A DNA stretch of 64,000 nt from Macrostomum lignano (GCA_002269645.1 NIVC01002520.1:62001-126000), one strand, 5' to 3'. Shown: positions 1-64,000, counted from the stretch's first letter. Program-made: numbers and translations. The notes: a model not told the origin generated them from the sequence alone.

Positions 1-520
1 ACGCTCGGGGCGTTGAGAAGGCCGGCGGCCGTGGAGACGTTGATGGCCGTGTTGCGCCAGTCTTGTCGGAACGCGCTTTGTTGTCCGTGAGCCTGTAGGC
101 GCGGTCGCGGCAGCAGCTTGCTCGCAAGGCGAGAAAGTGGAGTGGGGCTGTCATTGCCGGGCGGCCATTTTGAATAGCTTGGCGGCCGCGGCCTTCGCGA
201 GGGTCGTCAGGGGGAGCAGATCTGCTTCAGTGAAAAGAACGTTGGTCATCCTGTGATGACTCTGGCCGCCGAGTTGTGGACGGTCTCTGCTCCCCTGCGA
301 CAGCTTTCCGATGCGATGGTCATCCAGGCTCTGGCTCCGTAGAGGGCGACTGACTGAACATAGTTCTGGTAGAGTCGGCTCAGCGCTTCGGCGTTTTGAT
401 CCCAGTCACGGCAGGGATCGCATTGAGGCGCTTCTGCATGGTGCGTTTGGTGATAGTGGCGTGGTGGCGGAAGGTGAGCTGGGTCAATGTGGACTCCGAG
501 TAGGCGCGGATTTTCGCCCG
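1..520 (-). mobile_element. Degraded non-LTR retrotransposon fragment (C-terminal part of RT; I/Ingi/Nimb-like)
   Basis: Joining frames across frameshifts gives ENPRLLGVHIDP-QLTFRHHATITKRTMQKRLNAI...DWxQNAEALSRLYQNYVQSVALYGARAW...ETVHNSAARVITG...EADLLPLTTLAKAAAAKL. This matches the LGVxFDxxLTF...LYxxxVRSxLEYGxxAW...AARxITG pattern downstream of LINE RT domain 7. Clade assignment is inference. Confidence 0.6.
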
Positions 521-1778
521 CGTCGCCGCTGCCTGCCAGCTTTGTGCTCCAACTGGACACGCCGCTCCCAGCTGAGGAGGACTTCTGCACCAGCCCAGTC
601 ACCACGGAGGACGTTGTGCTGTTCGCTCGAAAAACAACAGGCGGCAAGGCGCGATCGGCCCCGACGAAGTTCCGGTCGAAGCACTGCAGCTCCGCTGCGT
701 GGCCTCCCAGGTCACAGGCGTCGTGAACCGCGTGCTCGCCGGCGCCCCTGCGCCCACCGAGTGAACCGTCGCGCACATCGTGCCGATCCGGAAGAAGGCA
801 GGGACAACGCGGAAAGAAGACCACCGCGAAATCTCACTGATTTCCTGCACCTCGAAGCTCTTTAACCGGCTGCTGCTCGATCGTATGCAGTCGGTGCAGG
901 ACCCATACCTGCGGTACGAGCAGAACGGATTCCGGCCGCCAAGCTGGAACACAGACAGATCCTCAAACTCCGTCGTGTCATCGAGGAGGCGCACAACTGC
1001 CAGTATACGCTGATCATTGTCTTCGCTGACTTTGCGACGACTTTCGAAAGGCGTTTGACTCTGTGTTGAGAGCCGCGCTTCCCTTCGTCCTCGACCCTAT
1101 CGGGTCCCGCAGCAGCTAATCGACGCTGTCATGTCGCTGTATTGCGATACTCGAGCTGCTATGGTGACGGTGGACCGTCTGTCTGACCTGTTCGACACCT
1201 CATCAGAAGTTCTGCAGGGTGACACGCTGGCGCCGTTCCTCTTTGTGCTGCTGCTGGACTGGGTGCTTAGGACCGCACTCCCCTCGGCTGACGACGGCTT
1301 CCTGCTGCGTCCTGAATGTCCTCCAGTCCGAAGCGCTGCCCGACCGCGACAGGGCTCGGCTGTGGCAGGCGGTGGTCGAAACCGTCCTGCTATACATGTA
1401 CAACGCCGAGACGTGGACGTGGACTATGCTGGAGCGGCAGTTGGACTCGGCGCACTCAGGGCTACTCCGTGTGGCCAGCTTTCGAGCTGACAAGAGCGTC
1501 GGGACCGAGGCCCTGTACGATCGGGCCTAGCTGCAGCGGCCGTCCATCAAACCTGTGTTATGGAGCTACTGCCTCCAACCTGTGTTCAGGACGTTCTGAT
1601 GCTCACCTTGCAGGGCCCGTTCCGGTGGGTGATTCCTATGCGATGCTGAGGCACCCGAGACTACCAACGGGGCGGACTTCGTCCGATCTCAGGCTCTGAC
1701 GCGCCATCTGACGCGCCCTGCTCTCATAGTGACCTTGTATGCGGGGCTGCGTACTTGTTGTTGTTGTTGTTGTTGTTG
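520..1778 (+). mobile_element. 5'-truncated, frameshifted RTE-like LINE with internal deletion and (TTG)8 tail
   Basis: RT motifs in shifting frames: GKA-GPDEVPVEAL, IVPIRKK...HREISLISCTSKLFNRLLLDR...YEQNGFR, FADF..KAFDSV, VLQGDTLAPFLFVLLLDWVLR, AVVETVLLY..NAETWT. The YADD segment is missing. Ends in (TTG)8 at 1755-1778. Confidence 0.8.
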
Positions 1779-1983
1779 ACATGACCAAATTCAATTAACT
1801 GTACACTGTTCTGGCCGTGTTCCATGTACATGTGAAATTAAATCGCTGGGGCCAGCCAGCCAGGTTTTCACGTCTGCACATGTAAACTGTACATGACGCT
1901 GACAGACAGGCGAATGCATGAACTTAAGCGACAAATATCAACTAGCAGTCGCGTGAACGTCTTCATGCATGTACTGCCTGTAC

Positions 1984-2907
1984 CCCCTACAGCAAATCCG
2001 ACGTCAATGGCAAATTATTTGCTTTTATATATGTACATCAATGAAAATCGACGTTATACCGTCCGCTGAACGGCGGTGTAATTGTTAAAGTATGTACACA
2101 TCTGTCATCGATGTCGGATTAGTTTGCTGTACAGAGACCCCAGCGGTCTTCGGTTTCCAATAGTGCCTGTCTGACAAAGGAAAACAAACCAGAATTATCG
2201 CGGTCTGCCTGCGCGAACTTCGAGAAGCGCTTTTAGTGTCTCGCAGCCACTTGCTCGATATATCTATGTATTTTCTGCAGTTATTTTCACTCTTGTACTG
2301 TCATGGCAGAACTTGCAGTCCGAGGCCAGGAGAGCTATAGCGTCGCACGACGGCTTACTGTGCGCCGACTCCAAGATCAGCGGGGACTATTTAGCGAGTT
2401 ACAAAACCAGTACAGTCTGGCCGGCGTTCCTAACGTCTATCGAGTATACATGTATGACGTACTTTTACATGGCGTATCAGCTGACGTATGACGTCGTGGT
2501 TAAAGCCCATAACATTGTCATCGATGTCAATATAGTCGGGCGGCGTCGGATTGCTGTACGGGAAACGTGGTACGTACAGTGTATAATTATCGCTCAGCGA
2601 CCTCCAGGTATCATATGTACCGGTGAATGTACGGCGACTCATGCCCATTTGTACGTGCAGGATGAGTTGCTGTAAACGCTGGCAGACGTCTCGCGCCCAA
2701 GCCTAGCTATGTCTGAGGCAGTTTATTTTTTAAGACCTTTCTGGCAGCTTGCTATATATATTAGCGAGTTTTGACATGAGTTTTTACACTAAATTGATGG
2801 ATAACGACGTCATGCGTCGGCTGAACAACATGTAAAAGTACAAATTTGTCATCGACGTCGGTAACATCGGCCAGCGTCGCGTCGCTGACGTCGGATTGCT
2901 GTACGGG
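1984..2907. mobile_element. Non-autonomous TIR (MITE/EnSpm-like) element remnant
   Basis: Left end CCCCTACAGCAAATCCGACGTC is the near reverse complement of GACGTCGGATTGCTGTACGGG (ends 2907). A second right-end copy ends at 2562. Many internal GACGTC/CGTCGG motifs. No clear TSD. Confidence 0.5.
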
Positions 2908-4402
2908 AAAAAATGCAACAACCAAGCAACAGTTTTATGCAACTACATGTACAATGTGTGAGCTATCGAGCTCTTAGCTATAACTGAATTTACTTTGTGG
3001 CTGTATGTCTATGGTTACAAACTCGTTCCGTTTGATACAGACCACGACATCGAGAAGCATTAAGCTATGCGCGTAAGCGGTATAAAATAAAATGTTCAAA
3101 ACACCTCGCTTATAGAGCGAGCGAACGCTATAGAAAGTAGCAAGCCAAGGGCTGCTCATAAAAGTCGTCTTTGAATTTGTTATCATTACTCGACCAAAAA
3201 ACTTAACACAATGTATAATCACTGATCCTTGTTAAGACTCTAATCAACCGATGCATCGCAGTTTTATTTGCTGGTAGATCAAATTAGTTATAATCGCTTG
3301 AAATTTGATAAAGATTAAATAAACAACCATGCAATACGATGGCGAAAAAATTTGCATGCGAGAATCTGTAGTAGCCAGCATAAGCCTCTGGGGTGAAATC
3401 TAGTTGTTCGAAGCAAGCCATTACTATGTACACTTCGACTGCGTCTAATCAATTATTACATTAATTTAAAAGTTAATTTTGTAATTGTTTTCGATCAGCA
3501 ATGCTTGAACATTAGCGAGCTACAATAATAAGGCACATGCATGCATACCATTTAAGGCTAAGCTGCAGATCGATATAAGGGTTTATCCAGATATTATAAA
3601 CACATTATAAAGAACCAAGAGAATAACATCTGCATGCAGTTACCATATCCAGTGAGCCAGTTTGCATTGACAAGTAATGCTCAAAGGTATTGAAATTGCA
3701 TCAACTTAAGGACTTCTTAAGTAGACAGTTTGGAATGGAAACCTTGGAAAGCATTTAGTTTGCTGGTTTTGCTTTCCAGAAAAACTCAAGAGAGACATGT
3801 TATACTAAAGAACGAGCTTTTGATTGGCTTCCAATGAAAACTAAAACTGTCTTATTTTTGTGGAGAAATCAACCCGGAAAGATCCTACACATCTCCGTAG
3901 TGTACTTTTATTGCAAACTCAACCTAAAAATCGAATCGAAGTTTCCCGTCACACCTAAATTGTCCTTTTAGTTTGAAACTCCACTGGTGGTAAAATTTCG
4001 CTCGTAAAAATCGATCAAGATCGATCAAATCGATCGTTCACCGAAGGAAGTGAAATGGGACAATTTTTCATGAATAATCCTCACTATATAGTAAGCTATC
4101 TGCATCGCCATTTATTTGACGTAAAAGTGCGAATCTAATCTAAATATACACAAGTTTAAAAAGAAGCTGAGTATTTCTGAGACGCAAAAGGCGGAGAGAA
4201 TTAAATCGAGAAAAAAGATAAAGTACAGTTTGTGCACATTAATTAATCGCTCGTAAATCCGTTTGGAGCAATTTAATTTTGTCGAAAAGTTGAGCACACT
4301 AGTCTGTAGAGGAAAAAATCAGAATCAGAAAGAAGCAATTTATAAGTTGCATGTGATTGGCTGAGGAATACATGGTTATTAAATATAAAGTCGAGGCCAC
4401 TC

Positions 4403-7400
4403 TCACATCGATACCGAATTCATCGCTAGGGCTTTCTTCTCCAGTTCGGAAAATTCAGCATGCCCGGCTACCATTTCACTGCAAAGTGTAAAGGAGTTTG
4501 ATATATCAAACCAATTTCTTGCCGCAACTTTATCTGGTGCCAAGGCTTCAACACCAAACTTGTGATCATGAACAAACTTAAGTACTGTGGAAGCACGTAA
4601 AAATTTCTTAGAAATGAACTGGCCTGTAAAGAACGTATATTTGTGGTACCGCTGGGTGTATTCAGTGTGCTCTCTAGAGAACGAACATAGAGCTGAATGA
4701 GGTTTTGCCATAGACAAAATCCGTCGAGTAAAAGACGATCTCTTACGAGCATACAACAAATATCCGTTCCTTTCCGACTTTCAGCTCTTTTCTAAGAAAT
4801 TCGAGTGTAGCGTACTTCTACTTTAGTATTCTATATCTGGTGACCATCCGTGATGCGATACATAGTGTCGACGTGTGATGTTAATTTTTATTGATATTAC
4901 GCTCATAGTGTTTAGAGTCAACTCAGACCACAGATCCTATATAATAAAAGAATACTATAGAAGATGTCTCAATTCATTGTAGAAGAAAAGTGATCACTTT
5001 TTATATTCAGCTGACACATTCAGTCTTTTTAGGATTCAATGTTTCAGTGTTATTACTGTTTTTTTATGAAACTTAATTACTTTCCAGCTATTTATGTCTA
5101 ACTGAAGTCTAGGGAATCGGAACATTCATAAAATAAGTGTACGCTGGATTTGTAACTCTTTGTAACCAAATTTGAATTCGCACATCAGTTCGATTAAAGA
5201 TCGAAAATAGTAATGAAAAAAAACTATAGATTCAGTCTTGATGATTTAGCAAATAAAGTCATGTGCGTGCGCAAATGTAATTCATACATGTACGTGTGCG
5301 TATTCACTGATAGCTATATATGAGAGTTTTAATTCAGAGAATTTGCGATAATAAACATAAAGTGAACGATTGAAGTGAGCTTTTAATACATAGTTGGTTT
5401 TGTCATAAACAACACCTTTTGTAACACGATATAAATGTGTAAAAGCGTGCTTAAATGGCTAGTTATTGCGTATTGGCTGGAGTCATTTAATGCACGAGAA
5501 ATATATATCGAAATATATATTGAATCCTATAATTCACAGTTAAAATCCTGAAGGTAAATAAAGATAGGTTGGGCCATAGACAGCACCGTGAATTTCTGAC
5601 TGTCACCGTCAAGCGTGACAGTTCTTTTCATTTCAAATTTCAATCATTTCTTTTCTTGTCATTTCATTAAGATTAATTTTCATTTTAATCTTATAAGCCG
5701 CTCTTAATGCTTAGGAAAGTTATAAATTAACTGTGACTGGTGATCCTGTTTGTGAATTTATTAAGCAAATTTTTTTACCCAAAAATTACATGTATATAGG
5801 CCTAAATTACAGGCACACAAATGGCTACTGCTGCGGTCACAGACTCGACCGCAAGCTGTTTCCCTCTCAGCATCAGCAGCTGCTGTCTCCACTCCTGGTA
5901 AACTCCTTCATCAAGCCAATGTAGGACCAGGCGAAAGTGGCTGACGGAAAGTATGAACAAAACAAAAATGATGCAGTCATAACTATAGGAAAAAAACTGA
6001 AAAGTTAAAATTTAACTACGGTACAGTGCGTTGAAGCAATTCTAACCAAAAATAAAGTAGCTGGAAGATTTCTAAAAACTAAGGCAAGAAAAACATGAAT
6101 TTTGCTTTACTCTGTGCAGAAACAACTGGTGCGTGTATTTGGTTGCATCCAAAAACATGGTTTGAGAGCTCGCAAAACAAACTCGCGTGTTGTGATTCTG
6201 ATAAGTGCTGGTGCACTAATCTGCAGTTAGTTACTGCAGTTAAATTCACTGCTCTATCTTTGGAGCTAAAAATAAAAAAGAGATATTGATTAATAAAATT
6301 AATCTGAATTTCAAAATCAACAAGACAAGTCTGAATTAAAAATGTGAAACGCAAAATGAACGCACGATCTTCAGTGACTAGCTAGAGTGCTGCGTGATTG
6401 GGCATTGAGGAATGTGTAAGGAACTCAAGTTGATCGTCTTTCATACGCTGCAAAACAATTTTTTTAATTTGTAAGAAATAGATAATTGTAGCTCTTTTAA
6501 CTCAGGATTCAGAAGTCTTTCATATTATGAGCACTGCGATTCCTGAGCCACAAAAAAATACTTTCTAAGCATACTAGCTATATTTAGATTTTTTCTGAAA
6601 TATTTGAGATCTATGGAAAGTAAAGGTACATCATAAACCCGAAAAATCACAACTCCGAAAGGATTTCCTATCATAACCCCGAAAACAAAAATAGCGTTGG
6701 ACATTGCTAACACTTTTGAAGTTATGCTAATTCGGGTTTATGATGGAAAGCGCTTTCGGAAGATTTTTATGATGCTCCCGACACCTTTTAGTGAGAGAGT
6801 TCGGCGCAGATTGTACCGCTTAATCACGAAGAACCAGCTTAATCGTATTTTATAAGGTGAGGAATTGCGGGTAATATGTTTTGTTTATTTCGTCAGAGTA
6901 AAAAAGCATTTTTTTAAGTTTGATTGGTGATAATAATTATAAGCTGAATACAAGGTGGTTAGGACATTTTTCTCTTTGAATAGACTTGTTGAAGCTTTTT
7001 CAAAATTGCAGGAATCATTCGAGCAACCGTACTGACAAGGTACAACCCATTTCGAGTGGGATATGGTTAATTTTTTGTTATAATTTAAACAAGGATAAAA
7101 GTGTAGGATTTGGCAAAGGTGAGTTTTAATTGTTTGTCGTTGGATAGTAGACTAGCGATATACAGTACAGGGATGAGTGCATGCAGAAGTTGCTTACTGC
7201 TCCAAATAACAATGTTTACACAGTAAATGCTATATCGATCTAATCTATCTTCAGGAAATTATACCAGAAAGGAGAGTAAGTCATAAACTGAATTTCAATA
7301 ACACAAAAAGGAATAGAATTCGGACTATATTACTACACAATCTCTTGTAACAATCAAGAACATTCTACTACTTCTACTGGGGAGAGATCTCTATATGTAC

Positions 7401-10400
7401 CTCGATCTTTATCAATGAAAATAGTAGACTATCTTTTTCTACTGAAAACCAATGAAGGATATTAAGAGATTAAATCAATTTGATCAAGGAATAGTTGGGA
7501 TAGAATACTCATAAGTTATGGTTACATTTTATACAGTTGAGGCATAACACAACGGAATAAAAACATAATTTGAGCAATAAATATTAAATAAACTTGGCCA
7601 AGAAGAAATTTATATATATTCGGAATTACCCTTTCTAGCAGAGCTCAGGTCATTGTCTAGAATGATCTCCAACATCTCCCTGTAGCATGCAAATCGCCGC
7701 AAAAAATGCATTGTAAATCTGTTCTGATTAATGTTGAACTACATGCTGGGGGTGCTTCCCGTTATAACATGTACTTTGGGTTGTTTAGAAATTGAGCTGA
7801 GATGACATTGTAGCGGTTTTAGTCAATTAGTTTTCGGTTGTTCATGCATTCATTAATAGATACCATTGGTGTAAAAATAATTAGTATGGAGAAAAATTAT
7901 AACGGTCGCACTTTAATAATTAGTGGGAAAAAGGATGCAAGCTGTACATCTGTACAGTTAACAAAATGTACAGATGTCGATGTCAAAGCGAACAATCATA
8001 GAATAACTTCTAAACATCCAGCTAGACATCAAAAAGCTGAATTTTGTCGTAAGCTCTCAATTACAGCAGCATTCGTAATTCACTAAACTCACAGAATATA
8101 CACAGAATGCTCAATCACGCATTTTGAGAAAATTTCTTGCATTAAAATTAAATTCTATACTAGCTACTCTTGTTGTGAAGAAAAACTAAGTAGGCCGAAT
8201 GGCACTTATCCATGCTTGTCCATCCCAGACGGACCATAGATGTCTTTTAGCAGAGCATATCACTGGGTAGACTGGGAAGGGTATGCGTATGCGTATGAGT
8301 ATCACAATTGTGTTGTTGAAGTGCAGAGGCAGCTTCAATGACAGACGGGAGTGCCGAGAGGCCGTGACGAATCTTGCCTGTCAACCAGTTGTTGGGCTAG
8401 CCGGCTGTCAATTGCAGACCAACAGCAACTGCGAGAACGATGACAGCATGGAACTTGAAACCTGGTCATCCCCAAAAGGGCAGTTGATCATATCTGCAGT
8501 CTGTCAGATGGAGCGCACCTTCACGACAACAGACAAAGAGCTATTTGTTCTGAAGGGTGTGGGTCAACGGCTGCAAGAAAAGTTCTTTCCTATTGTTCTT
8601 GCTAACATTCACACACACACAGCTCGGATCACAGTGAACACTGCGCAAGGGCGGTGGCCAAGTTGTTGGCCCGAATTCGCCTGCATCACTGGTGAAACAG
8701 TCAGAGGGAGCTCGCTCAGCAGAGAAAGCAGCGCGAGGGCGCACGACAGGAATGAAGAGAAGTGAAGAGAAGAACTGATGCGAATGAATGCTGTTTGACT
8801 TGAGTTTTTAAGATTCAAGTTTTGACTTCCTAAATAAACTAACCGGTTTTTAAATTTGATCCTTGTTGTAGTAGGATCGTTACTGCTTTTGATACTTTTT
8901 GCTAAATTATTCTTTGCTAGTTTATACTACTGGCCATAGACTTCACCACAAAAGTAGTGCGCATGAATATTAATTCGGCTTCATGGAAAATGCTTGATTG
9001 AGCATTCTGTGTATATTCTGTTTACTAAACTTGACCAAAGCAGCCATATCTCATGAGATTTTTTTGACATATTGTTGATTATTCTGAATCTATTGTTTGC
9101 TTGTTAACTACTCGTTTGTTAATTTTAATTACAATGTAGTATGGATAACAAAATATTTATTAGTTATATGAATTCGTACATTTAGAGTCCCATGGTGAAC
9201 ATTTAGTATAAATATGGCATAAACAGCATCCATTTAAACTTACGGGTCGTACTACGAGAAAGAAGTAAAATAAACTGATTCACGGCATGGCAACTCGTAG
9301 CGAAATAATTTCGTATTTTAGTGAATATAAATAAATAAACAATTAACAGTCACAAATACAGGCTGAACGTCACGCATAAAAAGGAAGAGTAAACGTTTCA
9401 GTTCAAACAAATGTTGACAAATTTCACAGCATTTTAGTCTGACGTGTTTTACCTTCTGAGTTCCCATGCGATCAAAAAATATCTTGAAAACATCCTGTTT
9501 TTTGTACGACGCGGAGTACAGTTTGTTTCTTGTTAAAGCTTACTATAACAAAGAGGTTTTATATTTAATATGCTCTTAAAATATTAAATGAGGTTACCCC
9601 TCATTACCCCGATTAGTTACCCCGATTACATTGACATTATTCCAAAGGGGATCGAACTTTAGAGGATAACAAATAGTACATATAAATTCTATTCCTTACC
9701 TGTAGTTAATCTCGCCATCTCCGTCTTTGTCCAAATCGTTGATCAACCATTCGACCTCTTCGTCCGTGAGGTTAAGCCCGGATTCCTGAACGGTTTGAGT
9801 GGGTTTTGACAGTTTAATTTAAGTGCAAGTCAATTGTAATTACTAGTGACGTTATTAGAACTGATGCAAGTTCTGCCCCTTTCTGGAACAGGCAAAAATG
9901 TCAATTAGGTTTTAAGGCACTTCAGAAAAATGAGAAAGATAAATCGATTAAGCTTTCCCACGGAGAAATGTGTTCTTCCTTCAAACAGGTGCCGTAATAG
10001 ATAGAATATTCAATTTCAATATGTGACAGACGCATTCCATCTCGCTTGTAAAAATGACTTCGGAAAAAGAGGAAGCACTTTCTGTGTGGCGTGTTAGGGC
10101 GTGGGAAATGCGAAATTACATACATTTATGCTAATATAATTCGAGCGAAATGCCACACAGCACAGCAAACCGCACAACTTAAAACAAAACTTGGTGCATA
10201 TGTAATTGTCGAACAGGTAAAAATTAGCCAAAAAGGATTTGTTAACTATTGTCGGCACTCGCGTCGTGTCAGTTGGCAGAGGTAAATAGGAATGATAAAA
10301 GATTACAGAAAATGCTGAGACAAATCTGGTGTGTTTTACCTTTCGGAAAATCTGAAATTGTATGCGTTGTTTGATAAAGTGTACGACTAGAATTGTCTTT

Positions 10401-12938
10401 AATGTTTCGCCACCCCTACCTTTTTGTAATTTTGTTTTGTAAAAACATATCAATCAACCTCGATCAAATTCAATTACTCTGGAGTGTTCATACTTGCACA
10501 GTCGTAGCGTGTGACTATAGTGTAGTACGCTTAATCTCACTGTCCTACCATCTCACTCCCACTGAATCTAAAATGGACACTAGGCCAACCATCTCACTTC
10601 CACTGAATCTAAAATGGACACTGTGCCAACCACCTCACTGCCACTGAATCTAAAATGGACACTGGGCCAACCACCTCACTGCCACTGAATCTAAAATGGA
10701 CACTGGGCCAACCACCTCACTTCCACTGAATCTAAAATGGACGCTGGGCCAACCACCTCACTCCCACTGAATCTAAAATGTACACTGGGCCAACCACCTC
10801 ACTGCCACTGAATCTAAAATGGACACTGGGCCAACCACCTCACTGCCACTGAATCTGCAATGAACATTTGGTCAAGCACCTTTCTCCCGCTGAATCTAAA
10901 ATTTACACTGAAACAAGCAACTCATCCCCACTCAACCATTTCCTTGAATGTACGCTGGGCTTGAACTGCGCAATTTACAAACTAAGCCAACCTCCAAAAT
11001 TTTAATAAAATCCACTTTTAGGTGGATGTAAATAAAAAAAGTGATTTTCTAAGACAGCCTAAAACTTACCTCGAGTCCTTCCAGAAACTCTTCTCGCGTC
11101 ACCGACATGCTTCGATCTTTGTCAAAGGTGTTAAAAAAATCGATCATCTTCATACCGCGTTTCTCAACAAAGTTTCTCAGCTTCATCATTGGATGCACTT
11201 TGGCCTTCTCGCGATGCGGCACCTTGACACCGACTTCCACCTTAAGCTCAGGCATTGTCTCCAGGAGTTGATAGTGCAGATCCTTGAAGTCGTCGTTAAC
11301 CATGATGTCCTGCATTATATTGTTTTCATTAATCATCTTTATTTAACATGAAGCATACCAAGAACTATAGATAAAAAAGCTCGTATAATTTTAGACTACT
11401 TTTAGTAAGAGGACGCAAGCTCAGACCCGAACGTCTCAGACTCGAACCTACATGTATGAATTTAATACGGTCGTACCTATTAGTTATGGTGCAGCTAAGC
11501 ATTCGTGTCTCGCTCAAAAAGTTAAAGCGAAATTGGATTTATCTATTTAATTGCTACGAAGTTCCGAATAAAACACGGAATGTGCCGACGGTATAAAAAG
11601 AATAAACCTTCGTTTTAAGGGGGGTTTGAGACCTCTGGATCAAAACCTTAATTCGGCGACATCGTCCCACTACCAGAGGCTATAATCTAGCCATTTTGAT
11701 TACTTCTGAGCACATTCATACAGCTTGGTATTGTACGCAGACACGCGCTCGCACAGGGCTTAAAGTGCACTTATTTTATAATCACTATGTTATAGGAAGT
11801 CATATAAATAACAGTAATAATAATTGGCTACAACTGCCCCAATTGAGCCAGATGTGCAACCGACAGCTCAGCCGCAGCTATTACGCGGCGCATCTGAAGG
11901 CTGAGTACGGCTGTTCAGTCCAAGGACTGGGGGGGGGGGGTCACCACACACAGCCTCAATTACCCCAGCTAATGCTGGCACCCATTTTACAGCTGGGTAA
12001 ACTGAAACATGAGTTAAGTGTCTTGCTCAAGGACACAAGGACACACCCCGACCTTCAAATCGTGAGCCCGACGCTCTAACCACTAGGCTTCAACCTCCTA
12101 GGAAGTCAGCATGTAAACTCTCTGCGCCACCAGGGTTTGCCTTCATGGATGTGAATTGCATGATGGCATAAAAGACAATTCACCGGCACATTTACTTACG
12201 CAAGCCCCGATTCGAATTGACGTGGCTGAGCACAGATTTCATATCTCGGACACTTAATATCTCGGACACTTAATATCTCGGACACTCAATGTCTCGGAAA
12301 TTTCATATCTAGGACATTTCATATCTCGGACACTTCATAACTCGGACACTTCATATCTCCGAAATTTCATATTCATTTGTATAGAATGCAGGTGATACCG
12401 CAAATTGTTCAGAAATCGCATGTGACTTTAATTGCACAGACTGTTTGCCCCAATTTAGCTGGCATCGCCGAAATATGTTGAAAACGTTTTTTAACCTAAT
12501 TGTTACGAAGGAATACCGCAGTACGAGACAGCAAGCTTAGCTTGGATTTGTGAAGGTTGAAACAGTAGTTCTCTAAATACGAGCGTACCACCCCTATAGC
12601 TACTCAGCAGTATGCTTCTCTCTTTTAATGGCCCGCCTCTCAATTGATATTCTCTCTTCTCAACAGCCGACTGTGAATAGCCACTCGTGCGAGCTTCTCT
12701 CCAAGTTGCAGCATAATTCAAACTATGAAGACTCGTTTCTCAGTTGACTGGTTGCAACGATTCAACACAGCAGTTGCTGGCTACGTACTACAGGCATTGG
12801 GTTGAATAGATTCTTGAGACAGCCACCCGGGGCAACAAAAGCAACCATGCAGCTGTATATGGCGCTCTAAAAAGAATTATACTGAGTAACAGAAGAAGTG
12901 GCAGCCTGAGAGATGAAGAATCACAATAAGACAGAGCC

Positions 12939-12986
<48 letters not shown>

Positions 12987-15900
12987 CCGGTGCAGATTTT
13001 ACAATGCACCTGAAGCACGAAAGCATTCTCTCAACAAATTGCACAGTCGAGCAGCGATAGAGAATGGGTTTTAGACACAATAGATTTGTCTAAAGCTCGA
13101 AAAAATGGTAGCTTTTATCTGCCTGATTTTTCGCCAGTCGAGAAGGGACCGCGAGTTGGGGAGGGGTTAAAAGGGCTGCTTTAGCTACTCAGCATGCGTT
13201 CGTGCCGCCGACACGTGGGGAAGCCTATTCTTATAGAGTTGAATAGCCGGCCCTCGGAGCGTCTGAGCCACAGAGCCAGAGACAGAGGGCAGAGTGAGCA
13301 AGCCATCTTTTATAAAGAGTCGCATTTCTAACAGAAGCGGTACAGAGCAAAGCTGCTACCGCAATTTAGAAGATGGATCGTTCGAAGCGATCAGCCCAGG
13401 AGGCTGGACGGCGTGGTCGGGTTATCCTGACCAGCGACCCGCTGCTGCGGGCCTTCTATGAGAACAATGTGGAGCGCATGGGCGCCATCATTCGCGAGGA
13501 CCCAGCCGAGCTAGAACGCTTGCTAGACCAGGTGCATCCGTTGGCCTGTCTGGCAGCTAAGGAAGACCGAGATGATGTACTGGGGCTGGTGAACTCACTC
13601 GGTGGTAGGCTCGATCTGCGCAATGCCGAACAGATGACGCCGTTGCATTTGGCCGTGATGCACGGCTGTATGAAGGCTACTAATTTTCTCACCTACCTAA
13701 AGAGTAGCGACCTGAACGAGCCGTATCCGAATGGTGACTACCTACTGCACAGGGCGTGCGTCACTGGTCAGCCCGAGCTGGTGCTGCAGCTCATGCGAGT
13801 TGGCGCCGATCCCAATAAGACAAATGCTCAGGGCCTGTTGCCGCTGCACAAAGCCTGCGAGGAGGAAAGCGTCGCCATGGCAGCCGCTTTGCTGCCTAAG
13901 ACCGAGAACGTGAACGTGGCCGGGCAGCAGGGTCGAACTGCGCTGCATATTGCGGCTGCCAACCAGTCGCTTGCCCTCATCAAGCTGCTGTTGGCCTACA
14001 ATGCCGACATTGACAAATACGACCGCAACAAGGAGTCGCCAATGGACATCATCATCCAAATGGGCAACAAGAACATACTGGTTGGTCTTGCCAACTTCCT
14101 TGATCGTTCAGTCACGGGAAGCTTCCTCTCGTTCAAAGAGCTGGACGATAACGCCGAGTTTTCAAGTGTCCTTCGCTTCATCGAAGCCATAGACAACGAA
14201 ATCACGCATCCGACAGCGGCTAAGAAGTTGGAGGTGCCCGAAGAAGAGGCCTCAAGAATTATCGGCCGAATCGCGACCGAGGAGAAGACGGATTTTATGG
14301 AGTTTCGCTCAATGCTCAAGACAATCGCCTATTGTGGTCTCTCGCAGAGGATTATTGATCACAAGATTGTTGACAAACTTGCCGTTGCCGTCTGCAAGCA
14401 AGTCCTATTTCGTGAGGATGCCGAAATGCTGCGATTAATTGTCTACAACACCGGATTGTGGCCCGCCATCCGCTCCGCTCTGGAAGAGGATGTGTTCATA
14501 CTGTATGAGACCTGCCAAGAAATCGGCTCGACCGGCATGGTTGGCCTCATTAAGCACGAAACCTTCGACACGGAGGACGAGATGAACATTGAAGATTTTT
14601 GTCGCTTTGTCGCTCAGGTATCCAATCTGCCGGCGTTGGACATGAGCAGAGAAAAGGAACGGGACGAGTTTCTAAAGGACCCGCTGCAGTCACTGACTCT
14701 CTGGTCGATTCTGACTGGCCGCTTTGATCTTACAGAAGATCTGCTGAAAACCGAACAATTCGACATTATCCCAATGGGCTTAATGTGTGCGGGCATTCTG
14801 CGCAACATCCGCTTCCGACCGGAGATTCCGTCGCCAACAAAGAAAATCATGGAAAACGTTGCTGACAAATGCGAGAGCGTTGCTGTGAAACTACTGCGAA
14901 GCATCACCGAGTACGACACATCCGATAACAAAGTGGTCAGCATCCAGTACATGCGCTGCCCGTTGCATCCCTACAGCAACAAATCTGCTATTGATCTGGC
15001 TGCATCTGGTCAATCGGAATCGTTCATCACTATGCCGAGTGTACAAAGCGCCCTCGACATGGAGTGGTACGACCGCCTGTACAAGCTGCCCTGGCTGCTG
15101 CGCCAGTTTCTTGTGCTGATGGCCCTCATTCCCTACAACCCAATTGTGGCGTTCATTCTCATCCGGCTAGAGAAGAAGAAGGCAGAGGAGCGCCGGTCTA
15201 AAGCCGCCACCGAAGAGGAGGAAGAAGATAAAGAAGTGAATTTGCTAATATTTATAATGCTTGTGAAGTTCCTGATCTATTTAACGCGTATTTTTCGATA
15301 TTTTCCACGAAATTACGACTCGTAATTCATTTTCTTTCCAGGTAATCGGCGTTACCCTGGGTTCTGAAGCGCGCAAGCGCAATACAAAGGACAAAAAGGA
15401 CGAGGACAGAGTCGGTGCAACCGACCGGCGCAAGAAGATGCGCCGTCACCTAACTATGCAGCAGTCGGAGGAGGCCCTGACAGATGACAAGCCTGACCAA
15501 CAGCAGGCGGACATGGAGTTGGCGCGTATGGACTCACGCTCCACGCTACTCTCCACGGACAGAAAGAGCCGTGGTAGACCCGGACGCTCCGACGAAGAGC
15601 CAACAAAGGCCGAGAACATTTTTAAGCAGTCTTTTGACGCTATGAACAAACTGTACAACACGCCGTGCGTTAAGTTCCGCTTTCACGTCATGTCTCACAT
15701 CATCTTCGTCCTTATCTTCTCAATTGTGATGGTCGCCCAGTTTCGCTACCATCCAACGCCGCTAGAGATAATCGTTTATCTGTTTCTGTGCGGCTTTCTG
15801 TTAGAAGAGTTGCGCGAAGCTAACATGGCTTTAAACTCGGGAACAATGTCGGAATACATATCGGACGGTTGGAACATCATCGATAACACAGCCATCCTAT

Positions 15901-18900
15901 TGGGCCTTGCTGGATTTGTGCTACGTTTGTTCCGTATCAACACAAAGATGACGACAAGTGATCTTTACACTTTCACTGACAGCTTCTGGTGGTGCGCTCA
16001 CCTCACTTTGGCTCTCAGCTGCCTGCTGTTCTGGATTCGATTGCTCTACATCAGTACGGTGCTTGAGAGCCTGGGCCCGAAGCTGAAGATGATCTATATC
16101 ATGATCATTCGCGATTTCCTACCGTTTCTCATCATCTTGTCCATCGTGATGTTCGGCTTCGGCATAGCTATTCACGGCCTACTGTTCCCTAACGGCTACG
16201 CCAAAGACAACAAGGTTCCATTGAGCGGCGCCGAGATCTTCCAGCGGATGTTCAAGATCACCTTCTACGCCATGGTTGGTGACTACTCGCTGGATCTGAT
16301 CCAAGGCAGCGATTGCAACAATGAGACAACTACTAAACCGTGCCCCCATCCGCTCGGAAAGATTGTGGTGCTCAACATGATCATGGTGATTTACATCGTT
16401 ATCACTAGCGTCCTGCTGCTAAACCTCATCATCTCGCTGTTCAGCAAAACAGTCGAAGAGGTCGACAGTAAATCGTTCGCCCTGTGGCAGTTCGAGCGTT
16501 ACAACTTGGTGCACGAGTTCCACATCCGGTTTCCGCTGCCACCGCCGTTGAACATCCTTGGAAGCGTCTTCAAACGAATCAGCGGTATCTTCCTGCGGTT
16601 CAAAGCCCGCGGCAGGCAGGACAGCCAGAAGTTGACTCGCGGCTTCGAGAAGGCCTCCGTGTTCCACTTCCTGCTCTATCAGGCGTTTAGTCTCCGTAGG
16701 AAGCGCAAATACCTTGAGGGCGACGTGGAGATCGAAGACATTGACAAGATCATCGGCGAGATCAACACCAACGTGAAGCTGATGAACACCGAGATCGGCA
16801 ACCTCACCAGGAAGGTGGCCGAGCAGCGAGATGAGTGCGAAGAAGATGAAGATTGATTGGCTGTTTCGAATCAAACTGAGGACCATAATAATGGATTATT
16901 CAGATTTTGATGCTTCAGTAGCTACAGTTAAAACTCTCACATCAGAAAAAAGTCTCAAAACTTATATTCGATTTTTTACTTTGTAATAATTTTTCGCAAA
17001 CTTTTACTATACTCATTTTGTTTAGTTTATATTAACAACTCGTATAGTTAATTAAACTGACTCGTACTTGTACGCCACGTCGTAGCCCTATTGCTGTTGA
17101 ACTCTGCATATTCATGAGATGATATTTTTAGACGTAATTATTTAAACAAAATTCTACAATTGCATCATCCTGTTTTAAGCTGAAATTGGCCAATAAATTA
17201 AGCTCATTAGAAGCTATGGAATTAGTAGGATCGCAGCGTTTGTACATGAATTACTAATTTTTGACAACAATTTAATAATATCGTACGAGCGTAATTCACT
17301 TGCTCACCTGAAAGTCTAGCAGACAGATCTGAGACTGTGGATTCTTGGAAACGGCAGTTAGAATTGCATAACAACCGGAAGTTTGCATCGGATTTCGGCC
17401 CATCTGACGAAAAGTGATATCGGTTTTGTCAATGCTAGATTAATTTTTTTATTTTCCTTACATTTTTACCAAAATCTTTACAAATTGTCACTCTGTTTGC
17501 ACTCTGTCACTCCTCAACCTACTCAATTCTCTGTCTGTCACTCACCAACCTGCTCACATCTCTGTCTGTCACTCACTAACATGCTCACATCTCTGTCTGT
17601 CACTCACTAACCTGCTCACATCTCTGTCTGTCACTCACTAACATGCTCACATCTCTGTCTGTCACTCACTAACCTGCTCACATCTCTGTCTGTCACTCAC
17701 TAACATGCTCACATCTCTGTCTGTCACTCACCAACCTGCTCACATCTCTGTCTGTCACTCACTGTCTGTCACTCACCAACCTGCTCACATCTCTGTCTAT
17801 CACTCACTAACATGCTCACATCTCTGTCTGTCACTCACCAACCTGCTCACATCTCTGTCTGTCACTCACTAACATGCTCACATCTCTGTCTGTCACTCAC
17901 CAACCTGCTCACAACTCTGTCTGTCACTCATCAAACTGCTTAAAACTATCACTTCAAATACGAGTTTGCCACCCAGAACTCACCCGCAGAACCTTGAGCG
18001 TACTATTTAATGTAAGTCCCTTTCCAAACAGTACGGCGCCTTCAGTAGTGATTCGATTGTTCCTGAAAGCAAATCAAATGTTTGAACCAGCTGACTAGAT
18101 CTAACAACTTCTTGACGGAGTTCATGCACAATATATTGCATTCAACAAACATTTTCTGTGCAGAAATCAAGATTATTTTGTTCAACAAATAAAAAACTAG
18201 ACAAAACAATTTAGCTCATACTTTAACTAAATTCAACGATCTCATATGCCTACTGAGAGTAGAAAAGTAAGTAAAATTATATGTATTATGCTTGTACACG
18301 CGTGTACAAGATTCATTTTGGGAGGCCGTCCGAGCAACTGAGGATCTAGGAGGCTGGCTGCCCAGCAACTGAGGATCTGGGAGGCTGGCTGCCCAGCAAC
18401 TGAGGATCTGGGAGGCTGACCCAGCAACTGAGGATCTGGGAGGCTGGCCCAGCAACTGACACTCTTGGAGGCTGGCCCAGCAACTGACACTCTGGGAGGC
18501 TGGCCCAGCAACTGACACTCTGGGAGGCTGGCCCAGCAACTGACACTCTGGGAGGCTGGCCGAGCAACTGACACTCTGGGAGGCTGGCCCAGCAACTGAC
18601 ACTCTGGGAGGCTGGCCCAGCAACTGAGGATCCGGAAGGCTGGCCTAGCAACTGAGGATCTTGGAGGCTGGCTCAGCAACTGAGGATCCCGGAGGCTGGC
18701 CAGGCAACTGACAACAATTGAGGATCTGGAAGGAACTCAAGCTAAGTCTGGTAGAAAGCACTCACGACAGGTTGAGCTCCTCCAGACAGGTATTGACTTT
18801 GATGGCTTTGCTAAGCTCCTGAAGGCCGTAGGTGGGTCCGAAGCCGTTGAAACTCAGGTCCAGCCCTTTCAGCCCGTTGTTTGCCTGAACAGTAGGAAGT

Positions 18901-21900
18901 TGTTCAAGTTAATTACACTCATCACAATGAAACATGAAGTTTGCTATTTGCCCCTCGCTACTCAACACTTAATTAGTAGTTGATGCCAAGCCAACTCACC
19001 GCAAGCCCTTCGGCGATGCCCTTGGCGCCTTTGGCTCGGATGTGATTCCAGCTGAGATTGAGCTCGAGCAGGCTGCTGTTCTCCATCAGAGCTTTGCCGA
19101 TGGTGAAGCCGCCCAACTCGGCGAAGTTGTTCTGCGACAGATCCAGCCGGTGCAGAGTGGCCGTGTTCTGCCGGAGTGGGCCGCGTTTGGGATTCGGGCA
19201 TATTTTGCAATTTGGGATCTTCGGGTTTGGGATTCAATGATGACGTGGGATTTGAGAGGGGTTTGGGATTTGGAATTCGGGAAGGGATTAGGACTTGGGA
19301 TTTGTGGAGGGGTTCGGATTTGAGATTTGGGAAGGGTTCGGGATTTGGGGAGGGTTTGGGATTTGAGAAGATTTTGGGATTTGAGGAGGGTTTCAGATTC
19401 GAGAAAGGTCTGGGATGTCAAGAGGGCTTGGGATTTAAGTAGGGTTTGATATTTGGGAAGGTTTTGAGATTTGGGAAGCGTTTGGGATTTGGGAAGCGTT
19501 TGGGATTTGGGAAGCGTTTGGGATTTGGAAGGATTTGAGATTCAGGAAGAGTTTGGGATTCAATGATGATTTGGGGTTTGGGATTTGGGAAGGATTTGGG
19601 ATTCAGGAAGAGTTTGGGATTTGGAAGGATTTGGGATTCAGGAAGAGTTTGAGATTTGGAAGGATTTGGGATTAAGGAAGAGTTTGGGATTTGGAAGGAT
19701 TTGGGATTCAGGAAGAGTTTGGGATTTGGGAGGATTTGGGATTCAGGAAGAGTTTGGGATTTGGGAGGATTTTGGATTTGGAAGGATTTGGGATTCAGGA
19801 AGAGTTTGGGATTTAAAAGGATTTGGGATTCAGGAAGAGTTTAGGATTCAGGAAGAGTTTGGGATTTGGAAGGATTTGGGATTCAGGAAGAGTTTGGGAT
19901 TTGGAAGGATTTGGGATTCAGGAAGAGTTTGGGATTCAGGAAGAGTTTGGGATTTGGAAGGATTTGGGATTCAGGAAGAGTTTGGGATTCAATGATGATT
20001 TGGGGTTTGGGATTTGGGAAGGGTACCCGAAGAAAGTATCAGAAGGAGTACAGATTTTAATGGCTTGAATCTTAAAGAATCTTAATAGGATTGAGATCGG
20101 AATGAAGGATAACTAGGGATATTCAAAGATTGGGGATTTAAAAGCTATCAGCCATCCCAAGCCTCTCACGGTGATCAGATCCGCAAAGAACTGGCTGCTC
20201 CTGTCATCAAATTCGTTGCCGCGCAGGCAGACGCTGGTCACCTGCGTGTTGGCCATGAGAACCTCGCACAGCTGCTTGGCAACATCCAGGCCCATTTTAT
20301 TATCAGCCAGATTCAGCTCAGTGATGAAGCAGTTCTCGCGCAGCATGTGCACCACCTGCAGGCCACCGGCCGCTCCAAGCCAGTTATCGCCGAGGTCCAG
20401 TTTAGTCACGGTGGAGTTCGAGGCCAGCGAAGCGCACAGCGGCTTGATGCCGCCGGTGCCCAGGCCGTGGTGCCGCATGTCGAGCTCCGAGTCGGCGATG
20501 TGGCGCAGATAGTAGCTGGCCGGGACCACGCCAGCCGATTTGCACAGGTCGATGTACAGAGTGCGGCCTGAGTGGTCGTAGGCCGCGTGCTCGGCTGTGG
20601 ATTACGATTTAAGGTTCGGGAGTTCCTAAGATAAAGAGGATTTGTGAGTTAGAAAGACAGAGAGGAGAATGACAAGGAGCGAGGGAGTAGTAGAATGAGT
20701 AGAGAGTGATGAAACTATCTCTTCATCCAGGCACTTTTCGTACAAAGTTTATAGCGACAGCGACAGCAAAATCAACAGTTACTCAGCAAAGTAATCTGCA
20801 CCAGAATAGTAATAATAATGATACGAGCTAAAAACTAATTACACCTGCCCCAATTGGGCCAGATGTGCAACCGACAGCTCAGCCGCAGCTATTGCGCGGC
20901 GCATCTGAAGGCTGCGTACGGCTGTTCAGTCCAAGGACTGGAGGGTCGCCACACACAGCCTCAATTACCCCAGCTAATGCTGGTACCCATTTTACCTATG
21001 TTTCTTGCTCAAGGACACAAATTTTTCCACTGGGAATTGGGAATCGAACTCCCGACCTTTGAGTCCCGAGTTCGACGCTTTAACCACTGGGCTGCAACCC
21101 CAGCCTAACAAACACAGCCTGTCAACGAGTTACCAGCCGCTCTGAGCCAGATCTGTAAAACTGGGCATTTTTTGCATTTTTCGCTCCTCATCGGTTGAGA
21201 AGTTTTTGTCTATCAGATACGGAAATTTCTAGAGATAAAGTGAAACACAGCCAAAGTTATAAGCAATCAAAGCCAAAGAGATCTTTCTGGATGACATGAT
21301 TATAAGGAGAGAAGCCGAGAGAGGGTAGTGAGGAGAATGGAAGAGGTAAGATGGGCTGGAGAGAGTAAAAAAGGTAAACTTTGAAATAATTCAGAATACA
21401 CAGTGGGAGAAACCTTGTACAAGAAAAATACATTTTTGAACATAAGAATAATATTGTAAAAACTTCGACAAAAATAAGTAAGGATCGTCGTCATCGTGTT
21501 TAATAATCGAAAATATTAAATACGCAAAGAATTCTACCAAATCGATTGAAATACTATAGCGATTATTGAGTCTTTATCCAATATAAAATAATTTTTAAAC
21601 ATGAAGGTGCATTGTGCAAAATAGTTTCGATGTGACTTTAGCAGAATGCAAAATAAATTTGTGCATGGTGAAGGTGTGCATTACAAGTATATTTAAGTCA
21701 AATGTTGATAAATTCAATAATAAAAGCAGGAGAAAACATGGCACCTTTTAAGATCATTTGTTGTCGCTTAATTGAATAGGAAAAATCTATTTGAAAATAC
21801 TTACGAACAACTCGGACTTGGGCTAGAAATTTTATGTTTGCTTTTCTTTTAGATTATCAAATTGACATCATAGGGGAATATTGGATTTTAATTTGTTTCA

Positions 21901-22177
21901 AAATTTGAATGATTTTACCCCTGGACTTACTTTTCTCTTCCAGGTCGGTGTCATACCCATTGTCATCGGCAATGTCGTCAAATGCAAATTCTTGATCCTC
22001 CTCAGGCGAAAGAACTGCTCCAACAGCCTGCGGCTTCTTGATGGACTTTCGGATCTGCTGCTCCTTTTGGACTGCCTCGACCTCTGTGGGCTCTTCGGCT
22101 TCAGCCTCGGGTTTAGAGCCTTCCCCACTGGCCTCCAGTGGTGCCTGCTTTTCTTCCTCTGGCATAGCACTTTCCAT
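4403..22177 (-). CDS. LRRC74: LRRC74-like protein (RI-type leucine-rich repeats + C-terminal EF-hand pair), 9 exons, 511 aa predicted
   Basis: Exons (minus) 22177-21931, 20594-20170, 19167-19000, 18884-18766, 18062-17984, 17403-17308, 11309-11070, 9785-9700, 4478-4403. All are GT-AG with matching phases and total 1536 nt. LRRs: VTKLDLGDNWLG, ITELNLADNKMG, LHRLDLSQNNFA, LLELNLSWNHIR, LKGLDLSFNGFG, LEELNLSNNRIT. EF-hands: FDKDRSMSVTREEF and LDKDGDGEINYSE. GYDTDLE and 'GVVPASYYLR' in the N-terminal part are as I recall for LRRC74A/B. Confidence 0.85.
6626..6780. repeat. Small imperfect inverted-repeat (MITE-like) element
   Basis: CATCATAAACCCGAA motif on the left is mirrored by TTCGGGTTTATGATG and TTTTTATGATGCTCCC on the right. 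Confidence 0.4.
10558..10860. repeat. 41-bp minisatellite, about 8 copies (LRRC74 intron 7)
   Basis: CCACTGAATCTAAAATGGACACTGGGCCAACCACCTCACTG recurs at 10641, 10682, 10723, etc. Confidence 0.95.
11800..12098 (-). mobile_element. tRNA-derived SINE, copy 1 (B-box region deleted)
   Basis: Minus strand: A-box-like CTAGTGGTTAGAGCG, body TGTGTCCTTGAGCAAGACACTTAAC...TTTACCCAGCTGTAAAATGGGT, (ATT)n-rich tail. Homologous to 20842-21105. Confidence 0.8.
12238..12368. repeat. Short tandem array of ATATCTCGGACACTT(A/C) units, about 7 copies
   Basis: Directly visible repeated ATATCTCGGACAC motif. Confidence 0.85.
12942..12985. repeat. (GA)n microsatellite upstream of the TRP-like gene
   Basis: Perfect GA run. 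Confidence 0.98.
13373..16856 (+). CDS. Ankyrin-repeat TRPM-like cation channel, 2 exons (13373-15235, 15342-16856), about 1125 aa
   Basis: Phase-0 106-bp intron (GAA|gtgaat...tttccag|GTA) joins the 650-aa and 472-aa ORFs. N-terminal ANK repeats (TPLHLA, YLLHRA, LPLHKA, TALHIA, SPMDII). MHR4-like LWSILTGRFDL...ESVAVKLL...SAIDLAA...ALDMEWY. Pre-S1 LYNTPCVKF, six hydrophobic segments, FWIRLL...LGPKLKMI, pore-loop Cys pair, S6 LLLNLIISLFS, TRP box WQFERYNLVHEF, PLPPPLNIL. Confidence 0.9.
17490..17935. repeat. 31-bp minisatellite, about 14 copies (LRRC74 intron 5)
   Basis: CTCACATCTCTGTCTGTCACTCAC(C/T)AAC(C/A)TG, period 31 (17583, 17614). Confidence 0.95.
18335..18735. repeat. 28-bp minisatellite (LRRC74 intron 4)
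   Basis: GGCTGGCCCAGCAACTGACACTCTGGGA, period 28 (18481, 18509, 18537). Confidence 0.95.
19185..20020. repeat. GGGATTT-based G-rich satellite with a 35-bp higher-order unit (LRRC74 intron 2)
   Basis: GGAAGGATTTGGGATTCAGGAAGAGTTTGGGATTT repeated, degenerate toward 19185. Confidence 0.95.
20842..21105 (-). mobile_element. tRNA-derived SINE, copy 2 (A and B boxes present)
   Basis: Minus strand: CCAGTGGTTAAAGCG (A box), GAGTTCGATTCCC (B box), TGTGTCCTTGAGCAAGA, then a body nearly identical to copy 1. Confidence 0.85.
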
Positions 22178-24959
22178 ATTTATTTTTACTGAAAATTTAT
22201 TTATAAAATTGTAAATTAAAACTCTGTTTTTTTCTGGTCTACAAATTTCTTAAATAGCTAGTATTTCATTAGCTATATATGGTTATATATATATATATAT
22301 ATCAGTGGTAACATATAATACTGAAATTTGATCTCGTCATGCACTTCTCCATATACTAAATCCATTATACTAAAAATGGTCTTGTTTGATCTAAATTTTT
22401 AAGTGTATAAGACTACATGATAGATTGATAGGATTCTACCTTTATACCTTTGCACTGTTCAAAATGCTTCAATTTTTATTATTTTCAATGAGTATTAGTT
22501 TTACATATAAAAAACCTAGCATATGACATATTAATGCAAAATTATCATTTTTGAAGTTATTTCAAAACTTCAAAAATTTAAATGGCAATGAGCCACATAT
22601 CTACTCCTGGCAGTTCATTAAGTTTGGTTCAGAATAGTGCACATATGATCAAATAATAGGTAGGAGTGGTCAAGAATTTAAAGACTAGAATAGCTAAAAA
22701 AATTATACCATAATTCCGAGTTAAACTTACTCTAAACGTTTCACAATGCCTGCTAACACTTAGAAATCGGAGAATACAAGCGATAATATATTTATATTAA
22801 TGCATAAAGTACCGCATTCATTATAGCTTTTGTAAGCCAACATTAATTTTTGGCTGTAAAAGATCAAACTTTAGCTCAGTCAAATTAAGCTCAAAATAAA
22901 ATAAATGCCACGGTATTATTTTATCAAATATATATTTGACTCTGACTCTTCGCGAAAAGAATGTTTCATTCTAAGTTAAACCACTACACTACTCAATAGA
23001 GTTTCTAGTTTCCAACAGATTTTACGAATAAAATTTAATTATATATTTAAACAAAAACATAATTACAAGGTTAATAAAATATCAAAAAAATTATTGCATA
23101 AGTCGAAGCAGTTCCTTTGTTAAAATGTGAACAATTCTCAACACCGTATCCGATCAGCCCGGCCTGCGAAATACATTATAAGCCTGAGATACAGAAACAA
23201 TTTTTTGTAATAGCACGTAAATTAAGTTATGCATTATATTGAGTAATATCGAGTTTATTGTTAATATTGAATTGCTAAATTTCAAACTAGCAATGCATAC
23301 AATGAAAATTGTAAAAGCGCATAAAACTTTGTGGCATTTTTCCGCAAGATGTTCCGCAAAAAGTTCTGCAAAAGCTTTTTGTAATCTATCGATTTTCACT
23401 GAGCCTGGCTAATTACATTGACTGTACAATAATTTAAACAACCCGGTCATTCGTTTCTGTTAGCGTGTAGTATAAGAAAGATAGAAAGCGCTATACCTTA
23501 GCTGTGACGCTAAAGTGAAAGAAAGTCGGGCTGTTAGGCGTTTGGTGTGGCTCGGTGCGAGACTCTGGCCGCTTCAGAAAAGCTAGGCCAAGTGTCTCTT
23601 GAAGCAGATAGCCAGCTAGGACACTAACCGTATTTTACTTTTTTAATACTCAGTGCGAGTGAACTAGAAGGTGAGTACTACATTATGATGGGTTTCGACC
23701 TTCGGGCTCCTTGTTAGGGAAGCCTTCGGGCCTCAGGCTCAGAAATAAATCAATTAGAGACCTGGCCCCCCACTCCTGTCAGATGGTCAGCCCCATGGTA
23801 GCTTGATCGTGTGGCGAGCAGTCTAGGTCCTATAGCTAAGAGAGGGACAGCGAGAGACGAGCAGGGAGAATTTTGAAAGTAGAAATTAGCTAATCCGCAG
23901 ATCAACTAACTTGCTGCCACCAGCCCGTGCGCCCTGGCTCACCACACCGGGACTCTCGAAATCGGGCTTCCGACTAGAAGGGGCTTTGCACTTACCTGCC
24001 AACTAGTGTCTTTTTGCTGTCAATCTCGAAGTCATAGCCGATGATAAGGGACACTGCTGGGACTAGATCGCGTTGGCCATGCAGGTACAGAGGGGACTTG
24101 TGCAGGGGATTCTTGCGGTGGCGAGTCTATGGGGTAGCTACATGTACTATTACATTGCTAAATACGAAGATATGTACTTTTAGCCTTCAACGCGCCAACT
24201 AGCCTCTCATAGCGCTGATGATAGGCTAACTCGAACTTCAGAGACCGCATGATTCATTTACCCGAGCCGCTTGGCTACCCTAGAGTGCACAAAGTACATC
24301 TCTGGCGCCGATTCTGCACTTTTGGCAGTTTTGCTCACTGATTGGTTAGATTGGTTGACTGAGAACTGCCTTGCCATTGGTCCACTGTGACCGACGCCTA
24401 CTAGCTTAGCTACTCATCTGAGCCATCGGCGAACAAAGAAATAAAGCCGACAAAGATAACTGTTAGATTTAACCTTCTCCTTAGTTCACTTCACACTTTA
24501 GATTGAATTGGAGTCTTAGACTACTAGCAGTATTATTGAATGATTCCTGCCTCAGCAACAGCACTACTGAACAAAATGAGCAAAAGTGTGCGCCTAATTC
24601 AGCTACTGCAACAGGGGACAGAAAAGGGATCACCCAATCAAGCAAGTCTAGGTAGCCTCTCACCCAACCAATCAGAAACTCAACAGCCGGAGACCAGGTA
24701 TTCCACAGTGACCGAATCGGCTCGATGCTCTGCAGCTGTAGACTCGGGATGATGCTGTCACAATCTTCGCTGTTAGCTAGCAGGTGATGCTCTTAACTGG
24801 ATGTTCGCTGCTGTCGACCGGGGGACTCGTCCTTGATGATGATGGGGGAAGTTGCAATCCGGGGATCAAGAAACGACGGTCGTGCTCCGGGAACCAGAAG
24901 TTGCGCGCTGGGCCCGAGCCAAAGTAAGAAGAAGTTGCGTCCGAGCGGGCCAAAAACTC

Positions 24960-25100
24960 CGGTTTAAATAGCCGCCAACTGGACCGCAGTTTGTTATAAC
25001 GGAACGCGTCGATTCTGATTGGCTGAGCCGTTTTGTTAAAATGAGCGCCGAATTTTCTGATTGGCTAAGCTCGTTGCTACCCAGAATCACGTGACCGAGA
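24960..25100 (-). promoter_or_regulatory. Candidate Pol II promoter: E-box, two CCAAT boxes, TATA-like box
   Basis: Minus strand order: TCACGTGA (about 25087-25094), AGCCAATCAG (25057-25066 and 25015-25024), TATTTAAA (24963-24970). It points toward LRRC74, whose ATG is about 2.8 kb away. Confidence 0.45.
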
Positions 25101-26489
25101 GATCCTATCAGTTCCCACAGGGTCGTAAAAAGATGACAGGTGCGGCCATAAATCACTCAAAATCGCAACAAAATGATTTATGACTTTTCGCGTAGGATTG
25201 ACAGAAATTAATGAAAAAATATACATTAGAAAGCTCTTATTAAATAGAAAGTGAAGATAATGAAGAGAAATCGCTAATCGCTAATCCCAAGGTACTTTTA
25301 GGGGTAAAACGCATAGCTGTCAAAGCTGTCACACGCTTGAGTGAATCCGAACAATAGGCTCTGACCTCATAAATCTTGATGGCCTGTCAAAATGATGAGA
25401 AAAAAGCTACCGCCCGCATCCTCTCAGACCATCTGGCGCCCGCTTCAACACTGAGTGAGGCGCAGGTGGCTGTCAGATCAGCTTCGAAAGCGATGATTTA
25501 TGACCCAAAAAGCTGCGCCTATGTTATTATGACTACTAGTATGGCCAGACATTATATCTAGTATAGATTCTATGAAAATTCGCAGAAAAAGGATAAAAAT
25601 GCCCACTGCCCACTGTTAGTAGGCAAGTAAGTTTAGAGCCCATGTGCTAGCGCGGGATTTGGGAAAAAGTGCGTCCTCATCAATTACATGCAAAAAATTG
25701 GTGGAGGAGCCGATCCGGATGTCCAAGGCGGAGAGAGCGGTCCGCAGCCAAGGTGGAAGCCACGTGGAGACCATTCTAAAACAAATATGATAAAGGCCAC
25801 ATAATTTTACATGTAGATCGATCCTATCTCAACACAGCATGCGTATCCAGTTTGGGGGGCCGTCATAATAAACAAGTACATGTAACTGGCTGGGCTGCAA
25901 TCAGGGGTGTTCTTGCCAAGACTACACCGCGGTCGATAAAGGATAGGTCATCAGTGTCGAGACCAGAAATTTCTTCGCTGTCAATGTTCGCGTAATTAAT
26001 CATGGTGTCTCCTGCCGTAGTTGTTGCTTGTTGCTTTTGTTGCAGATGGAAATTGAAGTCACTTCGAAAGACAACATTTCTGCTCTGACGGCTTGCTAAA
26101 GTCTGACAAGAATCAATCAGACTGTTAAAGTTTTGACCATAGACAAACCATATGGGCCATAGACGAAACAATATAGGGGCTAGAATGAGAAGACGAGGGC
26201 CAATATGCCAATATTGATGTGCTGCAGAGGGCAGAAGCGAGCTATAATGCCGAGGAGTGTTAGCACATTTTGGCCCGATGCAGCACATCCAGTATTAGTG
26301 TTATAAAGTTAGCGGTGCGAGAAACCGCGTTTCACGGCCCGCTGAGACTGTCTATGGTAAAATCTAAGAAATTTTATGTAGCCAAAAAACTCCTTATTTT
26401 GTGAATCGAAAATAGTAACTGATACTAAGCATTATTAAGCAGTAATAAGGTTTATTTTCGAAATATACAAGTTGTAAAAACATTAACTA

Positions 26490-26760
26490 GATTAGAACTA
26501 GCCTAGACTAGACTAGACATAAGCGCGCTTGTATGCCTGCTCAGGGGAGTCGGCGGAATGGGCAGCAATGCCTCTCGCCGGTTGTGTGCCTATGTCGCTA
26601 AAGTGTGCCAGGGTGCACACAACCCCCCTGCCTCTAATAATAATAGACTAGTTTAAATACTAAACTAGATTAGCACTAGACTAGACTAGACTAGGCTAGG
26701 CTAGACTAGACATAAACTAGACTAGATATAAACTAGACTAGATCAGAACTAGACTATAAG
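26490..26760. repeat. Interrupted (ACTAG)n simple repeat
   Basis: Runs of CTAGACTAGACTAG at both ends of a short GC-rich insert. Confidence 0.8.
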
Positions 26761-27480
26761 ATTTAGTATATTGTGATTATATTTCAAATCCGATTGGATT
26801 TGACTTGAACCCACTGGAAAAACCCTTCGGGAAAATCTCGACGGGAAAACTCTCGCGGTAAATTCTCGTAGAGCCGTTGCAGGTTACTGCATCAAATTAG
26901 CAACTGGTTTAGTTAGTGAGACGGCATTGTGAGCAATATAATGTGTCTCAATTAGTATAAAGCCAGTAAAAAAGATTTTGAAGAGATCGATTTTATCAAA
27001 CAAGTTTGCTGGTAAATTTAAATTTACGATTTCTTGCTGATGTGGCCATTCCCGCCCGCAGGAAGCAAAGTAATTTTTACCAAACGTACACTGCATCAGC
27101 CTATGATTACGGGATATAGAGAATAGAATGGGGGTTCTTGAATCCGCGGCGGCAACGGCTCTCGCTAAAACAAAAAAAAATTGATGCGATGAGTTGCCCT
27201 GTGTTTCTTTCTCTTGCACGTCCTGCAGCGCGCAGTCTCTCTGAGCTCAGCGAGGCCTCCCACCCCCAAATTCAGCTCTCCTATCGTTCTGTTGCCAAGG
27301 GGAAGCTCTATGGAGCGGAGAAGGGGGATGGGAGCGCTGGGGGCCCATGGGGGGCTGAAGCAGAAAGTTGCTCTTGGCTTCTGCCAGCAGTGCGAGGGCC
27401 GCGGGGAGGTCCTCATGGTCCTCTCACCTCATCCACCCGACAAACTGCTGGCTGGCTACCCCCACTCTACCTCTCCAATG

Positions 27481-27494
27481 GTTGCCATGGAAAC
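27481..27494. promoter_or_regulatory. RFX X-box motif
   Basis: GTTGCCATGGAAAC, about 200 bp upstream of the caveolin-like gene 1 ATG. Confidence 0.65.
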
Positions 27495-27678
27495 CGCGGC
27501 GTCCCAGCCTCTACACCAACCCCGCCGCCACCTCCGCTTCACGGATGGGGATAAAACCCCGGCCGCCGAGGCGACAGGAGGGCTCCCATTCACTTGCTGG
27601 AGGTAGGCAAAGCCCCATTAGTAGAACTTAATCTGCAAAGTTTGCACCTGTTGCACAGTGGCTGAGACAAAGAGCCTA

Positions 27679-28174
27679 ATGACTGAGATCGATCTTGTCA
27701 ACCGCGATCCCAATGGAATCAACTCCGGGATCCAGGTGAGATTTCGAATACTATTGACATTTTCAAAATAAAAAAAGATCGCTTTAGACAACAAGACTAC
27801 TCACGCTTTTTTCGACTCAAATCTTAAATTTCCAGGTGAAATTCGAGGATGTTCTGGCCGAGCCGGATGGCGCGCACTCCATGGACTGCGTGTGGCAGAA
27901 CAGCTACAAGTGCTACACCTGCGGCCTGTCGCTGTCCTACAAGATCGCCACCCTGCTGTGCGGCATCTTCATCGCACTGCACTGGGGCTGCACTTTCGGC
28001 TGCTTGGCCTTCAACCAAATCTGGATGATCACGCCTAAGTGCAAGGTGTTCGAGATCCAGATGTCCTGCTTCAGGCGTTTCTTCACCACGATCTTGGAGT
28101 GCTGCCTGGGCCCGTGCTGCGCCACCTGCGGCATGTTCTTCAGCAACATCACCGTCACGAACAAGTCGGGCTGA
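27679..28174 (+). CDS. Caveolin-like protein 1, 2 coding exons (27679-27735, 27836-28174), 131 aa
   Basis: MTEIDLVNRDPNGINSGIQ|VKFEDVLAEPDGAHSMDCVW carries the caveolin DLxNRDP and FEDV(I/L)AEP signatures, followed by a hydrophobic hairpin. Phase-0 GT-AG intron. Probable 56-nt 5'UTR intron at 27603-27658. Confidence 0.92.
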
Positions 28175-28885
28175 TTTCAATAGTCCAGCTCTCCTGGGCA
28201 CTCAGCAACTGTGCAACAAGGAACTGAAGTTTAGCAAAGTTGAACAATGCTTTAAGTTGACTTTATCGATAAATAACAATATGCATATAAAATTACTGTT
28301 TTTTATTGTGTTCGATTCCGCTAAAAAACTGTTTTGATTTTATTTTCCCAAAGTTTTCCTTAAGTTTATTTTCATCTGAATAATAGATTTGGAAGGATTC
28401 ACTGACGCCCAAACTTTTTCTTTGCAAATCTCTCACTTATAAAATAAACTGCGTTTTTTGCCAGTTTCTTATTTTCCCAGCCCTCCAGCGAAGAAAGTTA
28501 TATTTGTTATATCTATTTGGTAAAACAATACTGCGGACCACTGAAAATCGGCTCAGTGATTCCTGCAGATGGCCTTATTATTAGTGTGCTTGCTTAACCC
28601 TTTGTGCACCGCTTTCAGGTAGACAAGCGAACCATTTGGCAGAAATTTTAATACCGCCCTGTTTTCTGTCGATACGCGCACCATAATCTTCATCTTTTTC
28701 TGTCCCATGCAACAGCCGGGACCTGCAAGCTGACTGTTCGACTCGAAAAGGGTGACCATTTTTACAGTGTTCAATACAAACAATATAACGAACTGGATTG
28801 CTGTCTTGCTGTGTTAAATTCTCTAATTCTCAACAAGGATATACTCCATTGGATGGATAGATACCGGTAGATGGATAGAAAAATG

Positions 28886-29049
<164 letters not shown>

Positions 29050-29362
29050 TATGGAGGAACTCATCTATGGAGGCTTTGTGGGATTAGAGGAGGAACTCAG
29101 GTCGCACAAGAAAAAGATTTCAAAAATTAAATACTTAGGATCTTTCAATCTAATTTTAATCTCAGGTAAAACATTAGTAAGCAAAAGACTTAGACAGCTG
29201 CTGATGGAGAACAGGGAGAGAGCTGCTGCTTGGAAGAAGCGCCATTGTTTACCATCCTCTGCGCTCCCAGCCTCTCCGGTTTCCAAGGCTCCGTTTGAGA
29301 GACGTGGAGGGGAGGGGAGGTCGGTTGGAGGAAGGCAGGGGTCGCGCACGGAGGAATCCAGG

Positions 29363-29376
29363 GTTGCCTTGGAGAC
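29363..29376. promoter_or_regulatory. RFX X-box-like motif
   Basis: GTTGCCTTGGAGAC. Confidence 0.4.
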
Positions 29377-29658
29377 CGGGGAGAGATGTCGGGGGAGACA
29401 AGCAAAGTGAGGACGGAGAGTTGAACATTTCCCCCCCCCCTTAGTAACCCTCCCTCAGAGAAAAACAAAAGATACGCTTTCCCCCCTTCCTCCATTGTGG
29501 GCTATTCATTGTCGAAATGCTTTGTACAGAAATAGCCGTATATTCTAGCAGGGGATATAATTAGGGAAGAGCTTGTTTCAAAAGCACGTTGTACATTGCA
29601 CAGCTGCGGCTGCTGCTGGGAGGCTTCCAAATCATTTCTTTCCTAAGCCCTCTATCCC

Positions 29659-29673
29659 GTTGCCCTTGGCAAC
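29659..29673. promoter_or_regulatory. RFX X-box-like motif (palindromic half sites)
   Basis: GTTGCCCTTGGCAAC. Confidence 0.55.
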
Positions 29674-29854
29674 CGAAACTTAAGAGAAGCTTTAGCTGCA
29701 ATATGGGGTTGGGAATGCTTGTATTCCCGTAGTCTCAGCTGAGGCCAGAAATTTCTATAGGAAATTCATAGGCGCTTTTTGTAGTGCATTTATTGCTGGT
29801 GTTCTGGGAGGCACTCTAAAGAGAGACCAGTCAATCATTATTAAGTTTTGTGTT

Positions 29855-30690
29855 GGCCCAATTCGAGTGTCAGGGGTGTCAGGGGGACTGGCGCCAGCTC
29901 GGGTGTCAGAGGGACTGGCGCCAGCTCGGGTGTCAAGGGGGACTGGCGGCAATTCCGGTGTCAAGGAGGACTGGCGGCAATTTGGGTGTCAGGGGGACTG
30001 GCGCCAATTCGGGTGTCAAGGGGGACTGGCGCCAATTCGGGTGTCAAGAGGAATGGCGCCAATTCGGTTGTTAGGGGGGACTGGCGCCAATTCCGGTGTC
30101 AGGGAGGACTGGCGCCAATTTGGGTGTCAGGAAGGACTGGCGCCAATTCGGGTGTTAGGGGGGACTGGCACCAATTCGGTTGTTAGGGGGGACTGGCGCC
30201 AACTCGGGTGTCAGAAGGACTGGCGCCAATTTGGGTGTCATGGGGGACTGGCACCAATTCGGGTGTTAGGGGGGACTGGCGCCAACTCGGGTGTCAGAAG
30301 GAATGGCGCCAATTCCGGTGTCAAGGGGGACTGGCGCCAATTCCGGTGTCAAGGGGGACTGGCGCCAATTCGGGTGTCAGGGAGGACTGGCGCCAATTCG
30401 GGTGTCAGGAAGGACTGGCGCCAATTCGGGTGTCAGGGGGGACTGGCGCCAATTCGGGTGTTAGGGGGGACTGGCCCCAATTCGGCTGTCAGAAGGAATG
30501 GCGCCAATTCGGGTGTCAGGAGGACTGGCGCCAATTCGGGTGTCAGGGGGGACTGGCGCCAATTCGGGTGTCAGAGGGGACTGGCGCCAATTTGGATGTC
30601 AGGGGGGACTGGCGCCAATTCGGGTGTCAGGGGGGACTGGCGCCAATTCGGGTGTCAGGGGGACTGGCGCCAATTCCAGTGTCAGGAATA
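29855..30690. repeat. About 28-bp GC-rich minisatellite, about 30 copies
   Basis: GGACTGGCGCCAATTCGGGTGTCAGGGG, period 28 (30552, 30580, 30608). Confidence 0.95.
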
Positions 30691-31161
30691 GGCGTCAGGT
30701 CCTTTCGCCTTTAGCTCCGGAAGTGGCCGGGATTATTTCCCAATTTCTAGCTAATAATGCTCAACAATATAACCCAAACACTATTATATTACCCTTCAGT
30801 CCAAGTCACAAGGCAGCTGTAATTGTTGAGTAACTAATCGAAAAGTACATGCGGCAACAAAAAGGAACAAAGCAAATAAAGAGCCCAAAGAGCAAAGGAA
30901 GAAATGCAATATTGTTGGGAGTGAGACCTGGAGCTTAAGGCAGAGAGAGCCCTGCTTAGCCGTGTAAGGGAAAGGATGAAGGCGAACGCGCTATGCAAAC
31001 AGGTCCTCGGGCCTCCAGAGCCTATTAAGTCAACCAAAAAGTCATATTTCCAAAACCATAAGGTATTGGTCATTGACATGGGAGTGGACGCTTGCTGCAC
31101 CGTCAAGGCTTAATTCCACTTCTTCCCCCAACCGCCCCCCCACAGAATCAGCCCAGCTAGC

Positions 31162-31175
31162 GTTGCCATGGAAAC
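31162..31175. promoter_or_regulatory. RFX X-box motif
   Basis: GTTGCCATGGAAAC, identical to 27481, about 770 bp upstream of the caveolin-like gene 2 ATG. Confidence 0.6.
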
Positions 31176-31942
31176 CACCCAGCTCGCTATATGTAGAAAG
31201 CTCCAACTCCAACCTGCATTGAGCCAGTCCTATAGTCTCTTTCTGGAGAGGGATGGGAGCCGCGCATAGGGTTGAGCACGCGAAGATAGTATCCCATTGT
31301 TCTGAGTCTGCTTCTGGGAAGGCTTCCGCACAGGACAGGAAAAGCAGTGGAAGCGGAGTTCAACTGGGGATAGGGGTATGGCCAAGGTGATCCTGATCGA
31401 GAATTTGGAGCAACCAACTATGCTTTGTATTTTTTGCAAGAGTTGTCACTCCAGACTCTCGTTCTATAGGCCTCCTTGGTCAGGCAGCTTATGATTTTGA
31501 GTAAGACAAGGCGAGAAGTAATCAGTTAGGAAAGTGACAGAGCGGCACCGGATGAGTTGCCTAGCAGCCGTCTGTTGTATACTGAATTATACAGTTGAAG
31601 GCTTTGAACAAAGGGACTGGCACACAATAGGCCTGTGTGCGTAGACTTTTTTATTTACTTATATACAGGTGCGTGCAGTTGCAGCTGTGGAGATTTTGGG
31701 AAAGTGCAATACAACCTGTTTGAATTTGTGGCTGGCTGAGGCCACCTCCGAAGTGCAGAAGTTGCACTTAAGGAAAGACATTGAATGATTGAGAAATGGG
31801 TGCGCCATGAGGTTAGAGAGCAAATAAAGTTTAGGACAGGGCTGGGATTAATTCATATATTCTTTAAGATTGACTTAACGGCCTGCTTACCGAAAGCCCT
31901 AAACAGCTTCAACTCGGTTCTCAATTCTTTTGAAATCAGATA

Positions 31943-32720
<778 letters not shown>

Positions 32721-33095
32721 TCTTCTTTTCGGGATCGCTATAGTCTTTGGGAAAATTTCGACTTGCTATCTGATCAAGCTTAGGCAATTTGGTTGGTTTT
32801 CAATACTTGGTTTCTTGAAAATTATCTTTGTTTTCCGAAATTCCCGTGAAATACATGTAGATGACCTGATAAACTTTATAAGACGGGCAACGCCATTTAT
32901 CTGTTGTTTTTTATCAACCTTGCGTAAAATGGTTGCTATAGTCAAGATAAGTTACTGTTATTTCTAGTAGTGATGCTGAAATTGTTGGAAATATTTATTT
33001 CAAATGTAAAATTAATATTATTTTCAACCGTCTTGCAATAAATAATAAATAAGACAGCTCGACGAGTATACGTAAGATAAACCTAAAAAAGTATA

Positions 33096-33167
33096 TTCCC
33101 TGACCGGGAGTCGAACCCGGGCCGCCTGGGTGAGAGCCAGGAATCCTAACCGCTAGACCATCAGGGA
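33096..33167 (-). tRNA. tRNA-Glu (CTC)
   Basis: Minus: TCCCTGATGGTCTAGCGGTTAGGATTCCTGGCTCTCACCCAGGCGGCCCGGGTTCGACTCCCGGTCAGGGAA. Paired acceptor stem, CCTGG/CCAGG anticodon stem with CTC, GTTCGAC T-loop, and a T6 terminator at 33085-33090. Confidence 0.97.
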
Positions 33168-33479
33168 CTTATTGAACTGCTGGCTCTAACATTAGACTTG
33201 TTGCTATCTGGGAAAATCCTCTGCTTTTGGGGGCATCGTGTTAGCAGTGAAATATGCATGTCCCACTCCGAGCTTCCATTGATAAGAATTGTTCCTGTGA
33301 AGTTGACTTGCTGCCAAGCGATATTAGCAGTACTGTTCTCGCATTTCTGATAGCTTGCCTTTAAGATTTGAGTTCTGAGCCTGAGGTTCCAAGCATAAAT
33401 AGTTCGTTTGTTTATACTTGAGAATGCCAAAATAGCTGACTCTCTCCTATTATAGCTCGCACTCGTATCATTGAATTCA

Positions 33480-34335
33480 AAGCAACTTGAGTTCCAAGCA
33501 ACTTGAGTTCCAAGCAACTTGAGTTCCAAGCAACTTGAGTTCCAAGCAACTTGAGTTCCAAGCAACTTGAGTTCCAAGCAACTTGAGTTCCAAGCAACTT
33601 GAGTTCCAAGCAACTTGAGTTCCAAGCAACTTGAGTTCCAAGCAACTTGAGTTCCAAGCAACTTGAGTTCCAAGCAACTTGAGTTCCAAGCAACTTGAGT
33701 TCCAAGCAACTTGAGTTCCAAGCAACTTGAGTTCCAAGCAACTTGAGTTCCAAGCAACTTGAGTTCCAAGCAACTTGAGTTCCAAGCAACTTGAGTTCCA
33801 AGCAACTTGAGTTCCAAGCAACTTGAGTTCCAAGCAACTTGAGTTCCAAGCAACTTGAGTTCCAAGCAACTTGAGTTCCAAGCAACTTGAGTTCCAAGCA
33901 ACTTGAGTTCCAAGCAACTTGAGTTCCAAGCAACTTGAGTTCCAAGCAACTTGAGTTCCAAGCAACTTGAGTTCCAAGCAACTTGAGTTCCAAGCAACTT
34001 GAGTTCCAAGCAACTTGAGTTCCAAGCAACTTGAGTTCCAAGCAACTTGAGTTCCAAGCAACTTGAGTTCCAAGCAACTTGAGTTCCAAGCAACTTGAGT
34101 TCCAAGCAACTTGAGTTCCAAGCAACTTGAGTTCCAAGCAACTTGAGTTCCAAGCAACTTGAGTTCCAAGCAACTTGAGTTCCAAGCAACTTGAGTTCCA
34201 AGCAACTTGAGTTCCAAGCAACTTGAGTTCCAAGCAACTTGAGTTCCAATCAACTTGAGTTCCAAGCAACTTGAGTTCCAAGCAACTTGAGTTCCAAGCA
34301 ACTTGAGTTCCAAGCAACTTGCGTTCCAAGCAGCT
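33480..34335. repeat. Near-perfect 16-bp tandem array (GAGTTCCAAGCAACTT), about 53 copies
   Basis: Directly visible. I saw only two variant units (near 34249 and 34322). Confidence 0.98.
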
Positions 34336-34820
34336 TAAGTTTTAGCTGTCATGTCTATCTATAGCTACTTGTCTAAACGCATCTTTCCCCAAGTTCACTA
34401 CGAGTAGACATTTGAAAATTTTAAGAAGACATTCGGGTTGCTTTGGATTTAGTACGAAGCTTGATCTTAGCACTGCACATAGCCTTGTCACTATTGTATT
34501 TAAAAAAACAAATTCTGACCTAATTGTCATAACTTTAGTTGATGGACTGTTCACTCCAGTTGCAGCATAAATTTACGTGCATCTGCTACAAGAATACATG
34601 CATGCACGATGTATCAACAACAACAAGAAGAATAATTAAAAACACTTTTGGTGTTTTCATGATGAACACATGCTGTGGATGAATTCTGAATCCACTCAAA
34701 TAATTCTATTCGAGTTAAAACAGAGAAGTACAAGTCCTGTGCTGTATGACTAACCTATTCTAATGGAGTACAAAAACTACTTATTGTGAACTTCATTCGA
34801 TTTTAAATTTTGATTTCAAG

Positions 34821-36535
<1,715 letters not shown>

Positions 36536-38138
36536 GGCTAAGCTTGATTAATTTTGCTCTGACACAGTAGAATGTTAGCTTTTTTGCGGTACAGCAACGG
36601 GGGAAGTTTTGGCTCGCCCGATTTCTATCTGATCTGCTTGCTTTTATGGAATCGAGGATTCCGCAGTTCCGGTCGTTGTTCGCCTCTCTGCACTTTGTAC
36701 AGCAGGTACAGTTTGGCATAACTTTTACTATGGCCAGTTCTTGGAATTCGCGTACAGGGTTCGAAAGGAAGGAGCTGGGTTCATCACTGCAGTATTCCTT
36801 CGTCCTGGATCCTCCTGGCTAAATCAGGATAGAAGATTTTTGCGGCACAAGGGGGTGAGACAAAAGACAGACAGGCAAAGGAGAGAGATGAAAATCGATT
36901 GGGACCAAAAGTACAAGCGTTCCAAATGAACAGTGCTTTTTACTGTAGCCGTCTGTTTCTGTTTTCAGCTTTGTTGGGTGTAACATCCTGTAACTGTATA
37001 TACTACTGTGTTCTCTCAGCTGCTGTCTGATTCTGGAGATTTTTTCAATGCATCATAATCTTCTCAATTTACTGCTTTTATAATTAAAAATCTAGCTTGT
37101 TCCTTTAAGGTTGTTGATACCTTATTTCATCAGCACCCGTTGATAAAAAAACAGCTGAGTCCAGCCTAGCTGCAAACTGAGAGGTACGATCGAGGCCCAG
37201 AGCCTGCTGCAAATCAGAGAGATAAGTCAGTCAGAGTGTTGCAGCGAGCCTGGCCAAGGCGGAGTCTCCCACAAGACGGGCTGAGCAGCAGGTCGGCGAG
37301 CGGGCGCCCCCGTGCATGCAGGGCACGGAGGCATGCAGTGACTGATCAACAAGTAGTCTGATGTCGCCTCTGCATGGTATATAGGGTGCGGCCAACGGCT
37401 CGGTGTTGCTCAGCCGCTTGCTAAATCGGATGCCCAGGGTGTTCCGCAGGAGTTGGCGATGACAGTCACGCGAACAGCCTCCAGCCCGTTAGGTCAGCAG
37501 CGTCTCAACTTCCGAGCGGAATAGGGCGACCCAGGCTGTCGGTGGCGAGCCGGCAGTTAATAAAAATGGAGCGAAGAAGGTTGGGAGGCCCACACGCCAG
37601 CTGGTTGTAGTTGTTGGCAATGGCATTCATTGTCAACCATCGAAAATGGCAATACATATAACCCAATGGATGGCATGTCCGAATCTACGAGTACATTCGA
37701 AATAGCATTATTGGTCGAATGTTTAATAAATAAGCTTGAATGAAAGAAAATCATTTTTACGGTTAACAAAATCTCTCTTTTAATGTGTGAATGAGTACTC
37801 GTATTCTTGGAATTCTTGGCCACTTCACAGATTGGCAACATTTGCTAGCTGTAAACGGCCACGTTGGAAGGCGTGCGGAAAATTTGCTAGAAAGAGACTC
37901 GCACAGCTCGACCACGTGCTACTTCGCCAGCGAGAACGACGACGAGTGACTAATTGCGATGCAGTGGCATCGTTGGCAGTGCGGTCAGACCATATAGGCT
38001 GCTCTACTGCGACCTGCGCCTGAGGGACCCGCTATATCGACCACCGAAAAAACAGCCAAGGCGCTACTTCCGCACCCAAATAAGCAGGTAAAATTGGTGT
38101 TATTAATATCGACTACGTTAATTGAGATGTCTCGGCGG

Positions 38139-38409
38139 CCCGCATAGCAAAATTACGTATCCAATAGAAAGTGGGACGTCTCCGATGCGTAACTTTTTTG
38201 GTTGCAGGAACGTCCTTGATACGTATCCAATTTTTATGATCCTCTAAAGAAGCAGCTCGTTTCTACAAAAATGGTAAACAGATAATGCTTGTAATTTTAT
38301 TGATTATTTATATTGGATACGTAATTTTGCTATAGCAGTACCAAAAAAGTTACGTACATGTATCGGAGACGTCCCACTTTCTATTGGATACGTAATTTTG
38401 CTATGCGGG
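38139..38409. mobile_element. 271-bp MITE with long TIRs and a 3-bp TSD (CGG)
   Basis: CCCGCATAGCAAAATTACGTATCCAATAGAAAGTGGGACGTCTCCGAT matches its reverse complement ending at 38409. Flanks are cgg|CCC and GGG|cgg. Subterminal copies of TTGGATACGTAATTTTGCTAT inside. Confidence 0.85.
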
Positions 38410-39790
38410 CGGGCCGCGGTGCTAACGGCTAATTAAAATGAATAAATAAGTAGACGCTAAAGGTTTCAAATAAAGTAGTAACTACAAGAAAAGAGAGAGA
38501 GAGAGCGAGGGGGGAAAGGGGGTTGACAAAACACACAAAATGAGCATCAATATATATATTGTATTAAAACGCTACATTCGGCTGGTCCATTAGAGGAAAT
38601 AATCGAAGCACGCACAAAGACCAGTCGCTGTAAAATTAGCAAAAGCATAGAGTTAAAGGGGATACGAAGAATAATCAGCAACGGGAAAACAGCTATTACG
38701 CAAGGGGAGAACGGCAATCCTATCACGGGACGGAAAAAGTGGCGAAATGCTGTCCCGGCAAGGGAGAGCAGTTCCGGAAAATGTTCACGTAAATGTGTGA
38801 GCAAAATTAAAAGAATATTAAGAATTTATTACGCAAAATTTATTAACTCAAATTACTGAAGGGGCAGCTGCCTGCCACAATAACGTAGTGGTCTGGGTTC
38901 CGTTATTGCGAGACAGTTAATGATGTGAGATTAGTTACTTTGTGTACAAAGAATACCGTGCTGGCTGACTATATGCTGCTTTTTTGGTGCTGTTAATGTT
39001 AGGCCTAGTGTAAATTGTAAAATTTTAAGAGAAAGAATGTAGCCTAAGACAGTTTAACAATGTAATGGCATGGTATGAAGTGGTAGGCCTATGAATGGAA
39101 ATAGATCAAATATTTTATACAGGGTAGGCTATAATGATAGGGGCCTAGGTAGTCTAAAGCTCAATGAAGAAACATGAGTAAATTAGGGCCTACTAGGCCT
39201 AGTATAGGCCTATGTCTATATCTGAGAGAGGCCCGGCCTACTACTACTACTAGATCTGAGTACTATATTTAGGCCAGGGCCTAAATAATTGTATAGATGA
39301 TAGGGCCTACACAATATAGTGACGAGCCTCTACTTATATATGTTACGGTTTGGGAGTCCATAGCGAAGTAATTTGTCCACAGACAGACAGACGGAGTTTT
39401 GATTTTTATAGGCCTAGGTAGAGATTTAGTATTAGGCAGGGACTCCAGTAAGATTTTGAAAGTTATTTTAATTTCTTTAATAAATATCATTTGCCTAAGT
39501 AAAAATATACCCTACTTTTGAAAATTGGTCAAGTAATAAAAAAATTACAAAAAAATTGGTATCCTAAAATAGGCTGCTATTATACTATAGGGTCTCCAAT
39601 CTACACTCTACAGTTGTACTAAGCTTTTGAAAGCTTGAAAGATTTTAGAAGCAAAAAGCAAATTGCATAACATAAATATTAGAAATTTAAGTCATTTGAT
39701 GCAAAAAGTTTTGCAACTTTTATTATTTGACCAATTTTTAAAGACAAAAGTAAGGTGTCTTTATTTAGGCAATTAAGATTTATCAAAAAA

Positions 39791-42690
39791 ACAAGCTGTT
39801 GAAACCCGCGGATTTTGAACCCGGGGAACTCTATTTCCCGGAATTATTTTTGCATGTATTCTAAAATCTGAGGTAAAACTTAAACAAAAACTTGTTCCCT
39901 TGTTAATAGTAAGGATAGAGTTAAACATAAAGTAGTGCACATTCATGTAAAATTAGGATTTGAGGCAAACATTGATATTGTTGGCTGGGGTGCTGCGCAG
40001 AATGTCAGGCAAACTCTGGCCTTTACGTACCTCTGCCTCTCCCTATGTCCTTTGCATCCTTTGAAACTTCCATCTTCTTTTCTGTTTCCTATCTTCTCTC
40101 TCGTCTCTTCTTTTTCTCCCCTCTTATCTCTTCTTTCTTCTCTCCTCTCTCGTCTCTTCTCTCGTCTCTTCTCTCATCTCTTCCCTCTCCACTCTATTAT
40201 TTTCTCTCTCTTCTCTCTTCGCTCTGGTCTCTGGTCTCTCATATCTCCTTTCTCCTGTTTTATCTTTTCTCATTTCTCTCTGCTCTCTACTCTCTCTTCC
40301 CTCACCTCTCTTCTCACTCCTTACTCTACCCTCTCTCAACACTTTCCTTATCTCTACTCTCTCCTTTTTCCTCTCTTCTCTCAACTCTTTCCTCTCCTCT
40401 GTCCACTCTCTCCTCTCATCTCTCTGCTCTCTCCTATCCTATCTCTCTTCTCTCTCTTCTCTCCCCTCTTTCCTCTCCTCCCTCGTCCTTTTCACCAATT
40501 TCCCCTGTCCTCTCGATTCTCTCCCTTCCCCTCCTCTCTCCTCACTCACTTCTCATCTCTCCTCTTTTCTCTCTATTCCCCCATCTCTCGTCTTTTCACT
40601 CTCGTTTCTGCTCTCATCTCCCCTCTCTTATCTGTCATCTTTACTCTCATATGTTCTCTCACCTCTCTCCCCTTGTACTCCTCTCTTTCCCCTTTTTGAC
40701 TCAGGAGGACTCGATCCTTTCTTCTTTCTTCTCGTCTCTTCTCTTCTCTCTTCGATACTCTCTCCCTCTCTTGTCTTCTCTCTTCTCTCTCACTCTCCTC
40801 TCTCCTCTCTTATATCGTCTGTTCACTCTCATCTTTGCTCTCTCATTTCCCTCTCTCTTCTGTCATCTCTACTCTCCTCTCTACTGTGTACTCTTCTCTT
40901 TCCCCTCTTCTGACTCCTCTCTTTCCTTACTCCTCTCTTCTCTTCCCTCTTCTATACTCTCTCCCCTCTATTCTCTTTTCTCGTCTCTCCGCACTCTGCT
41001 CTCTCTTCCTTCATCTCTCATCTCTACTCTACTCTCTCATATTTCCTTTCATCTCACTCATCTCTACAATCTCATCTCTTTCCTCTCTCCTCCTCTTCCC
41101 TTTACTCTATCATCTCTCCTTTGTCCTCTCTTCTTTCTCAACTCTCTCTCTCTCTCATCTCTATCTTCTCTCTTCTCACTCGTCTCTCCCCCTTTTATCT
41201 CCTCTCCTCTATCCTTTCTAATCCCCCCTCTCGATACTCTCATCTCCTCTTTGTTCTCTCATCTCACTCTTCTCTACTCTCCTCTCTCATCGATCCTCTG
41301 TCTCATCTCTCCCCTCTTCTCACCTTTACTCTTTCCTCTCCCTCCTTTCTCCCCTCCTCTCGCTTCTTCCTCCCTTCTTCTCTGCTCTCTCCTCACCACT
41401 TGTCTCTCCTCTTATCTTCCATGTTTTCTCTTATCCCCGTCTCTCCTCTCTTCTAATAGTCTATTCCTTCCTTTCCACTCTCATCTGGCCCGCACATAAG
41501 CTGGATTCTTTATCTGGCTTTTGAAGTAAAAGTCTGCCGATCCCTGCTTTGAAAGCCAGTTTGTGGGACGTACTACTCTCATCGTTATTCTCATGCTTTG
41601 ATCACGTCATCTTTCTTGCCAATTTGCAGCCCTGAAAGGAATTTGTGTATCTTCAGCTCCACTGCAGTCTGCATCAGTCTAACAACAAATGAAATACGCA
41701 TTTCTTAGGCCATTTAAATTTCAAAGTACTTTTAAGAGAAACTTAAAATTTCAATGGTGTGCCTAATTTAGTAGGGTTGTATTTCATTGCATCGCATCGC
41801 CTTTTCATAAATCTTTCGCTTTTACAAACCATGCTGGATTCCCTCGATTTGCCAATTGCCATCCAGTGTTAAACTGCTGCAGAGTTTGCCAATACAGAGG
41901 GGAGGGCAGTGGTTAGAATTTCTCACTAAAATGTTGTGGCTAAACGTAGCCTCTCCACTCTCGAGGTGCAGAGAAGGCTATAAATAAAGTTATTCCAAAA
42001 CACTGTACATTTGCTATGTACATTCAGTCCTATCGCCTGACCCTTCGTCTGGGCTGGGGGAATGAGTGAGTGAGAGGCACAAACAACAGAAAAAGCAGAC
42101 AAAATTCACATGCTTTCAGTTTCTGTCCTGATTGAGATACAGAGTTGAGACTTTACATGTAGGCAGAGAATGAGTCAATAAAGAATTGTGTCAAATTTGA
42201 AGTCAATCGCTTCACGTGGAGCAAAACTATGGCAGCCGAAAGTTAGGCATTTTAAAACCTGCTCACACCCTTTGCCCAGATCGGGAAAGAGAGGCAGGCG
42301 GGCGGAGGTTGGGGTGGCTGCCTCGCTGAAAAAAACAGCCTAACTTTAAAAATGCACAGCGGCTTTCAGGATTAACTTTGAGACTTGAAATTTTACACGA
42401 TTGTGTCAAAATAGTTGAAAATTGTCTGTGTCAAATTTGAAGAGAATCGGTAGAAGTGGAGCGGCGCTATGGAGGATTTAGTGAAAAAATCGCGCATTTT
42501 GAGCAGTTTTTTGTACTTTTAGGTAGGAAGACTTGAGTCTAGGAAATTAAAAGGTAGCCTAAGACATTCTCCGTAGTAAGTTTAGGGTGGGTGTAAAGTT
42601 TGGTGTAATTTGGTTGAGCGGTTTGGGAGTCCATAGCGATCAAAATTGTCCACAGACACACACACAGAGTTTTGATTTTTATAGGTAGAG
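39791..42690 (+). mobile_element. 2.9-kb repeat unit A (non-autonomous Helitron-like) with an about 1.45-kb CT-rich tract
   Basis: Starts ACAAGCTGTTGAAACCCGCGG and ends ...TGTCCACAGACACACACAGAGTTTTGATTTTTATAGGTAGAG. Collinear with unit B throughout. A solo copy of the 3' end lies at about 39345-39425. The duplication is certain; the Helitron class is inferred from end structure only. Confidence 0.6.
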
Positions 42691-45561
42691 ACAAGCTGTT
42701 GAAACCCGCGGATTTTGAATCCGGGAACTCCATTCCCCAGAATTATTTTTGCATGTATTCTAAAATCTGAGGTAAAACTCAAACAAAAACTTGTTCCCTT
42801 GTTAATAGTTAGGATAGAGTTAGGATAGAGTTAGGATCATGTAAAATTAGGATTTGAGGCAAACATTGATATTGTTGGCTGGGGTGCTGCGCAGAATGTC
42901 AGGCAAACTCTGGCCTCTACGTACCTCTGCCTCTCCCTATGTCCTTTGCATCCTTTGAAACTTCCATCTTCTTTTCTGTTTCCTATCTTCTCTCTCGTCT
43001 CTTCTCTCTCTCCCTCTTATCTTTTCTTTCTTCTCTCCTCTCTCGTCTCTTCTCTCGTCTCTTCCCTCTCCCCTCTATTCTTTTCTCTCTCTTCTCCTCT
43101 CTTCGCTCTGGTCTCTGGTCTCTCATATCTCCTTTCTACTGTTTTATCTTTTCTCATTTCTCTCTGCTCTCTACTCTGTCTTCACTCTGCTCTCTGCTCT
43201 CTCTTCCCTCACCTCTCTTCTCACTCCTTACTCTACCCTCTCTCAGCACTTTCCTTATCTCTACTCTCTCCTTTTTCCTCTCTTCTCTCAACTCTTTCCT
43301 CTCCTCTGTCCACTCTCTCCTCTCATCTCTCTGCTCTCTCCTATCCTATCTCTCTTCTCTCTCTTCTCTCCCCTCTTTCCTCTCCTCCCTCGTCCTTTTC
43401 ACCAATTTCCCCTGTCCTCTCGATTCTCTCCCTTCCCCTCCTCTCTCCTCACTCACTTCTCATCTCTCCCTTGTCTACACCTCTCATCCCTTATTTCTTA
43501 TCTCTCCTCTTCTCTCTACTCTCCCATCTCTCGTCTGTTCACTCTCGTTTCTGCTCTCTCATCTCCCCTCTCTTATCAGTCATCTTTACTCTCATATGTT
43601 CTCTCACCTCTCTCCTCTTGTACTCCTCTCTTTCCCCTTTTTGACTCAGGAGGACTCGATCCTTTCTTCTTTCTTCTCGTCTCTTCTCTTCTCTCTTCTG
43701 TCATCTCTACTCTCCTCTCTACTGTGTACTCTTCTCTTTCCCCTCTTCTGACTCCTCTCTTTCCTTACTCCTCTATTCTCTTCCCTCTTCTATACTCTCT
43801 CCCCTCTATTCTCTTTTCTCGTCTCTCCGCACTCTGCTCTCTCTTCCTTCATCTCTCATCTCTACTCTACTCTCTCATATTTCCTTTCATCTCACTTATC
43901 TCTACAATCTCATCTCTTTCCTCTCTCCTCCTCTTCCCTTTACTCTATCATCTCTCCTTTGTCCTCTCTTCTTTCTCAACTCTCTCTCTCATCTCTATCT
44001 TCTCTCTTCTCACTCATCTCTCCCCCTCTTATCTCCTTCCCTCTATCCTTTCGAATCCCCCCTCTCGATACTCTCATCCCCTCTTTGTTCTCTCATCTCA
44101 CTCTTCTCTACTCTCCTCTCTCATCGATCCTCTGTCTTATCTCTCCCCTCTTCTCTCTCCATCTTCTCACCTCTACTATTTCCTCTCCCTTCTCTCTCCC
44201 CTCCTCTCGCTTCTTCGTCCCATATTCTCTGCTCTCTCCTCAACCTCCTCGTACGTCTCTCCTGTTATCTTCTATCTTTTCTTTTATCCCCTCTCGCCCC
44301 TCCTCCCTTTCAAATAGTCTATTCCTTTTCTTTTTCACTCTCATCTGGCCCGTAGCCATGAGTTGGATTCTTTATCTGGCCTTTGAGATAAAAATCTGCC
44401 GATCCCTGCTTCGAAAGCCAGTTTGTGGGACGTAGTACTATCGTGGTTGTTATCATTTCTCATGCTTTAATCACGTCATCTTTCTGGCCAATTAGCAGCC
44501 CTGAGAGAAATTTGTATATCTCCAGCTCCACCACCACAGTCTGCAGCAATCTAACAAAAAACAACCATGGAAATACGCATTTCTTAGGAGGCCATTTAAA
44601 TTTTAAAGTACCTTATGCGAATCTTAATGTTAAAATTTTCATGGTGTAAGTGTAACTAATTTAGTAGGATTGCATTGTAATCAGTTATTCATTAATTTTT
44701 CGATATTTTTTACAAACCCCTTGATTTGCCATCCTTGTTTAACTGCTGCAGACTTGTCTATTCAGAGGACAGTGGTTTGAAATTGAATCTCTCGCTAAAC
44801 TCTCTCCTCTCCACGCCTCTCCACTCGCGGGGGTACAGAGAAGGCTATTAAAAAGTTATTCCAAAAGACTGTACATTCGCTATGTACATTGAGCCCTATC
44901 GCCTGATCCTTCGTCTGGGGGAATGAGTTGGATGAGCGGCAAACAACAGAAAAAGCAGACAGATTTCACATGCCTACAGTTTCTGTTCTGATTGAGATAC
45001 AGAGTTGAGACTTTACAATTAGACAGAGAATGAGTCAATAAAGTATTGTGTCAAATTTGAAGTCAATTGCTTCACGTGGAGCAAACTTATGGCAGCCAAA
45101 AGTTAGTCAATTTTGAAACCCCTTTTACACATCTGGGCCCAGATCAGGATCGGGAAAGAGAGGCAGGCGGGCGGAGGTTGGGGTGGTTGCTACGCTGAAA
45201 AAAACAGCCTAACTTTAAAAGTGCACAGCGTCGTTCAGGATTAACTTTAAGACTGGAAATTTTACACGATTGTGCCAAAATAGTTAAAGATTATCTGTGT
45301 CAAATTTGAAGAGGATCGGTAGAAGTGGAGCGGCGCTATGGAGGCTTTAGTAAAAAAATCGCGCATTTTGAGCAGTTTTTTGCACTTTTAGGTAGGAAGA
45401 CTCAAGTTTAGGAAATTTAAAGGTAGCCTAAGACATTCTCCGTAGTGAGTTTAGGGTGGATGTAAAATTTGGTGTCATTTGGTTGAGCGGTTTGGGAGTC
45501 CATAGCGATCAAAATTGTCCACACACACACACACAGAGTTTTGATTTTTATAGGTAGAGAT
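42691..45561 (+). mobile_element. 2.9-kb repeat unit B, head-to-tail with unit A
   Basis: Begins ACAAGCTGTTGAAACCCGCGG immediately after the unit A end and terminates TTTTATAGGTAGAGAT. CT-rich tract at about 42925-44350. Many substitutions and indels versus unit A. Confidence 0.6.
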
Positions 45562-47262
45562 AAGCCTATTTCAAAGGACTTTTGAAATCTCATTAAAGTC
45601 CTTACTAATATGTATTAGACAGGCCTAGTTTTTTTATCCTTTATCTATGACATTGATAAAACTATTAGCCTAGTATATTGATATATATTAATATATATAT
45701 ATATAGGCCTATATATAGCTAAAACATACATGCGCAACAGTTGGCCAAGTCAGCCAATCTAGCTGACCAATTTGGCTGCCAAACAAGGTAAGTTGCAAAA
45801 ATGCCCAATCGAATAAATACCCAAGTAGTAGCCTACTAAGTAGATAATGAGGCATTTTGCCTTAATAAGACAGTCATAGTTACTCCTGCCATTTACCCAA
45901 AGTTGCATTTATTTTGCTTTAGGGTTTGTTTTACATGTAAGTCGCATTTTGGCCAAAAACTATATTGCATTTTTTGTTAAAACTAAGTTGCATGGCTGAC
46001 CAAATTTTAAAAGTTGCATATATATGAGCTAAAATAGGCCTTGGCAATCATGCCTAAAAAAGTAGGTCTAACTAAAATGCATACATAAGATCATAGCATA
46101 GTATTTTACCATTTTCCATTTGCTATATAGTATACAATGCTTTAAATTTAGTTTTCTTTTATTAGCAGATATAATTTAGTATATTTAAAGTTGTTTCCTA
46201 ACTAATTCACTTTAGATCCATTAGCATTATTAGGAAGATAGTATTTTTCATAGAAAAAATGAGTACAAAAATATGTTATTTAATGTGTATTATATGCCAG
46301 GGCATTCCAATATAATAACAGTTAGAAGGAGGGAAATCTGACATACTATAGCATAAAACAAATAATAGTATAATTTGGTACACAACACAAAATTTTAATA
46401 AGACAAAATAGTCTATTATAGTCCTATTTATAGATAGAAAGTTAGTAGTTTGTTGCCAATGTATTAGTGGCTTTTTTAATTAAAATCAGCAATATATTTT
46501 CTTTAAAACAGATTCAAATATAAGTTTTATTGGTATTTTTCAAACTAAGAAAATACTGATTTGTGCATTTTTGTGTTTTATACAGAAATAGTTCTGGCAT
46601 AGTATAAGTAAACATATTTGATGGGAATAGTTTCAGTGCACAGAGCAAACAAACTTTTTTATAGGATTTGTTCCAATGCAGGAATGCCATGATCTTGACT
46701 ATAGGGGCAACAAGGCTAGGCCCCCTAACCTATTAAAAAGATAAAAACAGCATTTTGTCAAAAGTATCCTTAACAAAAGATTAGTAACTAATCATTACAT
46801 TAATATAGCCTAGGTTAATAGGCCTTATTGGCATTAGCATTTCTTTAAAAAAATTTAATATTTGCCAGTTCATTATATTATAGATACCATTATACATACC
46901 ATTGCCAATGAAAACCCACATATTAGTTGACACACCCAATAATTGTTCACTAGGCTATCAGTTATTATCAAACAAATTTCTTATTATTTAGTATTTCAGT
47001 CTTTTCAAAAATTGTAAATATCCTGATTTAAAACTACTATTATTAGTGCTTGTACAACCTGCTAATTACATGTCCATTTATTACCTTTGTTTTGTTTGTT
47101 ATTTTACATGTTTAATTAGCTTTATTTTTGTTATTATTACATACATAGGTTTCATAAAAACCAATTTTGCTGCTGACAATGGCTGATATGATTTATAAAG
47201 CAAGCATAAACAGTGCCTGTATTTTTCATTCTAACTTTGCAGGATAATTGTTAGCAGCAACC

Positions 47263-47946
47263 ATGCGTTACATTGTACTAGTTGCTGGAGGCTCATTCAA
47301 TCCAGTCACTAATATGCACCTGCGCATGTTTGAATTAGCCAGGGATGCTTTAATTAAAACTGGCCAATTCAAAGTCCTTGGCGGTATAGTGTCCCCAGTG
47401 TCTGACGGATATAACAAGCCCAGCTTATTGCCTTCTAAGCATCGGATTGAGATGCTCAAACTGGCTCTGGGCAGAGGCGGCTGTAGCGATGGAATTCCTA
47501 GCAGTTGGATACGGCTGGGCACATGGGAGGCTATTAGATCGCAATGGACTCCAACTAGGAAAGTGTTGGATCATTATCAGCGCAGAATTGATGCAATGCT
47601 GGCTGACACTGATGAGGCTCAGTTGAATGGACCGCCAGATGGAAAGCGGTCAAGAATCGGTGTGTAAAAACCTTCTATCTTTCTAGAAATCGGCAAACTT
47701 TCTTTACCTAGCTAATGTAACAGAAGATTAGAGATGAGAAAAGAGAAATTTGTTAATTTTATGATTTTTTAGATGAAGAATCTGACGAGCTCGCTTGGTT
47801 GCGCAGTCTGGTGGCCAAGCTGCGAGCCAAGGAGAGCCAACCAGATGTCCGCATCATGCTGCTGTGCGGTGGCGACGTGTTGCAGAGCTTCGCTGTGAAA
47901 GGCGTCTGGCAGGAGGAGGACGTGAGTTCTGTTGTGTCTGTCTGTC

Positions 47947-47979
<33 letters not shown>

Positions 47980-48049
47980 GTCTGTCTGTCTGTCTGTCTC
48001 TGTCTGTCTGTCTGTCTCTCTGTCTGTCTGTCTCTCTGTCTGTCTGTCC

Positions 48050-48092
<43 letters not shown>

Positions 48093-48913
48093 GTGTCTGT
48101 CTGTCTGTCTGTGTCTGTCTGTCTGTCCTGTCTGTCTATCTGTCTGTCTGTGTCTGTCTGTCTGTCCTGTCTGTCTGTGTCTGTCTCTGTCTGTCTATCT
48201 GTCTGTCTGTGTCTGTCTGTCTGTCTGTCTGTGTCTGTCTGTCTGTCTGTCTATATATCTATCTATCTATCATGCAGATGGTGTCGATCGTGCGCGATTA
48301 CGGCATGGTGGTGCTGTCTCGGCCCGGCTCCGATCCGCACAGGTTTGTGCACACCTTTGATCTCATCAATCCTTATGAGGTGAGCGATACACTCTAAGCT
48401 ATCTATCTGATTTGATGATTTAGCGATTCTTTCATCCTGTCCCACCCCTATCTATCCTGTCCCACCCCTATCTATCCTGTCCCACCCCTATCTATCCTGT
48501 CCCACCCCTATCTATCCTGTCCCACCCCTATCTATCCTGTCCCACCCCTATCTATCCTGTTCCACCCATATCTATCCTGTCTATCCCCCCTGTGCCTCAA
48601 CCTTATTTTTGGCAAGATATTTACCCAGCGAACGCAAAATTTTGCAGCGCAACATTCGCCTAGTGACCGAGTGGGCAGTGAATGACATCAGCTCAACGCT
48701 GATTCGTCGCACTCTGCAACGCAACGAAAGTGTTCGTTACATGCTACCCGATCCTGTCATAGATTATATCTATCGCAATGGGCTGTACGGAAGTACCGCC
48801 TCTTGGCCTAGGTACGTTGCTTTCTGTTTTATAATATTGAAATTTAATCACTTAAAGCTTAGTAAGTTTTAGTCTGTTCTTTGCCTTTCAGATTGGAAAA
48901 CTTTGCCGACTAA
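47263..48913 (+). CDS. NMNAT: Nicotinamide/nicotinate mononucleotide adenylyltransferase, 5 exons, 277 aa
   Basis: Exons 47263-47659, 47773-47921, 48278-48379, 48648-48811, 48892-48913, with consistent phases. Motifs [24 protein letters not shown]...[42 protein letters not shown]. Confidence 0.95.
47935..48270. repeat. (TCTG)n microsatellite filling NMNAT intron 2
   Basis: Runs from just after the gtgagt donor to just before the catgcag acceptor. Confidence 0.97.
48436..48585. repeat. 20-bp minisatellite, about 7 copies (NMNAT intron 3)
   Basis: TCCTGTCCCACCCCTATCTA repeated. Confidence 0.95.
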
Positions 48914-49184
48914 ATATTGTGTTGTTGCCGATGTTTTGCCTTGTGAATGCCTCACACTAAATAGAGATGTTTTACTGACATAGATGTTACTCAGAATTGA
49001 AGCTTTTTACTTTATATTCATGTAGTTTATGACTGCTTCTTGACAGGCCTTTGGTCAGTTGATTATTATTAAAAATTAATACTTTGATATTTTTAAGTTC
49101 GTCGACTGTTTAAAACTACTTTTGTTTTCTATTTGCATTTCTTTAGATTCTTTGTTTCTGGTTTTATAGTGCTGCTAACATCTG

Positions 49185-49936
49185 TGTTGTGTCATCTAGT
49201 GAGTTGCTACCCTCCTATGTGTGTCACCTAGTGAGTTGCTACCCTCCTATGTGTGACATCTAGTGAGTTTCTACCCTCCTCTGTGTCATCTAGTGAGTTT
49301 CTACTCTCCTCTGTGTGTCATCTAGTGAGTTGCTACCCTCCTCTGTGTGTCATATAGTGATTTTGTACCCTCCTCTGTGTCATCTAGTGAGTTTCTACTC
49401 TCCTCTGTGTGTCATCTAGTGAGTTGCTACCCTCCTCTATGTAATCTAGTGAGTTTCTACCCTCCTCTGTGTGTCATCTAGTGAGTTTCTACTCTCCTCT
49501 GTGTGTCATCTAGTGAGTTTCTACCCTCCTCTATGTCATCTAGTGAGTTTCTACCCTCCTCTGTGTCATCTAGTGAGTTGCTACCCTCCTCTATGTAATC
49601 TAGTGAGTTTCTACCCTCCTCTGTGTGTCATCTAGTGAGTTTCTACCCTCCTCTGTGTGTCATCTAGTGAGTTTCTACCCTCCTCTGTGTGACATCTAGT
49701 GAGTTTCTACCCTCCTCTGTGTCATCTAGTGAGTTTCTACCCTCCTCTGTGTGTCATCTAGTGAGTTTCTACTCTCCTCTGTGTGTCATCTAGTGAGTTG
49801 CTACCCTCCTCTATGTCATCTAGTGAGTTTCTACCCTCCTCTGTGTGTCATCTAGTGAGTTGCTACCCTCCTCTGTGTGTCATCTAGTGAGTTGCTACCC
49901 TCCTCTGTGTGTCATCTAGTGAGTTTCTACCCTCCT
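49185..49936. repeat. 30/32-bp minisatellite, about 23 copies
   Basis: GT(GT)GTCATCTAGTGAGTT(T/G)CTAC(C/T)CTCCTCT units. Confidence 0.95.
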
Positions 49937-50329
49937 GAAATGAGTTTCAATTTTGCTTTGCAATGAAAGTTTTTGCTTAATACCATGACTTTACTTTTGT
50001 ATTTGTTAATTCTTACATCTTTGACCTGTTGTCTTTTAGAGACTTAGTCTAGCTAAAAGTGCAACTCTTGCCTTCTAAGCACCCAAATTTCAAAATTAGG
50101 GCGTTAACTGTAAGTTTCATATTTTGCCAAGCGTTCTGGTGTGCAATTTAATAATAAAATAAGTTGTTTTTGTTCTATCACCAATATATTAGCAGATGAG
50201 CTTTTCTGAAATACATTCTTTTAAGCACAGCCATACTAGGCATGCATAAGAAGAGAGCGTTGCTATTGTCTTTTTCCAATACTTACTTAATCAACTTACT
50301 AATACGTATTCCCAATGCCTGTTTTAATT

Positions 50330-50712
50330 CCTCACTCAAATCCCCACTCAAATCCCTACTCAAATCCCACACTATTTTAAATCCCCACTCAAATCCCACA
50401 CTATTTCAAATCCCCACTCAAATTCCACACTATTTTAAATCCCCACTCAAATGCCCACTCAAATCCCAATTTTTTTTCAAATCCCCACTCAAATCCCACA
50501 CTATTTTAAATCCCCACTCAAATACCACACTATTTTAAATCCCCACTCAAATGCCTACTCAAATCCCAATTTTTTTTTCAAATCCCCACTCAAATCATAC
50601 ACTATTTTAAATCCCCACTCAAATGCCTACTCAAATTCCATTTTTTTTTCAAATCTCTACTTAAATCCCACAGCATTTCGAATCCCCACTCAACTCCCAC
50701 AGCATTTCAAAT
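50330..50712. repeat. AAATCCC-based satellite
   Basis: AAATCCCCACTCAAATCCCACACTATTTT units. Confidence 0.9.
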
Positions 50713-50761
50713 CGTGACCCTGCAAAAAGCCAATCGCCAGCTGTTCCTCCAAAGCCGATCC

Positions 50762-51625
50762 ATGGTGGTGCTACTCCGGTTAATTCAACGCTGCAGCGGC
50801 GGCGGCAGCAGCGGCGGTCGCAGCGGCGACACGGACGCCGACACAGATTTATACGGCCCGGCGGAGGCTGTCCTTTTTGCCATTGGCCAGCCGTTTCGCG
50901 TGTTGCAGACTCTGGCATTGGCTTCTGGGGGAGATTTTTCTGTTGCGGTGTCCTCAGCTCGCCCCGCCTTGTCTGCCCTGGTGCTGACCGGCCTGCCTGT
51001 GGGTCTCCTCTGCGACTGCCTGCTCACAGCCGGCCTGCAGCTCTCCTTGCAGCGGCCGCCCATTCCTACGCGATCTGCTTCGAGAAACCAGCAGCAGCAG
51101 CAGCAACAGCAGCAGCAATCGTTCTTCTCTTTGAACACGGCTCGTCTTCTAGGCTTCAATGCCTACGCCTGTTTGGTGACTCAACCGCTGCGGGTGCTGC
51201 AGCTGCGCCAGCTGCTCAGCCTGACCGCCGGCTCCGCCTCGGTGTCCGTCCTAACCGCCGCTCGCGCCGTCTACGCCGAGAACGGCTGGCGCGGCTTCTT
51301 TGCCGGCTTTGCCGGTCGGGCGCTTCGGCACTGCTCCCTGGTGCTGGCCTTCCTGGCGGCTGCCCGCCTGCGGCGCTGGCTGCTGGCGCGTCGCGCCGTG
51401 GCGCCGCCGAAGCCGCTGGCTGGCGCGCCTAGTAGAGTGGTTTTTCCTTCGGCGGTGTACTGCCTGGCTGGCCAGCTGCTGCACCCGCTGGCGGCCTGGG
51501 AGGTGGCCACAGTGGCCGCGGCGGCGGCCGCCGCTGTACCTTCTGCCGTGTCGCTGTTCCCCCTGTCGTATTCTTGCGCCCCGATGCAATCGGCTGTGCG
51601 TATTTTAGCCGAGATGAGGCGCTAG
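50762..51625 (+). CDS. Divergent mitochondrial-carrier-fold protein (SLC25; MTCH-like), 287 aa ORF
   Basis: GC-rich ORF with three degenerate carrier signatures (QPFRVLQ, QPLRVLQLR, HPLAAWEV) and a clear ARAVYAENGWRGFFAGFAGRAL (EG..GF[FY]xG) motif, plus a poly-Q stretch. The 3' end could have further exons I cannot identify. Confidence 0.7.
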   Translation: MVVLLRLIQRCSGGGSSGGRSGDTDADTDLYGPAEAVLFAIGQPFRVLQTLALASGGDFSVAVSSARPALSALVLTGLPVGLLCDCLLTAGLQLSLQRPPIPTRSASRNQQQQQQQQQQSFFSLNTARLLGFNAYACLVTQPLRVLQLRQLLSLTAGSASVSVLTAARAVYAENGWRGFFAGFAGRALRHCSLVLAFLAAARLRRWLLARRAVAPPKPLAGAPSRVVFPSAVYCLAGQLLHPLAAWEVATVAAAAAAAVPSAVSLFPLSYSCAPMQSAVRILAEMRR

Positions 51626-51714
51626 AGATCTGCGGTGCAGTTTCTGATAAACTAGTAAATGATTGAGAGCTTGGTTTGCCTTCGATTGAAGAGAAAAGCT
51701 TTGTTGCGTCTCCC

Positions 51715-52990
51715 CCCCCCCTTATCACCTCAATGATCCATCTAGAATCGCCCATCCCCCTAAATGATCCATCTAGAATCGCCCCCCCCCCTAAATGATC
51801 CATCTAGAATCGCCCCCATCAATGATCCATCTAGAATCGCCCCCTCATATATCCATCTAGAATCGCCCCCCCCCCCTAAATGATCCATCTAGAATCGCCC
51901 CCCCCCAATGATCCATCTAGAATCGCCCCCCTCAATGATCCATTTAGAATCGCCCCCCTCAATGATCCATCTAGAATCGCCCCCCCCCCGAAATGATCCA
52001 TCTAGAATCGCCCCCCCTCAATGATCCATCTGGAATCGCCCCCCCCCCTAAATGATCCATCTAGAATCGCCCCCTCAATGATCCATTTAGAATCGCCCCC
52101 CTCAATGATCCATCTAGAATCGCCCCCCCCCTAAATGATCCATCTAGAATCGCCCCCCTCAAATATCCATCTAGAATCGCCCCCCTCAATGATCCATCTA
52201 GAATCGCCCCCCCCCCTAAATGATCCATCTAGAATCGCCCCCATCAATGATCCATCTAGAATCGCCCCCCTCAATGATCCATCTAGAATCGCCCCCCTCA
52301 ATGATCCATCTGGAATCGCCCCCCTCAATGATCCATCTAGAATCGCCCCCTCATATATCCATCTAGAATCGCCCCCCCCTAAATGATCCATCTGGAATCG
52401 CCCCCCCCCTAAATGATCCATCTGGAATCGCCCCCCCCCTCAATGATCCATCTAGAATCGCCCCCCTCAATTATCCATCTAGAAACGTCCCCCTAAATGA
52501 TCCATCTGGAATCGCCCCCTCAATGATCAATCTAGAATCGCCCCCATCAATTATCCATCTAGAATCGCCCCCCCCAATGATCCATCTAGAATCTAGAATC
52601 GCCCCCTCCCCTAAATGATCCATCTAGAATCGCCCCCCTCCACTAAATGATCCATCTAGAATCGCCCCCCCCCCTAAATGATCAATCTAGAATCGCCCCC
52701 CTCAATGATCCATCTAGAATCGCCCCCCCCCCTAAATGATCCATCTAGAATCGCCCCGTCTCAATGATCCATCTAGAATCCCCCCCTCAATGATCCATCT
52801 AGAATCCCCCCTCAATGATCCATCTAGAATCCCCCCCCTCAATGATCCATCTGGAATCCCCCCCCTCAATGATCCATCTAGAATCCCCCCTCAATTATCC
52901 ATCTAGAATCCCCCCCTCAATTATCCATCTAGAATCCCCCCTCAATTATCCATCTAGATTTGCCCCCAATGATCCATCTAGAATCGCCCC
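51715..52990. repeat. About 28-33-bp minisatellite with a variable poly-C tract, about 40 copies
   Basis: AATGATCCATCTAGAATCG(C)nT(C/A) units. Confidence 0.95.
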
Positions 52991-54427
52991 ATATCATACA
53001 TTCTGTTTCGCCTTTTATCCCTTCACTTCGATCCATGTCTTTATGCTACTGTTAATTGCGTAACGACAAACTTGGAGATCAAAGGATTTTTGTTATAGTT
53101 TAGAGTTTTGAATTGATTGTAACAAATTTGCACGAGAGTAGAAATAATCAATTAAAAACGGTATTCTTACTAGTAAAGCTAACAGTTTTGCGTTTAATTG
53201 CTATGCTTTTTTTCGTTTCGATTGATACCTGTGGTGTTTATGTAATTACAGTTATTTTTTATTTGATAAATTTAACAGATACTTAATATCGAAGTTATTT
53301 AATTAAATAGACTGTCATGTACTTATTGAGCTGTTGAGCATATCGTCAATGATATTGCCCGTGGTGCTAACCCGCTAGCAATGGTATTCACTAATGTAAT
53401 ATGTAGAAGAAGTAACTGATAAGTGTAATGCACTCACTGTACATGTGTATGCACTTGTGAGGAATAATTATTGTAGGATAAGTCAACTGCTCAAATTGAA
53501 TCTATTTGCTGTGTTGTTAAAAGCGGCTTAGTCTAATTTACATAATCTTGCCATCTAATCGTTCAGAAATTTCTTGCATAAATAGGAACAGTCAAGACAT
53601 GCAATTGTCGGCTTTTTGTTTCTAAAATTTGAAAATGCTATTAGGGTATTTTTCTGCCCTATTATATACTGGCTACTTTAAAAACAACTATCGAATTCGT
53701 GAGTTTTTATAATTTTAGCTACACTATTAATGACTAACACTCATACATGTAGTTTATTGATTTTTTGTCTAAACATCCGCTACCTATCTATATAAAGTTC
53801 AGACGATTGCCGAGTTTATTATATTGCTTTGTAACTGCATTGCATGTGCGCTGTCAGTTTTTAAGACAGTTGTTTTAGTTCACTTTATTTTTCCCTTCAG
53901 TTAATAAGCTGCAGATAATTAATAAATACATGCATACTTACGCGAGCCAATTAAGCATTAGTCAAGAGTTTGCTTTACTTGCTAGTTGTAAGTCTCAATA
54001 ATTATATTTCGCGTTAGTCAGTTCTTGTAATTTTTTAAACAGTTTTAAGCCTTAATCAAAGAACAGAATCGAAAATACTCGCTCGCCGGAGTAAAATAAA
54101 AAAACGCAATTTAACGTGTACATGTAATGTATCCTTACGACTACGAGCTCTTATTCAAAGCTGATATTGCGCAACAGCAACAGTTAAATCGTTAAATTTA
54201 CGATTTTGTTAAATGAACTGACGCATTTCTTAAAGAATTCAATTTTTCATATTTTCTTTCGTCAGTGCATTTCTTTAATTGACTGACATTACCACATGAA
54301 TTTTCCAACCCAGATGACGGACTTGACTAGCAAATTTTGTTCCGACTGCTACAGATAAAGGCCTGCATTAAAAATATTACGAGTGATTCGTTGGTGTCCA
54401 CTGTATTAAAGATTTGACATTCTATAT

Positions 54428-54733
54428 TGGTTGCTAGAATAACTCGAGATGAAAGACAAACTATATGCTGCGCTATTGAAACGATGAAAAACGAAAAGGG
54501 GCTCTTGAGCGAGATGCTCTGGGTCGATATATTTAATGAGCTGAGTGAAAGCGTACAATACACGTGAGCGTAATGTGGGGTGGGGCGATCAGTGAAGAAT
54601 GAAAGTGGTGCGATCAATAATTAGGGACTGTACGTATGAGCAAAATAAATATGTTAGCCTAATTGAACGTACATGTAGCTATTGCAAACGAAAAGTTTAA
54701 GAAATACCACGAGACAGTGGCAGCTCCAGAACA
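54428..54733 (-). repeat. 3' LTR of the BEL/Pao element
   Basis: I found no differences from the 5' LTR. Preceded on minus by the PPT GGTGGGGGGTA (54744-54734). Confidence 0.97.
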
Positions 54734-55352
54734 TACCCCCCACCTTGACATGTCTATGGCAAAAACAAAATAATGATGCAAAAATGTAATTTTGAAAATG
54801 AGTGGCAGTGGAAGCAAAACCTATGAGATAAAGATGCAGAAAAAGTTATAACGCAGAACTTACGCAATTCGTACTTGTACAAAACTTGACTAAACAAAAT
54901 TGTCTTGGTGGGCTCTGTTACAGTAACGAAAAATGTAGAAAAAAAAGAAACGCGCTTGAGTTCGAAAACATAAACTGCAGTTGTAGCATTTCACGAAAAA
55001 AGATTTTAAGACGATCAACCCATTACCAGAGAGTGATGTGATTACAAGACAAAGGACAACGTGAAATCGCGATGCAACATGGTTAAATTTGGATTACGAT
55101 ATAAATAATAATCGATTCAAAAAATTAACAACCTAAATTACGAAGGCAAACACCAAACTCAAAATTTAAACATGACTGAAATAAACGTATTTGACAAACA
55201 AACAAAATAAAACTAAGTAATCATTCGCATACCGAAAAAACACTGTCTAGAAAGCGACAAAAATGATAATGACAAAATGACGAAAACGAAAATACGAATC
55301 GACACAGGGATTAACAGTTACAGTCCATCGATCAGTGAGTCATAGTCAGCCT

Positions 55353-58300
55353 TCAATCAGTAATCAATGGGCACAGTCTGTTGATTGGCCGCGTCAGAAC
55401 CTTGTCCGCCAGCTGCACTTTTACTACTCGAACATGGCCGTCTCGACCCGGGTACACCTCCAGGACTCGAGCCAGTGGCCAATGACCCGAGGGCTGTCCG
55501 GACAGACATACAGCACGACGTCCCCAGGCTTGAGGTCGGGCTGCTCTCGCCGCCATTTGGTTCTCGCACCGAGGCCGGGCAGCCACTCTCGAAGCCATCG
55601 CCGCCAAAACGACTGCACCAGCCGCTGCACGTAGCGCCACCGCTTGGTTGGGTTGAACACCTCGTCAGCCGAGATCTCCGGTGCCAGCTGTCCGCCAACG
55701 TGCCCGTACAGGAAGTGCGCTGGCGTCAGGACCGGATCGTCACCAGGATGGGACGACTGGTAGGTCAAAGGCCGTGAGTTCAGCAGCAACTCTGCTCCGG
55801 TAAATGCTGTTACAAGCTGCTCATCGCTGACTTCTGCCGATCTCAGGATCGCGTTTATCGCTCTCTTTGCTGATTTTATCATTGACTCATGCACGCCGCC
55901 GAAGTGCGGAGCCGCGGGCGGATTAAAGTGCCACTTGATCGGTACGTGAGATGTGCGTGACTGCAATGCGTTCTTGTCCATCGACTTGCACAGCTCCTTT
56001 AGTTCTCTATCCGCACCAACAAAATTAGTTCCATTGTCTGAGAAGATTTCCAGAACTTGACCTCGGCGATTGATCATGCGAAACAACGCGTTTAGGAAGC
56101 TGCTTGCATCAAGGCCGTACGCCATTTCTAAATGAACTGCACGCGTTGCCATACAAGTGAAGAGCGCAAAGTACCGCTTCTGACGCACACGTCCCCGACC
56201 CTGTTTCGTCAGGAATGGACCTCCGAAATCTATTGATACTTTCGTAAATGCTCTCAACGGTTCTAGCCGACTGGGAGGCAGTGGTGCCATCAACTGCGAA
56301 GCTGGCTGTGCCTTTCTTCTCCTGCACTCAGCACACTTGACTTCCCAAGCTCGGATGGCCTCTCGGGCAGCTGGGATCCAAAATCGAGCAGTCACTGCAG
56401 CAAGTACTTGATTGGTGCCCGCGTGATACGCTTTTTCGTGATGGTGCTTGATTATCAATTCTGTCACGTGATGGCACTTTGGCAAGATGATTGGTGATCT
56501 GATACTAACCGGCAATGCTTCGGCCAACTGTAGACGACTCTCTGAGCGAAGAACGTCGCTAGGATCGAGTCTGGGATGCATTCTAGCCAGCTTGCTGCTC
56601 TCAGAAACGCTATTGTTCTTCCTCAAGGCGGAAAGCTCCGTGCTGAATGCATCTTGCTGCACATCCTTGATGATTCTTAACTCCGCGTCTTCTAGCTCCG
56701 ACGCCTGCAGCTCTCCTCGAGTTCGGTACTGTGGTTCGAAGCGACAATTGTTGGAAAATCTGCTAATCCAGGCATTTACCCTCAGGAATTTCATCCAGCT
56801 GGAGAACTTGCTCGGATCAAGCCGCTCTACTTGATGCTTTCTTTGCTCGCTGGTGACCATTGTTGCAGACATGACCGTTTCGGACGGGACTGAATCTTTC
56901 GCCGAACCTTTCGTCTCCAGGTCTGCTGGTCGCTCCAACCTGGTACTTGGCCACTTGTAATCGTCATGATGTAAAAACTCTGGACCGTTTTTCCATTTCT
57001 GATCCTCGGCCAGCTGAGTTATCGTTGCGCCTCTTGACAGCAGATCGGCAGGATTGCACGCCGTTGGCACGTGTCTCCACTGGTTCGGATCAGTTGCCTG
57101 CTGGATTTCTCCGATGCGATTCGCAACGAACGGTTTAAAGAAGCGTCCTCTTCCACGAATCCAAAACAGAACGTTCATGCTGTCCGACCAGAATACCGCA
57201 TCTTTGATGTTCATCTCTAGTGCCTTGGCAATCTTGACCGCTAGATTCAGCCCAATGACCGCTGCCATCAGCTCCAGCCTCGGAATGCTCATAGTTGCTA
57301 TGGGTGCAACTCGAGACTTGGCAGCGATGAGCCGAACGGATATCGAGGCGTCGGTGTACTTGCATCGTAGATAACACACTGCTCCGTAGGCCTTCTCCGA
57401 AGCATCGACAAAGCAGTGAAGCTGAGACTGCGTAGGTACGCAAGAGAACTGCAGACAGCGATAAACTCGAAAGCAGTTCAGCTTCGTCAGGTCAGCACAC
57501 CATGCTTGAATCCTCCTTTGCAGAGCCTCGTCCGGCGCTTCATCCCAATCAAGGCCGCTGCACCAGAGCTCCTGCAGTAGTATCTTTGCCTGCGCGGTGA
57601 AAGGTGCTATCAATCCGAGAGGATCGTACATTGAAGCCAATCTCTTTAGCAGATCCTCTTTGACTTGACTGGTCTCAGCTCGCTATCAGCAACAAAGGTG
57701 AATTCATCGTCCTCACTTTTCCAGACTACTCCAAGCGTCTTCGAAACTGGCAACGGCTGACCATCCAGGCTCACCTCCGCGACTCTATCCTCTGGTGCTA
57801 CACACGCAAGCAATGCTCTCGAGTTTGAAATCCACTTCCTAGCGTGCATACCAGCTCGCTCCCACAATTGGCTCAGCTCCTGATACAACTGAATAGCCTC
57901 TGAATCAGTCTTCTTCGAATCCAGGCAGTCATCCATGTAAGTTGACTGGAGCACTGTTTCTGCGGCCGATGGAAACTCCTGCTTCAGCTTCTTTGCGTGC
58001 TCCTGAGTCACGAATTGCGCCAGAAATGGTGAGCTCGTTGCTCCAAAAACCACTCGGTTGAACTCGAATGTCTGTGGTACCTTTGTCGGATCCATGTCCC
58101 GCCACAGAAAGCTGTGCGCTGCCCGATCTTCTGGTGCGATCGCGATTTGCAAGTACATTTCAGAAATGTCGCAAGCAACCGCCACTGGATGCCTCCTGAA
58201 GCGCAGGAGCACATCAACCAGATCTTTCTGAAGCTTCGGTCCTGCCAGCATCAGGCTATTCAACGACTCCTCACCGCCAGCTGAAGCATCAAAGACGATG

Positions 58301-60885
58301 CGCACCTTGGTAGTTGCCTTATCCATTCGAACCACTGGGAAATGAGGAAGGTGATACCTGTTCGCTGGTTGTTGCTCATGCTCCGGTACTCTTCTGATGT
58401 AGCCAACATTTTCGTAGCGACTGATGACGTCCTGATACTGCTTTGCTAGATCCGGATCTTTGCGGAGCCTAATCTCGGTATTTGCAAGCCGCCTGATAGC
58501 CATTTCAAAGTTGCTATCTTTAAACGTGACATCCGGTTTCCACGGAATGCCAACTTGGTATCGCCCATCGAAGAACTTTAGCGATGATCGAGTTCTTTCC
58601 AAAGCGAGCTGCTCTGCATTAGTAAATGAAGATGGTTCGATGCTTCTCACCTCTTCTACTTCCCAAAACTGGCGTAACAGTGGCGCTAGATTCTCAGACC
58701 CGCCTCGGCTGAAGAAAGTGTTTGCAAACAACGCGTGCTCCGAAGCTCCATCAACTCTACCGATACAAGTCCAACCTAAAGGTGTCAGCCGTGCTTGCGG
58801 ATCTCCTGGGTTGCCGGTCACTTCCAACCGTGATGCATGCAAGTCTGGATGATCGACTCCGATCAGCAAGTCAACCTCCGCTGGCGTTTGCATTCTTGGA
58901 AACGGAATGTTTGCTAAGTGCGACCATTTCGACGCCAATTCTTGCCAATCTACTACTTCCATGTTCCCTGTCACTCTATCTACCGTCAGCGCAGTAATCT
59001 CCTTGCTTATTTGGCCGTCAGTACTCTCCAAGGTGCATGACACTGGTGCTGTTATGAAGGTTTCCACCTGTCCGTTCAACACGTTTACCTGCATTGATTC
59101 CTGTTTTCCGTGCAGGCCAAGCTTGGATGCTATCGCCGTATTCAAATAGGTCTTTGTGCTGGCGTCATCAAGTAAGGCATTGACCTTCACCGCTCGCCTA
59201 TTCGCCTTAAGAATGACCGGAACCGTTCGAAGTGAAACCGCACTGGCTTCTCTAGCGACCATTGTCACGGTTGCAGCTTTCGGCTTCGACTGCATTTCTT
59301 GCTCAGCACCGACTTTGACTTCTGACTTCTCTTTCGATTCCGACCTTGCTGTCGAATGCAGCAGACGATGGTGGGATTTGGTGCATCCATCAACGCCGCA
59401 CTTTCGACCTCGTCGGCAGTTCATACCGTTGTGACCATGGCCAAGACAGCGGAAACAGGCTTTGGCTTCCTGAGCAGCCTTCCATCTGTTCTCAGACGAC
59501 AGTTTCCCGAATGCGGGACACTTCCATAGATCGTGCGCCTCCTTGCAGACTACACAGGAGTAGCTCCCCTTGCTTGAGCTCTTGCTTAGCTGTGCTACAT
59601 GGAAGGCCTTCTGCTTGCTGTCCTTTCTTGGTTGCTCCTGACTCGATGCGGCCACCCCGTACACAATTTCTGCTGCCTCAGTCCGGAACTCTGCCTCACG
59701 CAAAACCCACTCTCGAAGGGTCCTAACGCCTTCTGCTTTCGCCTTCTCGAAGATCCATCGTCGAAATGCTGCGACCATCGGCTCTGGTAACTTTTTTTGC
59801 AATCTAGCATAAAGCAGTCCATCACTAAGTTCGGAGTTCTTACCAGCTTCTTCCAAATTAATTACAGCCACATCGAGGATGTTCGCGAATTTCTTCAGCT
59901 CCTCGGCACTATTCTGCTTCACGGGTGGAAAACTATCTAGCTCTTCCAAGTAGTGCGCCAACTGTCGTCGCTTGCCGCCGTACTCACGCTCCAATCTCTC
60001 CTTGGCCGCCTGATAGGCAGCAGCCGAATGACCCAAGTGCTCTATTACCTTCAGCGCTGATCCACGCAAATACTGACGCAACTGCAGCAGTTTGAACTCT
60101 GGTGTTGCTGGAGCCCTATCGATGCAAGCCATGAAGGCAGCCTTCCACGCTTCATACTGTTGCTTGTCGCCATAGAATGTTGGAATCTCCACTCTGCGCA
60201 ACATCTTCCAGAGATCCTTCGACAGCTCTTGCTCCGAAGAGTTGCCGAGCCTGCATTCGTCTACTGATTCAGAAGAGCTTGTTCGATCCTCCGCTCTCAT
60301 CTCGAAACCCGCATGCTGATTTGAAGAAGGCAGGTAGCCAAACTCACCTAGGTCTCTGTAGGGCCTCTGCTGTCTCTGTCCTCGCATGAAGTCCGGCTCT
60401 GCAACACTGAATCCGATTTGCCGATCTAGATTGACTGCACCCAGCGATTGGGCTGTCGCTGCCGCCGACTCTGCCGCCGGCTCTGCTGCCGACGCTGCCG
60501 CTGTCTCCTGAGGAACTTGTGCCGCTGCAGATGGTGACTGCTGAGTTGCTAGGAAACGCTGGACCTCTCGCATGCTGACGCGGTAGTCCTCCTCGACGGT
60601 TTCTATTTCATCGAGCAGCCGAGAGTGCTGTGCTGCGTCGCTGTTGTTTCGTTGCAACTCGTCGCTCAACTCATACAGCGCCTCGATTGTTCCCTCGAAG
60701 ATCTCGGTTACGGCTTCGCATTGGTGCTGAATTTCGCTCTTGTCAGAACCGTCTTGTAATAGCCAGGCCAGTTTATTTCGATTCTTGGTCAGCGCAGACT
60801 TGAACTTGGTCTTTTGTCGCCTCAGAGCATTCAGCGAAGCAACATCGGGCTCTGGCGCTTGCTTCTGTTTTTCGTCGTCGCTCAT
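55353..60885 (-). CDS. BEL/Pao gag-pol polyprotein, interrupted by two 1-nt frameshifts (about 57660 and about 55493)
   Basis: Gag EIPTFYGD (DUF1759-like), three Cys/His knuckles (CVVCKEAHDLWKC, CFRCLGHGHNGMNC, CGVDGCTKSHHRLLH), protease LLDDAS, RT VRIVFDAS/CDISEMY/YMDD, RNase H LHCFVDASEKAYG, integrase HHCC plus SIDFGGP/SDNGTNF/GVHESMIK. Confidence 0.93.
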
Positions 60886-60929
60886 ACTGATCTAACAGAC
60901 TATTGGACACGATGTACTGTGGCTTGAGT

Positions 60930-60947
60930 AACCACGCTCTGCTACCA
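60930..60947 (-). other. Primer binding site complementary to tRNA-iMet
   Basis: TGGTAGCAGAGCGTGGTT. The first 11 nt complement the conserved eukaryotic initiator tRNA 3' end CUCUGCUACCA. Confidence 0.85.
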
Positions 60948-60949
60948 AA

Positions 60950-61255
60950 TGGTTGCTAGAATAACTCGAGATGAAAGACAAACTATATGCTGCGCTATTG
61001 AAACGATGAAAAACGAAAAGGGGCTCTTGAGCGAGATGCTCTGGGTCGATATATTTAATGAGCTGAGTGAAAGCGTACAATACACGTGAGCGTAATGTGG
61101 GGTGGGGCGATCAGTGAAGAATGAAAGTGGTGCGATCAATAATTAGGGACTGTACGTATGAGCAAAATAAATATGTTAGCCTAATTGAACGTACATGTAG
61201 CTATTGCAAACGAAAAGTTTAAGAAATACCACGAGACAGTGGCAGCTCCAGAACA
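60950..61255 (-). repeat. 5' LTR of the BEL/Pao element
   Basis: TGTTCTGGAGC...CTAGCAACCA on minus, followed by TT and the PBS. Confidence 0.97.
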
Positions 61256-61895
61256 TATATAATGACAGGCGTATTCTCTGCTTACCCGATATTAGTTTTT
61301 AACCTGTCGAAAACGATTCCTTCAAGCCGGCAATAGCAAGAAAAAACAAATGAAATTATAGTTATGCACATTTATTATGTAAAGTAAAACAGATCAACCA
61401 AAATTCAAAAGATTTATTTTTTAATTCTAAGTAATTTATATTATGCAAATAATATTATATCAAACACTTAATATGTTCTAAGAAATCACTCTCATCATCA
61501 CGGCTGACTAATTCGAGTTCGAATCGAGTTGATTGAGTATATTGTGATTGTAAACCCCAGCTGTCAGTGTAGTCAGCGTATTCGAAGTATTACTTTTGAA
61601 ATTATTAAGAACACTCGGAATTGAATAGAACATTTTCATTTAACTTTTATCTTTGTAAACCGAGTATAGTGATGAAAAACTTTTATTCAGAAAAATTTAT
61701 GTAGAACCTAGCTGCCAGTGTAGTGTCTTAACTCGGAATTTGATTTTCTTTGTCTCGTATTGTAGCATTTGTAGGCACATGCCTAGGCCCTAGCCTAGTA
61801 GACGTACAGGCTGTTTTGGTTTGACTTTAGAACTTTCTTCAGTTCACAAACCTGAAAGCTGGCAAAAGTAGATTATCATTTAATAACACAGAAAC

Positions 61896-62061
61896 ATGGC
61901 GAACATTTCCCCTGTGTATAGTGTTTCCCTTGCTATTAAGCAAGAAATCCAACGCTTCGAAAGTGTTCATCCTAGTATTTATGCCATTTATGATTTGATT
62001 GAAGCAATAGATGATCGTGAACTACAAGACAGTATTCGTGATCATGTTGTTTGCATTGAAG
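61896..62061 (+). CDS. AGAP: First coding exon of an AGAP/centaurin-gamma (ArfGAP with GTPase domain) gene; the rest lies beyond the window
   Basis: [55 protein letters not shown] matches the AGAP1/3 N-terminus ([24 protein letters not shown]...QIREHVIAIED). Phase-1 donor G|gtaagc. Confidence 0.9.
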
Positions 62062-64000
62062 GTAAGCTGAAGTTGAGGTTTTATATAAGTTGCTATATTT
62101 TTTATTTTTTTAGTTTCACTACTCAACTTTACACAGTATATAATTGTAAGGACTTCAGTGAGATGCACAGTAATTATGACAAAGTTAAAATGTCAAAAGA
62201 CCATTTTCCTAATATTTTAAAACTATAGTCATAGAATAGATTAGCCGTAAGTATAACTATAAGTGTTGCAAAGAAAAACAGATAATAAATTAGAAATTTG
62301 GCCTATTTTATAAAACTTCTTGGCACTCGTTATTTTAACAGTAACTAAAATAAATAAATACTGGTTTAATATACTTTAGAACTTATAGCTAGGTATCACA
62401 TTTGTGATTTGACTAGCCACAAATCTATCCTTTTAAAGGCAAGTAAATTGCATTTTTAAGAACCCTGTGTACTTTGCATTATTAGGCCTAAAAGTATGAG
62501 CTAATTAAAAAATGCAAAGCTATATGCATATCAATCATGCCTAAAATCCATGAGTTAGTTTAAACTTATTATGCAAATAAAATATATAAAGACAAATATT
62601 GAGTAGTCCATGATAAGAAAACTATTTTTAAGGTTTTTTTTTAGTTACCATGTGGCATGTAAATAACACTAGCAATAATTACACAATACTATGCAAATAA
62701 CAATTGCCAAACTTCTTTCATAGTTTCAAAGGCTCCTATTAAGGCTATAGTTGACAATTTTTTGTCTGTTATTAGTTTGTTTACCACTCTTTTGTTTGCA
62801 AAAATACAATGCAATCATATGTGTAGGTTTCCCAACAAATATTCTCCTAATAGATATTTTTTCCTTGGAACCAATAATGCAAACAAAAAATTAATTAATG
62901 TTTTGACATATACTCCTTATTTTAACCCATAGTTTTGAACACTCTGAATGCACTATAGACTAAAATCTCCTACAATTTATTTGGTGCGCCAGTGTATACC
63001 AATTTTTTTCAACCCAAAAAACAGGGCTTATTATAAGGGTAATTCCACGAGATGACGGTCATTGGGTTGGAGCAAATAATAATCAGTAATCATACAAAAG
63101 ACAAACTAAATTGAGACTTTGTGAGTTCTATATTTATGGGCGTGACCTCTAGATTGAGATGAGATACATTTTAAAGTCATTTGTCTTACTGTGTTGATTT
63201 AGCAGAGAGAACTTTCGATGACGGTCATTTTTAGTGAAAGTTTATGTATCCAACTTTATAACTTAAGTTTAAGATTCCTGCGAATCAGGCAAGTTTTTGT
63301 CTCAATTGATCATTAATTGTAGTAAACAATAGCTAGATGAATGGTTACAAACAATTATTACATTTTAGTAGATAACTTTAACTGTGTTGCACATTTTTTT
63401 TTAAATGACGGTTGTTGACTGACGGTCATTTGTTTCAAAAAAACGACCTTCAGTTTTAAAAAGTGTATTAGGATTCTCTATTTTTAGATACAATCTTGGT
63501 TAAAAGATTGTTTATAATCCATAGTTGTTCATATAAAAACTATAACTTGCTTGTCTAACCATAAAATTTATTATACCTGTTTCATATTTCAGATCAAACG
63601 TACTTATGCACCTTCAACAAAAACATCACTTCATGATTGCACAACTCAACATATGATCATAAAGATAGACAGTCCTAATCTATTCAAGAATTCAAAGAAT
63701 AGAATATAACAATTAACAAAAGCAAAGGCAAATACAGATTATTTGTTAGGCAGTAAGCAATAGCACCAATGGATAATAAAAACTTGAGTCTAGTTAGACT
63801 ACTTATGCTGAAGATTGGGGCATGTGTTAAGGTGCATTGCAAACTAAAGTAGAGAGTTCTAGGTGCATGGTTAGTAATTGGAACAACCTTTTTAATAGCA
63901 GGTTGAAAATGATTTTAAGGTATCAAACAAGTAATTGACAGTATACATTTTTAATAAAAGACTTGAATTCCACTATATTTTTCTTTACAATCAAAACTGT

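Follow-up and report, generated by a model that had tools for sequence, protein, structure and literature searches.

A 64,000-nt stretch of Macrostomum lignano DNA, referred to below as the window, holds an intact two-exon gene that very probably encodes the subunit of a tetrameric, non-selective and probably Ca2+-permeable cation channel of the TRPM_MCLZ type ('TRPM-like' group). In its product, ankyrin repeats precede a TRPM-type channel body. Such an architecture is not new, as it is the published layout of the flatworm channel TRPM_MCLZ (Smp_333650), and we regard the window gene as a new free-living relative of this channel and not as a new kind of channel.

Structure and integrity of the gene

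Two open reading frames of the window, 13373..15325 (650 aa) and 15438..16856 (472 aa) in the ORF listing, are joined by splicing of 15235 to 15342, as the sequence-only reading had proposed. The join is in frame, with exactly 621 codons in exon 1, and the intron opens with GT at 15236-37 and closes with AG at 15340-41, preceded by the pyrimidine tract ttttctttccag. The ATG is preceded, two codons upstream, by an in-frame stop. The spliced product of 1125 aa differs from the NCBI M. lignano protein BOX15_Mlig012389g1 (P0001, 1125 aa) only by C321G, and therefore the deposited gene model has the same junction. By tblastn, the window contains one copy of the gene. The window is repeat-rich, with a retrotransposon. 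The features are collected in Table 1.

Table 1. Features of the gene and of its predicted product in window coordinates.
Feature	Position	Strand	Residues and description	Basis
Exon 1	13373..15235	+	aa 1-621: start codon, ankyrin repeats, MHR3/MHR4-like, pre-S1 helix, start of disordered loop	ORF list, sequence, in-frame splice, P0001 match
Ankyrin repeats, ~six	13532..14104	+	aa 54-244	Pfam Ank, Ank_2, Ank_3, Ank_4, Ank_5
MHR3-like helical domain	14120..14632	+	aa ~250-420	structure model of aa 236-621
MHR4-like domain	14660..15088	+	aa ~430-572	PF25508, 6co7, canonical-TRPM alignments
Pre-S1 hydrophobic helix	15095..15193	+	aa 575-607, FLVLMALIPYNPIVAFILI	hydropathy peak 2.35
Charged, predicted-disordered loop	15194..15593	+	aa 608-705; holds the intron	
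Intron, 106 nt	15236..15341	+		GT..AG, pyrimidine tract; junction as in annotated M. lignano protein
Intron read-through stop	15323-15325	+		ORF end
Exon 2	15342..16856	+	aa 622-1125 and stop codon: rest of loop, S1-S6, pore, TRP helix, C-terminal helices	
S1-S6 core	15663..16448	+	aa 729-990	Ion_trans, PDB sequence matches, residue table
Pore-loop Cys pair C946/C955	16314..16343	+	encloses N948-E-T sequon	
TRP helix and following motif	16461..16559	+	aa 995-1027: WQFERYNLVHEFHIRFPLPPPLNIL	
C-terminal helices	16623..16841	+	aa 1049-1079, 1085-1121	AlphaFold secondary structure

It could be argued that we are dealing with a pseudogene or with an artefact of the gene model, in which an ankyrin gene merely adjoins a truncated TRPM gene. 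Fused models do exist in M. lignano (e.g., P0280 and P0281, with two channel units in ~2900-3000 aa), and the repeat-rich surroundings would fit such an explanation. However, the ankyrin repeats, the MHR3/4 region and the pre-S1 helix are encoded in a single uninterrupted exon, and thus the fusion is independent of the intron. The sole intron is located in the disordered loop, in frame and with canonical splice sites, all 1125 codons can be read without a stop, and the family-conserved residues are intact. Moreover, the M. lignano paralogues and the neodermatan orthologues show the same architecture, and the S. mansoni counterpart has been cloned as cDNA (PMC10788528). With this evidence, we consider an artefact highly improbable and treat the locus as an intact gene.

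Ankyrin repeats on a TRPM-type body

The sequence-only reading counted about 5-7 ankyrin repeats at aa ~50-245, which compares well with the approximately six found here at aa 54-244. Five Ank families of Pfam match aa ~60-236 (E 4e-23 to 2e-11), and the AlphaFold model shows paired-helix repeats in this region with pLDDT ~90; the count was made against the model helices, and a possible N-cap comes in addition to it. Two further claims, that a ~150-aa linker follows the repeats and that the repeats replace MHR1-3, have to be revised. When aa 236-621 (386 aa) were modelled separately (pLDDT 85.4), the structure matched TRPM only, over 274-430 alignment columns, and by this model the region is MHR3-like plus MHR4. 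Since the supposed linker is predicted to fold like MHR3, the ankyrin repeats stand in for MHR1/2 only. At the sequence level, aa ~340-430 can be aligned only with other ankyrin-clade proteins, canonical TRPMs can be aligned at aa ~430-600, and the alignment with nvTRPM2 (6co7) starts at aa 429. The MHR4-like segment already noticed in the first reading is recovered by Pfam as PF25508 ('TRPM2-like domain') at aa 419-552, with 28.3 bits vs. a cut-off of 27.

Near pre-S1, the AlphaFold model has helices at 574-583 and 590-623, after which pLDDT falls below 50 (aa 624-705); the charged loop at aa 608-705 varies among paralogs. Six transmembrane helices, as had been claimed, and a pore helix are predicted by both the hydropathy scan and the AlphaFold model, and Pfam places Ion_trans at aa 739-998. 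The core comprises a voltage-sensor-like domain, with the Ca2+-site residues E777, E780, N799 and D802 and with R854/Y857 in S4, as well as a pore helix and the filter VGDY at 933-936. The TRPM-style C-terminal motifs quoted in the first reading are all present, LLLNLIISLFS at 979, WQFERY at 1003 and PLPPPLNIL at 1019. The pore-loop motif CNNETTTKPC, at 946, does consist of a Cys pair around a glycosylation sequon, and the pair recurs in 90% or more of the 40 TRPM-type proteins that were aligned; the sequon itself was looked for in the aligned paralogs and is not conserved there. Long C-terminal helices are seen in the monomer model, the last of which is a candidate tetramerisation coiled coil. 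A Pfam search of the 1125 aa for SLOG (LSDAT_euk, LSDAT_prok), Nudix and kinase domains gave none, which upholds the earlier statement that there is neither NUDT9H nor a kinase tail. As a positive control, LSDAT_euk was detected with the same Pfam library in the canonical M. lignano TRPM P0140.

In sequence and in predicted fold, the channel body resembles TRPM and not TRPN, TRPC or TRPA. With the transmembrane region alone as query (aa 714-1046), the best 60 PDB sequences were all TRPM (117-80 bits), and the best Foldseek matches of the full AlphaFold model (pLDDT 79.8, pTM 0.72) were TRPM2/5/4/3/7 over ~850-1000 columns. Pfam, PDB sequence and Foldseek thus agree on ankyrin repeats N-terminal to a TRPM-type body, as first proposed. 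Like TRPN/NompC, the protein has ankyrin repeats at its N-terminus and, behind them, a six-TM channel with a TRP helix, and one might assign it to one of the ankyrin-bearing TRP families (TRPN/NompC, TRPA, TRPC or TRPV) and regard its TRPM-like motifs as superficial. Indeed, NompC is the top PDB match for the whole protein, and TRPN and TRPA proteins are among the full-length matches. Nevertheless, such matches stem from the ankyrin repeats, which span ~1,000 residues in the TRPN proteins of the neighbour-joining tree vs. ~190 in the window protein: with the full-length query the transmembrane stretch of NompC reaches 44.5 bits, against ~103-135 bits for TRPM chains, and remains far below the 117 bits obtained with the transmembrane query. 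Besides, NompC is devoid of MHR3/4, whereas aa 236-621 have the TRPM MHR3/4 fold in the model and PF25508 exceeds its cut-off. In a neighbour-joining tree, the TRPN outgroup is split from the TRPM-like group at bootstrap 100, on a long branch; together with the PDB matches, this places the transmembrane region with TRPM instead of TRPC, TRPN or TRPA. We give practically no credence to membership of those families and retain the TRPM-like assignment.

The likeness to canonical TRPMs (Nematostella TRPM2 6co7, TRPM3, TRPM5 and TRPM8) covers the MHR3/4 fold, the pre-S1 hydrophobic helix, S1-S6, the S2/S3 Ca2+ site, the pore-loop Cys pair, the TRP box WxxxRY and the C-terminal helices. The window protein differs from them in the six canonical ankyrin repeats that replace the MHR1/2 SLOG and in a ~100-aa disordered insert between pre-S1 and S1; unlike the NUDT9H- or kinase-bearing TRPMs, it has neither domain. 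A sister-type relative of TRPM, TRPS (soromelastatin, C. elegans ced-11 type), shares a TRPM-like transmembrane core with the window protein. It has SLOG and Nudix without detectable ankyrin repeats (PMC7306681), whereas the window protein is the reverse, and its Pfam domains are not those of a TRPS.

Relationship to TRPM_MCLZ and origin of the architecture

The architecture had been put forward as novel, a view that does not hold, because the same layout belongs to a named and widespread clade, that of the flatworm channel TRPM_MCLZ. In this channel of parasitic flatworms the MHR1/2-SLOG is absent, ankyrin repeats are N-terminal, the C-terminus is short without an enzyme domain and the gene has just three exons (PMC11731825, PMC12861061, PMC10788528). 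It is a cation channel that has been studied by patch clamp and is the target of meclonazepam in the schistosome (PMC10788528), Smp_333650 is also referred to as 'TRPM-like' (PMC12861061), and planarian homologues with the N-terminus covered appear in the supplement of PMC12058154.

An exhaustive search ranked M. lignano paralogues first, followed by Opisthorchis, Dicrocoelium, Schistocephalus and Fasciolopsis proteins, all of them ahead of every SLOG-bearing TRPM. The first three of these genera have proteins with Ank and Ion_trans by Pfam; the Opisthorchis model contains two tandem channel bodies. In reverse phmmer searches with their non-ankyrin parts, all SLOG-bearing TRPMs ranked below the M. 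lignano ankyrin clade. Outside Macrostomum, the nearest relatives are therefore the trematode, cestode and monogenean (P0178) orthologues of TRPM_MCLZ, which are reciprocal best relatives of the window protein at the clade level, with an overall identity of ~22-23%. That the neodermatan clade is TRPM_MCLZ is indicated by residues that reproduce the published variants (PMC12861061, PMC10788528), i.e., Tyr at the S4 pocket position in Fasciolopsis and Dicrocoelium and Phe in a cestode, and R,T in the TRP helix of trematodes vs. K,S in the cestode. Both ankyrin clades carry the S1 His-x3-His pair (Sm H827/H831), which is absent from the three SLOG-type/canonical TRPMs of the residue table. The assignment of the window gene to the TRPM_MCLZ group, which rests on Smp_333650 orthologues and residue signatures, can be made with good confidence.

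Like the TRPM_MCLZ orthologues, the window protein has ankyrin repeats at the N-terminus where MHR1/2-SLOG would be, a retained MHR3/4-like region, a TRPM-type S1-S6 with TRP helix and a short C-terminus that carries neither NUDT9H nor kinase. Exon numbers are low in both (two here, three in S. mansoni). The S1 His-x3-His, an S2 Glu, an S4 Arg, a TRP-helix Arg and 'PPP(L/F)N' after the TRP helix are also common to both. There are differences too: the ankyrin block is shorter than that of the orthologues (aa 54-244 vs. ~70-340), their Ca2+-site Gln is Glu (E780) across the Macrostomum clade, and the filter is G-D/E-Y in Macrostomum, a segment where the neodermatan sequences align poorly. The ankyrin-TRPM-like architecture is found in at least 11 divergent paralogue groups of M. 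lignano, whereas for S. mansoni only one TRPM_MCLZ has been described. What is mildly new is thus a TRPM_MCLZ-type family in a free-living macrostomorph, expanded to this extent and with a diverged pocket.

In the neighbour-joining tree of the S1-TRP region (TRPN as outgroup, no named TRPS sequence included), bootstrap is 99 for the Macrostomum ankyrin clade and 88 for the neodermatan one. The two clades stand apart in the best tree, and they are united in 54% of the bootstrap replicates with P0142 and in 31% without it. Both are basal in the TRPM-like group, outside the 120 remaining sequences including all 70 SLOG-bearing ones. This position would suit a separate TRP lineage of ancient origin, in which ancestral ankyrin repeats were retained and which diverged before SLOG joined the TRPM/TRPS ancestor, with no flatworm-specific domain swap inside TRPM. 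MHR3/MHR4 are reported to have degenerate ankyrin repeats (Burroughs 2015, as cited in PMC13143021), and hence the canonical repeats upstream could be a retained ancestral array. If true, the lineage would stand, as a living intermediate, between ankyrin-type TRPs and melastatins, and the loss of ankyrin repeats before the TRPM-TRPS split, inferred by Himmel et al. (PMC7306681), would be overturned. However, such a reading conflicts with that inference, the basal nodes have bootstrap values of 21-42, and the flatworm sequences are on long branches, which makes attraction to the outgroup likely. Furthermore, every member of the ankyrin-TRPM-like group that can be named comes from Platyhelminthes, and thus an ancient origin needs losses in all other phyla. 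We think that such a lineage is unlikely.

Proposed function and ligand pocket

In HEK293 cells with Sm.TRPM_MCLZ, meclonazepam produces an inward current and a Ca2+ rise via a pocket of the voltage-sensor-like domain (PMC10788528). By analogy with the gating published for this channel and for TRPM8 and TRPM2/4/5, a ligand or lipid would fill the cavity that S1-S4 and the TRP helix enclose, intracellular Ca2+ at the E777/E780/N799/D802 site would act as co-agonist, and movement of the TRP helix would open the S6 gate. The acidic filter (G934-D935) suggests divalent permeability. The ankyrin repeats would sit at the periphery of the cytosolic ring, where other TRPMs have the nucleotide-binding SLOG, and we infer that their most likely role is in protein interaction or tethering and not in nucleotide sensing.

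Five of the nine pocket residues are as in Sm.TRPM_MCLZ (H736, H740, E777, R854 and R1017). The remaining four are changed, namely F773 (Tyr in Sm.TRPM_MCLZ), Y857 (His), F1014 (Tyr) and F1018 (Thr), and ligand specificity, as judged from these residues, surely differs from that of the schistosome channel. At the S4 position, the Tyr of Y857 is the residue present in low-sensitivity forms (PMC10788528).

Gene model and predicted architecture

The two long ORFs that the sequence-only reading had joined across 15235/15342 lie on the same strand, and the sequence supports the predicted junction: GT is found at 15236-37 and AG at 15340-41, the latter preceded by ttttctttcc. Between the ATG and 15235, exon 1 comprises exactly 621 codons, and position 15342 keeps the frame of the second ORF, giving a spliced CDS of 3378 nt that encodes 1125 aa, with an in-frame stop two codons upstream of the ATG. 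The database protein P0001, 'hypothetical protein BOX15_Mlig012389g1 [Macrostomum lignano]', is likewise 1125 aa long and differs from the window product only by C321G, so the window is flatworm DNA and the annotated gene model has the same junction. No second copy of the gene was found by tblastn in the 64,000-nt window.

The domains described for this locus are also present, as is every one of the motifs that had been quoted. Pfam detected five ankyrin families (Ank_2 with E = 4e-23), the PF25508 'TRPM2-like domain' (28.3 bits against a cut-off of 27) and Ion_trans, without any match to SLOG/LSDAT, Nudix or kinase domains; as a control, the same library detected LSDAT_euk in P0140, a canonical M. 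lignano TRPM. The hydropathy scan gave S1-S6 peaks and a pre-S1 hydrophobic segment. AlphaFold2, run on an alignment of 40 sequences, gave a model with a mean pLDDT of 79.8 and a pTM of 0.72, the segments of which are collected in the table.

Coordinates of features in the window (nt) and in the 1125-aa window protein (aa)
Feature	Position	Strand	Remark
Ankyrin-TRPM-like gene	nt 13373..16856	+	
First long ORF of the gene	nt 13373..15325	+	650 aa
Second long ORF of the gene	nt 15438..16856	+	472 aa
ORF overlapping 3' end of the CDS	nt 16419..16886	-	155 aa; probable chance ORF
Ankyrin families	about aa 60-236		Pfam
TRPM2-like domain	aa 419-552		Pfam PF25508
Ion_trans	aa 739-998		Pfam
Pre-S1 hydrophobic segment	aa 579-597		hydropathy scan
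Ankyrin-type helix pairs	about aa 54-244		AlphaFold2 model
All-helical region	aa 250-620		AlphaFold2 model
Disordered loop	aa 624-705		AlphaFold2 model; holds intron position
S1	aa 729-752		AlphaFold2 model
S2	aa 761-787		AlphaFold2 model
S3	aa 797-820		AlphaFold2 model
S4	aa 835-859		AlphaFold2 model
S4-S5 linker and S5	aa 866-902		AlphaFold2 model
Pore helix	aa 917-933		AlphaFold2 model
S6 and TRP helix	aa 958-1016		AlphaFold2 model
Three C-terminal helices	after TRP helix		AlphaFold2 model
Tubulin ORF	nt 34821..36068	-	415 aa; Tubulin E = 2e-49, Tubulin_C 1e-53
ORF with single weak Mito_carr repeat	nt 50714..51625	+	303 aa; E = 2e-5; adjoins tandem repeats
BEL/Pao-type LTR retrotransposon	nt 55424..60885	-	ORFs of 1079 and 738 aa, adjacent and both intact
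Minisatellite arrays	nt 10547..10910, 17503..17940, 18319..18711, 19316..20010, 29874..30686, 33471..34341, 40087..41394, 42981..44241, 49188..49936, 51728..52990		16-94 bp units
Long ORFs within minisatellite coordinates (examples)	nt 29867..30691, 33161..34249, 40045..41499		probably repeat artefacts

When the full-length protein was searched against PDB sequences, NompC ranked first because of its ankyrin repeats only, its transmembrane stretch giving 44.5 bits, and TRPM chains gave about 103-135 bits, with Nematostella TRPM2 aligning over aa 429-1035. With aa 714-1046 as the query, the best 60 PDB sequences were all TRPM (117-80 bits). In Foldseek, the full model was matched best by TRPM2, TRPM5, TRPM4, TRPM3 and TRPM7, with alignments of about 850-1000 columns. 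Moreover, aa 236-621 were modelled separately from exon-1 sequence only (pLDDT 85.4), and all 50 Foldseek matches listed for this model were TRPM structures; the alignments spanned 274-430 columns, and the query-normalised TM-scores were 0.36-0.50. Because of these matches, the segment previously taken for a 150-aa linker is better described as an MHR3-like domain followed by MHR4. The proposal that ankyrin repeats replace MHR1-3 thus holds for MHR1/2 and not for MHR3; according to the predicted structure, the repeats take the place of MHR1/2 only. The architecture is real and TRPM-like, and its earlier interpretation is partly supported.

Relationship to the flatworm TRPM_MCLZ group

The layout cannot be considered novel, as it is that of a known and named flatworm group, TRPM_MCLZ. 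TRPM and TRPS channels were described as devoid of ankyrin repeats by Himmel et al. (PMC7306681). Smp_333650 of Schistosoma mansoni, the TRPM_MCLZ channel formerly named TRPM7-like, lacks MHR1/2-SLOG, carries N-terminal ankyrin-type modules, is encoded by just three exons and ends in a short C-terminus devoid of an enzyme domain (PMC11731825 section 3.1). It is also referred to as 'TRPM-like' (PMC12861061 Fig. 1 legend). It has been cloned and expressed, meclonazepam evoking an inward current and Ca2+ rises, and the drug pocket is placed between S1-S4 and the TRP helix, with residues H827, H831, Y864, E868, R943, H946 and Y1117 (PMC10788528). The planarian best matches of Smp_333650 span residues 35-1130 (PMC12058154 supplement), so the family is also present in triclads. 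Our literature search found no papers on Macrostomum members.

The full-length protein search was swamped by generic ankyrin proteins, and an indexed search without the repeats returned M. lignano paralogues alone, whose Pfam content matched that of the window protein. An exhaustive HMMER search with aa 246-1125 retrieved 1686 proteins at E <= 0.001. Its top ranks were occupied by M. lignano paralogues of 29-42% identity (P0131/P0314, P0124, P0121, P0125, P0126, P0127, P0129/P0123, P0002, P0122, P0130/P0300, P0141, P0142) and by proteins from Opisthorchis (P0128, P0284, P0285), Dicrocoelium (P0134), Fasciolopsis (P0297, annotated 'TRPM7'), Schistocephalus (P0135, P0293, annotated 'TRPM7') and Protopolystoma (P0178); the names of P0297 and P0293 fit the earlier name of TRPM_MCLZ. 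The M. lignano expansion comprises at least 11 clusters below 50% identity. Ank together with Ion_trans was found by Pfam in the Opisthorchis, Dicrocoelium and Schistocephalus proteins, whereas the canonical P0140 combines SLOG with the TRPM2-like domain; phmmer with the window ankyrin region overlooked the repeats of P0128 and P0135, both of which Pfam detected. Among the best 150 proteins, the ankyrin carriers are flatworm or species-unassigned sequences only.

A scan of the fetched proteins for the published TRPM_MCLZ residue numbers returned no S. mansoni copy, and P0137 from Schistosoma rodhaini was rejected as a candidate, given its misfitting numbering, its lack of ankyrin repeats and its grouping with SLOG-type TRPMs. 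The neodermatan matches were therefore judged by residue signatures and not by the Smp_333650 sequence. Fasciolopsis and Dicrocoelium have R-x-x-Y in S4 and Y-x-x-R-T in the TRP helix, and cestodes have R-x-x-F and Y-x-x-K-S. The published S4 variants are Tyr in Plagiorchiida (Fh Y994) and Phe in Eg F952 (PMC12861061 Table 1 and text), and the cestode K-S corresponds to the mutants R1120K and T1121S of the same work. Since this natural variation is reproduced, we take the neodermatan matches to be TRPM_MCLZ orthologues.

Several observations tie the window protein to these orthologues. In a reverse search with their non-ankyrin parts, the M. lignano ankyrin clade stood above every SLOG-bearing TRPM, the window protein being among the best matches. 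The region of aa ~340-430 can be aligned with ankyrin-clade proteins only, canonical TRPMs joining only from about aa 430. An S1 His-x3-His is common to both ankyrin clades and absent in all three SLOG-type/canonical TRPMs of the residue table. In addition, neighbour-joining on S1-TRP (148 sequences over 293 columns, with 100 bootstraps) separated the TRPM-like group from TRPN at bootstrap 100 and recovered the Macrostomum and neodermatan ankyrin clades at 99 and 88, both at the base of the SLOG-bearing group. When the fragment P0142 was included, 54% of the replicates united the two clades; when it was left out, 31% did so. So weakly resolved a tree is compatible with a more exciting reading, in which the ankyrin-bearing channels are an old lineage basal to TRPM/TRPS that split off before SLOG joined their ancestor, but we think this improbable, as the flatworm-only distribution makes it less parsimonious. 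Although the tree alone is no proof, clade-level orthology to TRPM_MCLZ is well supported by these several lines.

Ligand pocket, pore and significance

Judged by its homology to the characterised channel of the family and to TRPMs of known structure, the window product would contribute a subunit to a tetrameric cation channel. The Ca2+-coordinating residues of TRPM2/4/5/8 are present (E777, N799, D802), position 780 being Glu, not Gln, throughout the Macrostomum clade. The ligand pocket retains R854 of S4 and R1017 of the TRP helix, whereas four of nine positions differ from Sm.TRPM_MCLZ, the window protein having F773, Y857, F1014 and F1018. Tyr in S4 is the low-sensitivity state in schistosomes (PMC10788528). 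The filter V-G-D-Y is of the acidic G-E/D type, as in nvTRPM2 and most aligned TRPM-type sequences. Such acidic filters, which TRPM3/6/7 also have, accompany divalent permeation. On the basis of homology, Ca2+ site, pocket residues and filter, we would expect the channel to be gated via its S1-S4/TRP cavity, Ca2+ acting as co-agonist, and to have a ligand profile differing from that of Sm.TRPM_MCLZ. The ankyrin block would sit where the nucleotide-binding SLOG domain is otherwise placed; our guess is that it may tether the channel or bind a partner.

C946 and C955, which may be the counterpart of the TRPM8 pore-loop Cys pair as had been suggested, are conserved in at least 90% of 40 aligned TRPM-type proteins. 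The sequon that they enclose, N948-E-T, is not conserved among paralogues and, judging from the alignment, is a trait peculiar to the window protein that does not characterise the family.

TRPM_MCLZ is a validated anthelmintic target. As publications have described this layout since 2023, the picture of TRP families is unchanged. What is new is the family in a free-living, early-branching flatworm, its expansion in M. lignano and its diverged ligand pocket; the early-branching position of Macrostomorpha implies that the architecture is older than parasitism. Being free-living, easy to culture, transgenic and regenerating, and having a whole set of divergent paralogues, M. lignano is a tractable system, in which these paralogues could help to address channel stimuli, ankyrin-TRPM coupling and the pocket residues for ligand specificity.

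Other features of the window and of related models

The first ORF of the BEL/Pao-type element contains DUF1759 (gag-like), an aspartyl protease and RVT_1, and the second contains DUF5641 besides Peptidase_A17 (Pao) and a zinc-binding domain of the integrase type; the element looks young or possibly active. The profile match of the tubulin ORF begins at position 30, so its N-terminus may be in another exon, and the ORF with the Mito_carr repeat could represent a single exon of a gene for a mitochondrial carrier. Minisatellites are dense in the window; one array consists of 54 copies of a 16-bp unit with 99% identity, and long tracts rich in TCCTCTC show a strong strand skew. Among the long ORFs inside them, those at 29867..30691 and 40045..41499 had no Pfam match and that at 33161..34249 only a weak one to DUF3719.

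Some of the retrieved models are composite. P0128 and P0284 of Opisthorchis viverrini (1906 and 2059 aa) contain two complete channel bodies in tandem, S1-TRP being found in P0128 at 678-987 and 1356-1672; they represent either neighbouring TRPM_MCLZ-like genes fused by annotation or a liver-fluke tandem duplication of the drug-target family. The M. lignano UniProt models P0280 and P0281 (2903 and 3003 aa) hold two ankyrin-TRPM-like units each, the former being named as integrase-containing. These are probably models in which tandem paralogues and a transposon have been fused, and would point to a clustered arrangement of some members of the family. Finally, the Logan contig L001 (run DRR639838, 6849 nt) carries at 1298..4516 an uninterrupted 1072-aa ankyrin-TRPM-like ORF, P0133, which groups with the neodermatan TRPM_MCLZ clade in the neighbour-joining tree (bootstrap 73) and could come from a planarian or another free-living flatworm.
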